A DNA stretch of 64,000 nt from a candidate division WOR-3 bacterium (lineage in GTDB: Bacteria > Hydrothermota > Hydrothermia > UBA1063): assembly GCA_039803305.1 (NCBI GenBank), contig JBDRYG010000001.1:5-64004 (forward strand), in the 5' to 3' direction. The notes below the pieces were generated by a model. It saw only the letters and a list, made by a program, of their open reading frames with translations. It searched no databases and was not told where the DNA came from. The position numbers and the translations under genes are program-made. Below, piece by piece: positions 1-64,000 of this stretch. Each line of letters begins with the position of its first letter. The first letter of the stretch is position 1.

Positions 1-155
1 TCCTTTCTTTTAAAAATATTCAGAAATTACAGACCTCTCTGATATAAACAGAACTATTCAAAAATATATAGACATGCAAATTCTCTTTAGAGATGTAAAA
101 TTCGACAACTCAATACTACGGAGAGAAGACATACAAAAGTAGAACAAAGAAGCTT

Positions 156-190
156 GAGCCCCCTTTAAAAGGGGGCTCAACTTTTATTTT
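156..190 (+). terminator. Rho-independent terminator hairpin (gagccccc-tttaaaa-gggggctc) followed by a T-run (cttttatttt), probably ending an upstream gene outside the window
   Basis: Perfect 8-bp GC-rich inverted repeat with a 7-nt loop and a downstream T tract, read directly in the sequence. Confidence 0.6.
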
Positions 191-1651
191 ATGAGTAGTT
201 TTCCCTTTATTTTTTTATCATTTTTGTTGTACCTCCTTTCTTTCCCTCCATTTAAAATCTTCCCTGCTTCCTTCATTGCACTTGTCCCGTTGTTACTCGC
301 CCTTAAGAAAATGAAAACAAAACAAATCCTTTTGATTGCGCTCTGCTACTTCTACATTTTCTGGCTTTTCCATACCTGGTGGATACTAAACATGGAAGTA
401 GAGCCTTCCACAAAACCCTGGCTTGTGGCAGGCCTTGTAATTCTCCCCCTTTACCTAGCTATTTACAATTCTATCCCATTTTTGCTTATAAAGCATAAAT
501 ACCGAATTTTAGTTATCCCCTCTCTCTGGATCTTATTAGAATTCATTAGAAGTTCTGGTTACACCGGTTTCCCATGGGAAAATATAGCATATTCCCAATT
601 AGAAAACCCTTACTTCAGGATGTTGAATTCGGTGGGTGGTATTTTTTTTACAGGTTTTTTAATAATTTTCCTGAACGTCCTCCTATTTGAATACCTGGAA
701 ACAAGAAGAAACCTTTATTTTCGTATCTTTTTGCTTTTACTATTGACAACTCACGGGCTAGGCGCTTACCTTTACCACAAAAAGGAACCCGTCGGCAAAC
801 CGGTAAAGGCTCTAATTTTCCAGCCCAATATCCTTCCCCGAGAAGAAGATGACTACGAAGAATGGGTTGAAGTTTGTAAATCTTACGGCATGTTTCTTGA
901 TGAAGTCAAAGATACTTACGACTTAGTAATTCTTCCTGAATCTGCCATTCCTGGTTACTTCCGGTATTCTTTAAAGGCTAACATTATTGTAGACTCTATT
1001 TCCAGGAAAGCCAAGGCGCCAGTCCTTCTCGGGAGTGCCGATGTCCAATTTAATGGAAAAAGACGTGTTTATAACACGGCATTCCTCGTATCCGAAGATT
1101 CAATTTTAGGGCAATACAATAAAATTCACCTTGTGCCCTTTGGGGAGTGGCTTCCATACGAAAATAAGATAAAACTTCTTCAAAGGATTGAATTTGGACA
1201 AGGAGATTTTTCACCGGGGGACTCCATCAATGTCCTTCACACCAAAAATGGAGTACCCTTTGGGGCGTTAATTTGTTTTGAGTCCATCTTTCCATATATA
1301 AGCCGAGAGTATTCCAGGAAAGGCGCAGAGTTTCTTGTGAACATAACAAGCGACGGCTGGTATGGAAGATCCCTTGGTCCAGTAGAACACTTTGAACACC
1401 TTCGCTTCAGAGCTATAGAATCTGGAAAATACATTCTGCGTTCTGCTAAAACAGGAATTTCTGCTGTTATTGACCCGAAAGGAAGAGTACTCCAGCGACT
1501 TGGGCTTTTTACTTGGGGCTATATCCCCTGTGAAATTGAAAGTTCTAAAACCAATACAATTTACACGAGGATTGGAGATTGTTTTGTATTTTTCTGTTTT
1601 GTTTTACTCATTTTTTTGTTTATTATTGAGATAAGGAGGAACAAAAAATGA
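191..1651 (+). CDS. lnt: Apolipoprotein N-acyltransferase (Lnt): N-terminal polytopic membrane domain plus C-terminal CN-hydrolase domain
   Basis: Multiple N-terminal TM helices; CN-hydrolase signatures (LVILPESAIPGYF, YNKIHLVPFGEWLPY, catalytic Cys in ALICFESIFP). Confidence 0.8.
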   Translation: MSSFPFIFLSFLLYLLSFPPFKIFPASFIALVPLLLALKKMKTKQILLIALCYFYIFWLFHTWWILNMEVEPSTKPWLVAGLVILPLYLAIYNSIPFLLIKHKYRILVIPSLWILLEFIRSSGYTGFPWENIAYSQLENPYFRMLNSVGGIFFTGFLIIFLNVLLFEYLETRRNLYFRIFLLLLLTTHGLGAYLYHKKEPVGKPVKALIFQPNILPREEDDYEEWVEVCKSYGMFLDEVKDTYDLVILPESAIPGYFRYSLKANIIVDSISRKAKAPVLLGSADVQFNGKRRVYNTAFLVSEDSILGQYNKIHLVPFGEWLPYENKIKLLQRIEFGQGDFSPGDSINVLHTKNGVPFGALICFESIFPYISREYSRKGAEFLVNITSDGWYGRSLGPVEHFEHLRFRAIESGKYILRSAKTGISAVIDPKGRVLQRLGLFTWGYIPCEIESSKTNTIYTRIGDCFVFFCFVLLIFLFIIEIRRNKK

Positions 1652-4600
1652 GATGGTTTTTGACCATTCTGTTGTTTGTAATTCCCACAGCATCAAAGGC
1701 ACAATCAATTTTTCCTATTGACTCGATACAGGGGTACGGCCCATCCTCCCCTTATGTAAACAGAACCGTTACAACCGTGGGTGTAGTCACTGCAACAGTA
1801 CAGGATTGGACAAGGTATATAAGGGGGTTCTTCATTCAAGATGCTGATGCCCCATGGCATGGAATTTATGTTTACACAGGAAATCTTACAGTAAATGTGG
1901 GAAGAGGCGACTCTGTAATGGTTACCGGGCGAGTACAGGAGTACTATGATCTTACGGAAATAGTTCCTTCCTCATCTTCAGATATCATCATTATTAAGAA
2001 AGGAGTTAGGATACCAAAACCTATTAAAGTTACATGTGCAGAAATAAATACTGAGCCCTATGAAGGCGTGCTAGTCAGAGTTGATAGTGTAACTGTCATA
2101 AATAGTAATGTGGGAAATTACCAGTTCCAGATACAAGATCCACAGGGAAATACGGCTCTTGTACAAAACTGCTCTGGTTTTAGCTACAACCCGAGCAATA
2201 ACGACTTTATACCCTCAATAGTAGGAATTGACTATTATTCTTATGGCGCATTTAAAATCGTGCCAAGGGGAAATGAAGATTTAATTTTTAGCGGTGATGG
2301 TACGGGGCATTTTTACTTTATAAATAACATTATTGCCACTGATGAAGAAAAAGAGGTACTTTTACAGGTTTCAGGAGACTCCCCATTCCAGATAAATGCG
2401 GTAAAGTTACTACTACCACAAGGATTCCAACTAACCGGCACTATAATCCTGGAGGGGGATGGATTTCAAAACGCAACATTCTCCATCACACAGGACACAA
2501 TTATAATAACAGGAACTCAAATAACAGAAACAAGGACAGGAATCATTAAATTTACAAAACTTCTTGCACCCTCTATACCAGGAATTTACGCATTTCAGGT
2601 TTTCACTTTATCCCAATCTTCATTCAGGGCTGTGGCTCACCCACCGAAGCTGAATGTTCTGAGTATCGTGGGTGGAGGGAACGTAGCTATAACCCCCCTT
2701 ATAATCCCTAAGAACACTCAAACACAGATAAATATTGCTATTTCAAATATATTTGGAACATTAAGACAGGTGAAGATCGTACTCCCTTCCGTTGCAATAG
2801 GCTGGGATAGAAGGGTTACTTTGATAGGGGAAGGAGTCTCTACAGCTATTGTGCAGTTTGCGGAAGACACTATAATCATAACGAATGCTACTATAGATTC
2901 AATGAGACCAGCTTCCATCGTTTTTGATAATTTTTCATTTTTAAGCGACAGCTCCCCCTTAGCTCAATTTACAATACTTACGGGAACGCAAGACTCAGTT
3001 GGTCCAGTCCAAAATCAACCAAAGGTATTCATTGCATTAGAGGACACAACAGTAAAAATGAAGTATTTCCATATTCCCTTAACCCAGAGCTTCTTACTTG
3101 GGAAGACAGTAATGGTCAAAGGTATAGTTTCGGGTGTCATAGGTGACAGAACTTATGTTCAAGACTCAACGGGCGGAATCATAATATATAGAGGTCCAGC
3201 ATTAACACCAAATACTGTCGTTAAGTTAATAGGACAGTATAATGAATATAGAAATTCTGCACAACTTTATTCCGCAAGCTTAATTGCAAATTTTGGGGTT
3301 AGTTCTATTCAACCTGATTCACTGGAATTTCCACCTCAGGAAATACACGAGGGAAGATTGGTAAAAATTTTTAATGTCTCACCTCCTGATGGTGTTACAT
3401 ATTTTATACCAGACAGCGCACTTATTTTCAAGGATTCACTAAACAGGGAATATAGGGTCTACATCTCCTCCTCTACAGATCTCGCTTACAAACCTATACC
3501 CCAGGGGAAAGTTGACATTTTAGGATGTGTATATCAATTTGATGCAAACTATAACATCCAGCCCCGGGGCACCAAAGACATCATTGCCAAAGGAAATGGT
3601 ACAGGATCCTTTTTACTTCACCCTTCGTACACATACTACGATTCAACAAGGAACATAAACCTTCTTGTCTCCTCACTTTATAGCCCAATAAAAAGCATAG
3701 AATTAAGAGTAACTGGTGCTTATATTGATACAGTAATACCTGTTAGCAGTGGATTCTATAATCCGGTTGTTGATTCCTACTTCAGGGATACAGCTTCTCT
3801 GTACCTTAAAATCTCAGGGGGCATTGAACTAACAGAAGATACAATAACTTTAGTCGGTCTTAGACCACTCTCTAATGTTGAAGCAATTTCCTTTTCCATC
3901 AAAACATCCGTTGACTCAGGGGGATTTCTCTCACCAGTATTGACCGATCCTGTTCTATACGTTGGTACACCAATCGGATATGCACGCAGAAACGGGCCAG
4001 ATGGATCAACCCCAGAATTTTTAAACAAACAGTTTACAGTAATAGGTGTGGTTACCGCTCCTCCTTACATCTTTTCAACTACGAGAACATCCATGTATAT
4101 TCAGGATGAAACCGGTGGAATTAATGTCTATTATGCTGGTAGCCTCATAAACTTTAACGAAGGAGATCTTATCAGAGTAAAAGGAACAATTTTGCAGTAC
4201 AACGGTCTTACAGAAATATCCCCTGCATCTCCTCAGGATTTTGTTCTTCTTGGACAGGGCTTTCCTTTTGATACCCTCAAACTTCGCCCGGGGGAACCAC
4301 TATCGGAAAATCTGGAGGGGCTTCTAATCCAGGTAGAGGGGACCTGTGACAATATCCCTTACTCATCAGGATCGGGAAAGGCATTTACAATATATAATGG
4401 TCTTACACCTATTGATATTTATGTTTACAACACAACATCTATAGACCTTTCCAATGTGACAAATGGTAATGTTTACAGAATTACGGGGGTTGTGGGACAG
4501 TACGATGCCACAATACCTTATACATCCGGATATCAATTATTACCAAGGTATCAGAAAGATATCGAGTTTATCCAGACCACGGTAACTCCTGTTGTATCTA

Positions 4601-4890
4601 TAAAAATCACTCCAAGTGTTTTCTCACCATTTTTAGGAGAGGCATTAAGAATAGAAGTATCCGGACCCGACAATGCAGTTTACAACCTGAAAATTTACAA
4701 TTCTAACGGTAGACTAGTAAAAACAATAGCTAACGGCAAAACATCTCCCTTCGTTACAGAATGGAGAGGAACTAATGAAGAAGGTGCTCAGCTCTCACCA
4801 GGTCTCTACATACTACTTCTTGAATATATAACCTCCGATGGAAAGACAGGAAAATTACAGAAGACTGTAGTCTTATCAAAACCTAAGTAA
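1648..4890 (+). CDS. Large secreted surface protein: signal peptide, three OB-fold-like repeats, Ig-like beta regions and a T9SS C-terminal sorting domain
   Basis: Signal peptide MRWFLTILLFVIPTASKA. Repeat motif GVVTA...FIQD...GGIxVY...GxVxEYxGxTEI occurs three times (about aa 40-110, 490-560, 800-870). C-terminal LKIYNSNGRLVKTI...GLYILLLEY matches the Por secretion tail pattern. Start overlaps the lnt stop (ATGA). Confidence 0.6.
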   Translation: MRWFLTILLFVIPTASKAQSIFPIDSIQGYGPSSPYVNRTVTTVGVVTATVQDWTRYIRGFFIQDADAPWHGIYVYTGNLTVNVGRGDSVMVTGRVQEYYDLTEIVPSSSSDIIIIKKGVRIPKPIKVTCAEINTEPYEGVLVRVDSVTVINSNVGNYQFQIQDPQGNTALVQNCSGFSYNPSNNDFIPSIVGIDYYSYGAFKIVPRGNEDLIFSGDGTGHFYFINNIIATDEEKEVLLQVSGDSPFQINAVKLLLPQGFQLTGTIILEGDGFQNATFSITQDTIIITGTQITETRTGIIKFTKLLAPSIPGIYAFQVFTLSQSSFRAVAHPPKLNVLSIVGGGNVAITPLIIPKNTQTQINIAISNIFGTLRQVKIVLPSVAIGWDRRVTLIGEGVSTAIVQFAEDTIIITNATIDSMRPASIVFDNFSFLSDSSPLAQFTILTGTQDSVGPVQNQPKVFIALEDTTVKMKYFHIPLTQSFLLGKTVMVKGIVSGVIGDRTYVQDSTGGIIIYRGPALTPNTVVKLIGQYNEYRNSAQLYSASLIANFGVSSIQPDSLEFPPQEIHEGRLVKIFNVSPPDGVTYFIPDSALIFKDSLNREYRVYISSSTDLAYKPIPQGKVDILGCVYQFDANYNIQPRGTKDIIAKGNGTGSFLLHPSYTYYDSTRNINLLVSSLYSPIKSIELRVTGAYIDTVIPVSSGFYNPVVDSYFRDTASLYLKISGGIELTEDTITLVGLRPLSNVEAISFSIKTSVDSGGFLSPVLTDPVLYVGTPIGYARRNGPDGSTPEFLNKQFTVIGVVTAPPYIFSTTRTSMYIQDETGGINVYYAGSLINFNEGDLIRVKGTILQYNGLTEISPASPQDFVLLGQGFPFDTLKLRPGEPLSENLEGLLIQVEGTCDNIPYSSGSGKAFTIYNGLTPIDIYVYNTTSIDLSNVTNGNVYRITGVVGQYDATIPYTSGYQLLPRYQKDIEFIQTTVTPVVSIKITPSVFSPFLGEALRIEVSGPDNAVYNLKIYNSNGRLVKTIANGKTSPFVTEWRGTNEEGAQLSPGLYILLLEYITSDGKTGKLQKTVVLSKPK

Positions 4891-6316
4891 CTATCTTTTC
4901 AAAAAAATTCGCAAAGTTAAATAAAAGGCCCTCGCACCAAGCGGGGGCCATAACTTGAAATCCCATAGGAAGTCCTTCTTCAGTAGACTCAAAGGGAATT
5001 GACAGTGCGGGAATCCCTGCAAGATTAGCTGGAATATTGAATATATCAAGATAATAGGCACTTACAGGATCTATCTCCTCATCAACTTTCGGAGGAAGGG
5101 AAGGCGAGACAGGTGATACTATCAAATCGACCTCCGCGAAAGCATTTTCCAAGTCCTCTTTAATAAGTCGCCTAACTTTTAAAGCCCTCAGATAATATGC
5201 ATCATAATAGCCATGAGAAAGGGCAAAGGTACCAACAATTATCCTCCTCTTAACCTCTTCTCCAAAACCTTCACCCCTGGTTTTTACGTAAAGGTCAACT
5301 AAATTCTCCTCCCGTTTTCTCAATCCATAACGGACACCGTCAAATCTTGCAAGATTTGAAGACGCTTCTGACATCGCTATAATCTGATAAACCTCTACTG
5401 AATACTTAATATGGGGCAATCTCAACTTTTTAATCTTTACACCTTCATGTTCGAGCACAGAAAGAACTTTCTCAAAATTCACTTTAATCTTATCATCCAT
5501 TTTTGCTTCCTCAATGATATCAGGATACCCTACCACTAAATCTTCTGGTGACGAAAAATTCATCAGTTTATCTAACGCGGGTACCTCAAAGGGCACTGAG
5601 GTAGAGTCCATTGGATCATATCCGGAGATCACAATAAATAACCTGGCAAGGTCCTCAGGATTTCGTGCCATGGGACCAATCTGATCAAGGGACGATGCGA
5701 AAGCTACAAGCCCAAACCTCGATACTCTACCATATGTTGGTTTTAAACCATAGATACCGCAAAAGGAAGCGGGAAGTCTAATGGAACCCCCTGTATCGGA
5801 ACCAAGAGAAACATGTACCTCACCGGCTGCAACGCTCGCTGCCGAACCACTGGAAGATCCCCCCGCAAGATGTTCTGGATTCTTAGGGTTTCTAACCGGA
5901 CCGTAATAGGAGTAAGTACCCAGCGCCCCCATAGCAAACTCATCCATATTAAGCTTTCCCATTATTATTCCACCGCTGGAAAGAATCCTTTCTACGACCG
6001 TCGCATTATAAAGAGATTTATATCCAGAAAGAATTCGTGACGCGCAAGTTGTGCCAAAACCTTTTACGTTTATGTTGTCTTTTATTCCAACCGGAATACC
6101 ATAAAGAAGGGGATAACTACGAATGGTATCCTTCATCCTCTCTAACTCTCTAGCCCGCTCTATAGCATATTCTTCAAATACCTCAATAAAGCTATTAGTT
6201 ATAGGTTGTGATTTTTTTATTTCTGAGAGATAGTACTCTACTACGTCAATAGGTTTTATGTCGCCTTTGCTGTAAAGCTTATGGATTTCCGATATGCTGA
6301 GCCTTTTCAAATCCAT
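4883..6316 (-). CDS. gatA: Glutamyl-tRNA(Gln)/aspartyl-tRNA(Asn) amidotransferase subunit A
   Basis: Amidase signature GGSSSGSAASVAAGEV and Ser-cisSer-Lys region; 477 aa typical length; N-terminus MDLKRLSISEIHKL typical of GatA. Confidence 0.85.
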   Translation of the reverse strand: MDLKRLSISEIHKLYSKGDIKPIDVVEYYLSEIKKSQPITNSFIEVFEEYAIERARELERMKDTIRSYPLLYGIPVGIKDNINVKGFGTTCASRILSGYKSLYNATVVERILSSGGIIMGKLNMDEFAMGALGTYSYYGPVRNPKNPEHLAGGSSSGSAASVAAGEVHVSLGSDTGGSIRLPASFCGIYGLKPTYGRVSRFGLVAFASSLDQIGPMARNPEDLARLFIVISGYDPMDSTSVPFEVPALDKLMNFSSPEDLVVGYPDIIEEAKMDDKIKVNFEKVLSVLEHEGVKIKKLRLPHIKYSVEVYQIIAMSEASSNLARFDGVRYGLRKREENLVDLYVKTRGEGFGEEVKRRIIVGTFALSHGYYDAYYLRALKVRRLIKEDLENAFAEVDLIVSPVSPSLPPKVDEEIDPVSAYYLDIFNIPANLAGIPALSIPFESTEEGLPMGFQVMAPAWCEGLLFNFANFFEKIVT

Positions 6317-6423
6317 AACTAAATTTTAACGGAATTACTAGGTAGCTCAAAATATATGTCATAAAAAGGCTTGAAGACATCCATTTCATTCTTTATAATA
6401 TTTCATAAGCCAAGGAGGTTAAT

Positions 6424-8316
6424 ATGAAAGGTTACGCCGGTAAAATTCTCAGAATAAATTTAAGCACAGGAGAAATTAAAAAAGAAGAGCTGTGTGAACA
6501 CTTTGCCAGGAAGTACCTCGGGGGTGTGGGTTTTGGCGCCAAGATGGCTTATGATGAAATCCCAGCTAAGGCTGACCCACTCGGTCCCGAGAATAAAATT
6601 ATAATAACGCCTGGGATGCTTGTAAATACAGGTCTTCCTACTATGTCTAAGACTGCTCTAAATTTCAAATCACCCTTGACTGGGGGATACGGAAGGGCAG
6701 TGGTAGGTGCTTACCTTGGCGAAGAATTAAAGAAAGCGGGCTATGATTGTCTTGTCATAGAAGGTAAAAGTAGTAAGCCAGTTTACATTTTGATTGAAGA
6801 TGATAAAGTTGAAATTAGAGATGCCACTCATCTCTGGGGCATGCTTACCTCAGAAACCCATAAGAAACTCCAAGAATTACACGGAAAGGTAAGAACTGGA
6901 ATTATTGGCCCCGCAGGTGAAAAACTGTCCAAAATTTCTGAAGTTGATTTCGAGGAAAGACAGGCAGCAAGAGGCGGTGTAGGAGCTGTGATGGGTTCAA
7001 AAATGCTAAAGGCAATAGCCGTGCGAGGAACAGGAGAGGTTGAATATCATGACAAAGGGATGCTAAGGGAACTAATAATCAAGTGGGGTAAGATTCTTAA
7101 AGACCATCCGGCGACCGAAGCGGATATGAAATATGGGAGTGGAGAATTTTATGAATGGGTTAATAGAGAAAGAGGTACATTTCCGTCGCTCAACTGGCGC
7201 TTCGGTTATATGCCAGTCTATGACGAATTGAAAGAAGGTGAAAAATCCAAGCTTGATCCCTACTATTGGGCGCCTAAGTATACAGTTAAAAACAGGCCTT
7301 GTCCACATTGTACAAAACCTTGCGGTAGGTATATTAAAATTACAGATGGGAAATACGCTGGTACAGAAGTTGAAGGGGTTGAATATGAAGTCCTTTACTC
7401 CCTTGGCGGTGTCCTAGGAATTGATGACATTGGGGCAGTTGCGAAGATGAATAAACTTTGCGACGATTACGGTCTTGATGCAATATCAGCAGGTGTAACC
7501 TTGGCATGGGCTATGGACTGCTACGAAAATGGCTTGCTGACAAAAGAGGATACTGATGGCCTTGACTTAAGATTCGGAAATGATGAAGCCGCCGTTAAGG
7601 CAATCGAGATGATGGGCAAGAAGGAAGGAAAATTGGGTGAACTCTTATTTAATGGTTCAAAAGAAGCTGCAGAGAAGCTTGGAAAAGATTCCTGGAAATA
7701 TGCAGTTCATATTAAGGGCCTTGAATTACCAGCATATGACATCAGGGGTTTAAAGGGTGTTGCCCTCGCCTTTGCGGTTTCGACAAGGGGTGGCTGCCAC
7801 TTAACTGGTGGTGCTTACGGTATCGAACTGACCGGAAAATGGTGGAAAATGGAGGGAGTAGACAGAACAAAGGGTGAGTGGAAGGGTTTTGAAATAAAGA
7901 CCCTTGAAGACCTAATGACCCTCTACGATACAACTGGCGCATGCAAATTTTCAAGACACATGTTCTTTATTGAAGCATTCCCTGAGATGATTAAAGCAGT
8001 TACAGGTTGGGATATGAGCGTTGAAGAGCTATGGGTGATTGGCGAAAGAATATACAACATTACAAAGTTATTCAACGTCAGAGAAGGCTTCTCCAGGAAG
8101 GATGACCATCTCCCATGGAAAGTCATGAATGCTCCTATTCCTAAAGGGCCATCACAGGGTCTTTATGTATCCGAAGAAGAGTTCAACAAAATGCTTGATG
8201 AATACTACATTGCTCGTGGATGGAATAAAGAGGGTATTCCCACAAAGGCCAAACTTTCTCAACTTGGACTTTACGAGTATATAGATGAACCACATGTAGC
8301 CGGTAATGTAAAATAA
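6424..8316 (+). CDS. aor: Aldehyde:ferredoxin oxidoreductase family (tungstopterin enzyme, AOR)
   Basis: N-terminus MKGYAGKILRINLSTGEIKKEE, typical AOR length (630 aa), Cys-containing cluster-ligand region CPHCTKPCG; strong SD AAGGAGGT at -9. Confidence 0.8.
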   Translation: MKGYAGKILRINLSTGEIKKEELCEHFARKYLGGVGFGAKMAYDEIPAKADPLGPENKIIITPGMLVNTGLPTMSKTALNFKSPLTGGYGRAVVGAYLGEELKKAGYDCLVIEGKSSKPVYILIEDDKVEIRDATHLWGMLTSETHKKLQELHGKVRTGIIGPAGEKLSKISEVDFEERQAARGGVGAVMGSKMLKAIAVRGTGEVEYHDKGMLRELIIKWGKILKDHPATEADMKYGSGEFYEWVNRERGTFPSLNWRFGYMPVYDELKEGEKSKLDPYYWAPKYTVKNRPCPHCTKPCGRYIKITDGKYAGTEVEGVEYEVLYSLGGVLGIDDIGAVAKMNKLCDDYGLDAISAGVTLAWAMDCYENGLLTKEDTDGLDLRFGNDEAAVKAIEMMGKKEGKLGELLFNGSKEAAEKLGKDSWKYAVHIKGLELPAYDIRGLKGVALAFAVSTRGGCHLTGGAYGIELTGKWWKMEGVDRTKGEWKGFEIKTLEDLMTLYDTTGACKFSRHMFFIEAFPEMIKAVTGWDMSVEELWVIGERIYNITKLFNVREGFSRKDDHLPWKVMNAPIPKGPSQGLYVSEEEFNKMLDEYYIARGWNKEGIPTKAKLSQLGLYEYIDEPHVAGNVK

Positions 8317-8320
8317 TTCA

Positions 8321-8350
8321 AAAGGGGCCCCGATCGGGGCCCCTTTATAT
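8321..8350 (+). terminator. Rho-independent terminator after aor: aaaggggcccc-gatc-ggggccccttt followed by tatataat
   Basis: Perfect GC-rich palindromic hairpin immediately after the aor stop codon. Confidence 0.6.
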
Positions 8351-8351
8351 A

Positions 8352-8960
8352 ATGAGTTACACTCTCTTCATCGGCAATCTCTCGAGGTTTCCTTCTATGT
8401 TGATTTCGGAGGAGGATACTCCCCTTTTCTTTCTGAAGTCCTTTACACCCTACTCTCATCAGGAAAATCTAATTTTAATACTGGATAAATTACTCAACCT
8501 TGTAAATGCTCACATACAAGAAATTGAGCAAATAGTGCTTTACAGCGGACCTGGACTTTTTACGAGCCTCAGAATTGGCTTTGCATTTGCAAAGGCTTTT
8601 TATCTAAAGAAACCTAATTATAAGCTCTATACAATCAACTCCCTTGATGCTCTTGCAAGTCAAAGTTCTGAATCCCTATTAATACCCTGTCTTCCTGCCC
8701 AAAAAGAAGAGCATTTTTTTGCTTTATACGAGGAGAAAAAACGCATCTCAGATTATTCTATTGGAAAAAAATCAGAAATCCTTGAAAAATTTGGAAACTT
8801 CAAAATTGAATTTTACGATGATTTTCCTGATGCTGAAATATTATTCAAAGCTTACAAAACCCTGAAAAACACGCTACAACCCCAAGACCCTGTCTTATCT
8901 GAACCCTTCTATTTACGGCTCCCCGATGCCTATCTTAAAATTTCAGGGAATAACCGATGA
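8352..8960 (+). CDS. tsaB: TsaB/YeaZ-like protein (inactive Kae1 paralog of the t6A tRNA-modification complex) with a divergent N-terminus
   Basis: Hallmark GPGLFTSLRIGFAFAKAF (compare GPGSFTG[LV]RIG). The annotated start abuts the terminator, so the true start may lie downstream. Confidence 0.5.
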   Translation: MSYTLFIGNLSRFPSMLISEEDTPLFFLKSFTPYSHQENLILILDKLLNLVNAHIQEIEQIVLYSGPGLFTSLRIGFAFAKAFYLKKPNYKLYTINSLDALASQSSESLLIPCLPAQKEEHFFALYEEKKRISDYSIGKKSEILEKFGNFKIEFYDDFPDAEILFKAYKTLKNTLQPQDPVLSEPFYLRLPDAYLKISGNNR

Positions 8961-9595
8961 TATTTGTCCCTATTGGACTATTAATTTTTTTATTACTCAT
9001 ACTGTTTTCCGGAATACTCTTTACTTTTTGGATTCTGGGTGGAATCCCTTTCGCTTTCACAAAGCTGGGAATCTCTCCTCAAACAGCCATATTTCTTTTC
9101 ACAACTACATTAATTGGTAGCCTCATAAACCTCCCTCTTACTAAAAAAAGAGAAGTCTACATAAGAAGATTTTACTGGTTTACACTACCAGATGTAAGGG
9201 AAACCATTATTGCAATCAACCTTGGTGGTGCCATTATCCCACTAATCGTCTCAATTTACATTCTTCTGAAGTGTAACGATCCGTTAAGATGTCTTATCCC
9301 AACATTAGTCTTAGCCTTTATTTCCAAAAGTCTTACGAAAGTTGTTCCTGGTAAAGGATTTGTTATGCCAGCCCTTATCCCACCCTTAATTGCAACCCTG
9401 CTTGGATATACTTTCTACCCTGAAAACCCTGCTGCTTGTGCCTATGTTTCAGGAACTTTAGGCGTACTAATCGGGGCTGATCTTCTAAACCTTCACAGAG
9501 TGAAAGAACTCCATAGCACATTTGTTAGTATCGGTGGTGCTGGTGTGTTCGATGGTATATTTCTTACGGGGATAATTTCGGCATTATTAACATAA
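8957..9595 (+). CDS. Integral membrane protein of unknown function (polytopic, DUF1614-like by appearance)
   Basis: Several hydrophobic helices (LLIFLLLILFSGILFTFWILGGIPFAF, IIPLIVSIYILL, PALIPPLIATLLGY); 4-nt overlap with the tsaB-like stop. Confidence 0.35.
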   Translation: MIFVPIGLLIFLLLILFSGILFTFWILGGIPFAFTKLGISPQTAIFLFTTTLIGSLINLPLTKKREVYIRRFYWFTLPDVRETIIAINLGGAIIPLIVSIYILLKCNDPLRCLIPTLVLAFISKSLTKVVPGKGFVMPALIPPLIATLLGYTFYPENPAACAYVSGTLGVLIGADLLNLHRVKELHSTFVSIGGAGVFDGIFLTGIISALLT

Positions 9596-9695
9596 GCCTT
9601 TTAACTGTTCCTTGGTCAGAGTAAATCAAATATCGCTTTGATAAAATAGAAAACTCGGTGTAACCTTAAATACGAAACTAAATGACTTTTAAACG

Positions 9696-11207
9696 CTAAT
9701 GTTTGAACCGTCTAACTCCGGTAAATACAAGGGTTAGTCCGCTCTCCCTTGCAAATTTTATTATTTCTTCGTCTCTTACAGAACCACCTGGCTCTACCAC
9801 CACCTTAATTCCTGACTTTACTGCAAGCTCAAGGGAATCAGTGAAAGGGAAAAAACCATCAGAAACCATAATAGCCCCTCTCGCCCGATCTCCGGCTTTC
9901 TCAAGGGCAATTTTTGTAGCATCAACCCTGCTAGTTTGACCCCCGCCCATTCCCAACAGCATCCTATCTTTAACAACCACAATTGCATTTGACTTTACAT
10001 GTTTTACGACCTTATCGCCAAAGAATATGTCATTCATTTCCCTCCCGTCCAGCTCGCCTGTTAATACTTTCAGGTCATCCTCGGAAAGCTCCTTCAAGTC
10101 CCTGTCCTGGACTAAAAGGTCATGATCTACAAACCTATAATCTTCTGCAATTCTGGTAAAACATTTTACTTTTAAAACCCTTCTCTTCTTTTTCTTTCTC
10201 AGGACTTCTAAAGCTTCATTAGTATAATCAGCTGCGACAATAACTTCAAAGAAAAAATCGTTCAAGACCTCTGCAAGTTCCTTTCCAACTGTGCGATTTA
10301 AAGCAACTATACCACCATAAGCTGATAACTCGTCTCCAGAAAGGGCCTTCTTATATGCTTCCAAGATGTCATTACCTAAAGCAACTCCACATGGTATGTT
10401 GTGTTTAACAATGGCACAAGCTGGTTCATAAAACTCACTAACGATATTATAGGCAGAATAGGCATCAAGTATATTGTTGTACGAAAGCTCAATACCACTT
10501 AATACTTCTAAATTTTGCAAAAACGAATGTCCCTCTAATAGATTAAAGTAAACACTTCCTTTCTGGTGGGGATTTTCGCCATAACGGAGTTCCTGGTGCT
10601 TACCAAATAAAAACACCTTTAAACTATGTTCGGTCCCGAAACGCGCAGATAGTTCCGAGAGAATTGCAGCATCATACTGGACGGTTTTCATAAAGCCCTT
10701 AATAGCAAGCTGACTTCTCAATTTTTCATCAATAGTATCATTTTCAAGGTGCTTGCTGACATAATCATAATCGCGGGGATCACAGACAAGGGTTACCCAC
10801 CTATAGTTTTTTGCAGCTGCACGGATTAAACTTATACCCCCAATATCAACAAATTCCAGAAGCTCATGGGTAGCCAAATCGCGCTTCTCTGTAAAAGGAT
10901 ACAGATTAACTACAACAAAATCAATAAGCGGAATATGATTTTTTTCCAGATATTCCATGTCTTCCTTGTTATCCCTTCTGGCAAGGATGCCAGCGAAAAT
11001 TCCAGGATGTAAAGTCTTTACCCTTCCTCCAGGAGATTCAGGAAAGTGGGTAACATCCTCAACCCTTGTGACTTCAAACCCATAAGACCTCAGATATTCA
11101 TATGTACCACCAGTAGAAATGAGCTTGAACCCTTTATCGACAAGACTGCGGCTAAGCCTTTCTATACCATCTTTGTAATAAACACTGATAAGAGCAAAAC
11201 GGTCCAC
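9696..11207 (-). CDS. purH: Bifunctional AICAR transformylase / IMP cyclohydrolase
   Basis: N-terminal MGS-like MDRFALISVYYKDGIERLSRSLVDKGFKLISTGGT; 503 aa; C-terminal AICARFT domain. Confidence 0.85.
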   Translation of the reverse strand: MDRFALISVYYKDGIERLSRSLVDKGFKLISTGGTYEYLRSYGFEVTRVEDVTHFPESPGGRVKTLHPGIFAGILARRDNKEDMEYLEKNHIPLIDFVVVNLYPFTEKRDLATHELLEFVDIGGISLIRAAAKNYRWVTLVCDPRDYDYVSKHLENDTIDEKLRSQLAIKGFMKTVQYDAAILSELSARFGTEHSLKVFLFGKHQELRYGENPHQKGSVYFNLLEGHSFLQNLEVLSGIELSYNNILDAYSAYNIVSEFYEPACAIVKHNIPCGVALGNDILEAYKKALSGDELSAYGGIVALNRTVGKELAEVLNDFFFEVIVAADYTNEALEVLRKKKKRRVLKVKCFTRIAEDYRFVDHDLLVQDRDLKELSEDDLKVLTGELDGREMNDIFFGDKVVKHVKSNAIVVVKDRMLLGMGGGQTSRVDATKIALEKAGDRARGAIMVSDGFFPFTDSLELAVKSGIKVVVEPGGSVRDEEIIKFARESGLTLVFTGVRRFKH

Positions 11208-11782
11208 TAACTACCCTCCTCTAATAAAAGTCTCCTTATGACTTCTGGATAATATTTATGTTCTAACCTATGAATCCTTCTTTCGAGCTCCTCAAGGCTT
11301 TCACCTTTTCTTATGCGTAAAGCTGCCTGTTCAATGATGGGTCCAGTGTCTACTCCTTCATCAACATAATGAATGGTTATACCAGTAATTTTGCATCCCG
11401 CCTTATATGCCCTCTCAATGGCATTAAGGCCAGGAAAAGCTGGCAGAAGCGCAGGATGAATATTTATTATTCTGTACCTGAACCTTTCAACAATAAAAGG
11501 TGGAAGAATTCTCATATAGCCTGCAAGCACAACAAGATCTGGCTTCAAATCTACCAGTTTTTCAAGAAGGGTCTTATTGTAATCCTCTTTACTTTTAAAA
11601 GATTTATAGTCGAGAATTATCGTGGGGACCTTTAATCTCCTTGCACGCTGAATCGCGTATGCTAGAGGATTATCTGTTATAAGAGCTTTCACCGTTATGG
11701 GCCAGTTGTTTTTTACAATTTTCCTCACTATAGCCTCAAAATTCGACCCGTTCCCTGAAGCAAGAATCACAATACTTTTCAT
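11207..11782 (-). CDS. purN: Phosphoribosylglycinamide formyltransferase
   Basis: IVILASGNGSNFEAI N-terminal motif, 191 aa, directly downstream of purH on the same strand. Confidence 0.8.
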   Translation of the reverse strand: MKSIVILASGNGSNFEAIVRKIVKNNWPITVKALITDNPLAYAIQRARRLKVPTIILDYKSFKSKEDYNKTLLEKLVDLKPDLVVLAGYMRILPPFIVERFRYRIINIHPALLPAFPGLNAIERAYKAGCKITGITIHYVDEGVDTGPIIEQAALRIRKGESLEELERRIHRLEHKYYPEVIRRLLLEEGS

Positions 11783-11785
11783 ATT

Positions 11786-12970
11786 TTACACTGAAAACTT
11801 TTCAAGTTGTGAAAGCACAAAAGACCTTATCTGAGCAGCATCTGGTAAATCACAAGTTCTCTTCCCATTCTCAAGATACAAATTCATAAAGGGTTCCATC
11901 TCCACGCCACACAAATCACACCTATTTAAAGTCTCATTAGCGCTAGGGGTTACCCTTAAATTCAGGCACTTGGGGCATCTAAAGACCTTTTTCCTTCCAC
12001 TAAATTTTCCCTTTTTGGTAATTGCCTTCCCCTCAATTTCCACTATATCCATGGCATAATCGACTGTAGGCGCATTTGATATAGAAGTTCCTACTCCAAA
12101 CCCGTACGCACCAGCTTCCTTTAGAGCAGGAATATCATCCTCATCTATTCCCCCAGAAACAAAAATTTTCACATGGGAAAACCCTCTTAAATCAAGCTCC
12201 CACCTGACTTCCCTGACTATTTTTGAGAAGTTACCCCTACGAGAAGATGGGGTATCAAGCCTAACACCTATTAAATCTCTAATTGTTTCAGCAGCTTTCA
12301 GAGACTCAAATTTCTCATCGCCAAAGGTATCAATAAGGGCAATTCTGGGTATATCTTCGGGAATTATTTCATCGTATGCTTTCCACGCCTCCTCTTCCCC
12401 CATAACAAGAATAAGAGCATGGGGCATCGTCCCTGTGGGCCTCTTGCCAATAACCTCTGCCCCTAAAACGGATGAAACCCCGTCACAACCGCCAATAAAT
12501 GCATTTCTATCGATGAAAGGTGAGATTGCGGGATGCATCCTTCTTACGCCAAAAGATAGTACTACCGAATCACCTGCCGCCTTCTTTATCCTTGCAGACT
12601 TTGTTGCAATACCAGATGCCTGGCAGATAAAACCGAGCGCAGGGGTTTCCATTTCTGCAAAAACCTGATATTCTCCCTCAATGGCAAGGACGGGCACTGG
12701 TACTCCTTTACTATCAACATTCGTAAAGATTGTACCTTCGGGTATAGAATAAAGATTTACGGGTAAGCCTTCAAGAAGTTTTACCACATACTCAAGACCC
12801 GCATAGACCGCCCAGGGATAGCCAGACGGGAAACTACCCACAGTAAACTCTGCAAGAACTTTTTTCCTGATGCCTTTTTTATTTAAAATCTCAACTGTTC
12901 TCTTAAAATAGATGTCTGTTGTTAATCCCTGTTTAATCTCACTATCAAGCGCCGTATGGAATTCCCTCAT
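11786..12970 (-). CDS. pncB: Nicotinate phosphoribosyltransferase, archaeal-type, with C-terminal zinc-knuckle
   Basis: RMHPAISPFIDRNAFIGGCDGVSSV core; C-terminal CPKC...CDLCG four-Cys ribbon as seen in archaeal-type NAPRTases. Confidence 0.65.
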   Translation of the reverse strand: MREFHTALDSEIKQGLTTDIYFKRTVEILNKKGIRKKVLAEFTVGSFPSGYPWAVYAGLEYVVKLLEGLPVNLYSIPEGTIFTNVDSKGVPVPVLAIEGEYQVFAEMETPALGFICQASGIATKSARIKKAAGDSVVLSFGVRRMHPAISPFIDRNAFIGGCDGVSSVLGAEVIGKRPTGTMPHALILVMGEEEAWKAYDEIIPEDIPRIALIDTFGDEKFESLKAAETIRDLIGVRLDTPSSRRGNFSKIVREVRWELDLRGFSHVKIFVSGGIDEDDIPALKEAGAYGFGVGTSISNAPTVDYAMDIVEIEGKAITKKGKFSGRKKVFRCPKCLNLRVTPSANETLNRCDLCGVEMEPFMNLYLENGKRTCDLPDAAQIRSFVLSQLEKFSV

Positions 12971-13967
12971 TTCTGATATCCCCTTTTAGTCTGGCAAATA
13001 CTATCCTTCCCGTCTCAGTTTGAAGTACAGAGTGAACGACAACCTCAATTTCCTGTCCTATAAAAGGCAGTCCCCCATCCACCACAACCATAGTACCATC
13101 AACGAGATAACCCACGCCCTGTTTTTTGTCCTTCTCCTTTCCTTCTCTCACAAGCTTTATCTTTATCAAATCCCCCGAGTTCAATGGTAACTTAAGCCTC
13201 TCCGTTAGCTCATTCACATTCAATACATGCACGCCTTGATGTTCAGCAATCTTCTTTAAATTGTAGTCAGTGGTAATTAGCTTAGCCCCTGTTCTTCTCG
13301 CAAGCTCAATCAATTTTTCATCAACCTCTCGTTTCCCCGGGACATCATCCTGTACGATTACAAGTTTATCCTTTAAGACCTCTCTTAATTTATCAAGCAT
13401 CTCCATTCCGCGACGACCCTTCTCACGCTTATCCGGATCTTTAGAATCCGCAATTGACTGTAATTCCTTCAAAACAAAAACAGGAACAGCAATATATCCC
13501 TCAAGAAACCCAAGATCCGCCATATCTACAATTCGACCATCAATTATAGCACTGGTATCTACAAGTTTACTATATCGTTTCTGGTCTTTTTTACCTTTAT
13601 CCTTACCTTTTATCAGATCGTCTTTTCTCGAATATATGTAAGCTATAAAAATGTAGATACAAGCCATGTTCGTAATAAGAAAAACCCATCCTCTGAGTTC
13701 TGGTTTCTTAAAGTTAGGAAATTGAGTCAAAATGAAGCCCAAAAATGACCCCAACAACGCACCAGAGACCACCGTAGCAAAAACTATAGCAACCTCTTTA
13801 AGATTTCTCTGGTACAAGGCTCTCTCAATTGCAATGATAGAGTACGATACTAAAATGCCAATAAGAACAGCTGTATGATGTTTAAGCCCCCCCTTAATAC
13901 CAACAATACTAACAAGGGTAGTAAGTATAGCAAATACTATAACTCTCCTGATTTTTAACCAAGACAT
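12945..13967 (-). CDS. yacL: Membrane-anchored PIN-domain plus TRAM-domain protein (YacL-like)
   Basis: Four N-terminal TM helices; PIN domain (VDTSAIIDGRIVDMADLGFLEGYIAVPVFVLKELQ); C-terminal TRAM-like beta domain; overlaps the radA stop. Confidence 0.65.
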   Translation of the reverse strand: MSWLKIRRVIVFAILTTLVSIVGIKGGLKHHTAVLIGILVSYSIIAIERALYQRNLKEVAIVFATVVSGALLGSFLGFILTQFPNFKKPELRGWVFLITNMACIYIFIAYIYSRKDDLIKGKDKGKKDQKRYSKLVDTSAIIDGRIVDMADLGFLEGYIAVPVFVLKELQSIADSKDPDKREKGRRGMEMLDKLREVLKDKLVIVQDDVPGKREVDEKLIELARRTGAKLITTDYNLKKIAEHQGVHVLNVNELTERLKLPLNSGDLIKIKLVREGKEKDKKQGVGYLVDGTMVVVDGGLPFIGQEIEVVVHSVLQTETGRIVFARLKGDIRNEGIPYGA

Positions 13968-15259
13968 ATTTTTACTACCTCCTCCACCGTTTTATATTCT
14001 AAAGGTGAAAATATATTATAAAACCCAAGTCGCCTGGCTTCCTCAATTCTCTTTGTGAGGCCAGGGACTTTCCTTATTTCTCCTCCTAAACCTACTTCTC
14101 CAATAAAAACAGCGTGTTCATCAAGAGGCCTTTTTCGGTAGGATGAAATAATTGACATAACGACAGCAAGATCAGTAGAAGAATCGGAGATTTTGATACC
14201 ACCTGTAACATTTAGAAAAATATCCATACTCCTCATATTTATACCTGCGAACCTTTCCACAACAGCCAGAAGCATGTAGAGCCTTTTTGTATCAAATCCA
14301 GTTGTTATCCGTTGTGGAACTGCAAAAAAAGTTGGAAGAACCAGCGATTGGATTTCAAGAAGTAAAGGCCTCTTACCCTCAAGTAAAACCGTATAACTTA
14401 TACCATCTTTTCGAACGTGCTCCCTCGAGATAAACAAGGTCGAGGCATCACTAACTTCCTTCAGGGCTTCCTGTGTCATCTCAAAAATACCGATTTCCTC
14501 AGAAGAACCAAATCTATTTTTAGTACACCTCAATATTCTCAGATCAGATCCTTTTTCTCCTTCAAGATATAACACCACATCTACCATATGTTCGAGAGTT
14601 TTTGGACCAGCAAGAGTCCCGTCCTTTGTCACATGACCTACCGCAAGGACCGTTATCCCGTCCTCTTTTGCAATTCTAAGTAGTTCCATACCGCACTCCC
14701 TAACCTGACTCACACTCCCTATTACCTGATCCATCTCGGGTTTGAAAACGGTTTGTATGGAATCCACAATAAGCATAAATGGATGTAATTCTCTTGCGGC
14801 TTCCTTAATTCTATCAATATCCTGTTCGTTCATAAAAAATATCCCTTCACAATCTATTTTTAGTCTTTCCGCCCTCATTTTCACCTGTTCCAGAGACTCC
14901 TCTCCAGAGATGTACAGAACCTTAAAACCCTTACTCGCAAGATTCCGAGAAACTTCAAGAAGTAATGTGGATTTACCAATACCTGGGTCTCCACCTAAAA
15001 GAACAAAGCTCGAAGGCACAATACCCCCATCCAGAACCCTGTCAAACTCAAAGATACCTGTCTCAACTTTCCTAAACTCCACTGTTTTGACTTCTTTAAG
15101 GAGTTTATAGGATATACCTCTCTTCTCTCCCCTACTAGTATTGCTCTCTTTATACTCTTTAAAAGTGTCCCACATACCACAAGATGGGCACTTACCGAGC
15201 CACTTAATGCTTGTGTAGCCGCAGTTGGTGCAAACGAAGTATGCTGAACTTTTGGCCAT
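13955..15259 (-). CDS. radA: DNA repair protein RadA/Sms
   Basis: N-terminal zinc ribbon CTNCGYTSIKWLGKCPSCG, Walker A GDPGIGKST, KNRFG motif, C-terminal Lon-like domain. Confidence 0.9.
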   Translation of the reverse strand: MAKSSAYFVCTNCGYTSIKWLGKCPSCGMWDTFKEYKESNTSRGEKRGISYKLLKEVKTVEFRKVETGIFEFDRVLDGGIVPSSFVLLGGDPGIGKSTLLLEVSRNLASKGFKVLYISGEESLEQVKMRAERLKIDCEGIFFMNEQDIDRIKEAARELHPFMLIVDSIQTVFKPEMDQVIGSVSQVRECGMELLRIAKEDGITVLAVGHVTKDGTLAGPKTLEHMVDVVLYLEGEKGSDLRILRCTKNRFGSSEEIGIFEMTQEALKEVSDASTLFISREHVRKDGISYTVLLEGKRPLLLEIQSLVLPTFFAVPQRITTGFDTKRLYMLLAVVERFAGINMRSMDIFLNVTGGIKISDSSTDLAVVMSIISSYRKRPLDEHAVFIGEVGLGGEIRKVPGLTKRIEEARRLGFYNIFSPLEYKTVEEVVKICLG

Positions 15260-15260
15260 G

Positions 15261-16022
15261 TTAATAAATCCTTACCCTCACAGGTACGCCTTTTTCTTTA
15301 AGAGTTCTTGATAATTCAATTAGCTCTTCGGTCAAAACTTCAAGTTTCTTAAACAGAGAATCATTCCTTACAATTGCACTTTCATGGAGACCAACCAAAA
15401 GTGAATCGAGGTTCTTTAGGGTTCCATAAAGGGAATTTACAAATTGCCTTATCTCATCATCACCTGAGGAGATGAGGTGGAAAACTGTGTCCTTTAGAGC
15501 AGTAATTGATGACGAAACTACTTTGAGAGATTTATCTATTTCCTTTCCCATTTCCTTTGCATCATTCACCGTACTACGAATTGTTGAGAAAAACAAATTC
15601 AAGGAATCCATAAGTAATGAGACTTTAGCTAAAAGTTCATCTAAAGTTCTCCCCCTGTCACCCACAAAACGCATTCCTGGCCTTGCAAGCTGTCCACTTC
15701 CCGGAATAACAAGTAGCCTGTACTGACCCAAAATCCCGCTACTTTCTAGTGATATTCTGGAATCCTCTGATATTTTAAATTTTTGTAGGTAAAAGCGTAC
15801 TATAACCTTTCCACTTTCAATATAAATGTTCTCTATCTTCCCGTAAGGTACACCTAAAACCTCGACAGGGTCCCCTTTCCTGAGATATACGGGTCCACTG
15901 AAAACCACCTCATAGTATGTTCTATTTCTTTTTAATGTGAAATCTTTTGTAACAAAAAAAGCAGCCACAAGGAGTATAAGCAGCAAAAAAGCAGTTAACC
16001 CGACCTTCTCTTCTAAGGTCAT
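15261..16022 (-). CDS. MlaD-like MCE-domain protein (outer membrane lipid asymmetry / ABC transporter periplasmic component)
   Basis: Single N-terminal TM helix followed by an MCE fold (YEVVFSGPVYLRKGDPVEVLGVPYGKIENI). Confidence 0.55.
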   Translation of the reverse strand: MTLEEKVGLTAFLLLILLVAAFFVTKDFTLKRNRTYYEVVFSGPVYLRKGDPVEVLGVPYGKIENIYIESGKVIVRFYLQKFKISEDSRISLESSGILGQYRLLVIPGSGQLARPGMRFVGDRGRTLDELLAKVSLLMDSLNLFFSTIRSTVNDAKEMGKEIDKSLKVVSSSITALKDTVFHLISSGDDEIRQFVNSLYGTLKNLDSLLVGLHESAIVRNDSLFKKLEVLTEELIELSRTLKEKGVPVRVRIY

Positions 16023-16025
16023 AAA

Positions 16026-16676
16026 TTATCCGTTTCCTTTTAGTTTCTCCCAGTCTTTAAGAAATCTCTCTATTCCAATATCAGTTAGAGGGTGATTTAC
16101 CAGTTGCCTAATTACTTTTGGTGGTATTGTGGCGATATGAGCACCCATCAAAGCAGCCTCAAGGACATGAAGAGGATGCCTTATTGATGCGACAATAACC
16201 TCCGTCTCAAAACCGTAGTTTTCAAATATTTGAAGAATTTGTTCAACTATGTCGAGGCCATAATTCCCAATGTCATCAAGTCTTCCCACGAAAGGCGATA
16301 CATATGTTGCACCAGCTTTGGCAGCAAGAAGAGCCTGTACCGGTTGGAAGATGAGAGTAACGTTTGTTTTAATTCCCTCTTTGCTTAAAGTCCTGACAGC
16401 CTTTAATCCCTCAACGGTCATAGGGATTTTAATTACCACATGTTCGTCGATTTTTGCAAGCTCTCGAGCCTCCTTAACCATCCCCTCATAATCAGTGGAA
16501 ACTACTTCCGCAGAAACAGGACCTTTTACGATCTCACAGATTCTCTTAATAACTTTAAGGGGATCTCCTCCCTCCTGAGAAAGAAGGGTTGGATTCGTTG
16601 TTGCACCTTCAATTATTCCCCACTGTGCAAGCTCTTCAATCTCTTTAACATTTGCTGAATCAACAAAAATCTTCAT
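16026..16676 (-). CDS. tal: Transaldolase / fructose-6-phosphate aldolase family
   Basis: [15 protein letters not shown]...GATTNPTLL, 216 aa short-type transaldolase. Confidence 0.85.
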
Positions 16677-16687
16677 AGCTCCTCCTC

Positions 16688-17419
16688 CTAATAGTTTACT
16701 GAAACAAGGGTTAAACCTTTTGCTGGTGCAACCAGCACTTTCTCCTCCTTGCCCTCCAGAAAAGATTCAAAAAAACTCGTGCTCTTAAAATTTTTGCATG
16801 AATAAACCATAGAAGCCACAAGGACCCTGACTAACTTATATAAAAAACGGTCCCCTTCTACAACAAATACAGTCTCATCGTTAACGCGATCCCATGACAC
16901 ACTGAAAAACCTGACTTTCTGGTTTTTTTTCTCACCAGTGGTAAGCTTAAGAAAAGAGAAATCCCTTTCGCCTTTTAATAAACCTGAACACTGTCTCAAA
17001 ACCTCCAAATCCAGTCTGAATGGTAACTCCCAGACATAACGGGTTCTCAAGGGTGACTTTGCGCCATCGAGTATCCTATATTTATATATCTTTGATCTGG
17101 CTTTGAACCTTGCATGAAAATCTTCCTGCGCTTCTTCAAGAGACTTAACATAAACATCATTAGGCAACAAACTATTTAACGCTTTCTTCAAACTTTCAAG
17201 GCTCATCCTTACAGGTTCCTTTAAATGCAAACTAAAAACTTGATTTTCAGCATGAACTCCAGCGTCAGTCCTTGATGCGCCGACCAACTTAAAGTTATCA
17301 GAATTAAGAATTCTCTTTAAAACTTCAATTAATGTACCCTGTACGGTCCTTTTATCTTTTTGAACTTGCCATCCGAAAAAATCAGTTCCGTCGTATTCTA
17401 CCACACCCTTTATAATCAT
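16688..17419 (-). CDS. truA: tRNA pseudouridine(38-40) synthase
   Basis: GWQVQ and catalytic RTDAGVHA motifs. Confidence 0.85.
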
Positions 17420-17422
17420 CCA

Positions 17423-17770
17423 CTATTTTTCCTCTGGACCAAATCCCATACGCCTCTGTTCCATTCCGAACAACTTAACTTCACCGAACTTGGATTCGTA
17501 CTGTCTCAAATTATCTTCAAGAGCTTTAAGCAAGAGTTTTGCATGCTGAGGTGTCATAAGAACCCTTGCCTGAACCTTCGCTTTTGCAAGCCCAGGTAAA
17601 ATCTTCGCAAAATCAAGGACAAACTCCGAGGGTGAATAGGCAATCATTACCATATTTGAGTAAACCCCCTGAGCAGTATTCTCATCAATCTCGATTTCAA
17701 AAGGTTTTTGAATCTCCATAAATCCTCCTTGCAGTGTTCTAATTTTACATGAAAATTTCAAGTCTTTCAA
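17423..17770 (-). CDS. DUF3467-like small protein; true start probably the internal Met (MEIQKPFEIEID)
   Basis: Conserved-looking core EIEIDENTAQGVYSNMVMIAYSPSEFVLDF; about 95 aa from the internal Met. Confidence 0.4.
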   Translation of the reverse strand: MKDLKFSCKIRTLQGGFMEIQKPFEIEIDENTAQGVYSNMVMIAYSPSEFVLDFAKILPGLAKAKVQARVLMTPQHAKLLLKALEDNLRQYESKFGEVKLFGMEQRRMGFGPEEK

Positions 17771-17790
17771 AGAACCTGTAAAATTTAATC

Positions 17791-19212
17791 ATGGCAGAAA
17801 AATATTACCCGCGAATAGGTCTGGAAATCCATGTACAACTCAAAACAAAAACGAAACTCTTTTGCGGATGTAAAAACGAATATGGAGCAATACCTAATAC
17901 TAATGTTTGCCCTGTTTGCCTTGGTTACCCCGGCGTCCTTCCTGTTTTAAACAAAGAAGCCGTGCGCCTTGCAATAAAAGTTGCATTAGCTCTTAAAGCA
18001 AAGATAAACACTACATCAAGGTTTTACAGGAAGAACTACTTCTACCCTGACTTGCCAAAGGGTTACCAAATTACCCAATATACCGAATCTATAGCTGAGA
18101 ATGGAATTCTGACAATCGATACTGAAAAAGGTAAGAAGGACATAATTATAGAGAGGATGAACATAGAAGAGGAGGCGGCACGTTCAATCCACACCCAGCA
18201 GGGTGAGGTTCTCCTTGATTTTAACAGGAGCGGAATTCCTCTCCTTGAAATAGTTACAGAACCGTGCATTACCTCACCAGAAGAAGCCAAAGCATTTCTT
18301 GAGAAATTTAGAGAATATCTCAGATTCCTTGAGATTTCTGACTGCGATATGGAAAGAGGAGAATTACGAGTTGACTCAAATGTATCCGTTGCTCTCAGCC
18401 CGGAAAAGCTTGGAACTAAGGTAGAGCTAAAAAATTTAAACTCCTTCAGAAGCGTATATGAGGCCTTAAAGTACGAAATAGAAAGACAAATAAATACACT
18501 GGAAAAAGGCGGCAAGATTCATCAGGAAACCCGTCTATGGGACGAATATTCTGCTGAATCAAGGCCTATGAGGACAAAGGAAGAAAGCATGGACTATCGT
18601 TATTTTCCTGAACCTGACTTACCAACCCTATTTATCTCACAAGAATTTATAAATGAGATTAGAAAAGAGATGCCCGAGTTACCCGACGAAAAGTTCAAAC
18701 GATATACATCCGTTTTCGGTGTCGCACCAGAACAGGCAAAGTTAATTGCGTACAATAGGCAAACTTCGGAAATCTTCGACAAAATATGTGAAAAAGCAAA
18801 GGATAAGAAAACTGTAGCAAATTGGCTCACCGTACTCATACCCGGCTATTTAAAGGAAAACGAATCGATCTCAAAGATAAGTCCTGATGACCTAATCCTT
18901 TTAGAATCCAGCCTTTCTCAGGGTTTGATAAATCAAAATCAAGCAAAGGAAGTCATCATTAAATTTTTAGAGGAAGGTATTCCTATAAAGGATACACTCA
19001 CCAGGCTTGAGGCAACATCAAGAACTATGTCAGATGAAGAGTTAGAGAAAATTATAGAAGAGGTCTTAGCAGAACAAAAAGAATTGGTCGAAAAGTATCT
19101 TTCCGGTAAAACGGGGGTATTCCAGGCAATATTGGGGCAATGTATGAAAAAATTGAAAGGCGCTGGTAACCCTTTAAAGGTCAAAGAAATCCTTGAACAA
19201 AAACTAAAGTAA
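17791..19212 (+). CDS. gatB: Glutamyl-tRNA(Gln)/aspartyl-tRNA(Asn) amidotransferase subunit B
   Basis: YPRIGLEIHVQLKTKTKLFCGC N-terminus, 473 aa, C-terminal YqeY-like tail. Confidence 0.9.
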   Translation: MAEKYYPRIGLEIHVQLKTKTKLFCGCKNEYGAIPNTNVCPVCLGYPGVLPVLNKEAVRLAIKVALALKAKINTTSRFYRKNYFYPDLPKGYQITQYTESIAENGILTIDTEKGKKDIIIERMNIEEEAARSIHTQQGEVLLDFNRSGIPLLEIVTEPCITSPEEAKAFLEKFREYLRFLEISDCDMERGELRVDSNVSVALSPEKLGTKVELKNLNSFRSVYEALKYEIERQINTLEKGGKIHQETRLWDEYSAESRPMRTKEESMDYRYFPEPDLPTLFISQEFINEIRKEMPELPDEKFKRYTSVFGVAPEQAKLIAYNRQTSEIFDKICEKAKDKKTVANWLTVLIPGYLKENESISKISPDDLILLESSLSQGLINQNQAKEVIIKFLEEGIPIKDTLTRLEATSRTMSDEELEKIIEEVLAEQKELVEKYLSGKTGVFQAILGQCMKKLKGAGNPLKVKEILEQKLK

Positions 19213-19215
19213 AAC

Positions 19216-20067
19216 TCAGGGAATTAATACTTCCATGTTATCAATCAACCTGGCTTTCCCTACGAAAACAGCCAGTGCGATGAGTTCATCCCCTCTTATT
19301 TCAGAAACAGGTTCCAATGTGTATTTGTTAACAATCTCAATGTAATCAATTCTGGAGACACTTTTATGAGACAAAATAAACCTTTCCATTTCCTTCTTTA
19401 TGTTGTCTGGATTTCTCTCACCTCGCTCTATAAGTTCCCTCGCTAACATTAAGGATTTATAAAGACACACCGCATCCCTTCTCTCTTCCGCATTCAAATA
19501 AACATTTCTCGAACTCATAGCAAGGCCGTCAGGCTCCCTAACTATCTCGCAAGGAACTACCTCCACCTCCATATTAAGGTCCTTCACCATTCTCTCGATA
19601 ATCCTAAATTGCTGATAATCCTTCTTTCCGAAATATGCCTTGTGCGGTTTTACTATGTTAAAGAGTTTGGTTACAACGGTACATACCCCTCTAAAATGAC
19701 CTGGCCTTTTAGCACCACAGAGGAACTTAGAAAGGGAAGTCTCTTCAACATATGTAGAATATCCTTCAGGATACATATCTTTTACTTCGGGGATGAAAAC
19801 GCAATCCACCGCAAGCTCAGTAAGAAGTTTCAAGTCCCTCTCCTCGTCCCTGGGGTACCTTTCAAAATCTTCACCCGGTCCGAACTGAGTGGGGTTTACA
19901 AATATTGAAACAAAAGTAACATCACACTCTGCTTTTGATCTTCTTACCAACGATAGATGCCCTTCGTGAAGATATCCCATAGTTGGGACGAAACCAATAA
20001 TTTTTCCCTCTTTCCTTAATAAATTTGACAATTTTTGAACTTCTTTAGGGCTTCTTACTACCTCCAT
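19216..20067 (-). CDS. panC: Pantoate--beta-alanine ligase
   Basis: [20 protein letters not shown]-type nucleotidyltransferase motif. Confidence 0.85.
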
Positions 20068-20070
20068 GTC

Positions 20071-20883
20071 CTACTCATCCTTTTTGAGTCGGAAGTAATG
20101 CTTCTCGTCCGGGAACTTCCTCTCTTTAACCTCGCCTATGAATTCCTTAACTCCTTCCATGCCTTCTTTGTAGAGCTCCCTGTATGCTTTCGCAAAGCTT
20201 GGTCTGAAATCAGGATAAAGGCCCAGAAGATCATGTAAAACTAAGACCTGACCATCACAGAATGGGCCTGCACCGATTCCAATGGTTGGTACATGAACAA
20301 TTTCAGTTATCTCTTTTGAAAGTTCCGCAGGAATCATTTCCAATACGATAGCAAAAACCCCAGCTTCTTCAAGCATTTTTGCATCTTCAATAATCCTTCG
20401 CCTTTGCTCCTCCGTTTTGCCCTGAAGTTTATAGCCTCCAAAAGAGTAGACATGCTGGGGAGTCATACCCAAATGTCCCATAACCGGAATACCATAACTC
20501 GTTAGTTTTTCTACGAGGGGAACTACTTCCCTACCTCCCTCCAATTTAACAGCCTCAGCACCAGCTTTAATTAAAAGTCCCGCATTTTTTATACCTTCTT
20601 CTACGCTTATCTGGTAGGATAGAAAAGGCATATCAGCAATGAGAAGGGCGTTTTTAACTCCCCTTTTAACCATCCTTGTATGATATATAACGTCCTCAAT
20701 ATTACAGAAAAGGGTGTTTTCGTTACCCTGAACCACCATGGAAAGGGAGTCTCCAACAAGAATTGCCTCCACTCCTGCTTCATCCACCATTCGAGCAAAT
20801 ACATAGTCATAAGCGGTTACTATTACAATTGGCTCATTATGGGCTTTGAGCCTGAAGAAATCTTTAACTGTAATTTTACTCAT
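20071..20883 (-). CDS. panB: 3-methyl-2-oxobutanoate hydroxymethyltransferase
   Basis: MSKITVKDFFRLKAHNEPIVIVTAYDY N-terminus; immediately upstream of panC on the same strand. Confidence 0.85.
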   Translation of the reverse strand: MSKITVKDFFRLKAHNEPIVIVTAYDYVFARMVDEAGVEAILVGDSLSMVVQGNENTLFCNIEDVIYHTRMVKRGVKNALLIADMPFLSYQISVEEGIKNAGLLIKAGAEAVKLEGGREVVPLVEKLTSYGIPVMGHLGMTPQHVYSFGGYKLQGKTEEQRRRIIEDAKMLEEAGVFAIVLEMIPAELSKEITEIVHVPTIGIGAGPFCDGQVLVLHDLLGLYPDFRPSFAKAYRELYKEGMEGVKEFIGEVKERKFPDEKHYFRLKKDE

Positions 20884-21959
20884 TAAATATTATAAATTAG
20901 AAACTCATCTGCCCTTTTTACTCTCTCACAAAAGCCAGCCAGCAATTTTATAATATTGTCAAGGTCATCCAGATTTACAACCTCACATGGAGTATGCATA
21001 TATCTATTCGGGACTGAAACAAGGCCAGTTGCAACTCCGGCCCTTGTTATCTGGATCGCATTTGCATCGGTTCCGGTGGCGTGCGGAACTCCCTCTATTT
21101 GATAGGGTATATTGAGTTCCTTTGCAGTGTTAACAAGCTTTTCGTAGACCTTTGGACTGATGTTGGGACCACGTGCAATAACAGGTCCACCACCTAACTT
21201 TATATCGCCTAATAATTTTTTCTCGACACCTGGCTGATCAGTGGTATGAGTAACATCAATAGCGATCCCTACATGGGGGTCTATTCCAAAGGCACTGGTG
21301 CGGGCACCCCTCAAACCAATCTCCTCTTGGACCGTTGCCACTGCATAAACAGAAACATTCAAATTTTCCTTAATCTTCGATAGTTCTGCAAGAGCTTCAA
21401 GGGCGATGAAGGCACCGACTCTGTCATCAAACCCCCGTGCAACCACATTAGAACCATAAAGCTTTTCATAATTTAGAGCATTAACTGCACAGGTCCCAAT
21501 TTCAATCCTTTCAAGAACCTCATCTTTGTTTTTCGCCCCAATATCAATCCACATCTCCTTAAACTTAGGAACCCGTTTTCTTTCTTCCTCATCTAATAGA
21601 TGTATTGCCTTTTTCCCTATGACCCCTAAAATCCTTTCGCCATTCTTGCCCCTAATCCAAACCCTCTGTCCCTGGGCTATTTGGGGATCTACACCCCCTA
21701 TGGTACTAAAATAAAGGTAACCCTGCTCATCCACATATGTTATCATGTAACCAATTTCGTCAATGTGCCCAGCAAGCATCACACGCGGTTCTTTCCCTTC
21801 ATTTATAACGGCAATGGCGTTACCATGGTAATCTGTGTAAACCCTATCGGCAAATTTCTTTGCACGATCTACCCATAACTTAACAGCCTCTTCCTCGAAT
21901 CCTGATGGACTCATGGAGTTGACCAGAGATTCCAAAAATTTTTCTCTATCAAGATCCAT
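20883..21959 (-). CDS. M42 family metallo-aminopeptidase (FrvX / glutamyl aminopeptidase-like)
   Basis: MLAGHIDEIGYMITYVDEQGYLYF metal-ligand region, 358 aa. Confidence 0.75.
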   Translation of the reverse strand: MDLDREKFLESLVNSMSPSGFEEEAVKLWVDRAKKFADRVYTDYHGNAIAVINEGKEPRVMLAGHIDEIGYMITYVDEQGYLYFSTIGGVDPQIAQGQRVWIRGKNGERILGVIGKKAIHLLDEEERKRVPKFKEMWIDIGAKNKDEVLERIEIGTCAVNALNYEKLYGSNVVARGFDDRVGAFIALEALAELSKIKENLNVSVYAVATVQEEIGLRGARTSAFGIDPHVGIAIDVTHTTDQPGVEKKLLGDIKLGGGPVIARGPNISPKVYEKLVNTAKELNIPYQIEGVPHATGTDANAIQITRAGVATGLVSVPNRYMHTPCEVVNLDDLDNIIKLLAGFCERVKRADEFLIYNI

Positions 21960-21975
21960 AACAACCTCCCTTTTA

Positions 21976-24171
21976 TCAGAAAACCACTATTTTACCCTTA
22001 GCAAGAATTATATTGTTCGACTTGAGAACAACAAAATATACCCCCTTGGTAATGGAAAGCGGACCAAATGTCCCATCCTTTATTAGGTTTGCAGTCCCTA
22101 ACTTCCTTCCTGAAATGTCGTAAACCTCAATAAAACAGCCAGGGTAGATACCTGTGTCAAAATTCGAAACCTTAATTACCCCTTTCTTGAAAACAAAACT
22201 TACCTCCCTTTCCAGTTGCCTCTCCTGAATCCCAAGGGTAACCCTTACATAGATAGGACCCAGTATAGTACTGTCTTGCCTCTTGATATAAAAACATTCC
22301 TCAAAGTTCTTCCCTTGATTAAGTTCCGGAACCCTGAGAATGAAATCAAAATAAAAAGTTTGATTCGGTAACCCATAATATCCCAAAGGTTTTGCCCTTT
22401 TATGTTCAATCCAGTAATCAGGGTGAAAGTATACCGATGAATCGGAATCAGAAACTAAAAGAGTTAAAGAATCGAATGGAGCAAAAGAAGTATTTTTGAG
22501 TTTTAGCCGAAGGCGGAAAGTATCACCGGGAATAAGATCACTTCCCCGATAATAGGTTTCGATTAATTCGCCAGAAAGCAAATTATAATCCTCAAGATTC
22601 TCCATCACTTCAACATAATTCATGGAAATCCAGCCTTTCGTATAATTACCAAGCTGGGGCAAGTAAATCCTTGCCCAACCAGAGGAAGTTGAGTCAACTA
22701 CAAAAACCTGACCGTAGGAGATCTGAGTAATAATAGAGTAAGATGTCCCTGGACCTTCCCTTACATTTAAAAGACTGGCGTTACATTTTACAACTTTGTC
22801 ACCAAATGAACCTTCAAGATACCTATAATTTATCCCATCTCCACCATACATCCAGCCATAATAGAAACCGCTGGCGGAAGGAAAGTATATTTTGTACCAG
22901 TTTCCATAATAGTCAAAAGCAACGAACTTAGAGCCTAAAGGGGCTATAGCCATGACCGGATAAGCCGTACCAGGACCCTCCCTTATATTTAATCCAGAGG
23001 TTATAACCTTAACCACGAAGTGCCTTTCAGGGGGATTGCAGAGTAAAACATCACGAAGAACATTACTAAATACTCCACCGTCATAACTCAGAGCCCAACA
23101 CCCCGCTCCCCCTATGGAACTATCAACCACCATTCTCAGTTTTATCCTGATACTCGCGGTATCATCGTACCAAACCTGATACCACTGCCCTGATGCACTG
23201 TATCTATACCACGGGGTTAAAGAATAGCTATCCCACAACCTTCCATAATTGGATACCTCGCTCATAGCAGTAGAAGAGAAAACGGCAGAACCTGTACCGG
23301 TCGTAGATGACCCTATATTCCCGGAACTCGTAGGCCATCGATAACCATAATAGGGCATACCAAGAATTAACTTTGACGGATTACACCTGGCTTTGTAACT
23401 GCCTATAGTTTTTGCAACACAGTAATTTCCCCAGAAACTTGAAGGGACATTAGGGGCAACGGGGCCTGCTACACTTGAACCACTATAATGAAAGTCATAG
23501 GCCATAATGAAAAGACCGTCAGAGTTATTAGCAAGGGTAGTGTAATCATAACCCGGATACCACTCTGGAACCGCTGGCATGGCAATAAAAAGATCCTTCC
23601 TCCTGGAAGTCTGAGTTTTCAATGCACTGTTAAGGTCTATAATGAACCTGGTAAAGCTGTCCTTTACAGAAGATGTTACGAATTCAAAATCTATGTTGAC
23701 TCCTTCTATGTTATAGTTCTCAACGAAATTTACAATTTGTGTTATCGCATTCTGCCTTGCTGCGGCATTGTTAAGAAAGCCTGATACCGAGCTGTTACCA
23801 AAGATAGTAAAGGTGATGTGGACCCTTACCCCTCGTAAATGAGCATAGTTTATGAGAAAAATAAACCTTGAAGAATTCGGGATTCCGCTAAGAGAACCAT
23901 CGGAGGATACCCCTATTGAAAAATAAGCCACATGGGTAATAAGCGACCAGTCAAGACTCTTTAAAGCGGTAGTGTCAACCCAATACGGCACATACCCGTA
24001 GAAAGTCTTCAATAGACCCTTCCCTTCTTGAAGTGGCTCAACAACAATGGGGATATCAGAAATTTTTGAAAATTCTGCCTCGGTATAATGTGAGAAATAT
24101 TCAGTTTGATGCACAGAGTAAAACTCACTGGCTTGAAATACAAGTAAAATCAGGTAGATTAAAGGGCGCAA
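21976..24171 (-). CDS. Secreted GH18-family glycosyl hydrolase-like protein with two bacterial SH3-like domains and a T9SS C-terminal sorting domain
   Basis: Signal peptide; GH18-like block GVNIDFEF (DxxDxDxE with catalytic E kept, first two Asp substituted); two SH3b-like segments (NIREGPGTAYPV..., LNVREGPGTSYSI...); tail IEVYDISGRKLGT...GVYFVVLK. Confidence 0.6.
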   Translation of the reverse strand: MRPLIYLILLVFQASEFYSVHQTEYFSHYTEAEFSKISDIPIVVEPLQEGKGLLKTFYGYVPYWVDTTALKSLDWSLITHVAYFSIGVSSDGSLSGIPNSSRFIFLINYAHLRGVRVHITFTIFGNSSVSGFLNNAAARQNAITQIVNFVENYNIEGVNIDFEFVTSSVKDSFTRFIIDLNSALKTQTSRRKDLFIAMPAVPEWYPGYDYTTLANNSDGLFIMAYDFHYSGSSVAGPVAPNVPSSFWGNYCVAKTIGSYKARCNPSKLILGMPYYGYRWPTSSGNIGSSTTGTGSAVFSSTAMSEVSNYGRLWDSYSLTPWYRYSASGQWYQVWYDDTASIRIKLRMVVDSSIGGAGCWALSYDGGVFSNVLRDVLLCNPPERHFVVKVITSGLNIREGPGTAYPVMAIAPLGSKFVAFDYYGNWYKIYFPSASGFYYGWMYGGDGINYRYLEGSFGDKVVKCNASLLNVREGPGTSYSIITQISYGQVFVVDSTSSGWARIYLPQLGNYTKGWISMNYVEVMENLEDYNLLSGELIETYYRGSDLIPGDTFRLRLKLKNTSFAPFDSLTLLVSDSDSSVYFHPDYWIEHKRAKPLGYYGLPNQTFYFDFILRVPELNQGKNFEECFYIKRQDSTILGPIYVRVTLGIQERQLEREVSFVFKKGVIKVSNFDTGIYPGCFIEVYDISGRKLGTANLIKDGTFGPLSITKGVYFVVLKSNNIILAKGKIVVF

Positions 24172-24172
24172 C

Positions 24173-25123
24173 TTAGTAAGCTCCCGCCATCTTTTTCAAA
24201 ATTTCAATTCTCTTCTCAATGGGTGGGTGGGTACTCCACAAGGTTTTCCAGAAAGAGACTTTTTTCTTTACATCTCTCTTTGAGGGTTCAGTAAAAAATA
24301 GATGTGCAACCTGCTCCTTAACCTTCAGCTCGTATGGATAGTTTGCAATTTTTTCCAGTGCCGATGCCAAAGCAAGAGGATTCCTTGTAATCTCAACAGA
24401 ACCTGCATCGGCCAGATACTCCCTCGCACGAGAAACGGCAAGGGATAGGATCATTCCTATAAATTTGGCTATCACAAAGATCACGAACAATGCGATGGAT
24501 GCGAGGAGCCACATAAGAATTAGCTCATTCCCTTTCCTTGATCTTACCGATCTTGCTACTTGGGAAGCAACAAACAAGTTTACCTGTGCGAACACGACGA
24601 AAGCTACAAAGGTACCGAGAAGCACTGCAGTAAGCATAGCATAGAGGATGTCATAGTTTTTTATGTGAGAAATTTCATGGGCAATAACTCCCGAGAGTTC
24701 CTCTCGGCTCATCATATCCAAAAGGCCAGAAGTAACACAAATTTTACCGTTTTGGGGACTCCTGCCAGTTGCAAAAGCATTAGGGACATGAACATCCATA
24801 ACATAAATCTCTGGTTTGGGTATCCCAGCAGCAATGGAGAGTTCCTCAACTAAATTAATGAGCATTCTCTCCTTATAATTACCCGGGTTCACAGGTCTTG
24901 CACCGACTAACTTCAAAATCTTCTTATCGCCTCTTAGATAAGCTGTAATAGTACGGATAACTGCGACTGATAACAGAGATAGGGTAAAAACGGGTATCTC
25001 AGCCTTTATAGCTTTATCTAAAAATATTCCCAAGAACAAGAAAAATATAATGAGCAGTGATACTAAAACAATACTTTTTCTCTTATTCTTATTTGCAAGA
25101 GAAACAAAGTCCAGTGCAGCCAT
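24173..25123 (-). CDS. htpX: HtpX-type M48 zinc metalloprotease (paralog 1)
   Basis: HEISHIKNYD HExxH motif, N-terminal TM helices. Confidence 0.8.
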   Translation of the reverse strand: MAALDFVSLANKNKRKSIVLVSLLIIFFLFLGIFLDKAIKAEIPVFTLSLLSVAVIRTITAYLRGDKKILKLVGARPVNPGNYKERMLINLVEELSIAAGIPKPEIYVMDVHVPNAFATGRSPQNGKICVTSGLLDMMSREELSGVIAHEISHIKNYDILYAMLTAVLLGTFVAFVVFAQVNLFVASQVARSVRSRKGNELILMWLLASIALFVIFVIAKFIGMILSLAVSRAREYLADAGSVEITRNPLALASALEKIANYPYELKVKEQVAHLFFTEPSKRDVKKKVSFWKTLWSTHPPIEKRIEILKKMAGAY

Positions 25124-25138
25124 AACCTGCTCACCTCC

Positions 25139-26092
25139 TCACAAAACCCCTGCCATTTGTTTTAAAATTGCAACCCGCTTTTCTATTGGCGGATGGGTGC
25201 TCCAGAGGTTAGCCCACAGGGAATCCTTTTCGGAAAGGGAACTTTTCTTTGGATCACTGATAAAAAGGTGGGAAACGGCATCACTTACCTGCATCGGTCT
25301 TGTGTAATTGGCTATCTTCTCTAAAGCCGATGCAAGAGCTAAAGGATTCCTTGTGATACTAACAGAACCAGCGTCTGCCATATATTCCCTCGCCCTGGAA
25401 ATGGCAAGGGCCATGAGTCTCCCTATGATCGCAGCAAATATAACCACTACAAGGAGAATCAGCCACAAAAGAATTTCTCCACCTCCGCTGTCTCTATCTC
25501 TCCTTGCCCTTCTACCACCCCAGTAAAGGTTAAACCTGATAAAGTCAGCAAGAATAACAATTGCACCTACGAGAACCGCAACCATCGTCATTGTAAGTAT
25601 GTCCCTGTTTTTCACATGACTGAGCTCATGAGCCATAACCCCTTCTAATTCTTCCCGATTTAACAATTTTAAAAGCCCTGTAGTTGCGCATACCGATGCA
25701 TGCTTTGGATCCCTGCCTGTGGCAAAGGCGTTGGGAGAAGGCTCATCCATAACATAAACCTTCGGCATGGGAAGTCCAGCTGCAATACTTAGCTCCTGCA
25801 CGACATTTACAAGCTGCCTTTCTTCGTAGTCAGAAAGATTTGGTTCTCTTGCCCTGACAGACGCGAGGACAATTTTATCCCCCCAGTAATAGGACACTAA
25901 AGCCTGGAACAGCGCCAGGATTACTGCTAAAAATGTATAAAAGCCCCCGCCCCCAAAGAAATGATCGAGAAGCCTGCCAATAAGGTACAAAATCACAAAA
26001 AGGGTAAGGACTAAAAGAAATGTTCTCCTTTTATTCCTTGAAGTGATCTTTACGAAATCAAGGGCACTCATAAATAACACCTCCTTTCTCAA
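25139..26092 (-). CDS. htpX: HtpX-type M48 zinc metalloprotease (paralog 2)
   Basis: HELSHVKNRD HExxH motif; end-to-end collinear with paralog 1 (e.g. ITRNPLALASALEKIANY shared). Confidence 0.8.
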   Translation of the reverse strand: MRKEVLFMSALDFVKITSRNKRRTFLLVLTLFVILYLIGRLLDHFFGGGGFYTFLAVILALFQALVSYYWGDKIVLASVRAREPNLSDYEERQLVNVVQELSIAAGLPMPKVYVMDEPSPNAFATGRDPKHASVCATTGLLKLLNREELEGVMAHELSHVKNRDILTMTMVAVLVGAIVILADFIRFNLYWGGRRARRDRDSGGGEILLWLILLVVVIFAAIIGRLMALAISRAREYMADAGSVSITRNPLALASALEKIANYTRPMQVSDAVSHLFISDPKKSSLSEKDSLWANLWSTHPPIEKRVAILKQMAGVL

Positions 26093-26733
26093 AACTCAAC
26101 CCTAACCCCACCCCTCTCCTGGGGGAACTCAAGAAAAGACTCCAACTTAAATCCAAACATTTTTGCTACTAAATTAGAAGGAAAAGAAAGGCAAAGGGTA
26201 TTAAGCCGTCTCACACAGTCATTATAGTACTGTCTTGCATAGGCTATTCGGTTTTCAGTGCTTATTATCTCTTCCTGCAAAATCATAAAGTTCTGTGATG
26301 CTTTAAGTTCGGGATAGTTCTCCACAATAACAAGAATCCTCTTTATGATATTCGAAATGCTACCTTCAATGCTCCCCTTCTCCTTCATGTCAGTAACTGA
26401 AATTGCTCTGGTGCGTAATTCAGCGATTTTTTCGAGAAGCTCACGCTCATGTTTCATATAGCCTTTAACCGTTTCCACAAGGTTCGGGATAAGGTCGTAT
26501 CTTCTCTTGAGCTGAACATCAAGTTGAGAAAAAGCTTCCTTCACTCGCACCCTCCATCTTACCAGCGCGTTATAAGTAAGGAAAACATAAAATGTGATAC
26601 AAACTATTATGATTACCAATACATGGGTCCACTGCATAGTTAATATAATAGTCCCGTCTGCTTGATTTTTCAATATCATCTTCCTACAAATCAGTTTTAT
26701 CCCTTTCTGGTTCCAACACGCTCCTTGTAACAC
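26089..26733 (-). CDS. lemA: LemA family membrane protein; true start likely the internal Met near 26637 (MQWTHV...)
   Basis: TM helix followed by YNALVRWRVRVKEAFSQLDVQLKRRYDLIPNLV, characteristic of LemA; 4-nt overlap with the downstream htpX. Confidence 0.7.
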   Translation of the reverse strand: MLQGACWNQKGIKLICRKMILKNQADGTIILTMQWTHVLVIIIVCITFYVFLTYNALVRWRVRVKEAFSQLDVQLKRRYDLIPNLVETVKGYMKHERELLEKIAELRTRAISVTDMKEKGSIEGSISNIIKRILVIVENYPELKASQNFMILQEEIISTENRIAYARQYYNDCVRRLNTLCLSFPSNLVAKMFGFKLESFLEFPQERGGVRVEF

Positions 26734-26764
26734 CCTTACCCCTATCTTGACATTTCATCCCTGT

Positions 26765-26784
26765 AGTTATACAATTGTATAACT
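26765..26784. promoter_or_regulatory. Perfect 20-bp palindrome AGTTATACAATTGTATAACT abutting the ATG of the small-ORF/dinB operon; candidate repressor operator (SOS-type)
   Basis: Exact inverted repeat read from the sequence; lies in the divergent lemA / small-ORF-dinB intergenic region. Confidence 0.5.
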
Positions 26785-27030
26785 ATGGAAAGAGTAGACA
26801 AAAAGGTAAGCGTAGTAGCAAGATTTAACGGTAATAGTTCCGTCTACCCCCTTTATATGGAATACTCTGGATACACCGTAAAACTAAAAAAACCCGACGC
26901 CGTATGGAAGGAAAGAATAGGCAGAAACCTAATAACCCGTTTTTCTGTTTCCGACGGGGCAAATCGTTACATTATTGCCCTAAACCATGAGACGCTGGAG
27001 TGGAAACTGGAGGTCATTATAAATGAATAG
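26785..27030 (+). CDS. Small hypothetical protein (81 aa) translationally coupled to the Y-family polymerase gene
   Basis: ORF ends 8 nt inside the dinB ORF start; beta-rich composition; no recognisable motif. Confidence 0.4.
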   Translation: MERVDKKVSVVARFNGNSSVYPLYMEYSGYTVKLKKPDAVWKERIGRNLITRFSVSDGANRYIIALNHETLEWKLEVIINE

Positions 27031-28312
27031 CGGGAGAATAGAACTCGGCACAGACTCCATGGGTATTTGTGAATATTTAGACAATTTTCAGCAAGAGAGT
27101 TTTTCATCAGATAAAAACCCAAAAAGTAGAACTTTTATGCTTATTGATATGGATGCTTTCTTTGTCTCGTGCGAGGTGGCTGTTCGTCCAGAACTAAAAG
27201 GTAAACCCGTCGGCGTAGTTACCGGTGCCCAGAGACACGGTGTGGTGGCATCGGTTTCCTACGAAGGGAGGAAATATGGAATAAAGGCTGGTACACCCGT
27301 TTATAAAGCAAAAGATTTATGCCCGGAAATAATACTAATCCCGGCAGACATTGCAAAATACGCTTACATTTCAGAATCCATCATGGAGTACCTGAAAGAA
27401 AAATTCAAAAAAGTAGAGGTCTTTTCAATAGATGAAGCTTTCGTAGACATCACCGGTGAAAAAGATCCACTAAAACTTGCAACAGAAGTAAAATCTTATA
27501 TTAAAAGAACCTTCAGGGTTCCCCTCACCATAGGGATAGGTCCGTCAAGGGTAATTGCAAAGATGGCTTGTGAAATCTCTAAACCTGATGGACTTATGCA
27601 GATTAAAGCAGAAGAAATTCTTCAGAAACTCGGTCACTTGGAAGTAGATGAAATACCGGGAATAGGCCAACGGACCGGCGACGCTCTCAGGAATATGGGC
27701 ATAAGAACCATAAGAGATTTATGGGTTATTGACGAGGATACCCTAATAAGGCGCTTCGGTATCCGGGGAAAATGGTACAAAGATATGGCAATGGGGAAGG
27801 ATGCAGGTTTCTTTACCCTTCTGGACCAAGGATTGCCCTTAAAGAGTATAGGACACTCCGAAACCTTTCCGAGGGATATTATGGACCCGGAGGAAATAAA
27901 GACCTATACCCTTTACCTATCGGAAAAAGTGGGAAGAAGGCTAAGAAAGCATGAACTCATGGGATATGGCATATGGGTCTACTTGAGATACGCCGATTTT
28001 ACCGGCGATAGTATTTCAAGAAAGTTTACCAAACCCTTCTTTACCACATCGGAAATATATCGCCGAGCAATTTTCCTTATCCAGAAAATAATTGACGGGA
28101 AACCTATAAGGCTTATAGGAGTAGCGGTATTCGGGCTTAAGCCCTTAAAACCACAACTCTCGTTGTTTGAAGAGGATCTGAGAGATGTAAGACTTGATTT
28201 TGCGCTTGATAAAATCAACGATATCTATGGCGATTTTACCGTCCGCAGGGCTCGGCTTGTGGGCATTCCAGCTGTCCATCATGTAATTCCTCCAAGGGGT
28301 ATACCAAGGTAA
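27023..28312 (+). CDS. dinB: DNA polymerase IV (Y-family translesion polymerase); alternative starts at about 27059 or 27137
   Basis: FMLIDMDAFFVSCE catalytic Asp motif, SIDEAFVD, HhH region IPGIGQRTGDAL, length about 400 aa. Confidence 0.85.
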   Translation: MNSGRIELGTDSMGICEYLDNFQQESFSSDKNPKSRTFMLIDMDAFFVSCEVAVRPELKGKPVGVVTGAQRHGVVASVSYEGRKYGIKAGTPVYKAKDLCPEIILIPADIAKYAYISESIMEYLKEKFKKVEVFSIDEAFVDITGEKDPLKLATEVKSYIKRTFRVPLTIGIGPSRVIAKMACEISKPDGLMQIKAEEILQKLGHLEVDEIPGIGQRTGDALRNMGIRTIRDLWVIDEDTLIRRFGIRGKWYKDMAMGKDAGFFTLLDQGLPLKSIGHSETFPRDIMDPEEIKTYTLYLSEKVGRRLRKHELMGYGIWVYLRYADFTGDSISRKFTKPFFTTSEIYRRAIFLIQKIIDGKPIRLIGVAVFGLKPLKPQLSLFEEDLRDVRLDFALDKINDIYGDFTVRRARLVGIPAVHHVIPPRGIPR

Positions 28313-28407
28313 AGATAAGAACAATAAAATTAGCCTGATTCCTCGCAGGCAAATCCAATTACCAAAAATCAAGCCCAAAAAGGGAAAGGAGATCAAAAAT
28401 CAGGCAA

Positions 28408-29070
28408 TCAAAGGGAGACGGGCACGAACTCTTTGAAATCTATTGAATTTCCAGAGATTTTAACGGTGAAGGCAACTTTATAATCCAGCTCCCCAAAAAT
28501 CTTCTCCATAGTAGATCCAAATTCTTTGTCCATTTCATAGTTTGGCATAACTTTAACAGCGTCTTCTCTTTGCACAACAAAAACAAGGGCTTTTTTCCCG
28601 GGCCATCCCAGAAGGGTTTTAAGATGCTTTGTTCCTCTCATAGTAGGTGCATCAGGGAAAAGTCCAATCCCATCCTTTACAAGGGTACAGGATTTTACCT
28701 CTACAAGAATTTCCCCATCAAGAAGAAAGTCAAATCTGGAATCACGAAAGGTATATTCCCTGCGAATCTCTTTCACTTGGGGAAAAATTTTGTAAATGTT
28801 TTCAAGAAAAAGGTAGTTTGCGAGTGACGCATTCAAGCTTACAGGAGTAATACCATCGGCAAACCCCAAAACGGCTTCAAATTGAGTTTTTCGATGGCTA
28901 TTAATTCCCTTGTTACTTAAAAACACCCTGGCATTGGGATAAATAATCTCCTGGAGCCTACCTGGATTAGCAAGATAAGCAATTTCCACCCTGCCACCTA
29001 AATCAACATATAGCCGGAATCTCCTTTCTCTTTTAACAACTTTCGCTTCAAAAAGTTCAGGTAATTTCAT
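28408..29070 (-). CDS. sfsA: Sugar fermentation stimulation protein A homolog
   Basis: N-terminus KVVKRERRFRLYVDLGGRVEIAYLANPGRLQEII typical of SfsA, 220 aa. Confidence 0.75.
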   Translation of the reverse strand: MKLPELFEAKVVKRERRFRLYVDLGGRVEIAYLANPGRLQEIIYPNARVFLSNKGINSHRKTQFEAVLGFADGITPVSLNASLANYLFLENIYKIFPQVKEIRREYTFRDSRFDFLLDGEILVEVKSCTLVKDGIGLFPDAPTMRGTKHLKTLLGWPGKKALVFVVQREDAVKVMPNYEMDKEFGSTMEKIFGELDYKVAFTVKISGNSIDFKEFVPVSL

Positions 29071-29100
29071 TTCAATCCTATTTTATATTAGAAGCTCCGC

Positions 29101-29132
29101 AAAATAAAAAGGGGTCCCCTTAAGGGGACCCC
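29101..29132 (-). terminator. Rho-independent terminator for the 1546-aa gene (ggggtcccc-ttaa-ggggacccc with a T-run on the minus strand)
   Basis: Perfect 9-bp GC stem; A-tract 29101-29110 on the plus strand equals a T-tract after the hairpin on the minus strand. Confidence 0.6.
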
Positions 29133-29153
29133 GAGAATACCGTTCCCTCCTTC

Positions 29154-32100
29154 TTACTTCGCGAGTATTAGCTTACTTGTGAAAGTCTTCTTAGGAGTAA
29201 TCATCTTCACAATGTAGACTCCAGAACCTACCGCTGAACCTCTTTCGTCTTTACCATTCCATCTTACAGTATGGTAACCAGCCTCTCTGGTGCCCTTCAC
29301 AAGAGTCGCCACTTTCTGACCGGTGACAGAGTAAATGCTTATCTCCACTTCGCTTCTCTCTGGTAATGCATAAGCAAATTCAAAGCCCCTTGAAGCAGAT
29401 GAGAGACTCTTCGCATTAAACGCAAATGCCTTCGGCTTCAGATCAGTAATGGAAGTAACTTCAAAGGAAATATATCCAGTTTCCGGAAATCTTGAAGGAT
29501 TGCGCCACGCTGAATTATCAAGGGCAACGAAGTAAAGGTCTACATTATCCCCGATGTTAAGACCCGGAATCGTGTAATAATAAGTGGAACCAACTATGCT
29601 ATCATTTGTTGCAAAAGCAAAATCTGCACCATTAATGGAATAGTAAAGAGTATCACGATAAATCCCTGAAGGATCAGTAATTATAACACTTATCCAGATA
29701 TTGTTTACACCACCTGTATCATAAGCGAAGGCGGAGAACTGTGGACCAACAAAGTCAGTAGTAATACTTACCTCCGTTGAGTAAGTCATCGTATCTGGAT
29801 TTACATAATCCATCCTCACCACATAGAAGTATTGGGTTTCATGTTGAATCGTGTAGTCTGTAAATGTTATGTCACTGGTAGCACCAAGAACATCATAGGG
29901 TCCGCCAGAGGTAGTCCCCCTTAAAACCGTGTATTTTTCAATGTATTTTGTGGTACCCTCATCTTCCACTTTACCTGTAATGGCATAACGGACTAAGGCA
30001 GGGTTTCTCTTGGCATTGGAAGGTGTATGATTCGCCACATATGCTTTACTGCGTGGGAAGTAGGTAACTACACTCCTTATAATCCAGTCGAAACCAACCC
30101 AATCATACCAGGTGCTGGAAGAGGCTTCAAAATATGTGCTCCTGTTTGTATTAGATCCAGCATCACTTGTGGGATATGGTGCATTCGTAGCTGTCCACTC
30201 TATTCCAACATGATAATCACCATTTACCATTATATTGGCGGAACTTAGATCCAGCCTCAGATAATTAGGATACACGGCTGGTGAGGTTATAAGGGTATCA
30301 AAGAGGACCTCACCGGGTATTCCATTGTTGTCTGCATATATCTTTACATGGATGGGGGAAGCTGTGCCAAAAAGCAGTGCTACTACACTGTCAACCCTTG
30401 CAGGTGTATATTGAGGAGTAAATCTTACAGCAACTACATCGCCAGGATAAAATCCCGTAAAGTAGTACGCAACTCCACCGTAAATCCTCAAGCTCTGTCT
30501 TGGTCTTGCCCAGCCAAGTCTTACTCCGGGATCAGGGTCTCTCACTGCACCTATTGAAGGTGTTCCCGCATCATAAGCAATTAGTTTCCACCAGGCACCG
30601 TGTCCCTGCCACCCATTCCCGTTTACATCCCCTACAGCAAGGTAGCCATCAAAGAGAGTACCCGCAGGACGACCCGGAATTTCAACCAATATCGTATCAA
30701 TTCCCGGTTCAAAATCCTGTGAGAAGGATACTATTACAGTATCATTGACAACTGCAAATGCCTCCACACTGAATGGGGAATCATCACTAACAACAATAAT
30801 TAATGTATCTGGACCTGTATTGTAAGTATATGTGGGTGTTCTCAGAGTCTGGACCATAGGAGGTGTCGTGTCGGGTGCAAAGCTCACACTAAAGTCATCA
30901 ACCCACCAGTAGTACTCATCCCTTGCACCATAATGGAAGGCAATTCTGAAGTACTCTGCCGAGCCAATTCTGGGGATTATGTGAGGTGTTAAGTCCACCG
31001 AGCGGTATCCACTGTCGGACTCATTTGAATATTTCGCAAGTTCAATCCAGGAATTGCCGTCATCGAAGGATATTAAAACGCGGCCTGAATCTAAAGTAGA
31101 CGTTGAGTAGTCTCTATACCAGTGCCAGTAAGAAAGGGTGTATGTACCGTATCCCGGAATCCTTAACCTTGGAGAAATAAGCCAATCATTTTGGTTTTCT
31201 ACGGGTGAAAAATAGACCCTTGCAACGGTTCTCGCAGGTGTTGCTGCAACAAATCTGTGCCAGTCATTATTGTTTACCGTAGGAACTCCCTCATCACCAC
31301 CGTCAATTATTTTCCAGCCTCCAAATGGAGGATTTATGGAGTTCTCCCATGCTTCGTCAAAGTTATGGGCATATGGCAAATCTTGAGCATAGGGCCAGAC
31401 ATACAGGGTAGTTGATACAGTATCATTTTCAGGAATTGCATCTCCTGCTAATTCAACTCCAGCATAAAGAGTAATTAAGCCAGTATCTGGTGGAACAAGA
31501 GGCTCCTGGAAATTATAGGTCATAATCATTCCTGCAGGTAAATTCCCCGTCCAGGTCTCAAAAACCGTGTCCACACCACCAAGGGTGTAAAACAGAGTAA
31601 GGGAAGTAATTGGATTCAATCCGGAGTTTTTGAGAGTTATAGAGACTGAATTATTATCACCCTGAATTACAGGTTTGGGAACATTTACAGAAAGAATCTG
31701 GGCATCAGTATCAGCAGCTGTGGGTTCAGTTACAAATACCCTGACGGAATCAATATACATGTTATTACCATAAGCACTTTTCGCTCTAAAAGCCACATAA
31801 AGCTGTGTTCCACCCAGAAAGTCGCCAATCTCAACCTCCTCCGGTGCCCAACCTGCGGTAGCACTGTATCTCTGATACCCCTGCAGTGTTGTAAAGTTAG
31901 TTCCATCAAGAGAGTATTCAACATATATGGAGTCATAACTTGTTGAGTATCCGGGGTCATGGTACATGTAGAACCTCAACTTAACTTTTCTTGAAACAGG
32001 ACCGACATTTATTACTGAGGTTATGAGGCGGGCTTGGGAACCTGCACTTGCATTGTAAGATGGATATCCAGCCATAGCGGGCGCATCAAGGGGCGTGCAA

Positions 32101-33794
32101 GTGGGGTTAGAACCTGAGGTATATCTCCCCCAGTTGTAGGAACCGCTTATTATCTGCCTTGTCCATCCAAGAGGTGGGAAATCTGGTGGAAAGAATGTGG
32201 ATGCAGCTACGGTAGAATCATCCCATAATTCAACATATAGTTTAGCTGTATTATTGTTATGGTAATCATCAGGATAAACTCCTACCTGTAAGGTATCAAA
32301 GCCAAGATTGGAAAAATAAATGTGTACCGGCATTGAGACCACAGCGTATTCGCCGGGATTTAATGCCACAGGATATGAAAAACCTTGAGATGCACCCACA
32401 TTTACAAATGCATAACCTAAATCAACCGAGGAGACGGGTGTATTTCCCGAGTTAACAACCACAACATAGATCGAATCTGTAACACCGCGTTTTAATACAG
32501 GAGCAATTCTTCTAGCATCTAAAACACATAGGTCAGAGTTAAATATTCTTTGTTCCATTTCCACAATGTGTCCACCGCAGGTAAGCACAAGCTCATTACC
32601 AGGTCTCCAACGGTTTACATCCGCAATCTTGACACCGTAATCGGCAGCTTCAGCAATCTTGGGTAAAATCCCAACAAGTGGCCTTCCAAAAGGAGAGTAG
32701 GCAAACCAGAGGGAAAAGCTAGTATTAGTAGTTCCTGTATTTGTTAGGACAACTTCTTGTCCTGGAATTTCTCTAAGGAAATCCCCTATTTCTATTTCAT
32801 TATTTCCCGCTATTCCCCAGGTGCTGTAAAGTGCATAGGCAACTCCGGAAAATGCACTTCCCGTCCAGTTCCATACCGAAAGCTGATAGGAAGTAGAGCC
32901 GTGCACAATGCAAACCTCAGGCCCAGGCATTGCGGGATTTATGTCGCCAATGGCGATATCATTGACACTCGAAAGCCCCGTATATATAGTTTGAGTCTGC
33001 CACGAAGTTCCATTCCAGTAAGCCATGGCAAAATCTGACCCACCACCAGTATAAACTTCATTTCCAGGTAAATCAGGATTTACATCCCCTATTGCAACTG
33101 CTCTATATCTCTGTGTCCTTCCCGTAAATGTTACCCTGACTGTATCAAAGGATGTCCCATTCCACTTGGCGATCATGAAGGCGGAAGGATTATTATTTGC
33201 CACGTTAAATACAATATCCCTTGCTACACCATCGTTGTCCGCATCGCCTATTACAATATTATTGATATAATCTCCAGAACCTACTCCAATACTATCCCTC
33301 GCCACCCAGTTAACCGCCCCAGGATCCCATTCAAACCAGCGAAGCCATATTTTTCCGGCAACAGCAGCATTATCCGCAGTCAAAATATCGGTATACTCGT
33401 CTCCATCCACATCCCCGATACATACCGCATGCTCTGTAGCGCCCGATGGGAAGGAATATGGAGTTTCTATCCTGAACTTCCTCGTTCCAAAAGCCACACT
33501 TGAGGTGTCAGTAGCAATAATTAAATACCTTGTTCCACCACTTTGAACCGATACAACCCTTATAGTATCGTCACTTAAGCCCTTAAATTGTGTCCCTACA
33601 GCTACCTGTCTCGTTAGGTTTGCTGAAGAACCATAGAATATATAGTTTGTATCAATCAAAGGAGCAGGAACCTTGGACATACTGCCCACCCATATAGGGG
33701 TTTCAACAGGTATGGGGGGCACATCATCAACCTTTGCTTTCTGGGCAGTTGCCATACCCAGAAGCAATATCAACACTATAAACCCTTTAGGCAT
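29154..33794 (-). CDS. Very large secreted protein with FG-GAP/integrin-alpha-like beta-propeller repeats, multiple beta-sandwich domains and a T9SS C-terminal sorting domain
   Basis: Signal peptide MPKGFIVLILLLGMATAQ; repeated xIGDVDGDxxxD / IGDADNDG / IGDVNPDLPGNEV / IGDINPAMPGPEV calcium-binding-like FG-GAP motifs; tail EISIYSVTGQKVATL...GVYIVKM. Confidence 0.6.
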   Translation of the reverse strand: MPKGFIVLILLLGMATAQKAKVDDVPPIPVETPIWVGSMSKVPAPLIDTNYIFYGSSANLTRQVAVGTQFKGLSDDTIRVVSVQSGGTRYLIIATDTSSVAFGTRKFRIETPYSFPSGATEHAVCIGDVDGDEYTDILTADNAAVAGKIWLRWFEWDPGAVNWVARDSIGVGSGDYINNIVIGDADNDGVARDIVFNVANNNPSAFMIAKWNGTSFDTVRVTFTGRTQRYRAVAIGDVNPDLPGNEVYTGGGSDFAMAYWNGTSWQTQTIYTGLSSVNDIAIGDINPAMPGPEVCIVHGSTSYQLSVWNWTGSAFSGVAYALYSTWGIAGNNEIEIGDFLREIPGQEVVLTNTGTTNTSFSLWFAYSPFGRPLVGILPKIAEAADYGVKIADVNRWRPGNELVLTCGGHIVEMEQRIFNSDLCVLDARRIAPVLKRGVTDSIYVVVVNSGNTPVSSVDLGYAFVNVGASQGFSYPVALNPGEYAVVSMPVHIYFSNLGFDTLQVGVYPDDYHNNNTAKLYVELWDDSTVAASTFFPPDFPPLGWTRQIISGSYNWGRYTSGSNPTCTPLDAPAMAGYPSYNASAGSQARLITSVINVGPVSRKVKLRFYMYHDPGYSTSYDSIYVEYSLDGTNFTTLQGYQRYSATAGWAPEEVEIGDFLGGTQLYVAFRAKSAYGNNMYIDSVRVFVTEPTAADTDAQILSVNVPKPVIQGDNNSVSITLKNSGLNPITSLTLFYTLGGVDTVFETWTGNLPAGMIMTYNFQEPLVPPDTGLITLYAGVELAGDAIPENDTVSTTLYVWPYAQDLPYAHNFDEAWENSINPPFGGWKIIDGGDEGVPTVNNNDWHRFVAATPARTVARVYFSPVENQNDWLISPRLRIPGYGTYTLSYWHWYRDYSTSTLDSGRVLISFDDGNSWIELAKYSNESDSGYRSVDLTPHIIPRIGSAEYFRIAFHYGARDEYYWWVDDFSVSFAPDTTPPMVQTLRTPTYTYNTGPDTLIIVVSDDSPFSVEAFAVVNDTVIVSFSQDFEPGIDTILVEIPGRPAGTLFDGYLAVGDVNGNGWQGHGAWWKLIAYDAGTPSIGAVRDPDPGVRLGWARPRQSLRIYGGVAYYFTGFYPGDVVAVRFTPQYTPARVDSVVALLFGTASPIHVKIYADNNGIPGEVLFDTLITSPAVYPNYLRLDLSSANIMVNGDYHVGIEWTATNAPYPTSDAGSNTNRSTYFEASSSTWYDWVGFDWIIRSVVTYFPRSKAYVANHTPSNAKRNPALVRYAITGKVEDEGTTKYIEKYTVLRGTTSGGPYDVLGATSDITFTDYTIQHETQYFYVVRMDYVNPDTMTYSTEVSITTDFVGPQFSAFAYDTGGVNNIWISVIITDPSGIYRDTLYYSINGADFAFATNDSIVGSTYYYTIPGLNIGDNVDLYFVALDNSAWRNPSRFPETGYISFEVTSITDLKPKAFAFNAKSLSSASRGFEFAYALPERSEVEISIYSVTGQKVATLVKGTREAGYHTVRWNGKDERGSAVGSGVYIVKMITPKKTFTSKLILAK

Positions 33795-34020
33795 AAAAAC
33801 CTCCTGTGTGCATTAATTATACAAATTGGGTAAAGACCTGTCAAGGAAGGAAATTTACCTATTATTTCAAGAATTTTTCATTGTGTCCAATGGTCCTTGT
33901 TAAATTCGGAAAAATTTTAGGAAAAGGTGTACTAAAGTTCAAAAGTTATTTGTAACTTGATGACCTTCGAAGGACGCCCGCCTTTGATTTGCCAAATATT
34001 TCCCAATAGAATTCTCTAAT

Positions 34021-35259
34021 ATGCTCAGGAACAGGATTCATATTTTGTTTCTATTATTGATACTGCTATTCAACTTTCCGGCACCGCATTTCGTGCATAA
34101 AGAGAAAGGTAAAAAGAATATAAACCAAATTAAAACACAAAAAACTGCATTCGTAACATACGAAACTGAATATATTTTAGAATTTGAAGAGCCTTTTGAT
34201 TCCATCATATTTTTAGCGCAGGATAAAAGCCGGAACTTTAAAGGGAATAAACTGAGTTTAAGGCTAAATCCAGGGATAAACAGGTTTCAACTGGAAAGAC
34301 ATGCAGGGCACACCGTTGATACTCTCCAATATATCATCTACAAAGGAAGTAAGAAAACAAGGATATCGGTAGTTTCCGGCTATATCACCCCAATTTTTAA
34401 AATTCTGCGTTATGTAGGGCAAGATAATCCAGATCTTGAGATACACTACTTTTTGTATCTAGAAAAAAGCTGGTTACAACTTACAAGGACCGGTTTGAAG
34501 AAAGTCACAAAGCCAGACTTTGAATCATATAACTTAAACATCCTTCTGGATAAGACCATCTTGCCCGAGGTAAAAAGTGAAAAAAAGCCGGTGCTACTTA
34601 TTTCAGAAGATGAAACAAATGCACAAAATTTTCGTGAAGCTTTTATCACAGGGAATTCCCTTAGGTTACGCATAAAAAATATAAAAATCTCGTCCCAACG
34701 AAAAGAATATATGGACACCCTTCTGATTCTTGAGCCGTATTTTCTACCTGTTGCAGGCAGAATTTCGGGGCTGACTTTCGAAATTCCCATCACAAATCTG
34801 TATGAACTTTACATGCAAAATCCTGAGAGTATCTCTATCATCCTGAACGATATCATAAATTTCTGCAAAATCCCTCAAATAAAAGAAGTGGTGCTTGGCG
34901 ATAGTCATTTCCTCATCGCTGAACCGCCGGAATTTTCCCACTATCCCAAAGTAGAGATCTACTCCGACACGGAAAGAATTTTCCCTAAGATTCTCTTCGA
35001 AGGATACCAGCTACTTCCAGGAAAAGAAAGATCTCAAAGATATGTGATAAAGACCCTAGTAAATGGAGAGACGGTAGATAGCATAGAAATAATCACATCA
35101 CCTGTCAAGGGATCTGAACCAATTAAACTACATGGAGAAAAGTGGAAAATCTCCATTACACTTCTGCCAGCCCAGGGAAATCCAACTTTCCTTATTTTAT
35201 TTTTCATTGTTACCGCCTTAACTTATACTTTAAGTAAAAGTGGGAGGCTTCGACCATGA
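34021..35259 (+). CDS. Hypothetical secreted or membrane-anchored protein (signal peptide; C-terminal hydrophobic helix plus basic tail)
   Basis: N-terminal MLRNRIHILFLLLILLFNF; C-terminal ...AQGNPTFLILFFIVTALTYTLSKSGRLRP; 4-nt overlap with the downstream pdp start. Confidence 0.35.
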   Translation: MLRNRIHILFLLLILLFNFPAPHFVHKEKGKKNINQIKTQKTAFVTYETEYILEFEEPFDSIIFLAQDKSRNFKGNKLSLRLNPGINRFQLERHAGHTVDTLQYIIYKGSKKTRISVVSGYITPIFKILRYVGQDNPDLEIHYFLYLEKSWLQLTRTGLKKVTKPDFESYNLNILLDKTILPEVKSEKKPVLLISEDETNAQNFREAFITGNSLRLRIKNIKISSQRKEYMDTLLILEPYFLPVAGRISGLTFEIPITNLYELYMQNPESISIILNDIINFCKIPQIKEVVLGDSHFLIAEPPEFSHYPKVEIYSDTERIFPKILFEGYQLLPGKERSQRYVIKTLVNGETVDSIEIITSPVKGSEPIKLHGEKWKISITLLPAQGNPTFLILFFIVTALTYTLSKSGRLRP

Positions 35260-36557
35260 GGATGGTAGATATAATCAAAAAAAAGAGGGATGGACATCCC
35301 CTCAGCAGGGAAGAAATTGAATTTTTCATAAGTTGCTATACAAAGGGGGAAATTCCAGATTACCAAGCATCCGCTTTACTTATGGCAATTTATTTTCGCG
35401 GGATGGACTTTGAGGAGATAACTATATTAACGGAATGCATGATGAAATCAGGTGAGGTTCTTGATCTTTCAGATATCCCCGGTCCTAAAATAGACAAACA
35501 CTCTACAGGTGGTGTAGGTGACAAAATTTCACTACCACTGACCCCTATTGTTGCGAGCCTCGGTATTAAAGTTCCTATGATTTCCGGCAGAGCATTAGGC
35601 CACACTGGGGGTACCCTGGACAAACTCGAATCCATAAGGGGTCTTAGAACGAACCTGGATATTACGGAGTTTAAAAAGCAATTGGCAGAAATTGGGGCTG
35701 TGATGGCTGGGCAAACGGAGAATCTATGTCCTGCCGATAAAAAGCTTTACGCATTAAGGGATGTTACAGCTACAGTAGAAAGTATTCCCCTCATCTCCGC
35801 CAGCATAATGTCTAAAAAACTTGCAGAAGATATTGATGGGTTAGTACTTGATGTTAAAACAGGAAGCGGTGCTTTCATGAGCAGATTTGAAGATGCATTA
35901 AAACTTGCAGAAACTATGGTTTGGATTGGGAAGGGCCTTGGGAAAAAGGTAAAAGCCCTCATAACTAATATGGATGAACCCCTGGGAAATAAAATCGGAA
36001 ACGCCCTTGAGGTTGAAGAAACCATAGAAATTCTTAAAGGAGAAGGTCCTGACGATGTGAAGGAGCTCACCTACAGGATTGCAGCGGAAATGTTAATACT
36101 TGCAGAATTATGTAGCACATATGAAGAAGCATATAAAAAAATTGAGGGGGTTATAAAATCAGGAAAAGCCCTCGATAAGTGGCATGAGATAGTTAGTTTC
36201 CAAGGTGGCGATGTGGAGCATATGTACTCAAGCGAATTTACCCGCACAAGATTTGTTGAATACCTGAGATCGGATAAAGATGGTATCCTTGAGCGCTTTG
36301 ATACATATAAACTTGGTGTAGGGGTATCAATTCTCGGTGCTGGGAGGAATAAAAAGGATGATACGGTCGACCCTACCGTTGGGCTAGTGTTGTACAAGAA
36401 AGTCGGGAATGAGGTTCAAAAAGGCGAGGCCATAATGGAAATTCGCTACAACGATGAACAAAAATTTCAGGAGGCTCTCCCATTCCTTGTGCAATCATTT
36501 GAAATTAACCACGAGCCCCCTGCAAAATTGCCGGTTGTCCTGGAGGTTATCGAATAA
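35256..36557 (+). CDS. pdp: Pyrimidine-nucleoside (thymidine) phosphorylase
   Basis: MRMVDIIKKKRDGHPLSREEIEFFI..., DKHSTGGVGDKISL phosphate-binding motif, 433 aa. Confidence 0.85.
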   Translation: MRMVDIIKKKRDGHPLSREEIEFFISCYTKGEIPDYQASALLMAIYFRGMDFEEITILTECMMKSGEVLDLSDIPGPKIDKHSTGGVGDKISLPLTPIVASLGIKVPMISGRALGHTGGTLDKLESIRGLRTNLDITEFKKQLAEIGAVMAGQTENLCPADKKLYALRDVTATVESIPLISASIMSKKLAEDIDGLVLDVKTGSGAFMSRFEDALKLAETMVWIGKGLGKKVKALITNMDEPLGNKIGNALEVEETIEILKGEGPDDVKELTYRIAAEMLILAELCSTYEEAYKKIEGVIKSGKALDKWHEIVSFQGGDVEHMYSSEFTRTRFVEYLRSDKDGILERFDTYKLGVGVSILGAGRNKKDDTVDPTVGLVLYKKVGNEVQKGEAIMEIRYNDEQKFQEALPFLVQSFEINHEPPAKLPVVLEVIE

Positions 36558-36604
36558 ACTCTTGATTTTTCAATTCTAAGGAACTATAATTAAGAACGGG
36601 AGGA

Positions 36605-37324
36605 TTGTATATTATGGCAAAGAAAGTTAAAATCGCAAAAAAGCAGGAAATAAAACACGACCCTGTAAGGGAAGCAATATTAAAGTTTATTCAATTTTTT
36701 AAAGACCTATCAAAACAAAAATATTTTTATTACGGCCTTTATGGTCTCGGCGCCATTGCCATCATTGTCCTAATATACAGTCTGTATAAAAACTCCACAA
36801 AACCAAGAGTTTCTTATGAAGCAGATGTCTTTTTACTACAGGCTATATATGCTATTTCCAGCCAGGACACTGTTACTGCCCCAGCGCTGCTTGATACATT
36901 GATAACGAAATTTTCAAGAACGACTTCAGGAATGAGGGCATACTATCATGCGGGAGTTTATTACCTGAAAATGGGGGATCAACAAAGGGCACTCAGATAC
37001 TTTAAAAAGTTCCTCTCAACACCAGTAGACGACAAATTACTGCGAACTTTTGCATACGCTCAGCTGTCAGATATATATGTAGATATGAAAAAGTACGGGA
37101 CAGCCATAAATTATATGAAAAAAGCCTATAACAGCGCACCTGAAGGATCTCTTAAGGCCTATTATTATTACAAAATAGCTAAAATATATTCCCAGAGTGG
37201 CAATCTTCAAAAGACGAAGAAATTACTTTCCTCCTTTGAAAAAAAATTCCCCAAGTCTGCCTTGAAGCAAGCCGTGGCTGAAGAACTAAACTTTATTAAA
37301 GGCATGCTTGGGGAGGTGAATTAG
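36605..37324 (+). CDS. Membrane-anchored TPR-repeat protein
   Basis: One TM helix (YYGLYGLGAIAIIVLIYSL) then TPR-like repeats (YYLKMGDQQRALRYFKKF, AYNSAPEGSLKAYYYYKIAKIY). Confidence 0.45.
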   Translation: MYIMAKKVKIAKKQEIKHDPVREAILKFIQFFKDLSKQKYFYYGLYGLGAIAIIVLIYSLYKNSTKPRVSYEADVFLLQAIYAISSQDTVTAPALLDTLITKFSRTTSGMRAYYHAGVYYLKMGDQQRALRYFKKFLSTPVDDKLLRTFAYAQLSDIYVDMKKYGTAINYMKKAYNSAPEGSLKAYYYYKIAKIYSQSGNLQKTKKLLSSFEKKFPKSALKQAVAEELNFIKGMLGEVN

Positions 37325-37329
37325 AACTC

Positions 37330-39786
37330 ATGAATTTACCATATTTTAATGATTTCACTGCCAGTCTCCGAAAGGTGGTGGAGAGGGCGAAAGAGGAAGC
37401 GTCTAAGGAAGGGTATAGTAGCACTGTTAATTTAGAGCACTTAATTCTTGCAATTTTAACCACTCAGGATGGTAGTGCCTATGCTCTCCTGGAAGAGGAA
37501 GGGGTATCCTATGACCGATTTAAGCGCTCACTGGATAGGCTAAGACCCCCGAGACTTATTCTTGAACATCCCGTAAGTGCCAAGGAGATTAAATTTAGCC
37601 CGAGAGCCATTAAAGCTTTTGAATATGCAAAGGACGAAGCGCTAAAACTTCATAAACAATACATAGGAACAGAGCACCTTTTACTCGGAATCCTTAGAAT
37701 AGAAGAGGACATCACTTATCGAATTCTGGTTATAGATTTTAATATAACCTACGAACTGATACTTGAAAAAATCCTGAGATCTTCGAAAGATCAGGATAGG
37801 CCGGGCTTTAGGAATACTAAATTAAAAAACTTAGAAACCTTCTCCACGGACCTGACAAAACTTGCAAGGGAAGGTAAGCTCGATCCTGTAATAGGAAGAG
37901 AGAGGGAAATAGAAAGGGTCCTGCAGATACTTTCCCGAAGAAAGAAAAACAACCCGGTGCTCATTGGAGAGCCAGGAGTAGGAAAAACTGCCATAGTTGA
38001 AGGTATTGCTCAGAGAATTGCGCAAGACCAGGTTCCCGACTCCCTCCTCGACAAAAGGATCTTGCAATTAGACCTAACAGCAATTGTAGCAGGGACAAAA
38101 TACCGTGGCCAGTTTGAAGAGAGACTAAAAGCAATCCTTGACGAAGCAAAAGATTCTCCAGATGTAATCTTATTCATAGACGAACTACACACCGTAGTTG
38201 GTGCAGGTGCTGCAGAAGGTTCCTTGGATGCCTCTAATATTTTGAAACCATCCTTAGCCCGTGGACAGATTCAGATAATAGGAGCAACTACCCTTGAGGA
38301 TTACAGAAAATACATAGAAAAAGACGGCGCTTTAGAAAGAAGGTTCCAGCCTGTGTTTGTCGATCCTCCAACTGTAGAGGAAACAATTGAGATTCTCTAC
38401 GGTTTAAAAGAAAAATATGAAAGCTTTCACGGCGTTAAATACACTGACGAAGCTATAGAGGCGGCTGCAAAGCTTTCCGACAGGTATATTACTGATAGAT
38501 ATTTACCTGATAAAGCAATAGATGTTCTAGATGAAGCAGGAGCTAAAGTTAAGCTTAAAACCCCTGAAACTGATGAATACTTAGAAGAACTTAAGAAAGA
38601 TCTTGAAAATCTCAAGAAAGCAAAGGAATTAGCAAAGGAAAGACAGGACTTCGAAACGGCGTCACTCTTAAAAGAAAGAGAAGAATATTTAAAAGAGCAG
38701 ATAGCGGAAAGGAAGAGAAAATTAAGGAGTCGTGGACAGCCACTTACGGTAACCAAAGACCATATAGCTGAGATCATTTCCTTATGGACAGGAATTCCTG
38801 TTGCAAGGCTTGCAGAAAGTGAAATGGAGAAACTCCTAAAAATGGAGGAAGAACTAAAAAAACGAATTGTGGGTCAAGACGAAGCTATCTCTGCTCTCGC
38901 AAAAGCAATAAGGCGTTCAAGGGCTGGTATTAAGGACCCAAGACGACCTATTGGTTCCTTCATATTCTTAGGACCAACCGGTGTTGGTAAAACGGAAACG
39001 GCGAAAGTATTGGCAGAATTCCTATTCAACGACAGGGATGCTGTGATCGAGATTAATATGTCCGAATACATGGAGAAATTCAATGTCAGTAAACTTATCG
39101 GTGCTCCACCCGGATATGTTGGATACGAAGAGGGAGGACAGCTTACCGAAAAGGTTAGAAGAAAACCTTATTCTGTTATTCTTTTTGATGAATTTGAAAA
39201 AGCCGATCCTGAGGTGTTTCACATCCTGCTTCAGATAATGGAAGAAGGTGTCTTAACAGATAGTTTTGGCAGAAGGGTGAGCTTCAGAAATTCAATAATT
39301 ATTTTGACTTCTAACATCGGCACGAAAACATTGAGCAAAAATAAGATGCTTGGCTTTAAATCTGAGGAACTTTCAAAAACCTTTGACGAGATGAAAAACT
39401 TTCTCCTGCAAGAACTGAAAAATACCATACCGCCAGAACTTTACAACCGCGTTGACGAAGTAATTATATTCAAACCACTTACAAAAGAGGATCTGCTAAC
39501 GATTGTTGATCTACTTCTCCAGGACTTAGAAACAAGAATAAAAGAGCTAAATATCAAAATTGAGCTCACGTCCGATGCAAAGGAGTTTCTACTTGAAAAA
39601 GGCTATGAGCCGGATTTTGGTGCAAGGCCATTGAGAAGAACCATCAGAAAATACATTGAAGAGCCTCTTTCAGAGCTAATTTTGAGTGGTGTACTACATG
39701 AAAATTCATTTGTAAGAGTTTCAAGAAAAGAAGACTATCTTGACTTTGAAGTGGTTAAACCCGAGCCCGCTAAAAAGGGAGGATAA
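37330..39786 (+). CDS. clpC: ATP-dependent Clp protease ATP-binding subunit ClpC (Hsp100, two AAA+ modules, UVR-like motif)
   Basis: Clp_N repeats, Walker A GEPGVGKT and GPTGVGKT, ClpB/ClpC signature regions, UVR-like [16 protein letters not shown]. Confidence 0.9.
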
Positions 39787-39792
39787 ACCTAA

Positions 39793-42003
39793 ATGTCCCT
39801 GGTTTTGCTTGCTCTTTTAATAGGCCAGTATTCTTTTATCGTTAAAGACGTAAAAGTTGAAGGATTAAAATGGTGGGATACTCCCACGATAATGAGTGCC
39901 ATCGGGGTAAAAAGGGGACAGTCTTTGACTCCTTTGTCCATTCGCCAGACCTTGAAAAAAGCATATCTCACTGAATACTTTGATGATCTTTATATTTTAG
40001 CCCAAATTGACAACCAAAGGGGCGATTTGCTTGTAAGAATCAAAGAGAATCCTAAGCTCGGAACACTCAATTTTGTAGGTATGAAGGCCCTCCGTGGAGG
40101 TTCTATAAAGGACTCCTTGGGATTAAAGGGAAACATGCCAATTTCTTCTGCAACAATTTATAAACTCAAAAATTACATCCTGGAAGAATACAGAAAAAAA
40201 GGGTATTATGGCACAGAAGTAACCGTTGACAAAAAAGTAAGTGACGATGGCAAAATAGACTTAACTGTCAATGTAAGGGAAGGAACAAAAGCAAGAATCA
40301 AACAAATTATTTTCCACGGGAATAATGCTTTTAGCTCTTCAAGACTAAAGAGAGTCATTAAGACCAAGGAAAAGAAATTTTTGATATTTACTGGCAAACT
40401 TGACGAAGAAAAATTCACCGAAGATTTGCAGAGACTTAAAGAATTCTATATGAACAATGGCTATCCTGAGGTAAAGATAGACTCCACAACTACCGAGACA
40501 AAAGAAAAGGAACTCTTTGTTCATATATATCTAAACGAGGGTAAAAAATATTACTTTGGGAACTTCAAACTTGAGGGCAACAACTTCTTCAAACAAGAAC
40601 TCCTGCAAAAGCTTGTTCGTTTCAAAAGTGGAGAACTCTATTCTCAGAAAAAAATAAATAAAACCATTGAAGATATAACAAGCGTCTACGGCGATTCCGG
40701 ATTTCTCTTTGTCAATGTCCTACCCTATTCTGAAGAAGTCCGAGACTCTTTTATAGACCTTAAAATATACATATTCGAAGGGCCCAGAATCAAAATTAGA
40801 AAGATTGACATAGTAGGTAATACAAAGACCTATGACGAGGTCATAAGAAGGGAGCTTGATGTCCTACCGGGAGAGTTCTTTTCACGGCAAAAACTCATAA
40901 AAAGTCAAAGAGATCTCTACTATTTGAACTTTTTTGAAAACGTCGAAGTTAATTTCTCACCTACGGACGATTCAAATTTTGTTGACCTAACTTTTAAAGT
41001 AACAGAAAAATATACTGGAAACATCGGGCTTGGCGCTACATACTCACAACTTGATGGCCTCTCAGCGTACTTTCAAATCCAGCAACCAAACTTCAGGGGA
41101 AAGGGTGAGATTGCTAATCTCCTTATAGAATATGGATTCCGAAAAAGAAACTTTCAGATAGGATTTACAAAACCCTGGCTCTTTGGGAGAAAACAGCAGG
41201 CTGGATTTAACCTCTATTCACTTTCAACATACTACCCTCAATATACTGTGACTAAAACCGGGGGAAACCTTAGTTATGGTCGAAGGGTAATTAACGACTA
41301 CTGGAGAATCTTTACCCAGTACACTCTTGAACGCACAAAGCTTTACGATATAGATTCAAGTTTACTTGCAAGTCCAACATACTCATATTGGGCAAATAGA
41401 GGATGGCAATGGTCTTCAAGTATTTTTTATTCGTTATCCTTTGATAATAGAGACAGAGTGTTCAATGCTACTACAGGAAATATTTTCAAATATGACGGGA
41501 CACTTTCCGGTGGACCTCTTCGAGGGGACATACACTTTTTTAAACAGGAGTTTGAGCTTTCAAAACTTATACCTGAATTTAAAAATGTCATAGGCGCAGT
41601 TTCCTTCAAAACAGGATATATCAGGGGGCTTTATCACCCTGATTCTATTCCTTTTTATGAGAGGTTTTTCCTAGGTGATGTGGGACCCTATGGGCTCAGG
41701 GGTTATGAACTAAGAAGTGTTGGTCCAAGGGAAAACGGAATAAATATTGGCGGCAGGATTTATTTCATACTTACCTTAGAACAAAGATATAGAATCAATG
41801 ATAATATGTATGTCCTTGCTTTCTTCGACGCAGGTAATGCTTTTAAGAATGTGAACACTTTAAGACCATTTATCGTCAAAAAGGGTATAGGAGCAGGTAT
41901 AAGGATGGAGATTCCGTTGATGGGTGTAATAGGATTTGATTTTGCGTATGGAATTGATTCCAAGAAATGGATCCCTCACATACAACTAGGAACCTCTTTT
42001 TAG
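39793..42003 (+). CDS. bamA: Outer membrane protein assembly factor BamA (POTRA repeats plus Omp85 beta-barrel)
   Basis: Signal peptide, POTRA-like repeats, surface-antigen barrel with C-terminal ...IQLGTSF aromatic end. Confidence 0.8.
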   Translation: MSLVLLALLIGQYSFIVKDVKVEGLKWWDTPTIMSAIGVKRGQSLTPLSIRQTLKKAYLTEYFDDLYILAQIDNQRGDLLVRIKENPKLGTLNFVGMKALRGGSIKDSLGLKGNMPISSATIYKLKNYILEEYRKKGYYGTEVTVDKKVSDDGKIDLTVNVREGTKARIKQIIFHGNNAFSSSRLKRVIKTKEKKFLIFTGKLDEEKFTEDLQRLKEFYMNNGYPEVKIDSTTTETKEKELFVHIYLNEGKKYYFGNFKLEGNNFFKQELLQKLVRFKSGELYSQKKINKTIEDITSVYGDSGFLFVNVLPYSEEVRDSFIDLKIYIFEGPRIKIRKIDIVGNTKTYDEVIRRELDVLPGEFFSRQKLIKSQRDLYYLNFFENVEVNFSPTDDSNFVDLTFKVTEKYTGNIGLGATYSQLDGLSAYFQIQQPNFRGKGEIANLLIEYGFRKRNFQIGFTKPWLFGRKQQAGFNLYSLSTYYPQYTVTKTGGNLSYGRRVINDYWRIFTQYTLERTKLYDIDSSLLASPTYSYWANRGWQWSSSIFYSLSFDNRDRVFNATTGNIFKYDGTLSGGPLRGDIHFFKQEFELSKLIPEFKNVIGAVSFKTGYIRGLYHPDSIPFYERFFLGDVGPYGLRGYELRSVGPRENGINIGGRIYFILTLEQRYRINDNMYVLAFFDAGNAFKNVNTLRPFIVKKGIGAGIRMEIPLMGVIGFDFAYGIDSKKWIPHIQLGTSF

Positions 42004-42018
42004 AAAAGGAGGTCAAAA

Positions 42019-43551
42019 ATGAGCAAAAAAATAAAATGGATATTTATTGTACTAACAGTGTTTATTTTAGGAACAATTAGTGGTTTCATACTCACAGCCC
42101 AACTCAGGTTAGCGAATCTGGAAAGTAAGGATGCGAAAGTCTACTTTGTAGAGGGTGAAGGTGGACAGCTGGAAAGCCCATTTGTAAAGGTTGCTGAACA
42201 GGCCACTATGGCAGTGGTCAATATTAGTACTGAACGGGTAATAAAGTTCAAAGAATCCCCCTTCTTTGATGAAAATGATCCCTTCGACCAGCTTTTCAGG
42301 AGGTTCTTTGATTTCCCTATGCCTCAAATTCCAAGAGAATACAAATCAACAAGCTTGGGGTCAGGCTTCATATTTAACAAGGATGGCGACAAGTATTATG
42401 TTTTAACCAATAATCATGTTGTAAAAAATGCAGACAAAATAATTATCAAACTATATGACGGGACAAAGATTACAGGCGATGATGTTAAAATAGTGGGGAC
42501 AGACAGAAATACAGACCTTGCAATACTATCTATAAAAACCAAAAAAGATTTACCAGTATTAAAACTCGGCGATTCTGATAAGATTAAAATAGGAGACTGG
42601 GCCATTGCCGTTGGAAATCCTTTTGGGTTAGAAGGTACGGTAACCGTCGGTGTTATCAGTGCTAAAGGAAGATCCGGAATCCCACTGCCTGACGGACCTG
42701 TTTACGAAAATTTTATACAAACAGATGCAGCTATCAACCCTGGAAACTCAGGTGGACCACTTTTAAATATTCGAGGCGAAGTAATCGGAATCAATACAGC
42801 CATAACATCCCCTTCGGGTGCATTTGCCGGGGTTGGGTTTGCAATTCCAGTGAACACTGCTAAATATGTCATAGAGCAAATCCTCAATAAAGGGAAGGTC
42901 GTAAGAGGGTATATTGGCATATACCCCCAGGCTCTAACTGAGGAATTAGCCAAGACCTATGGCCTTGACTCTCCAAGGGGGGTTCTCGTAGCGAAGGTAC
43001 TTAAGGACAGCCCTGCAGAAAAAGCTGGTATTAAAGAGGAAGATGTAATAGTTAAATTTGACGGGAAAGACATTACTGACGTTGAGCAATTTAGACTCCT
43101 CGTTGCACAGACAAAACCAGGTAAAACAGTAGACGTCGAGATAATAACCCAAAAGGGAGAAAGAAAAATAGTTAAAGTAAAAGTCGGAGAATATCCAGAG
43201 GAAACAGTAACAGCTCAGGACACTGAGAAACCTGAGGAGAGAGAGACCAAACCTTCGGAACAGAAGTGGTTGGGAATGACGGTGATTGACATTGAATCAG
43301 CAAGAAGAATTGGACTCTACTCTGGGAGTGATGAGGATGGTGTAGTCGTAAAAGAGGTTGAGAGGGGATCGGTGGCAGACTTTGCGGGAATTATTAAAGG
43401 CGATTTAATACAAAAAATCGGAGATATTGAAATTAAATCACTAAAGGACTTCTCAAAAGCTTCAAGCACCTATAAAAATTCGCGCGGTCCTATGAGATTT
43501 AAGATCATAAGAAATGGTATGCCCATATTTATAGCAATTACCTTAAGATGA
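42019..43551 (+). CDS. htrA: Do/HtrA family periplasmic serine endopeptidase with two PDZ domains
   Basis: Catalytic triad context (HV, DLAIL, GNSGGPLLN), two PDZ segments, N-terminal TM anchor. Confidence 0.9.
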   Translation: MSKKIKWIFIVLTVFILGTISGFILTAQLRLANLESKDAKVYFVEGEGGQLESPFVKVAEQATMAVVNISTERVIKFKESPFFDENDPFDQLFRRFFDFPMPQIPREYKSTSLGSGFIFNKDGDKYYVLTNNHVVKNADKIIIKLYDGTKITGDDVKIVGTDRNTDLAILSIKTKKDLPVLKLGDSDKIKIGDWAIAVGNPFGLEGTVTVGVISAKGRSGIPLPDGPVYENFIQTDAAINPGNSGGPLLNIRGEVIGINTAITSPSGAFAGVGFAIPVNTAKYVIEQILNKGKVVRGYIGIYPQALTEELAKTYGLDSPRGVLVAKVLKDSPAEKAGIKEEDVIVKFDGKDITDVEQFRLLVAQTKPGKTVDVEIITQKGERKIVKVKVGEYPEETVTAQDTEKPEERETKPSEQKWLGMTVIDIESARRIGLYSGSDEDGVVVKEVERGSVADFAGIIKGDLIQKIGDIEIKSLKDFSKASSTYKNSRGPMRFKIIRNGMPIFIAITLR

Positions 43552-44378
43552 TAAGATATCCACAACACGCAGGAACATTTTACCCTGATACTAAAGAGGG
43601 TATAATAGAGATCTTTTCGAAATTCGAAATACAAGGGAAAAACACAAATGTTGATGTTAAAACGCCCATCGGACTCATTGCACCTCATGCTGGATATATC
43701 TACTCCGGCTTTGTGGCATATATAACCTATAAGAACGCTTTTAAATCAAGTGAATTTAGTAACATTATAATACTCGGTCCGTCCCACTATGTTTATTTTA
43801 AAGGAGTTTCTATTTTTCCTGAGGGTTCCTGGGTTACACCTATCGGTGAAGTCGAAATTAACACTAAAATTACCCTTTCTCTTTCGCAAAAATCGTCCTA
43901 TTTTTCCAATTCTCCGGATCTTCACCGAAGAGAACATTCAATAGAGGTACAGATACCTTTTGTACAGCACTTCAATCCTAATGCAAAAATTGTCCCGCTT
44001 CTTGTGGGGGAAATGAACGACAAGATGGTTGATGAAGTAGGGCAAGCCCTTGCTGAAGTATTATTGGAAAATCAGGATACCCTTATTGTGGCGAGTTCTG
44101 ACCTCTACCATGGCGAATCCTACAGAGCCTGCGTGGAATCCGACAGAAATACCATTGACTTAATTTTAAACGGCGATTGGCGGAAATTTTATGCTGCTTC
44201 GAAAACAGGGGAAATTATGGCATGTGGTGATCTGCCAATATCTATCCTTATGAGTGCCATTGAACGATTAAACCCTGATTATACCCGGTCTCTTGTTTTT
44301 TATACAAACTCAGGAGATGTGACGGGTATTAGAAGTGGGTATGTAGTAGGTTACGCAGGGATACTTTTCGGGATTTGA
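43548..44378 (+). CDS. amrB: AmmeMemoRadiSam system protein B (MEMO1 family)
   Basis: YPQHAGTFYPD ... IAPHAGYIYSG Memo hallmark; 4-nt overlap with the htrA stop. Confidence 0.75.
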   Translation: MIRYPQHAGTFYPDTKEGIIEIFSKFEIQGKNTNVDVKTPIGLIAPHAGYIYSGFVAYITYKNAFKSSEFSNIIILGPSHYVYFKGVSIFPEGSWVTPIGEVEINTKITLSLSQKSSYFSNSPDLHRREHSIEVQIPFVQHFNPNAKIVPLLVGEMNDKMVDEVGQALAEVLLENQDTLIVASSDLYHGESYRACVESDRNTIDLILNGDWRKFYAASKTGEIMACGDLPISILMSAIERLNPDYTRSLVFYTNSGDVTGIRSGYVVGYAGILFGI

Positions 44379-44950
44379 CGATGCAAAATTTACAATTATC
44401 AAAAGATGAGAAAATTACGCTTTTAAAGCTAGCAAGACAAACTTTGGATAATAAGTTTTCGGGTTTGAAAGACCCTGTACTTACAGACCCTACTGAAAAC
44501 TTGAAAGCCTTTTGTGGTGCATTCGTAACACTTAGAAAACACAATCAACTTAGAGGCTGTATCGGTTATATAAAAGGTATTAAACCTCTTTGGGAAGAGA
44601 TTGTAAACTTAGCAAAAGAGGCTGCTTTCCATGACCCAAGGTTTTACCCATTAAGACCAGAGGAACTTAAAGAAGTAGAAATAGAGATATCAGTCTTAAC
44701 ACCCTTACAAAAAATTTCAGACCCCAACCTTATTGAAGTTGGGAAACACGGCATTCTCATAAAGAGAGGTTTTATGCAGGGACTTCTCCTTCCACAAGTT
44801 GCCATTGAAGAAAACTGGGACAGGGAAACTTTCCTGGACCATACTTGCCTTAAAGCTGGACTTTATCCAGGGTGTTGGAAAGATGAAAAGACGGAAATCT
44901 ACATTTTTGAAGCCTTAGTATTCAGTGAAAAAGAATTTGGACTAAAATAG
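44375..44950 (+). CDS. amrA: AmmeMemoRadiSam system protein A (AMMECR1 domain)
   Basis: GAFVTLRKHNQLRGCIGYI AMMECR1 signature; 4-nt overlap with amrB. Confidence 0.75.
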   Translation: MTMQNLQLSKDEKITLLKLARQTLDNKFSGLKDPVLTDPTENLKAFCGAFVTLRKHNQLRGCIGYIKGIKPLWEEIVNLAKEAAFHDPRFYPLRPEELKEVEIEISVLTPLQKISDPNLIEVGKHGILIKRGFMQGLLLPQVAIEENWDRETFLDHTCLKAGLYPGCWKDEKTEIYIFEALVFSEKEFGLK

Positions 44951-47485
44951 AAAATTATATCCAGCACGAATTTTCTTGACAGATTGAACACTTTTTGTAT
45001 AGAGTGTTTCTACGAAAAGTTCCCCCGATTTGTGCTTGTACTTCAAATTCATATTAAATGCATACCTCTCTGAAGTCGGCACAAAGTAAGGTAAATCATT
45101 GTATCTAACGCCAAAAGGAGCATTTATACTCAAATTAAATATACCATGCCAGCTGTCTTTTATGAAATACCATGCCCCCTGCAATGATAGGGCCTTGTAA
45201 GTCTCCCCTTTATACCAGGTATTAACAGGTCCGAACCTGATAGAAAGGCCCCTAAACCTAAAATCGAAACTGCTACTTAGATATGAATATGACAGGTTGT
45301 CCTGTACGTTACGCTCGAACATAGGTGTAATCCAGAGTGACCTACAAACAAAAAATTCCAGGGAATACCTCTCCTCTCTTTTTACGTAGGGTCGGACAAA
45401 AGAACTGTCTACGAAACTCGTAACATATGCAGTGGCTGTATGGGGACCTACCTTTAATTGCCCTATTAAAGACCTAACAAGGTCATATACACCCCTCTTT
45501 TGTGACAACATGATATTTAATCCACGGCTTTCACTCCGGGAATCAAGTTCAAACTCTAAGGTATTACTAAGGGATGTATCCTTGATTCCCAAGGATAAAA
45601 AATGTCTCTCAAAATCACCTAACTGCGAAGGGGTATAAACACCAAAACTTCTATCTAACTCATACGTCCCTGCTGGTGATCTGTAAAACCTTTCTTCTTT
45701 GTAATAAACCAATTCTGGCATTTTGCTTGTTCCAAGACTCATCCTCGTGTGACCCTCTAAATTATAGGTTAATTTCAATCTGTATAGAGGATAACTCCAG
45801 TGTTCACGCAAATAAAATATTTCAGAAAAAAAATTCATCCTGCTTTCGCTTTCTAATATCTTGATCATCAAGTACGGCCAGATTTTCTGTAAATTTTTAC
45901 TGAAAACAAAACCCCCGGAGAAATTTAGATTTCTTAAATTTTTACCAATTTCAACGAGTAATGGTTTATCAGTGTTCTGGAAGATTAAAAATCCATGAGA
46001 TTTGGGCGAGAGCCAGCTTAATATCAGTTTTGCGTCAATTGTATCGGTTTGAGTCAAATTCAATAAAATCCCAAAAGGACCAGGATTTGATGTAAGCCTT
46101 AAAGCACTGCGAGGGTTTTTATTATCTAATCCAATTGTATATTCAACAAAAGTATTTGCCCAATCGAGATGAATATTTCCAAAGTGCTCTAAGAGGCGAC
46201 CCTTGCCCTCTATACCAAAAAACTTACTTAAATATTCCTTAAAATCTGAAAAATTCTCTGTTTTCCACCTAACGCCGGAGGTCAGTTGAATGTTGTTTAT
46301 TTCGACTTTTTTACTCAAAGAGGCCTTAAAACCCAGATTATCACTATCCCCTACTTTACTCAGTTTATTTAAATCGCTATAGGAAGCTTTGAAATCAATA
46401 CTTAATTTACCATCATAAGTTAGGGATATCACATTGTGCTCCCGAGGGGCAGGAATTCTAAAAAGCGGTTCATAATGACCGGCACCGTAACCTACATATT
46501 TGTATGCACTTTGTATATTATCAAATATGTAACTTCCTCTATTTATACCCACAAACTCAAAATAGACGATATACTCGCCTTTCCCATCACCAGCAAAGAC
46601 AAAGAAAGAATCCTGAAGGTTATAGCTACCTTCGCTATTCTTTATTCCGCCCTTGAACTCCACATAGTCCTCGATATCACCAACCTGGCTTAAAAACTTT
46701 TTTAGCGTATCCAGAATCCCTTCGTAGTACTTCATGGTACTCCCCAGATGTTCGAACACTACTTTTAAACCACCTGATGAATAAAAAAATGACCCGTATA
46801 CAGAGGGCAAGTTATTATATGTTGCATATTCTACGAAAAATCTGTCTGCTCCTTTAAGAAGATCGTAATCCTTTATCCATAATATCCCAGACTGGTAATC
46901 AAACTCATACTTCGACTTATCCACAATCATATCACCTTTAATCACCTTTAAAGAGCCAGGCACTATCATATAACCATAGTCTACGAAGTATGGTCCTGAA
47001 TTCGGATATTTAACACTTAACTCTTTCTTAACCGTTGAGGTGTTTGTTGAACCATAAGTAAAGCCAATATTTTGAAAACACCCCGAGAAACCTAAAAGCT
47101 TTACTTCGGGCAGAGCTATCTTACCAAATTTTAAGAAATTATTAGATGAGTCGCTCACTTCGAAGAAGATCTCGTCCATGTCCTTAAGCAAGGTAGTGTA
47201 ATAATCAGTTCCGTAGTCAGCTTTACTATCTAAAAGTCTCCCCTTTATAAAGTACTTTTTTGAAATTGTTCCACTTAAAGTAATATCAAGTCTCTGAGAC
47301 AAGCTATAGGTAAAGCCGTTAAAAGACACAAAGAAGCCTTTTGAACCACTAAAATCAATAGACTCAGTATTTTTCTCCAAATCCAGAGAGTCTAAAGTTG
47401 ATGTATCTTCCGATGTTGAAATCTTAGGATTTGTAAACCTTAAAACATAAGCAAGAACTAAAGCTCCCCAAAAAGGTAAAGCCAC
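44942..47485 (-). CDS. Large hypothetical outer-membrane beta-barrel-like protein (847 aa), function unknown
   Basis: Hydrophobic N-terminus, abundant alternating amphipathic beta-like segments rich in Y/F/G, C-terminal ...GYNFLF aromatic terminus typical of OMPs. Confidence 0.35.
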   Translation of the reverse strand: MALPFWGALVLAYVLRFTNPKISTSEDTSTLDSLDLEKNTESIDFSGSKGFFVSFNGFTYSLSQRLDITLSGTISKKYFIKGRLLDSKADYGTDYYTTLLKDMDEIFFEVSDSSNNFLKFGKIALPEVKLLGFSGCFQNIGFTYGSTNTSTVKKELSVKYPNSGPYFVDYGYMIVPGSLKVIKGDMIVDKSKYEFDYQSGILWIKDYDLLKGADRFFVEYATYNNLPSVYGSFFYSSGGLKVVFEHLGSTMKYYEGILDTLKKFLSQVGDIEDYVEFKGGIKNSEGSYNLQDSFFVFAGDGKGEYIVYFEFVGINRGSYIFDNIQSAYKYVGYGAGHYEPLFRIPAPREHNVISLTYDGKLSIDFKASYSDLNKLSKVGDSDNLGFKASLSKKVEINNIQLTSGVRWKTENFSDFKEYLSKFFGIEGKGRLLEHFGNIHLDWANTFVEYTIGLDNKNPRSALRLTSNPGPFGILLNLTQTDTIDAKLILSWLSPKSHGFLIFQNTDKPLLVEIGKNLRNLNFSGGFVFSKNLQKIWPYLMIKILESESRMNFFSEIFYLREHWSYPLYRLKLTYNLEGHTRMSLGTSKMPELVYYKEERFYRSPAGTYELDRSFGVYTPSQLGDFERHFLSLGIKDTSLSNTLEFELDSRSESRGLNIMLSQKRGVYDLVRSLIGQLKVGPHTATAYVTSFVDSSFVRPYVKREERYSLEFFVCRSLWITPMFERNVQDNLSYSYLSSSFDFRFRGLSIRFGPVNTWYKGETYKALSLQGAWYFIKDSWHGIFNLSINAPFGVRYNDLPYFVPTSERYAFNMNLKYKHKSGELFVETLYTKSVQSVKKIRAGYNFLF

Positions 47486-49273
47486 TTAAGTTATGTTAAG
47501 GACTGCCTTTACAATCTCGTCCCCAACACCGTATTTCCTAAGAAATTCTTCCCGTTCCTTTTTTATTCTTGATACCCACTCTTCATATTCCGCTAATCTA
47601 CCTTGTTTTTCGTATAATATTCTCGGACAGAGAATTTCAACAGGTACTTTTTCAATCAAAGGTTTGTTCTCCGGAGCATTTATGTCTACAACAAAGTAAC
47701 CAAAATCTGGATCAACTGTCCACTTAATCTCGTCTCTAAAAAGTGCTTCCAGCATCGCTGTAGAGTGACTTATCTTGACCTTAAGAGCTATCCCACTCTT
47801 CTCATCCAGCTGGTCACCACCAACATATCCAGTATTCATCATCCATGTTATAATTCCTTTATTCCTCTCCATGAGTTCCTGAAATCTAATCGCCTGCAAT
47901 TTGTGGTTGAGTGGGAAGAAAGGCTGTGTAAAAGGAGAGCGAGTTTTGCCTCTCTCTTTTCCTGCTGCAGAAGTTTTTGATGTTTCTCCAAGCATGAAAT
48001 ACCCAGAGGCCTGCTCAGGAGTTGCGAATTTGACAATCCCGGGTGTCGCAGCATCTTTTCCTTCGTCCCTGTTAAGAATTCCTATATACTTAAGGGGTGG
48101 AAGGTTATTTAAATCAGCTACATTATCAATAGCACTCAAAGGTATTATTGAACGACCATTTTGTGTCCAGACCACAAAATCCCATCCATCTTTTGGAATA
48201 CCATACTCATCAACTATTTCTTCAAGTTTAACTTCACCCTTGATGTATGCGTCCACATGTACAGGATCGCTTCCGGTTAAGATGAAAACTTCCTTGTAGC
48301 GGTTAACTTCTTCCGGAGTAAGAGCTTCCTTTGAGAAATCGTAAGTCCCATCGGGGTTCATATATACATTTTCAACCCAGGCCGAAGGGTCTATGGTACC
48401 CTTATATATAACGGGCTCTGTTTTCTCAGTAAGACCAAAGGTCTTCGCAAAGCACCCATTCTCCGTGATAGTATAAGAGCCATCAGGCCATAAGGTAATC
48501 ATGTCATCCTGGATTGGCATAGAATGTTCCCCGTGTTTTGCAAAAGTCGTCGTTGTCTTTCCGGTTCCGGAAAGACCCAGAATAGCAACTGCATAATCTT
48601 TCCCATTTATCCTCACGGATTTTGCACCTGCGTGAAGTACAAGCCCACCCTTCTGATATAAGTAATGGTTTAGCATGCGGAGTATACCTTTTTTCGATTC
48701 TCCAAAATAATCTGAATTCATTACATAAGTTACATAATTCTCGAGATCTACTATAATTGCCATCTTGCCTGGTAAATCATCAAGAACAAGGTCGGGAGTA
48801 TATACTACTTTAAAAATGGGCTTAAATTCTCTCTTATACCACTCAGGACCCTCTACAAACTCCCTTGAAAACATCATAACTTGCTGCATACCAGCTACAT
48901 TTGCAGCATTTAGGGTATAAAAGGCTTGAACAGGCACAGCAGTCTCACCGATGCCATAATATCCTTGAATCTCAATTAAAAAGCCCTGCTTCTCGATGAA
49001 ATCCTTTTGAAGCTTTATGTATTTTTCCGCATCTTCTGGAGTCATAATTTTGGAAGAGTAACTGGTCTCTTCACCCTTCTCTGCTATTATGTATGTGAAC
49101 TTTTCCATCCGTGCTTTTCTTAAGGTTACCCTGTTTATATTTCCATAAGCTGAAACAAGGCATGTCTTAATGTTTTCAAGGGCAATCTTCCTCAGTTCTT
49201 CTTGAGAAGGATTGACTATATACTTTACATTGAATGGCTTTGACAATCTTGCTATTTCTTCTCTTAGAGACAT
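47486..49273 (-). CDS. pckA: Phosphoenolpyruvate carboxykinase (ATP)
   Basis: Kinase-1a motif LGLSGTGKTTTT and flanking ENGCFAKTFGL...NVYM blocks matching ATP-PEPCK; about 60-aa N-terminal extension relative to typical enzymes. Confidence 0.75.
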   Translation of the reverse strand: MSLREEIARLSKPFNVKYIVNPSQEELRKIALENIKTCLVSAYGNINRVTLRKARMEKFTYIIAEKGEETSYSSKIMTPEDAEKYIKLQKDFIEKQGFLIEIQGYYGIGETAVPVQAFYTLNAANVAGMQQVMMFSREFVEGPEWYKREFKPIFKVVYTPDLVLDDLPGKMAIIVDLENYVTYVMNSDYFGESKKGILRMLNHYLYQKGGLVLHAGAKSVRINGKDYAVAILGLSGTGKTTTTFAKHGEHSMPIQDDMITLWPDGSYTITENGCFAKTFGLTEKTEPVIYKGTIDPSAWVENVYMNPDGTYDFSKEALTPEEVNRYKEVFILTGSDPVHVDAYIKGEVKLEEIVDEYGIPKDGWDFVVWTQNGRSIIPLSAIDNVADLNNLPPLKYIGILNRDEGKDAATPGIVKFATPEQASGYFMLGETSKTSAAGKERGKTRSPFTQPFFPLNHKLQAIRFQELMERNKGIITWMMNTGYVGGDQLDEKSGIALKVKISHSTAMLEALFRDEIKWTVDPDFGYFVVDINAPENKPLIEKVPVEILCPRILYEKQGRLAEYEEWVSRIKKEREEFLRKYGVGDEIVKAVLNIT

Positions 49274-49283
49274 ATCTCCCCCT

Positions 49284-50489
49284 TCATAAAACTAAATCTT
49301 TCGGGACATCAGTAAGGTTAACGGTTTTGCCATTTAAATCAATACAAAGGGTATCTTCTATCCTGATACCAAAACCCTTTGATGGATAATAAAGGCCAGG
49401 CTCAATGGTGAACACATCTCCTTTCTCCAAAACATGATCAGAAAACATGTTGATTACTGGAAGTTCGTGGACATCAAGGCCAACACCATGCCCTAAGCTG
49501 TGAACATACCCCTCCTGAGCCTGCTGATTCTTTCTGAGGGTCTCATGCCCTTTCCCCTCGAAATAATCTAGAACCAGTTCTTCCAATTCTTTGCACGGTT
49601 TCCCTTCTTTTGCATTTTCTAAAGCTTTTTCTTGTATTTCTTTCACCTGCTCAAAAGCTTCAATTACCTCATGAGAAGGTTCTCCAAAGGAGTAAGTTCT
49701 TGTCATGTCAAAAAAGAAACCTCCACCATATTCATGAGGATAAATATCAAAAACAATAGGCACTCCAACTCTTATCGGTTCTTCGTCATTTCCGTGATTG
49801 TGAGGAACCCCACCGTCTCTTCCCTGTGCAATTATCATACCCGCACCATCAATAAGCCCCTGATCGATCAATTCCCTTCTAAGATACTGCCTTGCCATAC
49901 CAATGGTAAATGGGCGCCCATTATCCTCAAGAATCCCATTCTTTCGCGAAAGGGCTTTCAAATATTCTATTAGTCTTAAAAAGGCAGATTGAGTTCTCTT
50001 AGCAACGCTCTTTATTTTTTCAATCTCTTCCTCTGTCTTTCTCCTTCTTGCCATATAAACCAAGTCCTGCTTTAACGGTGGAAAATCGATATTTGAAAAC
50101 TCCTTCTGAAGTCTCTGGAAAACATTAATTACGTTATTATTGAATCTTTCGGATTGAATTGATAATTTTCCACTGACACCGAAGGTCTGAAAAATCTTTT
50201 TATAATAAGCAAGGCCTCTTTCAACTGGATCTTTTATAAAGTTTACTTCTTTCAGATTAAGGGTAGAAAAGGGAATTTTCTCATAATCTACAAGATGAGC
50301 TACATTGTCTCTCTCCATGTCAACATACAAAAGTATCGGCTTCCCGCGCCTTGGTTTGAGGACGATTCCAGAACCTATGTGAGCACCCTTTGTAAGATAA
50401 AAGATTGAGGTAGATGACTTACCACCCTCTACCATCAACCAATCAATTCCATTTTGCTCCATCAATTCATCTAAATAGCTATAGTTCAT
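49284..50489 (-). CDS. M24 family metallopeptidase (Xaa-Pro aminopeptidase/dipeptidase-like)
   Basis: Pita-bread metal-ligand region HSLGHGVGLDVHELP and FTIEPGLY. Confidence 0.7.
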   Translation of the reverse strand: MNYSYLDELMEQNGIDWLMVEGGKSSTSIFYLTKGAHIGSGIVLKPRRGKPILLYVDMERDNVAHLVDYEKIPFSTLNLKEVNFIKDPVERGLAYYKKIFQTFGVSGKLSIQSERFNNNVINVFQRLQKEFSNIDFPPLKQDLVYMARRRKTEEEIEKIKSVAKRTQSAFLRLIEYLKALSRKNGILEDNGRPFTIGMARQYLRRELIDQGLIDGAGMIIAQGRDGGVPHNHGNDEEPIRVGVPIVFDIYPHEYGGGFFFDMTRTYSFGEPSHEVIEAFEQVKEIQEKALENAKEGKPCKELEELVLDYFEGKGHETLRKNQQAQEGYVHSLGHGVGLDVHELPVINMFSDHVLEKGDVFTIEPGLYYPSKGFGIRIEDTLCIDLNGKTVNLTDVPKDLVL

Positions 50490-50528
50490 ATCGAAATTTT
50501 AAATTTTGGATTTCGAATAAGCAAAAAG

Positions 50529-51788
50529 CTAAATCACTGGCCTCAATAGTTCAATTAACCTCTCGATGATACTTTGGTACCCAGCATCTTCAGCATCATA
50601 TGTTGTGATACTGGCGGAAAATCTAATATTTTTACAAGGAGGAAAAGTGCTGGTTTTCAACAAATTCACTACTCTGGTATACACAGTGTCTGTGCCCTCA
50701 GAATTTGTAAAAGGTAAAAGAATAACGAACGAATTCTTACCAAATCTTCCAATAACATCTGTTCTCCTAAGGTTCTGAATTAATGTTTGGGCAATTTTTT
50801 GAACTGAGCTTTCCACAGCATAACTTCCATAGATATTTACCAACTTATCATAGTTCTCAATTCTGAGCATCATTGTCGAGAAGGTGAATCCATATCTTTT
50901 TGCTTGTTCACACTGAAGATTAAGCAACTCTTTTAAAATTGCCTCACTAAAGGTCTGGCTCACGGTATCTTTATAAGCAAGAGCTCCAAATTCCTTTTTG
51001 TATTCCATCTTTTGGTACACAATAGAGTAGAAGTAAGAGAAGAAGACGAGAAGATCATGCTCTTCGGGCGATGGATTTTTAGATTTCTCAAATATCAAAA
51101 GCACTATCGAATCGACAAAATCCTCATCTAAGCCAAAGGGAATAATCCAAGTTGACTCGTAATCCAAAATCTCGAGTAACACTTTGATCACAGGCCACTC
51201 GAAATAGCCTTTGTCGGCTACTATTGGGTACCCTATAGATAGTAAACCTTCCGACTCAATTCCCAGATTAATCTTATCTCGTAGTTCTCTGTGGCTGTCA
51301 TCGGTGCTAAAAACGGGGAAAAATATGGAAGGCTGATTTTTACTTCTTTTAAAAAGCAAAACTGACTTGGAATCAAAGATACTTTGCAGAACCGGGAATG
51401 TGTCGGCAACCACCTGGGGAAAGGAGTTAGCCTTTAAACTCGTGTCAAATACATCTCTCAATTTTGTCAAGATCGCCGAGGTCGGTGCAGCCTCTAACTG
51501 TTCTAACTTTGAAAAGGAAAAAACAAGGAACTCAAATCCTTCAACTTCAAATTTTTGGGAGAATACCTGGAAAAACTCGCCTCTTACCATAGTTTTGTAT
51601 TCTAGGTTATCTCTGATCTCTATGTTAATTATTTCCTTAAGATTAATCCCAATTAGATCATCGCGCTGTACTTCAAAAAGCATTGCAAATCCAATAGAAG
51701 CATCAAGAATGTTCCCATTGAAATCTGTCAAAACAATGGGAAGAGGGCTTGCACCAAAAGCAGACTTATAAAGTTCCCTTTCAAACAT
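50529..51788 (-). CDS. Sensor protein with C-terminal degenerate GGDEF domain (GKNSF in place of GG[DE]EF; RxxD I-site retained) and N-terminal PAS/GAF-like region
   Basis: C-terminal ...NLRRTDVIGRFGKNSFVILLPFT... aligns to the canonical ...RxxDxxxRYGGEEFxxxLP...; also RIENYDKLVNIYG in place of IDIDHFKxIND. Confidence 0.6.
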   Translation of the reverse strand: MFERELYKSAFGASPLPIVLTDFNGNILDASIGFAMLFEVQRDDLIGINLKEIINIEIRDNLEYKTMVRGEFFQVFSQKFEVEGFEFLVFSFSKLEQLEAAPTSAILTKLRDVFDTSLKANSFPQVVADTFPVLQSIFDSKSVLLFKRSKNQPSIFFPVFSTDDSHRELRDKINLGIESEGLLSIGYPIVADKGYFEWPVIKVLLEILDYESTWIIPFGLDEDFVDSIVLLIFEKSKNPSPEEHDLLVFFSYFYSIVYQKMEYKKEFGALAYKDTVSQTFSEAILKELLNLQCEQAKRYGFTFSTMMLRIENYDKLVNIYGSYAVESSVQKIAQTLIQNLRRTDVIGRFGKNSFVILLPFTNSEGTDTVYTRVVNLLKTSTFPPCKNIRFSASITTYDAEDAGYQSIIERLIELLRPVI

Positions 51789-51839
51789 TTTTTTATTATA
51801 CGCACCGCCTTCTGATTTATCAAGTCAAAAAGCATTAAA

Positions 51840-54728
51840 TTGACTGAATATGTTATTAAACCTATAATTTTACATAACTTGGAGGGCATGATGCGCAGTG
51901 AGGATAGGTTAAAGTGGATCATTTTTGCAATAATATCCTTCGGAATGTGGTTACTCTTCTTCCTGACAACAGCACCAACGATTGTCTTCTGGGATGTAGG
52001 TGAGTTTTTAGCATGCTCAGCTATATTTGGCGTTCCTCATCCACCAGGAACACCTCTATATGTACTTTTGGGACGATTTATGACGATCCTTCCGTTACCT
52101 TTAGATCAACTTTATAAACTTATTTATCCCCATTCTTTTCCCGTAAATACTGTGCTCAAAATAACTTTGATTGCAATGGTCACAGGTGCATTAACAGCCG
52201 GTTTTGTATATCTCATACTTTTCGATTTAGTAAGGCTTATATTTAAGGAAACACCACCCATTCTTGCCCATATAGCCGGAATATTTGCAGGACTTATGTC
52301 CATGCTTGCAAAAGTCAACTGGGAGAATTCCATTGAGGCTGAAACTTATACACCATCAAACTTTATTATTGTAGCCTTAACATGGCTTGCTTTAAAGTGG
52401 TATAAAGAAAAGGATGACCCTGCCTCAACGAGGTATTTAATATTCTCTGGATACATACTTACGGCAGGGATAGGATTTCATTTGACCTCTTTTGCATTCT
52501 TTCCTGCCCTTTTACTTTTTACCTTTGTTATTAAAAAAGAACTATACTTAGATAAATTAACTATAGGACTTCTTGGGTTGACTTTCTTCCTACTTTCATC
52601 GCTGCAAATTGCCTATGAACCTAGCACTTTAGGATTCGCTGTACTCATCATAGGCATAGCTTTGCTGACATATTATCTTTTCACCACATCCTTTAAAAGG
52701 CTTAAATCATCGGAAACACCTTATGAAATAGCGTGGGTAATTCTTGCAATTATTTATATCGCAGGTCTTTTTACAAAAAGCCCTTATCTGATTTTGGGAC
52801 CCGCAATTTTAATCTCCATTTTATTCTATGTTGAGACTAAAGCTTACAGAGACTGGAAGGGCCTTGCTGTAATCTTCATGTTTATCGGTTTTTTACTGGA
52901 AATCACAATGGTACTACGAGCAATCCATAATCCATACATAAATGAGGCAGATCCTTCTACTTTCAAAGCGTTCATGGATGTATTGACAAGGAAACAATAT
53001 GGTCCTATGAATATGCTTCCCAGAAAGATTCCTTTGGTTGAACAACTTGGAAACTACTGGGTATACTTCTCATGGCAATATCAGCAACTTCTGATCCCAA
53101 TAACAATACTTGCCATTTTTGGAGTTATAATCCACATTACAAGTGATAGAAAAACCCTGGCACTTGTTGGTTTTACCTTTTTAATTCTGAGTCTTGGATT
53201 CCTCTGGTATCTCAATCTAAAAGATTCTCCTTCACAGCCGGTTAATCCTCTTAACCTGAGAGAAGGCCTTACAGAAGTAAGAGATAGAGACTATTTCTAC
53301 TCAGGAGCCTACATTTTCACTGCACTCTATGCGGGCCTTGGTTTATTCATGCTATTAAAACTTATGTTTGAAAATATGAAGAAAAAGGCACTAATTCCTA
53401 CCACTTTTGGTGCATTTGTCACAGCGGGAGCCACTTTTGGTCAAATTTATGTCTATTATCCTCAGATTGATAGACATGGTAACTATTTAGCTGAGGATTA
53501 TGCGTACAACCTTTTGATTTCGCCAGGATCGGAGGAAAAATGTATTTTATTTACCAATGGTGACAACGACACTTTTCCACTCTGGGCAAATCAAACAGTT
53601 CTTGGAATTGGTAAAAATGTTATCATCGCGAACATGAGTCTTCTCAACACCAACTGGCACATATACCAGATAAAAAAGCAAGGAGCGCCGATAAGTTTCC
53701 CTGATTCTATTATATGGAAGCTTCCGCCGGTTTTCCCCACAATGGATGGCAGTGTAATGTACCTTGTCGACCTAATGATTCGAGATCTGATCGCAACTTC
53801 AGCAGGTTATACTACAAACGACTATATAACAATCAATCCAGCAAAAATTTTCCCAAGGTATGGGTTTGAAAATGTGGACATTAAGATCCCTCGGGTATAT
53901 CTTTTAAGTAAAGAAGAGTTTGCAAGAGAAGTAATTGAAAAGGCTGACAGCTTTAAAATACCGATATTTTTCTCCATGACAGTTTCTTCCCAACATTACG
54001 ACGGGTGGAACAGTTATCTAAGATTGGAAGGAATGGCAATGAGGGTAATGAATAGACCATTAAAGACGTTGAATGAGATTAAGGAAGGGATTGACCTACA
54101 AAGAACTATTTACTTAACAAGAGCAGGAATGCCGTTCCGGGAGTACATTGAAAAATACGGCGAAATAATTCCACCATTCGAAAGCTACAGATACAGAGGG
54201 GTATTTAACAGAAAAGTATACAAAGATGACAACCAAGAGAGAATGATAAGGAACTATGCAAGTGTATGTTTTAGAACTGCCCTTTATTTCGAAAATGAGG
54301 GTAATTTAAAAGAGGCAAGAGATGAATGGGATTTCGCGAGAGAGCTTATTAAACAAGTTCGACTTGATCAGTCTGCAATTCAACGAGAATTACCTTTCAT
54401 TTACTACAAAATTGCGGATCTCTCCTTGAAAACGGGTGATTATAAAAAGGCTATTGAGACCATAGACGAAATTAGTGAATCCTTACAAATCAGTACTTTT
54501 TATGTCATAAAAGCTAAAGCACTTCTCGGCTTGGGAAAACTTGATGAGGCAATCTCCAATCTCGAGGCAGCAGTGCAACTCAATCCACAAGACCTTGAAG
54601 CGTACCAAAATTTAGCAGAACTTTATTTGAAAAAAGGTGAACTAGGAAAAGCAAAAAAGATTATTGATGAAATTTTAAAAATTGACTCCACAAACAGGTG
54701 GGCAAAAGAAATGGCAAAAACTTTTTAA
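51840..54728 (+). CDS. DUF2723/TMEM260-like polytopic membrane protein (predicted GT-C fold glycosyltransferase) with C-terminal TPR repeats; the likely true start is the ATGATG at about 51888
   Basis: N-terminal WDVGEF...HPPGTPLY DUF2723 hallmark, at least 10 TM helices, C-terminal TPR-like repeats (LGLGKLDEAISNLEAAVQLNPQDLEAYQNLAELYLKKG); the ORF track begins at a TTG, and GGAGGG precedes the ATGATG. Confidence 0.65.
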   Translation: MTEYVIKPIILHNLEGMMRSEDRLKWIIFAIISFGMWLLFFLTTAPTIVFWDVGEFLACSAIFGVPHPPGTPLYVLLGRFMTILPLPLDQLYKLIYPHSFPVNTVLKITLIAMVTGALTAGFVYLILFDLVRLIFKETPPILAHIAGIFAGLMSMLAKVNWENSIEAETYTPSNFIIVALTWLALKWYKEKDDPASTRYLIFSGYILTAGIGFHLTSFAFFPALLLFTFVIKKELYLDKLTIGLLGLTFFLLSSLQIAYEPSTLGFAVLIIGIALLTYYLFTTSFKRLKSSETPYEIAWVILAIIYIAGLFTKSPYLILGPAILISILFYVETKAYRDWKGLAVIFMFIGFLLEITMVLRAIHNPYINEADPSTFKAFMDVLTRKQYGPMNMLPRKIPLVEQLGNYWVYFSWQYQQLLIPITILAIFGVIIHITSDRKTLALVGFTFLILSLGFLWYLNLKDSPSQPVNPLNLREGLTEVRDRDYFYSGAYIFTALYAGLGLFMLLKLMFENMKKKALIPTTFGAFVTAGATFGQIYVYYPQIDRHGNYLAEDYAYNLLISPGSEEKCILFTNGDNDTFPLWANQTVLGIGKNVIIANMSLLNTNWHIYQIKKQGAPISFPDSIIWKLPPVFPTMDGSVMYLVDLMIRDLIATSAGYTTNDYITINPAKIFPRYGFENVDIKIPRVYLLSKEEFAREVIEKADSFKIPIFFSMTVSSQHYDGWNSYLRLEGMAMRVMNRPLKTLNEIKEGIDLQRTIYLTRAGMPFREYIEKYGEIIPPFESYRYRGVFNRKVYKDDNQERMIRNYASVCFRTALYFENEGNLKEARDEWDFARELIKQVRLDQSAIQRELPFIYYKIADLSLKTGDYKKAIETIDEISESLQISTFYVIKAKALLGLGKLDEAISNLEAAVQLNPQDLEAYQNLAELYLKKGELGKAKKIIDEILKIDSTNRWAKEMAKTF

Positions 54729-54741
54729 TTAGGAGGTAAAA

Positions 54742-55869
54742 ATGGCTCACGCTTATACACCGGGTTTGAAAGTTACGAGAAAAACAATTTTGAGGAAAGA
54801 AAGAAGGCTTCCATTACCGGGAGAGGTGATAGTAAAAGTCGGCGATAAGGTTAAAGCCGAGGATATTGTCGCCAAAACGGAATTACCCGGTAATGTTCAG
54901 CCAATAAATGTTGCGGGGCTCCTTTCAATTGCACCGCAGGAAATAGAGAGCGTAATGCTGAAAAAAGTTAATGAATTCGTTAAAAAAGGAGAACCAATAG
55001 CTGAATCTAAAAGCTTTTTTGGGCTTTTTAAAAACAGTGTTACATCTCCAGTAGACGGTATTATCGAGAGTATTTCGAATATAACGGGACAGGTAATTTT
55101 AAGAGAACCACCAATACCAATTACAGTAAACGCATATATCGATGGAGAAGTAAAGGAGGTAATACCTAACGAAGGTGTTGTTGTGGAAACGGTTGCTAGT
55201 TTCATCCAAGGAATATTTGGAATAGGAGGCGAGACCATAGGTGAAATTTATGTAGCTGCCTCAACTCCAGATGAAGAGTTAACCGAGGAAAAGATAAAAG
55301 AAGAAATGAAAGGTAAAATTGTTGTAGGTGGCAGTTTTGTGACTGCAGCAGCCCTAAGAAAGGCGGTATCCTATGGTGTAAAGGGTATTGTAGTAGGTGC
55401 AATTGATGACAAAAATCTAAAAGAATTTCTTGGCTATGACATCGGTGTCGCTATTACAGGAAATGAGCAAAAGGGCATTACCCTGATGATAACAGAAGGT
55501 TTTGGAAAACTTGCTATGGCAAAGAGAACTTTTGAACTCTTTAAAGAGCTAAACGGTAAAAAAGCTTCTATGAATGGTGCAACGCAAATAAGAGCAGGGG
55601 TAATAAGGCCTGAAGTTATAGTGGCTCTCGAAGGCGAGACCTACGAAGCGAAGGAAGAAGCAGAAGAACTTAAAGAAGGACTTGTAGTCGGGACCATGGT
55701 AAGGGTCATAAGAGAGCCTTACTTTGGCAGGATAGGTAAAGTTACCGCCCTCCCGCCTGAACTAAGAGTAATTGAAACTGAGGCAAAAGTCAGAGTTTTA
55801 GAGATAGAATTTGATGATGGTAAAAAAGTAATCGTTCCCAGAGCCAATGTGGAGATAATCGAAGAATAA
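54742..55869 (+). CDS. Hypothetical protein with an N-terminal barrel-sandwich-hybrid-like region and a central Rossmann-like segment; function unknown
   Basis: VIVKVGDKVKAEDIVAKTE...TSPVDGIIESISNITGQVILR resembles the biotinyl/lipoyl-like (RnfC_N / NqrA_N-type) fold; GKIVVGGSFVTAAALRKAVSYGVKGIVVGA glycine-rich beta-alpha-beta; 13-nt gap after the DUF2723 gene. Confidence 0.3.
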   Translation: MAHAYTPGLKVTRKTILRKERRLPLPGEVIVKVGDKVKAEDIVAKTELPGNVQPINVAGLLSIAPQEIESVMLKKVNEFVKKGEPIAESKSFFGLFKNSVTSPVDGIIESISNITGQVILREPPIPITVNAYIDGEVKEVIPNEGVVVETVASFIQGIFGIGGETIGEIYVAASTPDEELTEEKIKEEMKGKIVVGGSFVTAAALRKAVSYGVKGIVVGAIDDKNLKEFLGYDIGVAITGNEQKGITLMITEGFGKLAMAKRTFELFKELNGKKASMNGATQIRAGVIRPEVIVALEGETYEAKEEAEELKEGLVVGTMVRVIREPYFGRIGKVTALPPELRVIETEAKVRVLEIEFDDGKKVIVPRANVEIIEE

Positions 55870-55881
55870 TAGGAGTATCAA

Positions 55882-57087
55882 ATGATAAGAGATAATAAAC
55901 TACAGGTTGCAAAAATTGTTAATAGAATTGAGGAATCAGCATCATTCTCAGTACTCGGAAAGGCTAAAGAACTGGAAAAAAGGGGCGAAAGGGTAATCCA
56001 CCTGGAGATAGGTGAACCCGATTTTACTCCACCTAAAGAATCAATAGAATCTTTAATAGAATCCTTGAACCGAGGTGAAACACACTATACGACAGCACAG
56101 GGAATTATCGAATTACGGGAGGAAATAGCAAGATATGAAAAAAGGTTCCGAAACATAGATATTTCACCTTCTCAGGTCGTTATTACCCCGGGAGCTAAGC
56201 CTATGATTCTCTTTGCGCTCCTTTCCGCAATTAATCCCGGTGAAGAGGTCCTCTACCCTGATCCAGGCTATCTTTCTTATAAGAGTCTCATCAGATTTAT
56301 GGGGGCAATTCCTGTACCTTATAGGTTGGATAAAAACCGAAATTTTGCTATTGATTTTGAAGATCTAAGGAGAAAAATCACTAAAAAAACGACTTGCATA
56401 ATCATAAATAGTCCATCCAACCCAACGGGGATGGTCCATACGAGAGAAGAACTTGAGGAGATTTTAAAAATCGCTGAGGATCATAATCTTCTCATAATAT
56501 CTGATGAAGTATACTCACGCATATATTTTGATGGAAACCAGCATATCAGCATTATGAACCTCACCGATAATTACAGCAACATAATCCTTATAGATGCCTT
56601 CTCTAAAACCTATGCAATGACAGGTTTTAGACTTGGCTACGGTATTGTACCCAAAGAGCTTGTCAGCGCAATAGTTAAACTAATTCAGAACTCATTCTCG
56701 TGTGTTCCTGAGTTCGTTCAAAGAGCAGGTATCACTGCGCTGCAAAAAGGAGAATATTTTATAGACAATATGGTTTCAGCCTTCGCTGAAAGAAGAGACA
56801 AAATGTTCGAAATTCTAAGCCAAGTAAAAGGACTCAAAGTTCACAAGCCTCAGGGATCATTTTATTTCTTCCCTGAAATTCTCGTAAATATTTCTTCCGC
56901 AGACTATGCTGATTATGCTTTGTCTAATTACAAAATTGCACTCCTACCCGGGGAAGCTTTTGGCGAAAACGGAGAAGGACACATAAGAATTTCTTTTGCT
57001 AATTCCCTTGAAAACCTTCTGGAGGCTGCCTATAGAATCGCAGAGAGTATAGAAAAATTGGAAAAAGAGCGAGGATTTAAAGCTTAA
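55882..57087 (+). CDS. Class I/II PLP-dependent aminotransferase (aspartate aminotransferase-like)
   Basis: SKTYAMTGFRLGY PLP-lysine motif, SPSNPTG, 401 aa. Confidence 0.75.
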   Translation: MIRDNKLQVAKIVNRIEESASFSVLGKAKELEKRGERVIHLEIGEPDFTPPKESIESLIESLNRGETHYTTAQGIIELREEIARYEKRFRNIDISPSQVVITPGAKPMILFALLSAINPGEEVLYPDPGYLSYKSLIRFMGAIPVPYRLDKNRNFAIDFEDLRRKITKKTTCIIINSPSNPTGMVHTREELEEILKIAEDHNLLIISDEVYSRIYFDGNQHISIMNLTDNYSNIILIDAFSKTYAMTGFRLGYGIVPKELVSAIVKLIQNSFSCVPEFVQRAGITALQKGEYFIDNMVSAFAERRDKMFEILSQVKGLKVHKPQGSFYFFPEILVNISSADYADYALSNYKIALLPGEAFGENGEGHIRISFANSLENLLEAAYRIAESIEKLEKERGFKA

Positions 57088-57340
57088 TTAATAGATAGAT
57101 CACAAACAAAGCAAAAATAACCGAAAAAATACTTATGGAAAAGAAAAAGGAAAAACTAAAACCAAAAATGTACAAGTTTAAGTTTACTTGAGGAATTCCT
57201 ATTCTGATTTCGTTAAAAACAACTTCCCTTGCGTGGCTTGCTGGAAAAACATGATACAGGACTTTTCCAACCACACTACCCATTATAAGCCCTAAAATCG
57301 TGGCGGTAAAAACGTTTTTTGAATCTCTTTTCAGTAACAT
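57077..57340 (-). CDS. Possible small membrane protein (87 aa from the internal Met); the N-terminal part of the track ORF is spurious because it runs through two tRNA genes
   Basis: Two hydrophobic helices (ATILGLIMGSVVGKVLY, IFGFSFSFFFSISIFSVIFALFVIYLL); ATG at 57338-57340 (minus). Confidence 0.25.
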   Translation of the reverse strand: MLLKRDSKNVFTATILGLIMGSVVGKVLYHVFPASHAREVVFNEIRIGIPQVNLNLYIFGFSFSFFFSISIFSVIFALFVIYLLIKL

Positions 57341-57353
57341 TTCGATGGATAAA

Positions 57354-57437
57354 TGCCGGGGGCGGGACTTGAACCCGCACGGGATTTTGTCCCAGGGGAT
57401 TTTAAGTCCCCTGCGTCTGCCTTTCCGCCACCCCGGC
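57354..57437 (-). tRNA. tRNA-Leu (anticodon UAA), type II with long variable arm
   Basis: Reverse complement GCCGGGGTGGCGGAAAGGCAGACGCAGGGGACTTAAAATCCCC...GGTTCAAGTCCCGCCCCCGGCA folds with a 7-bp acceptor stem, anticodon loop CUUAAAA and a GTTCAAGTC T-arm. Confidence 0.85.
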
Positions 57438-57439
57438 AT

Positions 57440-57513
57440 AGGCGACGCCCGGATTCGAACCGGGGAATAGCGGTTTTGCAAACCGCCGCCTTAGACCACT
57501 TGGCTACGTCGCC
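57440..57513 (-). tRNA. tRNA-Cys (anticodon GCA)
   Basis: Reverse complement GGCGACGTAGCCAAGTGGTCTAAGGCGGCGGTTTGCAAAACCGC...GGTTCGAATCCGGGCGTCGCCT: anticodon loop UUGCAAA, GTTCGAATC T-loop, U73 discriminator typical of tRNA-Cys. Confidence 0.85.
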
Positions 57514-57553
57514 ATGTTAGAAAATTATACAAAATGAAATCCGTATATGCAAT

Positions 57554-57904
57554 TTACTCCAAAAGCTCCCTAATTTCCTCTTTACCCTTTTCAAGGTCTC
57601 TAAGTTGTTCTTCATCATTTCTCAGAAGCATTTCCAGAAACTCTCCAACATGCACTTTCTCCTCGTGCGCGACATCCAGCAGAACCTTCTTTATATTTGG
57701 ATTTTCAGTGATACTTGCTAACTGCTCATACAGATTAATAGCATCCAGCTCCGCAATGATGGCCAGCCTTAATATTTCCCTATCCTTTTTGGCTGCATCA
57801 AGATCTTTTATCTCCCCTGGGTTCTTAGACAGCATTATTCCCTCCTTTTTCATGTGTAAATTATAAACTAACGTAAGCCAAATAATTGAAAATAATTTAA
57901 CCAT
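57554..57904 (-). CDS. Small ferritin-like (four-helix-bundle, diiron-type) protein; start probably the internal Met (MLSKNPGE)
   Basis: ELDAINLYEQ ... HEEKVHVGEF paired E/ExxH ligand motifs spaced as in ferritin-like/rubrerythrin-like domains. Confidence 0.45.
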   Translation of the reverse strand: MVKLFSIIWLTLVYNLHMKKEGIMLSKNPGEIKDLDAAKKDREILRLAIIAELDAINLYEQLASITENPNIKKVLLDVAHEEKVHVGEFLEMLLRNDEEQLRDLEKGKEEIRELLE

Positions 57905-57944
57905 TTTCCTTTGAAGTTCCTGTTCCAGACTTCAAAATGTTCAT

Positions 57945-58463
57945 ATGCGAAAACTCTATTTAATTATTATTTTTTTATTATTCTCTGCATCCTGTGCCCC
58001 CAGAAAAGTGATGCATAAAAAGCCGGCAATTGAAGAAATCCAAGAAAATCTCACGTACATTTATAATTTTTTTGCATCGGAACAGAGAACGGCAGAATTC
58101 ACAATATTAATGGGCGAAACACAATTTAAAGGCACAGTATCACTAACAAGGCGCGACTCAGAGTGGATATTTATATTAAAAAGCCCTTTATATCCTGGAA
58201 TCTACAAAATTCTTGAAGATACAATACCTGTTTTGGGGTATATCAAAGATGGTATCCAAAAAATCCCGCACAGATTTGTGGGATCCACGCTTATCTTAGA
58301 TCTCCCAGATGGCCCGATAAATATAGAAGTAGAAAATAATTTGCCAGTGTTGGTAAGATTCAACAGGACCTTAGTTATAATAAATTACACAAAAAATAAA
58401 ATACCGCGTACTATTAAAATCCAGTCGGAGAACACAACTCTACTTATTAGTTTAAAGATTTGA
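57945..58463 (+). CDS. Putative lipoprotein (lipobox LFSASC) of unknown function
   Basis: Signal peptide MRKLYLIIIFLLFSASC with Cys at +1 of the SPase II site; beta-rich mature region. Confidence 0.45.
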   Translation: MRKLYLIIIFLLFSASCAPRKVMHKKPAIEEIQENLTYIYNFFASEQRTAEFTILMGETQFKGTVSLTRRDSEWIFILKSPLYPGIYKILEDTIPVLGYIKDGIQKIPHRFVGSTLILDLPDGPINIEVENNLPVLVRFNRTLVIINYTKNKIPRTIKIQSENTTLLISLKI

Positions 58464-58500
58464 AATTCATAAAACATATTGGATGTGGTAAAATTAAACT

Positions 58501-60798
58501 ATGCCGAAGAAGGATGATTCTCACAAGTCTTCAAAGGACAAAGCACATGGTGATTTAAAGAGAGCATCAGGCAAAGAAAATTCCTCCAAGAAAACACCAA
58601 CATCAACCTGTAAATTACTAATAGTAGAATCCCCCACGAAAGCGAAAACTATTAAGAATTACCTCGGTCAAGGTTTTGAAGTAATTGCTTCTAAGGGACA
58701 TATAAAAGACTTGCCTGAGGATCGCCTTGGGGTTAGTCTTGATAATAATTTTGAACCTGAAATCGTTATATTACCTGGGAAAAAACCTATTGTAAAAGAA
58801 ATTCAGCAAAAAGCTGCGTTATCAGACGAAATTTACATAGGTAGCGATCCAGACAGGGAGGGCGAGGCAATCGCTCAGCACATAAAAGAAGAAATCGAAA
58901 AAAAAGTAAGGGATAAACCTATAAAAAGAGCACTGTTTTATGAAATTACAAGAGACGAAATTTTGAGAGCAATATCAAATGCCGGAGACATAGACCCGAA
59001 CAAAGTTGAGTCACAGAAGGCACGCAGAATCTTAGACAGGTTGGTAGGCTACCTTGTTAGTCCTCTACTCTGGAAAACTATTAAAAAAGGGCTTTCCGCT
59101 GGAAGGGTTCAGACTGTAGCCTTGAGATTAATTTGCGAGAGGGAAAAAGAAAGACAAAACTTCAAGAAAGAGAGATTCTTTATAGTGAAAATCAATTTAA
59201 GCAAGGATGGGCAAGAATTCTGGGCAACCTTAAAAGCCGAAAAAGTAATCACTGACGAAGAACAAGCAAAAGAACTAATTAAGAATCTAAAAGGACAAAA
59301 CGTTCATGTAGCAAAATTTGAAAAAAAAATACTCAAAATTAAACCCCACCCCCCTCTGAAAACCTCAACCTTGCAGCAAGAGGCTTCACGCAGATTTAAA
59401 TTTACTCCAGGAAAAACAATGAAAATTGCACAAAGACTATATGAGGGCGTAGATGTTGATGGAAGAAGTATAGGGCTCATTACCTACATGCGTACCGATT
59501 CTTTGCGCCTATCCGAAAAAGCGATTTCCTTAATAAGGAAAGAAATTGAAAAAAACTTTGGCAAGGACTTTCTCGCACCGTCTCCAATAAACCACGAGAC
59601 GAAAAATAAAATGGTCCAGGGCGCTCATGAGGCCATTAGGCCTACAAAACCTGATTTGCACCCTGATTACCTTAAGGACAAAATAGATAACGAACTTTAC
59701 AAAATCTATAACTTAATTTGGCGCAGGGCATTAGCCTCTCAGTCAAACTACGCAGAAGAGGAGCTAAAAGAGGCAACCATTAACTTTGGTGACCTCAGTT
59801 TTTTAGCACGAGGAAAAAGACTTATCTTTGAAGGTTTTTATAAAATTCTGAATGAAATCCCAGAATATGAAGATATTCCAGACCTAAAACCTGGTGAAAT
59901 GCTGTCTATAAAAAATGCTAAGTATGAGATCAGAGAAACCGAGCCTCCTCCCCAATATACTGAAGCATCTCTTATAAGAACCATGGAACACTTGGGTATC
60001 GGGAGACCATCCACATATGCACCCACTCTTGAAACACTCTACGAAAGGGAATACATTAAAAAGGAAAAAGGATATATTGTTCCCACGGAATTAGGGATGA
60101 AGGTTAACGATCTTCTCATACCGCGTTTTAAAGAAATTTTTGAAATAAAGTTCACAGCAAAAATGGAAGAAATGCTTGATAAGATAGAAAGTGGAGAGAA
60201 GACATCAATAGATGTACTACGGGAGTTTTATGATCAATTTCAGAAAGAGCTAAAGAATTTTCAGGACCAAATTAAAACAATACGAGAAGAGATTCAGAAA
60301 ACGGAGAAAATATGCCCCCTGTGTGGCGCTCCCCTTCTGCGTAAGTGGAGCAAATTCGGCGCATTTTTAGCCTGTTCGAGATATCCTGAATGTAGATACA
60401 CTATACCAGCTGACTCAGAAACTCAGGATAACATTAGATGCCCAATTTGTGATAAACCTATGGTCTTGATAACCGGTAAAAAAGGTAAATACTTTAGGTG
60501 TAGCGATTATCCAAAATGTAAAGGAATACGACCTTATTCAATCGGTATTAAATGCCCGGAATGCAATGGAGAGATTGTGGAGAAAAGATCAACAAACGGC
60601 AAGGTCTTTTATGGTTGTTCGAGATATCCTGAATGCAAGTTGCTCTTACCTTCTTTACCAATTGAAATACAATGTGAGAAGTGTGGATATCCCATAATGA
60701 TCGAAACTAAAAACAAAAGATATCTGAAATGCCCGAAATGTGGGGCCACGCTCAAAGTAAAAAAGGAGGATCCAAATGAAAAAAGTACTGATATTTGA
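58501..60798 (+). CDS. topA: DNA topoisomerase I with C-terminal zinc-ribbon repeats
   Basis: Toprim LLIVESPTKAKTIKNYLG, active-site Tyr region, four CxxC...CxxC ribbons at the C-terminus. Confidence 0.9.
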   Translation: MPKKDDSHKSSKDKAHGDLKRASGKENSSKKTPTSTCKLLIVESPTKAKTIKNYLGQGFEVIASKGHIKDLPEDRLGVSLDNNFEPEIVILPGKKPIVKEIQQKAALSDEIYIGSDPDREGEAIAQHIKEEIEKKVRDKPIKRALFYEITRDEILRAISNAGDIDPNKVESQKARRILDRLVGYLVSPLLWKTIKKGLSAGRVQTVALRLICEREKERQNFKKERFFIVKINLSKDGQEFWATLKAEKVITDEEQAKELIKNLKGQNVHVAKFEKKILKIKPHPPLKTSTLQQEASRRFKFTPGKTMKIAQRLYEGVDVDGRSIGLITYMRTDSLRLSEKAISLIRKEIEKNFGKDFLAPSPINHETKNKMVQGAHEAIRPTKPDLHPDYLKDKIDNELYKIYNLIWRRALASQSNYAEEELKEATINFGDLSFLARGKRLIFEGFYKILNEIPEYEDIPDLKPGEMLSIKNAKYEIRETEPPPQYTEASLIRTMEHLGIGRPSTYAPTLETLYEREYIKKEKGYIVPTELGMKVNDLLIPRFKEIFEIKFTAKMEEMLDKIESGEKTSIDVLREFYDQFQKELKNFQDQIKTIREEIQKTEKICPLCGAPLLRKWSKFGAFLACSRYPECRYTIPADSETQDNIRCPICDKPMVLITGKKGKYFRCSDYPKCKGIRPYSIGIKCPECNGEIVEKRSTNGKVFYGCSRYPECKLLLPSLPIEIQCEKCGYPIMIETKNKRYLKCPKCGATLKVKKEDPNEKSTDI

Positions 60799-61468
60799 TT
60801 TTGGAGGGACAATAGTCACCGATGAGTCAGACGATTTATTGCACAAAGCTTTCTATAAAGAGTTCCTGAATAAATTTAATATCCCGGTCTGCGAAGAGGA
60901 GTTATTTGATTTTCTCAAGAAAAAGATAAGAGAACTCCTTAAAACTTCTCATTTAAAATGGGAGAATTTAAAAAATGCATATACGACCTACCTTGCTGAA
61001 TTTCTTGAATGTAAGGGAATTTCTCCGAAGATGGAACATCTTGAAACTTTCAAAGAACTTTATTTAATTTATCATGAGAAATATACCGAACCATTCCCGG
61101 GCGCTATAGAAACACTCATAAAACTTAAATCAGCAGGATTCAGATTAGCTATAATATCTAATATTGACAACGAAATTATTGAGCCGGTTCTAAAAAAGCT
61201 TGGAATTTATGAAATTTTTGAGCTAATTGTCACTTCAGAAGAACTGGGATATGGAAAGCCGGCAAAAGAGATTTTCCAGTACACCCTTAATAAACTTGGA
61301 ATTTCACCTGATAACGCCATTTTTATTGGAGATTCCCTGACAAATGACGTTGAGGGTGCTAAAAACATGGGAATAGAGGCAATACACTTTGGAAAAGATT
61401 GCAAAAACTGGGATGAGCTTTATTCTATTTTAATTGAAAAGGGGGTAGAACATGGGGATTCTCATTAA
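60776..61468 (+). CDS. HAD-superfamily hydrolase (subfamily IA-like)
   Basis: Motif I LIFDFGGTIV, motif III K near GYGKP, motif IV GDSLTNDVEGA. Confidence 0.7.
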   Translation: MKKVLIFDFGGTIVTDESDDLLHKAFYKEFLNKFNIPVCEEELFDFLKKKIRELLKTSHLKWENLKNAYTTYLAEFLECKGISPKMEHLETFKELYLIYHEKYTEPFPGAIETLIKLKSAGFRLAIISNIDNEIIEPVLKKLGIYEIFELIVTSEELGYGKPAKEIFQYTLNKLGISPDNAIFIGDSLTNDVEGAKNMGIEAIHFGKDCKNWDELYSILIEKGVEHGDSH

Positions 61469-62597
61469 GGAAATAGATCCATATAATAATAAAGAACTAA
61501 AAAATTTCGTACTATTGGAATGGGAAATCTATAAGGGAGATCCTAACTGGGTACCGCCGATTATTGACGAAGATATAAAACGCCTATCACCCAAAACTAA
61601 TCCCGTATTTAGACACATGGAAGCAAAATACTATATGGCTTTTAAGGATGGCAAGCCAGTTGGCAGAATCGATGCCCACATTGACTGGAAGTATAATGAG
61701 ATTCACGACGAAAATGCTGGTTTTTTTGGGTTTTTCGAGTGTATAAATGACCGTGAAGTTGCTCATCTTCTTTTCGAGCACGCCATTGACTGGTTAAAAT
61801 CAAAGGGCGCAGAAACTGTTTATGGGCCAATGAATTTCAACACTAACGATGACGAATGTGGACTTCTCATCCAGGGATTCGATTCTCCCCCTGTTGTAGG
61901 AATGACCTATAACCCACCATACTATATTGATTTGATAGAAAGTTACGGTTTTCAGAAAGCCAAAGATCTGGTTGCCCACATTATAGTACTTGACGACGAT
62001 TTTATGAATTTTGTAACCAGGCTGGAGGCTAGATTACAACCACTTTCGGAAAAAGCACAGTCATATGGATTCACCATAAGAAACGTAAATCTCAAAAAGC
62101 TTGACGAAGAAATTAAAATTATATTTGACATTTATAATGACGCGTGGGAGCAAAACTGGGGATCCCTACCATTTGAGGAAGAAGAAATAAAACATCTAGC
62201 TAACGGTCTTAAACAAATAGTTATACCTGAACTTGCTAAGATAGTTGAATACAATGGAGTTCCTGCCGCCTTTGGGCTTGTACTACCCGATATAAATCAG
62301 ATTTTAAAAGAGCTCAATGGGCGCCTTTTTCCGCTTGGTTTTATTAAATTCCTCACCGGAATTAGAAAAGTGAATGGGTTAAGGCTTCTCGCCCTTGGCA
62401 TAAAGAAAGGTTATAGACGTAAAGGAGCAGACTCTTTACTCTACTATCATTTACTCAAAGACGCTTTAAAAATGAAAAGGTTTAAATACTGTGAAGTCTC
62501 CTGGTTACTTGAGGATAATTACCTTATTATTAGAGCAACTGAATTCATGCGAGGAAAGCATTACAAAACATACAGAGTATACAGAAAGTTTATTTAG
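61452..62597 (+). CDS. Hypothetical protein; resembles an uncharacterised GNAT-fold acyltransferase-like family with a conserved DPNWVPP N-terminal motif
   Basis: LEWEIYKGDPNWVPPIIDED N-terminal motif recalled from a family annotated as GNAT N-acetyltransferase; overlaps the HAD gene stop. Confidence 0.35.
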   Translation: MGILIKEIDPYNNKELKNFVLLEWEIYKGDPNWVPPIIDEDIKRLSPKTNPVFRHMEAKYYMAFKDGKPVGRIDAHIDWKYNEIHDENAGFFGFFECINDREVAHLLFEHAIDWLKSKGAETVYGPMNFNTNDDECGLLIQGFDSPPVVGMTYNPPYYIDLIESYGFQKAKDLVAHIIVLDDDFMNFVTRLEARLQPLSEKAQSYGFTIRNVNLKKLDEEIKIIFDIYNDAWEQNWGSLPFEEEEIKHLANGLKQIVIPELAKIVEYNGVPAAFGLVLPDINQILKELNGRLFPLGFIKFLTGIRKVNGLRLLALGIKKGYRRKGADSLLYYHLLKDALKMKRFKYCEVSWLLEDNYLIIRATEFMRGKHYKTYRVYRKFI

Positions 62598-63471
62598 GTG
62601 GTGGAACAATAATTCTCAAGGCCTTAGGAGCACATTTCACCTCCACCGGTAGTTGACCACCATATTCAGAATCCACATGGAAATGAGTATTTTTACCAAA
62701 AAGCCTAATGCTTTTACCTCTATGAATATCAACGCTTCCAATCCTGTGATGCACACCCATTAGAAAACCGAGCCAGTGCTTAATGTCTTTTACGAATCCC
62801 GATTCTCTAAAAATAACCACATCTAAAATGCCATCTTCGGGGCTCGCTTCCGGTGCCATTTTCATTTTTCCTCCGTAGTTTGGAATATTAGATACAATTA
62901 CCTGGTAGCCAATTCCAAAATCCTCACCATCGATCTCCACATAAATGGGCTCCGGGTCATATTCAGGATATTTGATCAAAGCTAACATTACATGAGCAGG
63001 TGCACCAAACGCTTTCTTAAACTCATGAGGCATTTCTTTAATGGTAAAACCATCAATACCCGCTCCCAGCATCATGTGAAAATACCTTTCGCTATTAACT
63101 AAGCCAAGATCAACTGTCTTTTCATGTCCTTTTATAATCACATCTGCAGCCTTAACCACATTAACTGGAATCTTTTGAGAAAGGGCAAACACATTAGTTA
63201 TACCGAGAGGAAGAATTCCCACCAAAACATTTTTACCTGCACAGGCATTTGCTACCTCGTTTAAGGTCCCATCACCACCTGCACTTATTATGAGACTGGC
63301 CCCGAAATCAATCGCTCTTTCGGCTAATCTCTTTCCATCTCCAGGTTTCACTGTCTCCCAAATGTAAAGATCAAATCTTTCCGAGAGTCTCTTTAATATT
63401 TCTTGCCTGTGTTCTTTGAATTTCCTTGAGTTTCTTGATTCAGGATTGACTATCACTACAGCTCTTTCCAT
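62590..63471 (-). CDS. Diacylglycerol kinase catalytic-domain lipid kinase (YegS/DagK family)
   Basis: IISAGGDGTLNEVAN nucleotide-binding motif, 293 aa. Confidence 0.75.
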   Translation of the reverse strand: MERAVVIVNPESRNSRKFKEHRQEILKRLSERFDLYIWETVKPGDGKRLAERAIDFGASLIISAGGDGTLNEVANACAGKNVLVGILPLGITNVFALSQKIPVNVVKAADVIIKGHEKTVDLGLVNSERYFHMMLGAGIDGFTIKEMPHEFKKAFGAPAHVMLALIKYPEYDPEPIYVEIDGEDFGIGYQVIVSNIPNYGGKMKMAPEASPEDGILDVVIFRESGFVKDIKHWLGFLMGVHHRIGSVDIHRGKSIRLFGKNTHFHVDSEYGGQLPVEVKCAPKALRIIVPPPK

Positions 63472-63472
63472 T

Positions 63473-64000
63473 TCACCTCACTTTAACAAACTTTACCTCA
63501 CCAACTTTTCCTCCGCTCTCTATACGCAAATAGTAGACCCCTTTCGGTAAATAATCTACCGTAATTTTCCAATTATTAAACTCACCCTTTTTCACTAGCC
63601 TTCCGTTCACATTGTAAATCTCGTATTTACCACTCTCGGCGTTAGTCATCACAACCTCGCTACCCACGATGGAATATAATTTTTTGTTTTTGGCAAGCAC
63701 CTCTCTCACTCCTATTCCCCTTGCCTTCACAAAGCTCATAAGCCCTATTACATCCTGAGTGCGCATATAATAAAGTGGAAATCCTAACAATACTACACTG
63801 TCTCCAAATATCACTCCACATGCCCTCCCCTCAAATACCTCACTATTACTGTATGAATCAAAATGCAGTATCACATCTCCACTACTCACCCTGTACGCCT
63901 CTATACCTTGCAACCTCCCTCCCCAAGACGGCAATATCCTACTAGGCTCTACCCTCACCTCTAACCCGTATTCATCACTATAACCCCTCACAAAATCAAT
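63473..64000 (-). CDS. C-terminal fragment of a T9SS-sorted secreted protein (gene continues beyond the window end)
   Basis: Tail YEIYNVNGRLVKKGEFNNWKITVDYLPKGVYYLRIE matches the Por secretion C-terminal domain; no signal peptide at the in-window Met, so the true start is upstream of 64000. Confidence 0.5.
   Translation of the reverse strand: MDFVRGYSDEYGLEVRVEPSRILPSWGGRLQGIEAYRVSSGDVILHFDSYSNSEVFEGRACGVIFGDSVVLLGFPLYYMRTQDVIGLMSFVKARGIGVREVLAKNKKLYSIVGSEVVMTNAESGKYEIYNVNGRLVKKGEFNNWKITVDYLPKGVYYLRIESGGKVGEVKFVKVR

Follow-up and report, generated by a model that had tools for sequence, protein, structure and literature searches.

Gene A of the locus analysed here is a new and true bacterial representative of a known family, the DUF2723/TMEM260-like GT-C glycosyltransferases, within a lineage-specific gene arrangement. 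The locus lies in a 64 kb stretch of DNA (the window) from a hot-spring WOR-3 bacterium, where gene A is followed by genes B and C. The best explanation of the whole, and a likely one, is a single transcription unit of three functionally unrelated genes. Gene A would supply a TMEM260-like GT-C enzyme, gene B a protein otherwise linked to a MutL-type ATPase, and gene C a housekeeping aminotransferase.

Layout of the locus

Genes A, B and C are co-directional on the + strand, with open reading frames where the preliminary description had placed them (Table 1). The gaps it had given, 13 nt between A and B and 12 nt between B and C, were exact on recount. Each holds an RBS-like TAGGAGG or TAGGAG, one before B and one before C. 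There is one promoter-like site for the unit, followed by GGAGGG and then the ATG at 51888, and no terminator-like site was found in the + strand intergenic gaps. The 962 aa earlier assigned to gene A do correspond to an open reading frame from TTG 51840. This codon was rejected as the start because its TTGACT forms the -35 hexamer of the promoter-like site, and because homologues and public gene calls of gene A measure 942-946 aa. For these reasons, the real start is most likely ATG 51888, with a protein of 946 aa.

Table 1. Features of the three-gene locus, in positions of the window.
Feature	Position	Strand	Description or basis
Predicted sigma-70-like promoter of the A-B-C transcript	51840..51868	+	TTGACT-17-TATAAT, 11/12 matches
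Gene A, ORF from TTG	51840..54728	+	962 aa
Gene A, from probable start ATG 51888	51888..54728	+	946 aa; TMEM260-like (DUF2723, PF11028 + PF28495) GT-C glycosyltransferase
GT-C transmembrane core, gene A residues 1-527	51888..53468	+	AF2 helices, hydropathy, 9rql alignment, invariant columns
Periplasmic alpha/beta (Rossmann-like) 'palm', gene A residues 534-760	53487..54167	+	AF2, alignment, invariant TNGDNDT motif
TPR array, gene A residues 781-945	54228..54722	+	AF2 model; nine helices
Gene B	54742..55869	+	375 aa; predicted soluble
Gene C	55882..57087	+	401 aa; predicted class I/II PLP aminotransferase (AspAT/AlaAT-like)

Gene A and the TMEM260-like family

The DUF2723 identity proposed for gene A was borne out by Pfam. 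PF11028 (TMEM260-like, DUF2723) matches residues 36-217 with an E-value of 6.1e-29 and 101.5 bits against a gathering cutoff of 24.2, and the motifs WDVGEF and HPPGTPLY are present. The assignment to PF28495 (TMEM260_2) is taken from database records of near-identical and homologous proteins, the family being recorded for a 99%-identical protein (P0121), for the window's own contig gene and for all homologues. A family profile (A2) searched against the PDB found human TMEM260 (9rql) as the sole non-TPR match, at an E-value of 1.1e-30, and phmmer aligns gene A residues 354-608 to TMEM260 residues 250-490. The close GT-C clade was covered through contigs encoding relatives; a metagenome scan for GT-C relatives, used for family context, returned mostly distant homologues of 24-37% identity.

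In the AF2 model of gene A (pLDDT 91.6, pTM 0.88), some 15 long helices precede residue 527, and about 11-12 strong TM segments stand out by hydropathy, in line with the earlier count of at least 10 TM helices. The membrane core has the GT-C fold. Within it, D36 and H51 lie in periplasmic loop 1, E152 in the SIEAETY loop, R368 and Y371 in the long loop that follows TM11, and R467 ahead of TM14. The Rossmann-like domain comes next (~534-760) and the TPR array last, an order read from the AF2 model. Many TPR families of Pfam match residues ~800-944, where the preliminary description had seen a TPR tail. The TMEM260-type architecture that it had proposed is thus found as a GT-C core, a Rossmann-like domain and TPR.

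The HMMER alignment to 9rql pairs D36 of gene A with D52 of TMEM260, H51 with H67, E152 with E144, R368 with R264, Y371 with Y267, R467 with R355 and D559 with D441. None of these residues of gene A varies among 32 homologues (27-83% identity), and D559 lies in the TNGDNDT motif. In TMEM260, D52, H67, R264, Y267 and R355 bind Dol-P-Man, and their mutants lose or reduce activity; D441 is the proposed catalytic base, for E144, only a position in a loop close to the active site is described (bioRxiv 10.64898/2026.03.17.711096). The donor-binding residues and the general base of TMEM260 are all present in gene A, identical and invariant in the 32 homologues.

The fold, the homology and the residue conservation of gene A are direct observations; its donor, sugar and acceptor are inferred. 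By homology, the core of ~13-15 helices would bind a polyprenyl-phosphate hexose on the periplasmic face via D36, H51, E152, R368, Y371 and R467. D559, in the periplasmic Rossmann-like domain, would act as the general base, and the C-terminal TPR array may hold an extended acceptor polypeptide. The predicted reaction is the inverting transfer of one hexose from an undecaprenyl-phosphate-sugar to Ser/Thr. Mannose is the most likely sugar, and the acceptors would be exported proteins which are still unfolded; both the protein acceptor and mannose are extrapolated from what human TMEM260 does. The 64 kb window showed no polyprenyl-phosphate-sugar synthase, and the literature searched holds no characterised bacterial DUF2723/GT117 enzyme. 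Proteins with a T9SS-type C-terminal domain, described earlier as dense in the window, do occur there, although only three were found (1648-4890, 29154-33794 and a partial ORF at 63473-63991). Their role as glycosylation substrates is speculation.

A rather unlikely alternative gives gene A an acceptor other than protein, for example lipid A/LPS, a lipoglycan or an exopolysaccharide, and the TPR tail a part in complex assembly. The enzyme would then work in the manner of ArnT or the mycobacterial arabinosyl-/mannosyltransferases. On the preferred reading, transfer to protein, WOR-3 and related bacteria are predicted to O-hexosylate periplasmic proteins. Only in 2023 was TMEM260 identified as a protein O-mannosyltransferase, in a paper which gives the bacterial homologues one sentence, and its structure dates from 2026 (bioRxiv 10.64898/2026.03.17.711096). 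At this locus, a deep-branching bacterial lineage retains the complete catalytic apparatus of TMEM260: the residues that bind the donor and the luminal general base, together with a Rossmann-like palm and TPR fingers. This makes the bacterial members reasonable and tractable models for the family.

Gene B, gene C and the gene arrangement

Gene B had been described as having a barrel-sandwich-like N-terminus and no confident family, and the searches agree. RnfC_N (E 4e-5, 23.9 vs 25.6 bits) and Biotin_lipoyl are both sub-threshold in Pfam, and no NCBIfam model matches. The protein combines a barrel-sandwich hybrid, a swivelling beta/beta/alpha-like domain and a KOW/SH3 domain. Neither a TM segment nor a signal peptide is present, and it is predicted to be soluble and cytoplasmic. 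The N-terminal domain resembles those of NqrA and RnfC, which are peripheral membrane-complex subunits; gene B falls outside the RnfC/NqrA proteins themselves, for which RnfC_N above threshold and the downstream Rnf/Nqr domains are required. There are 94 invariant columns among 34 B proteins, which are 60-93% identical and come from WOR-3 and from other lineages (e.g. Eisenbacteria). Gene B is 55-73% identical to the B proteins of 80 loci, many of them MutL-linked, and is by this measure their orthologue.

In genomes from other phyla, a MutL/GlmL-like ATPase (PF13941, E 2e-130) lies directly upstream of B in 41-42 of 79 loci. The two are fused in a protein of 995 aa (P0265) and another of 1003 aa (P0343), and most of the phyla sampled have B homologues immediately behind a PF13941 protein or fused with one. 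The pair is accompanied by small proteins and a DUF6754 membrane cassette, the typical cluster in many candidate phyla being s160-s140-MutL-B-[DUF6754-TM210-TM282-TM218]n. Adjacency or fusion to PF13941 is a property of the B family, not of this locus. No PF13941/MutL gene was found in the 64 kb window or in the 10 kb that precede its start in a closely related assembly with the same genes. None from the window's lineage was recognised among the 120 best MutL homologues; one distant Hydrothermota relative (MAG) has a stand-alone MutL. The MutL/GlmL-type ASKHA ATPase is the widespread, and probably the ancestral, partner of B. Literature on DUF6754, PF13941 and TIGR01319 yielded nothing relevant to the MutL-B pair. 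In one WOR-3 subclade, B would have been relocated directly behind the GT-C gene and co-transcribed there. It most likely keeps its MutL-linked role rather than acting as a glycosylation factor, since the conserved residues are unchanged in the GT-C-linked clade.

The adjacency of A and B is kept in seven loci outside the window's family that have no flanking genes in common. The GT-C proteins there have diverged to 34-44% identity, and the stop of A and the start of B abut or overlap. Because the pair persists despite shuffled flanks, the co-transcription of A and B in the subclade is regarded as real. Such persistence is a classic signature of a selected gene pair, and a functional link within the clade is conceivable. 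B could be a cytoplasmic subunit which regulates or assembles the GT-C enzyme in the Hydrothermia-type WOR-3 subclade, docking on membrane proteins by its barrel-sandwich domain and elsewhere serving the DUF6754 cassette with MutL. Besides the pairs with unrelated flanks, at least seven in number, about 19 further candidate GT-C/B pairs favour this proposal, the latter as indirect evidence. So do the membrane-protein genes (DUF6754, TM210, TM282, TM218) that follow B in other phyla, and the likeness of its N-terminal domain to NqrA and RnfC. However, the arrangement arose once, being confined to a single clade of the B tree that corresponds to one WOR-3 subclade. No B lies beside GT-C relatives at 36-39% identity, nor in 79 of 80 more distant loci, and B is equally conserved where no GT-C adjoins. 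Genes may also stay neighbours simply because the gap between them is very short. The established GT-C enzymes (PMT, ArnT, PglB, TMEM260) are not known to need a cytoplasmic partner or ATP, which also counts against a true functional pair. On balance, such a pair is unlikely.

A broader proposal, which is doubtful, holds that B and the MutL/GlmL-type ASKHA ATPase form the cytoplasmic part of an undescribed but widely conserved membrane-associated system in FCB-type phyla, from which B was recruited to the TMEM260-like GT-C in Hydrothermia-type WOR-3. If true, no other GT-C glycosyltransferase would have been the first to show a cytoplasmic partner dedicated to it. As a side lead, the 375-aa family and the MutL/GlmL-like ATPase form a highly conserved pair, which in many candidate phyla stands beside a DUF6754 membrane cassette that is itself repeated. 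This cluster is possibly a more original lead than gene A.

The preferred reading, a shared transcript without shared function, extends to gene C. Its earlier identification as a PLP aminotransferase holds, with PF00155 matching over the full length (residues 37-384, E 4.8e-71). In NCBIfam, gene C scores highest against aspartate, alanine and LL-DAP aminotransferases, the best being the archaeal-type aspartate aminotransferase, which is below cutoff; it falls below every equivalog cutoff (e.g. 330 vs 550 bits). PF01041 (DegT/DnrJ/EryC1) matches only in part (residues 74-208, E 2.8e-10), and a DegT/DnrJ/EryC1 sugar aminotransferase was rejected in favour of the full-length PF00155. Gene C is predicted to be a class I/II amino-acid aminotransferase, AspAT-like. 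It would be a housekeeping enzyme that became part of the unit only within the genus or family of the window.

The preliminary description had proposed a dedicated three-gene module for protein glycosylation or envelope-polymer modification, and had set phylogenetic co-occurrence of A, B and C as one test; no such co-occurrence was found. In none of the 80 genome loci that carry a B homologue does gene C adjoin B, and the seven more distant A-B loci have no C homologue behind B. All three genes stand together only in close relatives (four genomes), whose GT-C proteins are 73-83% identical. As the divergent upstream flank PEPCK-M24-GGDEF is syntenic there too, the trio amounts to plain synteny. 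Among 67 loci of more distant DUF2723 genes, 20 have a GT2 neighbour and 11 an LPG_synthase_TM neighbour; methyltransferase, GT4 and NAD-epimerase genes also lie beside such genes. The 64 kb window holds no other glycan gene, and no adjacent GT2 or flippase-like genes of the kind that make up a three-component GT2, flippase and GT-C module. A module in which C makes an amino sugar and B is an accessory factor could appeal to the tight packing, the single promoter-like site, the missing internal terminator, the trio in four related genomes and the weak partial DegT match on gene C, but it is highly improbable against this neighbourhood record, the different glycan contexts of the family, the amino-acid type of gene C and a predicted cytoplasmic B whose partner in other phyla is MutL and not GT-C. 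Tight gene spacing in small genomes is no evidence of a module.

Comparison with known systems

Gene C is like the class I aminotransferases of the AspC/AlaT/DapC type (PF00155) in its full-length PF00155 match and its NPTG motif. The usual partner of B belongs to the GlmL/MutL family (PF13941, TIGR01319), an accessory protein of glutamate mutase. Unlike the GlmL/MutL of that enzyme, the MutL-B pair occurs without B12 mutase genes.

Of the families with which the preliminary description had compared gene A, TMEM260/DUF2723 was upheld by PF11028 and 9rql, and PMT was not. No match to PF02366, PF13231 or MIR was found in Pfam at E <= 0.01, and membership of the PMT family was rejected on the lack of PMT, PMT_2 and MIR. 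The similarity to PMT/POMT (GT39; yeast Pmt1/2/4) is at the level of the fold only. Gene A has a Rossmann-like and TPR module in place of the MIR domain, and its predicted general base belongs to the soluble domain, a feature shared with TMEM260, and not to the loop-1 DE pair of PMT/POMT.

TMTC1-4 (GT105) and the bacterial PMT_2+TPR proteins are like gene A in joining a GT-C core to a TPR array at the C-terminus, although Pfam gave no sequence-family match of gene A to them. The TPR array of TMTC1-4-type proteins presumably recruits protein acceptors. Unlike gene A, the TMTCs are not known to have a Rossmann-like palm domain bearing the TNGDNDT motif.

The closest comparison is with human TMEM260 (CAZy GT117; PDB 9RQL/9RQM/9RQN), a protein O-mannosyltransferase that acts on IPT domains and depends on Dol-P-Man. 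The two sequences have little identity overall: phmmer gives an E-value of only 1e-8, and a profile is needed for 1e-30. Gene A is longer (946 vs 707 aa), with ~13-15 core helices against the 11 TMHs described for TMEM260 and nine TPR helices against a five-helix fold. It would have to use undecaprenyl phosphate as lipid carrier instead of dolichyl phosphate. Both proteins have PF11028 in the N-terminal part and PF28495 in the second part, and they share the GT-C membrane core, the Rossmann-like luminal or periplasmic domain and the TPR.

Layout of the locus

The locus comprises gene A, encoding a TMEM260-like (DUF2723) GT-C protein with a TPR tail, gene B, encoding a 375-aa soluble protein, and gene C, encoding a 401-aa aminotransferase. 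The coordinates of the three ORFs, all on the + strand, agree with the preliminary description, as do the intergenic gaps of exactly 13 nt (A/B) and 12 nt (B/C). TAGGAGG and TAGGAG are found inside these gaps. The window matches GCA_965648845.1 CBFGIL010000001.1, a contig of 1.2 Mb from a MAG of candidate division WOR-3 (Hydrothermia-type), on which the public gene calls are the same as the ORFs called here.

Features of the window discussed in the text
Feature	Position	Strand	Basis or remark
Gene A, ORF from TTG	51840..54728	+	ORF call
Gene A, preferred gene	51888..54728	+	946 aa, ATG start
Gene B	54742..55869	+	ORF call
Gene C	55882..57087	+	ORF call
Promoter-like site before gene A	51840-51868		TTGACT-17 nt-TATAAT
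Promoter-like site toward GGDEF gene	51823-51795	-	TTGATA-17-TATAAT
Rubrerythrin/EncFtn-like gene	57554-57904	-	
LemA gene, two tandem M48 peptidase genes	24173-26733	-	
Secreted protein, DUF5689 + OB fold + FlgD_ig/CHU_C	1648-4890		domain matches
Secreted protein, FG-GAP + FlgD_ig	29154-33794		domain matches
Partial ORF, M28 peptidase tail + Por_Secre_tail	63473-63991		domain matches

The best promoter-like site of the region, of sigma-70 type (11/12 matches), coincides with the opening codons of the TTG-initiated ORF of gene A. As this near-consensus site is followed by GGAGGG and the ATG, the TTG opening the ORF is read as the -35 hexamer. The homologues of gene A are 942-946 aa long (945-946 aa in public annotation), and the gene is taken to begin at the ATG. 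A second promoter-like site, a mirror image of the first, is directed toward the divergent GGDEF gene, and together the two sites resemble a compact bidirectional promoter of ~100 nt. No terminator-like site was found in the + strand intergenic gaps, thus A, B and C are probably a single transcript.

The neighbourhood is unremarkable. On the upstream side, divergent genes encode PEPCK, an M24 peptidase and a GGDEF protein; past gene C come a small convergent ORF, a rubrerythrin/EncFtn-like gene, topA and genes for a HAD hydrolase and a GNAT. Across the remainder of the 64 kb window, Pfam matches indicated housekeeping genes and no further glycan-synthesis gene. The small rubrerythrin/EncFtn-like (encapsulated-ferritin-like) protein is encoded between gene C and topA, with no encapsulin shell gene noticed nearby. 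In the window the two M48 genes come after a LemA gene, and this arrangement has a counterpart in L162 (13447-15553), a locus where the order LemA, unknown gene, M48 lies a short way downstream of a DUF2723 homologue.

Conservation of the A-B-C arrangement

The three genes had been proposed to form a dedicated module for protein glycosylation or envelope-polymer modification. This is not supported, as gene C is not conserved beside gene B, the trio occurs only with synteny of the whole region and the aminotransferase is not of a sugar type. Co-occurrence was examined in 80 genome loci with gene B homologues, each taken with flanks of at most 10 kb. The aminotransferase adjoined B in none (0/80); at one locus a gene C homologue was located 4 kb off on the opposite strand. 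Gene C is indeed a PLP aminotransferase, with a full-length match to class I/II (PF00155, E 5e-71). In NCBIfam it scores best against the aspartate, alanine and LL-diaminopimelate aminotransferases, all under the equivalog cutoffs. It bears no mark of a sugar aminotransferase, PF01041 (DegT) covering residues 74-208 only.

The trio is kept in three related genomes (GT-C 73-83% and B 81-93% identical). These also keep the divergent PEPCK-M24-GGDEF block, which indicates synteny of the whole region, and the same layout of trio and flanks is present in GCA_965648845.1 and two near-identical assemblies. Outside close relatives with the syntenic flank, phylogenetic co-occurrence of A, B and C was not found. 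The supposed module is a lineage-specific operon whose three genes have unrelated functions.

In more distant loci, B was absent beside the GT-C of L162 (39% identical) and L163 (36%). Among 80 metagenome loci with GT-C homologues of 24-37% identity, B followed the GT-C in one (L149). A GT2 gene was immediately downstream in 20/67, and other recurrent neighbours were a methyltransferase, GT4, NAD-dependent epimerase and an LPG_synthase_TM-type membrane protein. The TMEM260-like family does occur in glycan modules; the A-B-C locus is not one.

The A-B pair is more widespread than the trio. A GT-C gene is immediately upstream of B at five of the 80 B loci, all WOR-3 (L001, L002, L004, L005, L018). 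At L161 (GT-C 43% identical) the pair is flanked by unrelated genes, for cation efflux on its upstream side and for a MiaB-like radical-SAM protein on its downstream side. Seven A-B loci outside the family of the window have no common flanking genes, save for a small ORF that two of them share, and the stop and start of GT-C and B abut or overlap. Since the pair persists despite shuffled flanks and divergence of the GT-C to 34-44% identity, the adjacency exceeds regional synteny; it is a clade-restricted arrangement. For ~19 further pairs of GT-C and B homologues the longest contigs are of identical length, an indirect sign of the same arrangement. Two DUF2723 paralogues, P0132 and P0133 (46% and 43% identical to gene A), and the gene B homologue P0065 have longest contigs that are all 25,016 bp (L132/L133-type), suggesting a tandem GT-C duplication beside B in some WOR-3 genomes.

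Gene B and its association with MutL

Gene B has no confident family assignment, as previously noted: the RnfC_N and biotin-lipoyl matches are sub-threshold, and neither an NCBIfam match nor, by sequence or profile search, a relative in the PDB was found. It nevertheless belongs to a very large and strongly conserved family, with >8000 close homologues, 2719 clusters at 50% identity (E <= 1e-3) and 94 invariant columns in an alignment of 34 sequences. Homologues 55-73% identical to the window protein are found in WOR-3, Stahlbacteria, Eisenbacteria, Poribacteria, Zixibacteria, Latescibacteria, Ignavibacteria, Fermentibacteria, Cloacimonadota and Muiribacteriota.

De novo clustering of the neighbours of B (79 loci counted for the upstream gene) identified a ~600-aa ‘MutL’ (PF13941, E 2e-130; GlmL-like ASKHA, TIGR01319) directly upstream in 41-42/79 loci, on the same strand at a median distance of ~40 nt. 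Two natural fusions in the representative library, P0265 (995 aa) and P0343 (1003 aa), contain a full PF13941 MutL domain (~12-489) and a full-length gene B homologue (~621-1002). These Rosetta-stone fusions suggest that MutL and B act together. The fuller conserved order is gcvT-gcvH-gcvP-s160-s140-MutL-B-[DUF6754-TM210-TM282-TM218], in which the s and TM labels denote genes for small proteins and membrane proteins, respectively, and the gcv genes are often ahead of the rest. The four-gene membrane cassette is present in up to three copies per cluster, and its DUF6754 protein has an FN3-like N-terminus. Clusters with MutL, B and DUF6754 are located in L011 (7370-14492), L019-L024, L043, L058, L060, L069, L071, L072, L076 and L080, and their hosts include Eisenbacteria, Zixibacteria, Fermentibacteria, Ignavibacteria and Latescibacteria. 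The gcv, s160, s140, MutL and cassette genes were sought in the window and none is there. Nothing on DUF6754, PF13941 or TIGR01319 was found in the literature searched, and the cluster is apparently undescribed. This highly conserved, uncharacterised MutL-B pair with its DUF6754 cassette across many candidate phyla is the most original observation of the analysis, albeit an incidental one.

In a neighbour-joining tree of B, all GT-C-B loci fall in one clade and MutL-B occurs in almost every other, thus MutL-B is probably ancestral and GT-C-B derived. A distant Hydrothermota MAG (L164) encodes a stand-alone MutL, followed by MerR and a sigma-70 factor, just beyond GpsA. Its proteins are 35-57% identical to those at the start of the window, with partial long-range synteny (PlsY-GpsA-CysS-NMT1-LNT-DUF5689 protein; L164 8001-11080 against window 191-4890 and L169). 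The stretch corresponding to its MutL neighbourhood is rearranged in the lineage of the window. The stand-alone gene in a partly syntenic relative suggests that this lineage separated MutL from B instead of losing MutL.

The stand-alone MutL is one of several points against A and B being a functional pair, a reading that is improbable overall. Their persistence through shuffling may reflect selection for co-expression or interaction. However, a junction of 0-13 nt is hard to break without orphaning B from its promoter, and the adjacency may reflect merely that. Moreover, B is cytoplasmic and just as conserved at loci that lack a neighbouring GT-C, and known GT-C enzymes function without a cytoplasmic or ATP-dependent partner.

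Gene A as a TMEM260-like protein

The identification of gene A as a DUF2723 membrane protein with a TPR tail was confirmed. It matches PF11028 (TMEM260-like, formerly DUF2723; E 6e-29) and TPR families, and PF28495 (TMEM260_2) is annotated in a protein 99% identical to it. Human TMEM260 (9RQL) is its sole non-TPR relative among all PDB sequences, at E 1e-8 to 2e-8 with the single sequence and 1.1e-30 with a 32-sequence profile. The AlphaFold2 model, built on a 32-homologue alignment (pLDDT 91.6, pTM 0.88), comprises ~15 long helices as far as residue 527, then an alpha/beta domain (~534-760) and nine TPR helices (781-945); hydropathy indicates about a dozen strong TM segments. The GT-C core stands on these family matches, the 9RQL profile match and the confident model, and the acidic loop-1 motif is present. 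By every testable sequence and structure measure, gene A belongs to the TMEM260-like/DUF2723 family.

The 2026 cryo-EM study of TMEM260 assigned mannose binding to D52 and H67 (signature motif), Y267 (donor lid loop) and R355 (TMH10), phosphate binding to R264 and the role of general base to D441 of the luminal Rossmann-like domain, with a loop containing E144 near the active site and TPR ‘fingers’ which recruit the extended acceptor peptide (bioRxiv 10.64898/2026.03.17.711096). In the HMMER alignment these residues pair with D36, H51, Y371, R467, R368, D559 and E152 of gene A, respectively. All seven columns are invariant in 32 homologues of 27-83% identity, and D559 sits within an invariant TNGDNDT motif. 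From this invariance we infer the same chemistry, and gene A would work like TMEM260. At the periplasmic face it would transfer a hexose, with inversion, from a polyprenyl-phosphate donor (undecaprenyl-P-mannose or another hexose) onto a hydroxyl group in an extended polypeptide.

Three large secreted proteins of the window carry T9SS-type C-terminal domains. They are plausible clients, in periplasmic transit, of any periplasmic glycosyltransferase; nothing in the present analysis links them to gene A. Two further Por_Secre_tail proteins are encoded ~1.3 kb downstream of the aminotransferase in a relative (L171).

The 2023 paper on the discovery of TMEM260 refers to bacteria only as having ‘distant homologs in bacteria’ (PMC10214176), and no characterised bacterial member was found in the literature searched. 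Gene A differs from the human protein in size and helix number, its TPR array is longer and the lipid carrier is necessarily different. It is not a member of the PMT (GT39) family, as PMT, PMT_2 and MIR matches are absent, although the fold is common to both.
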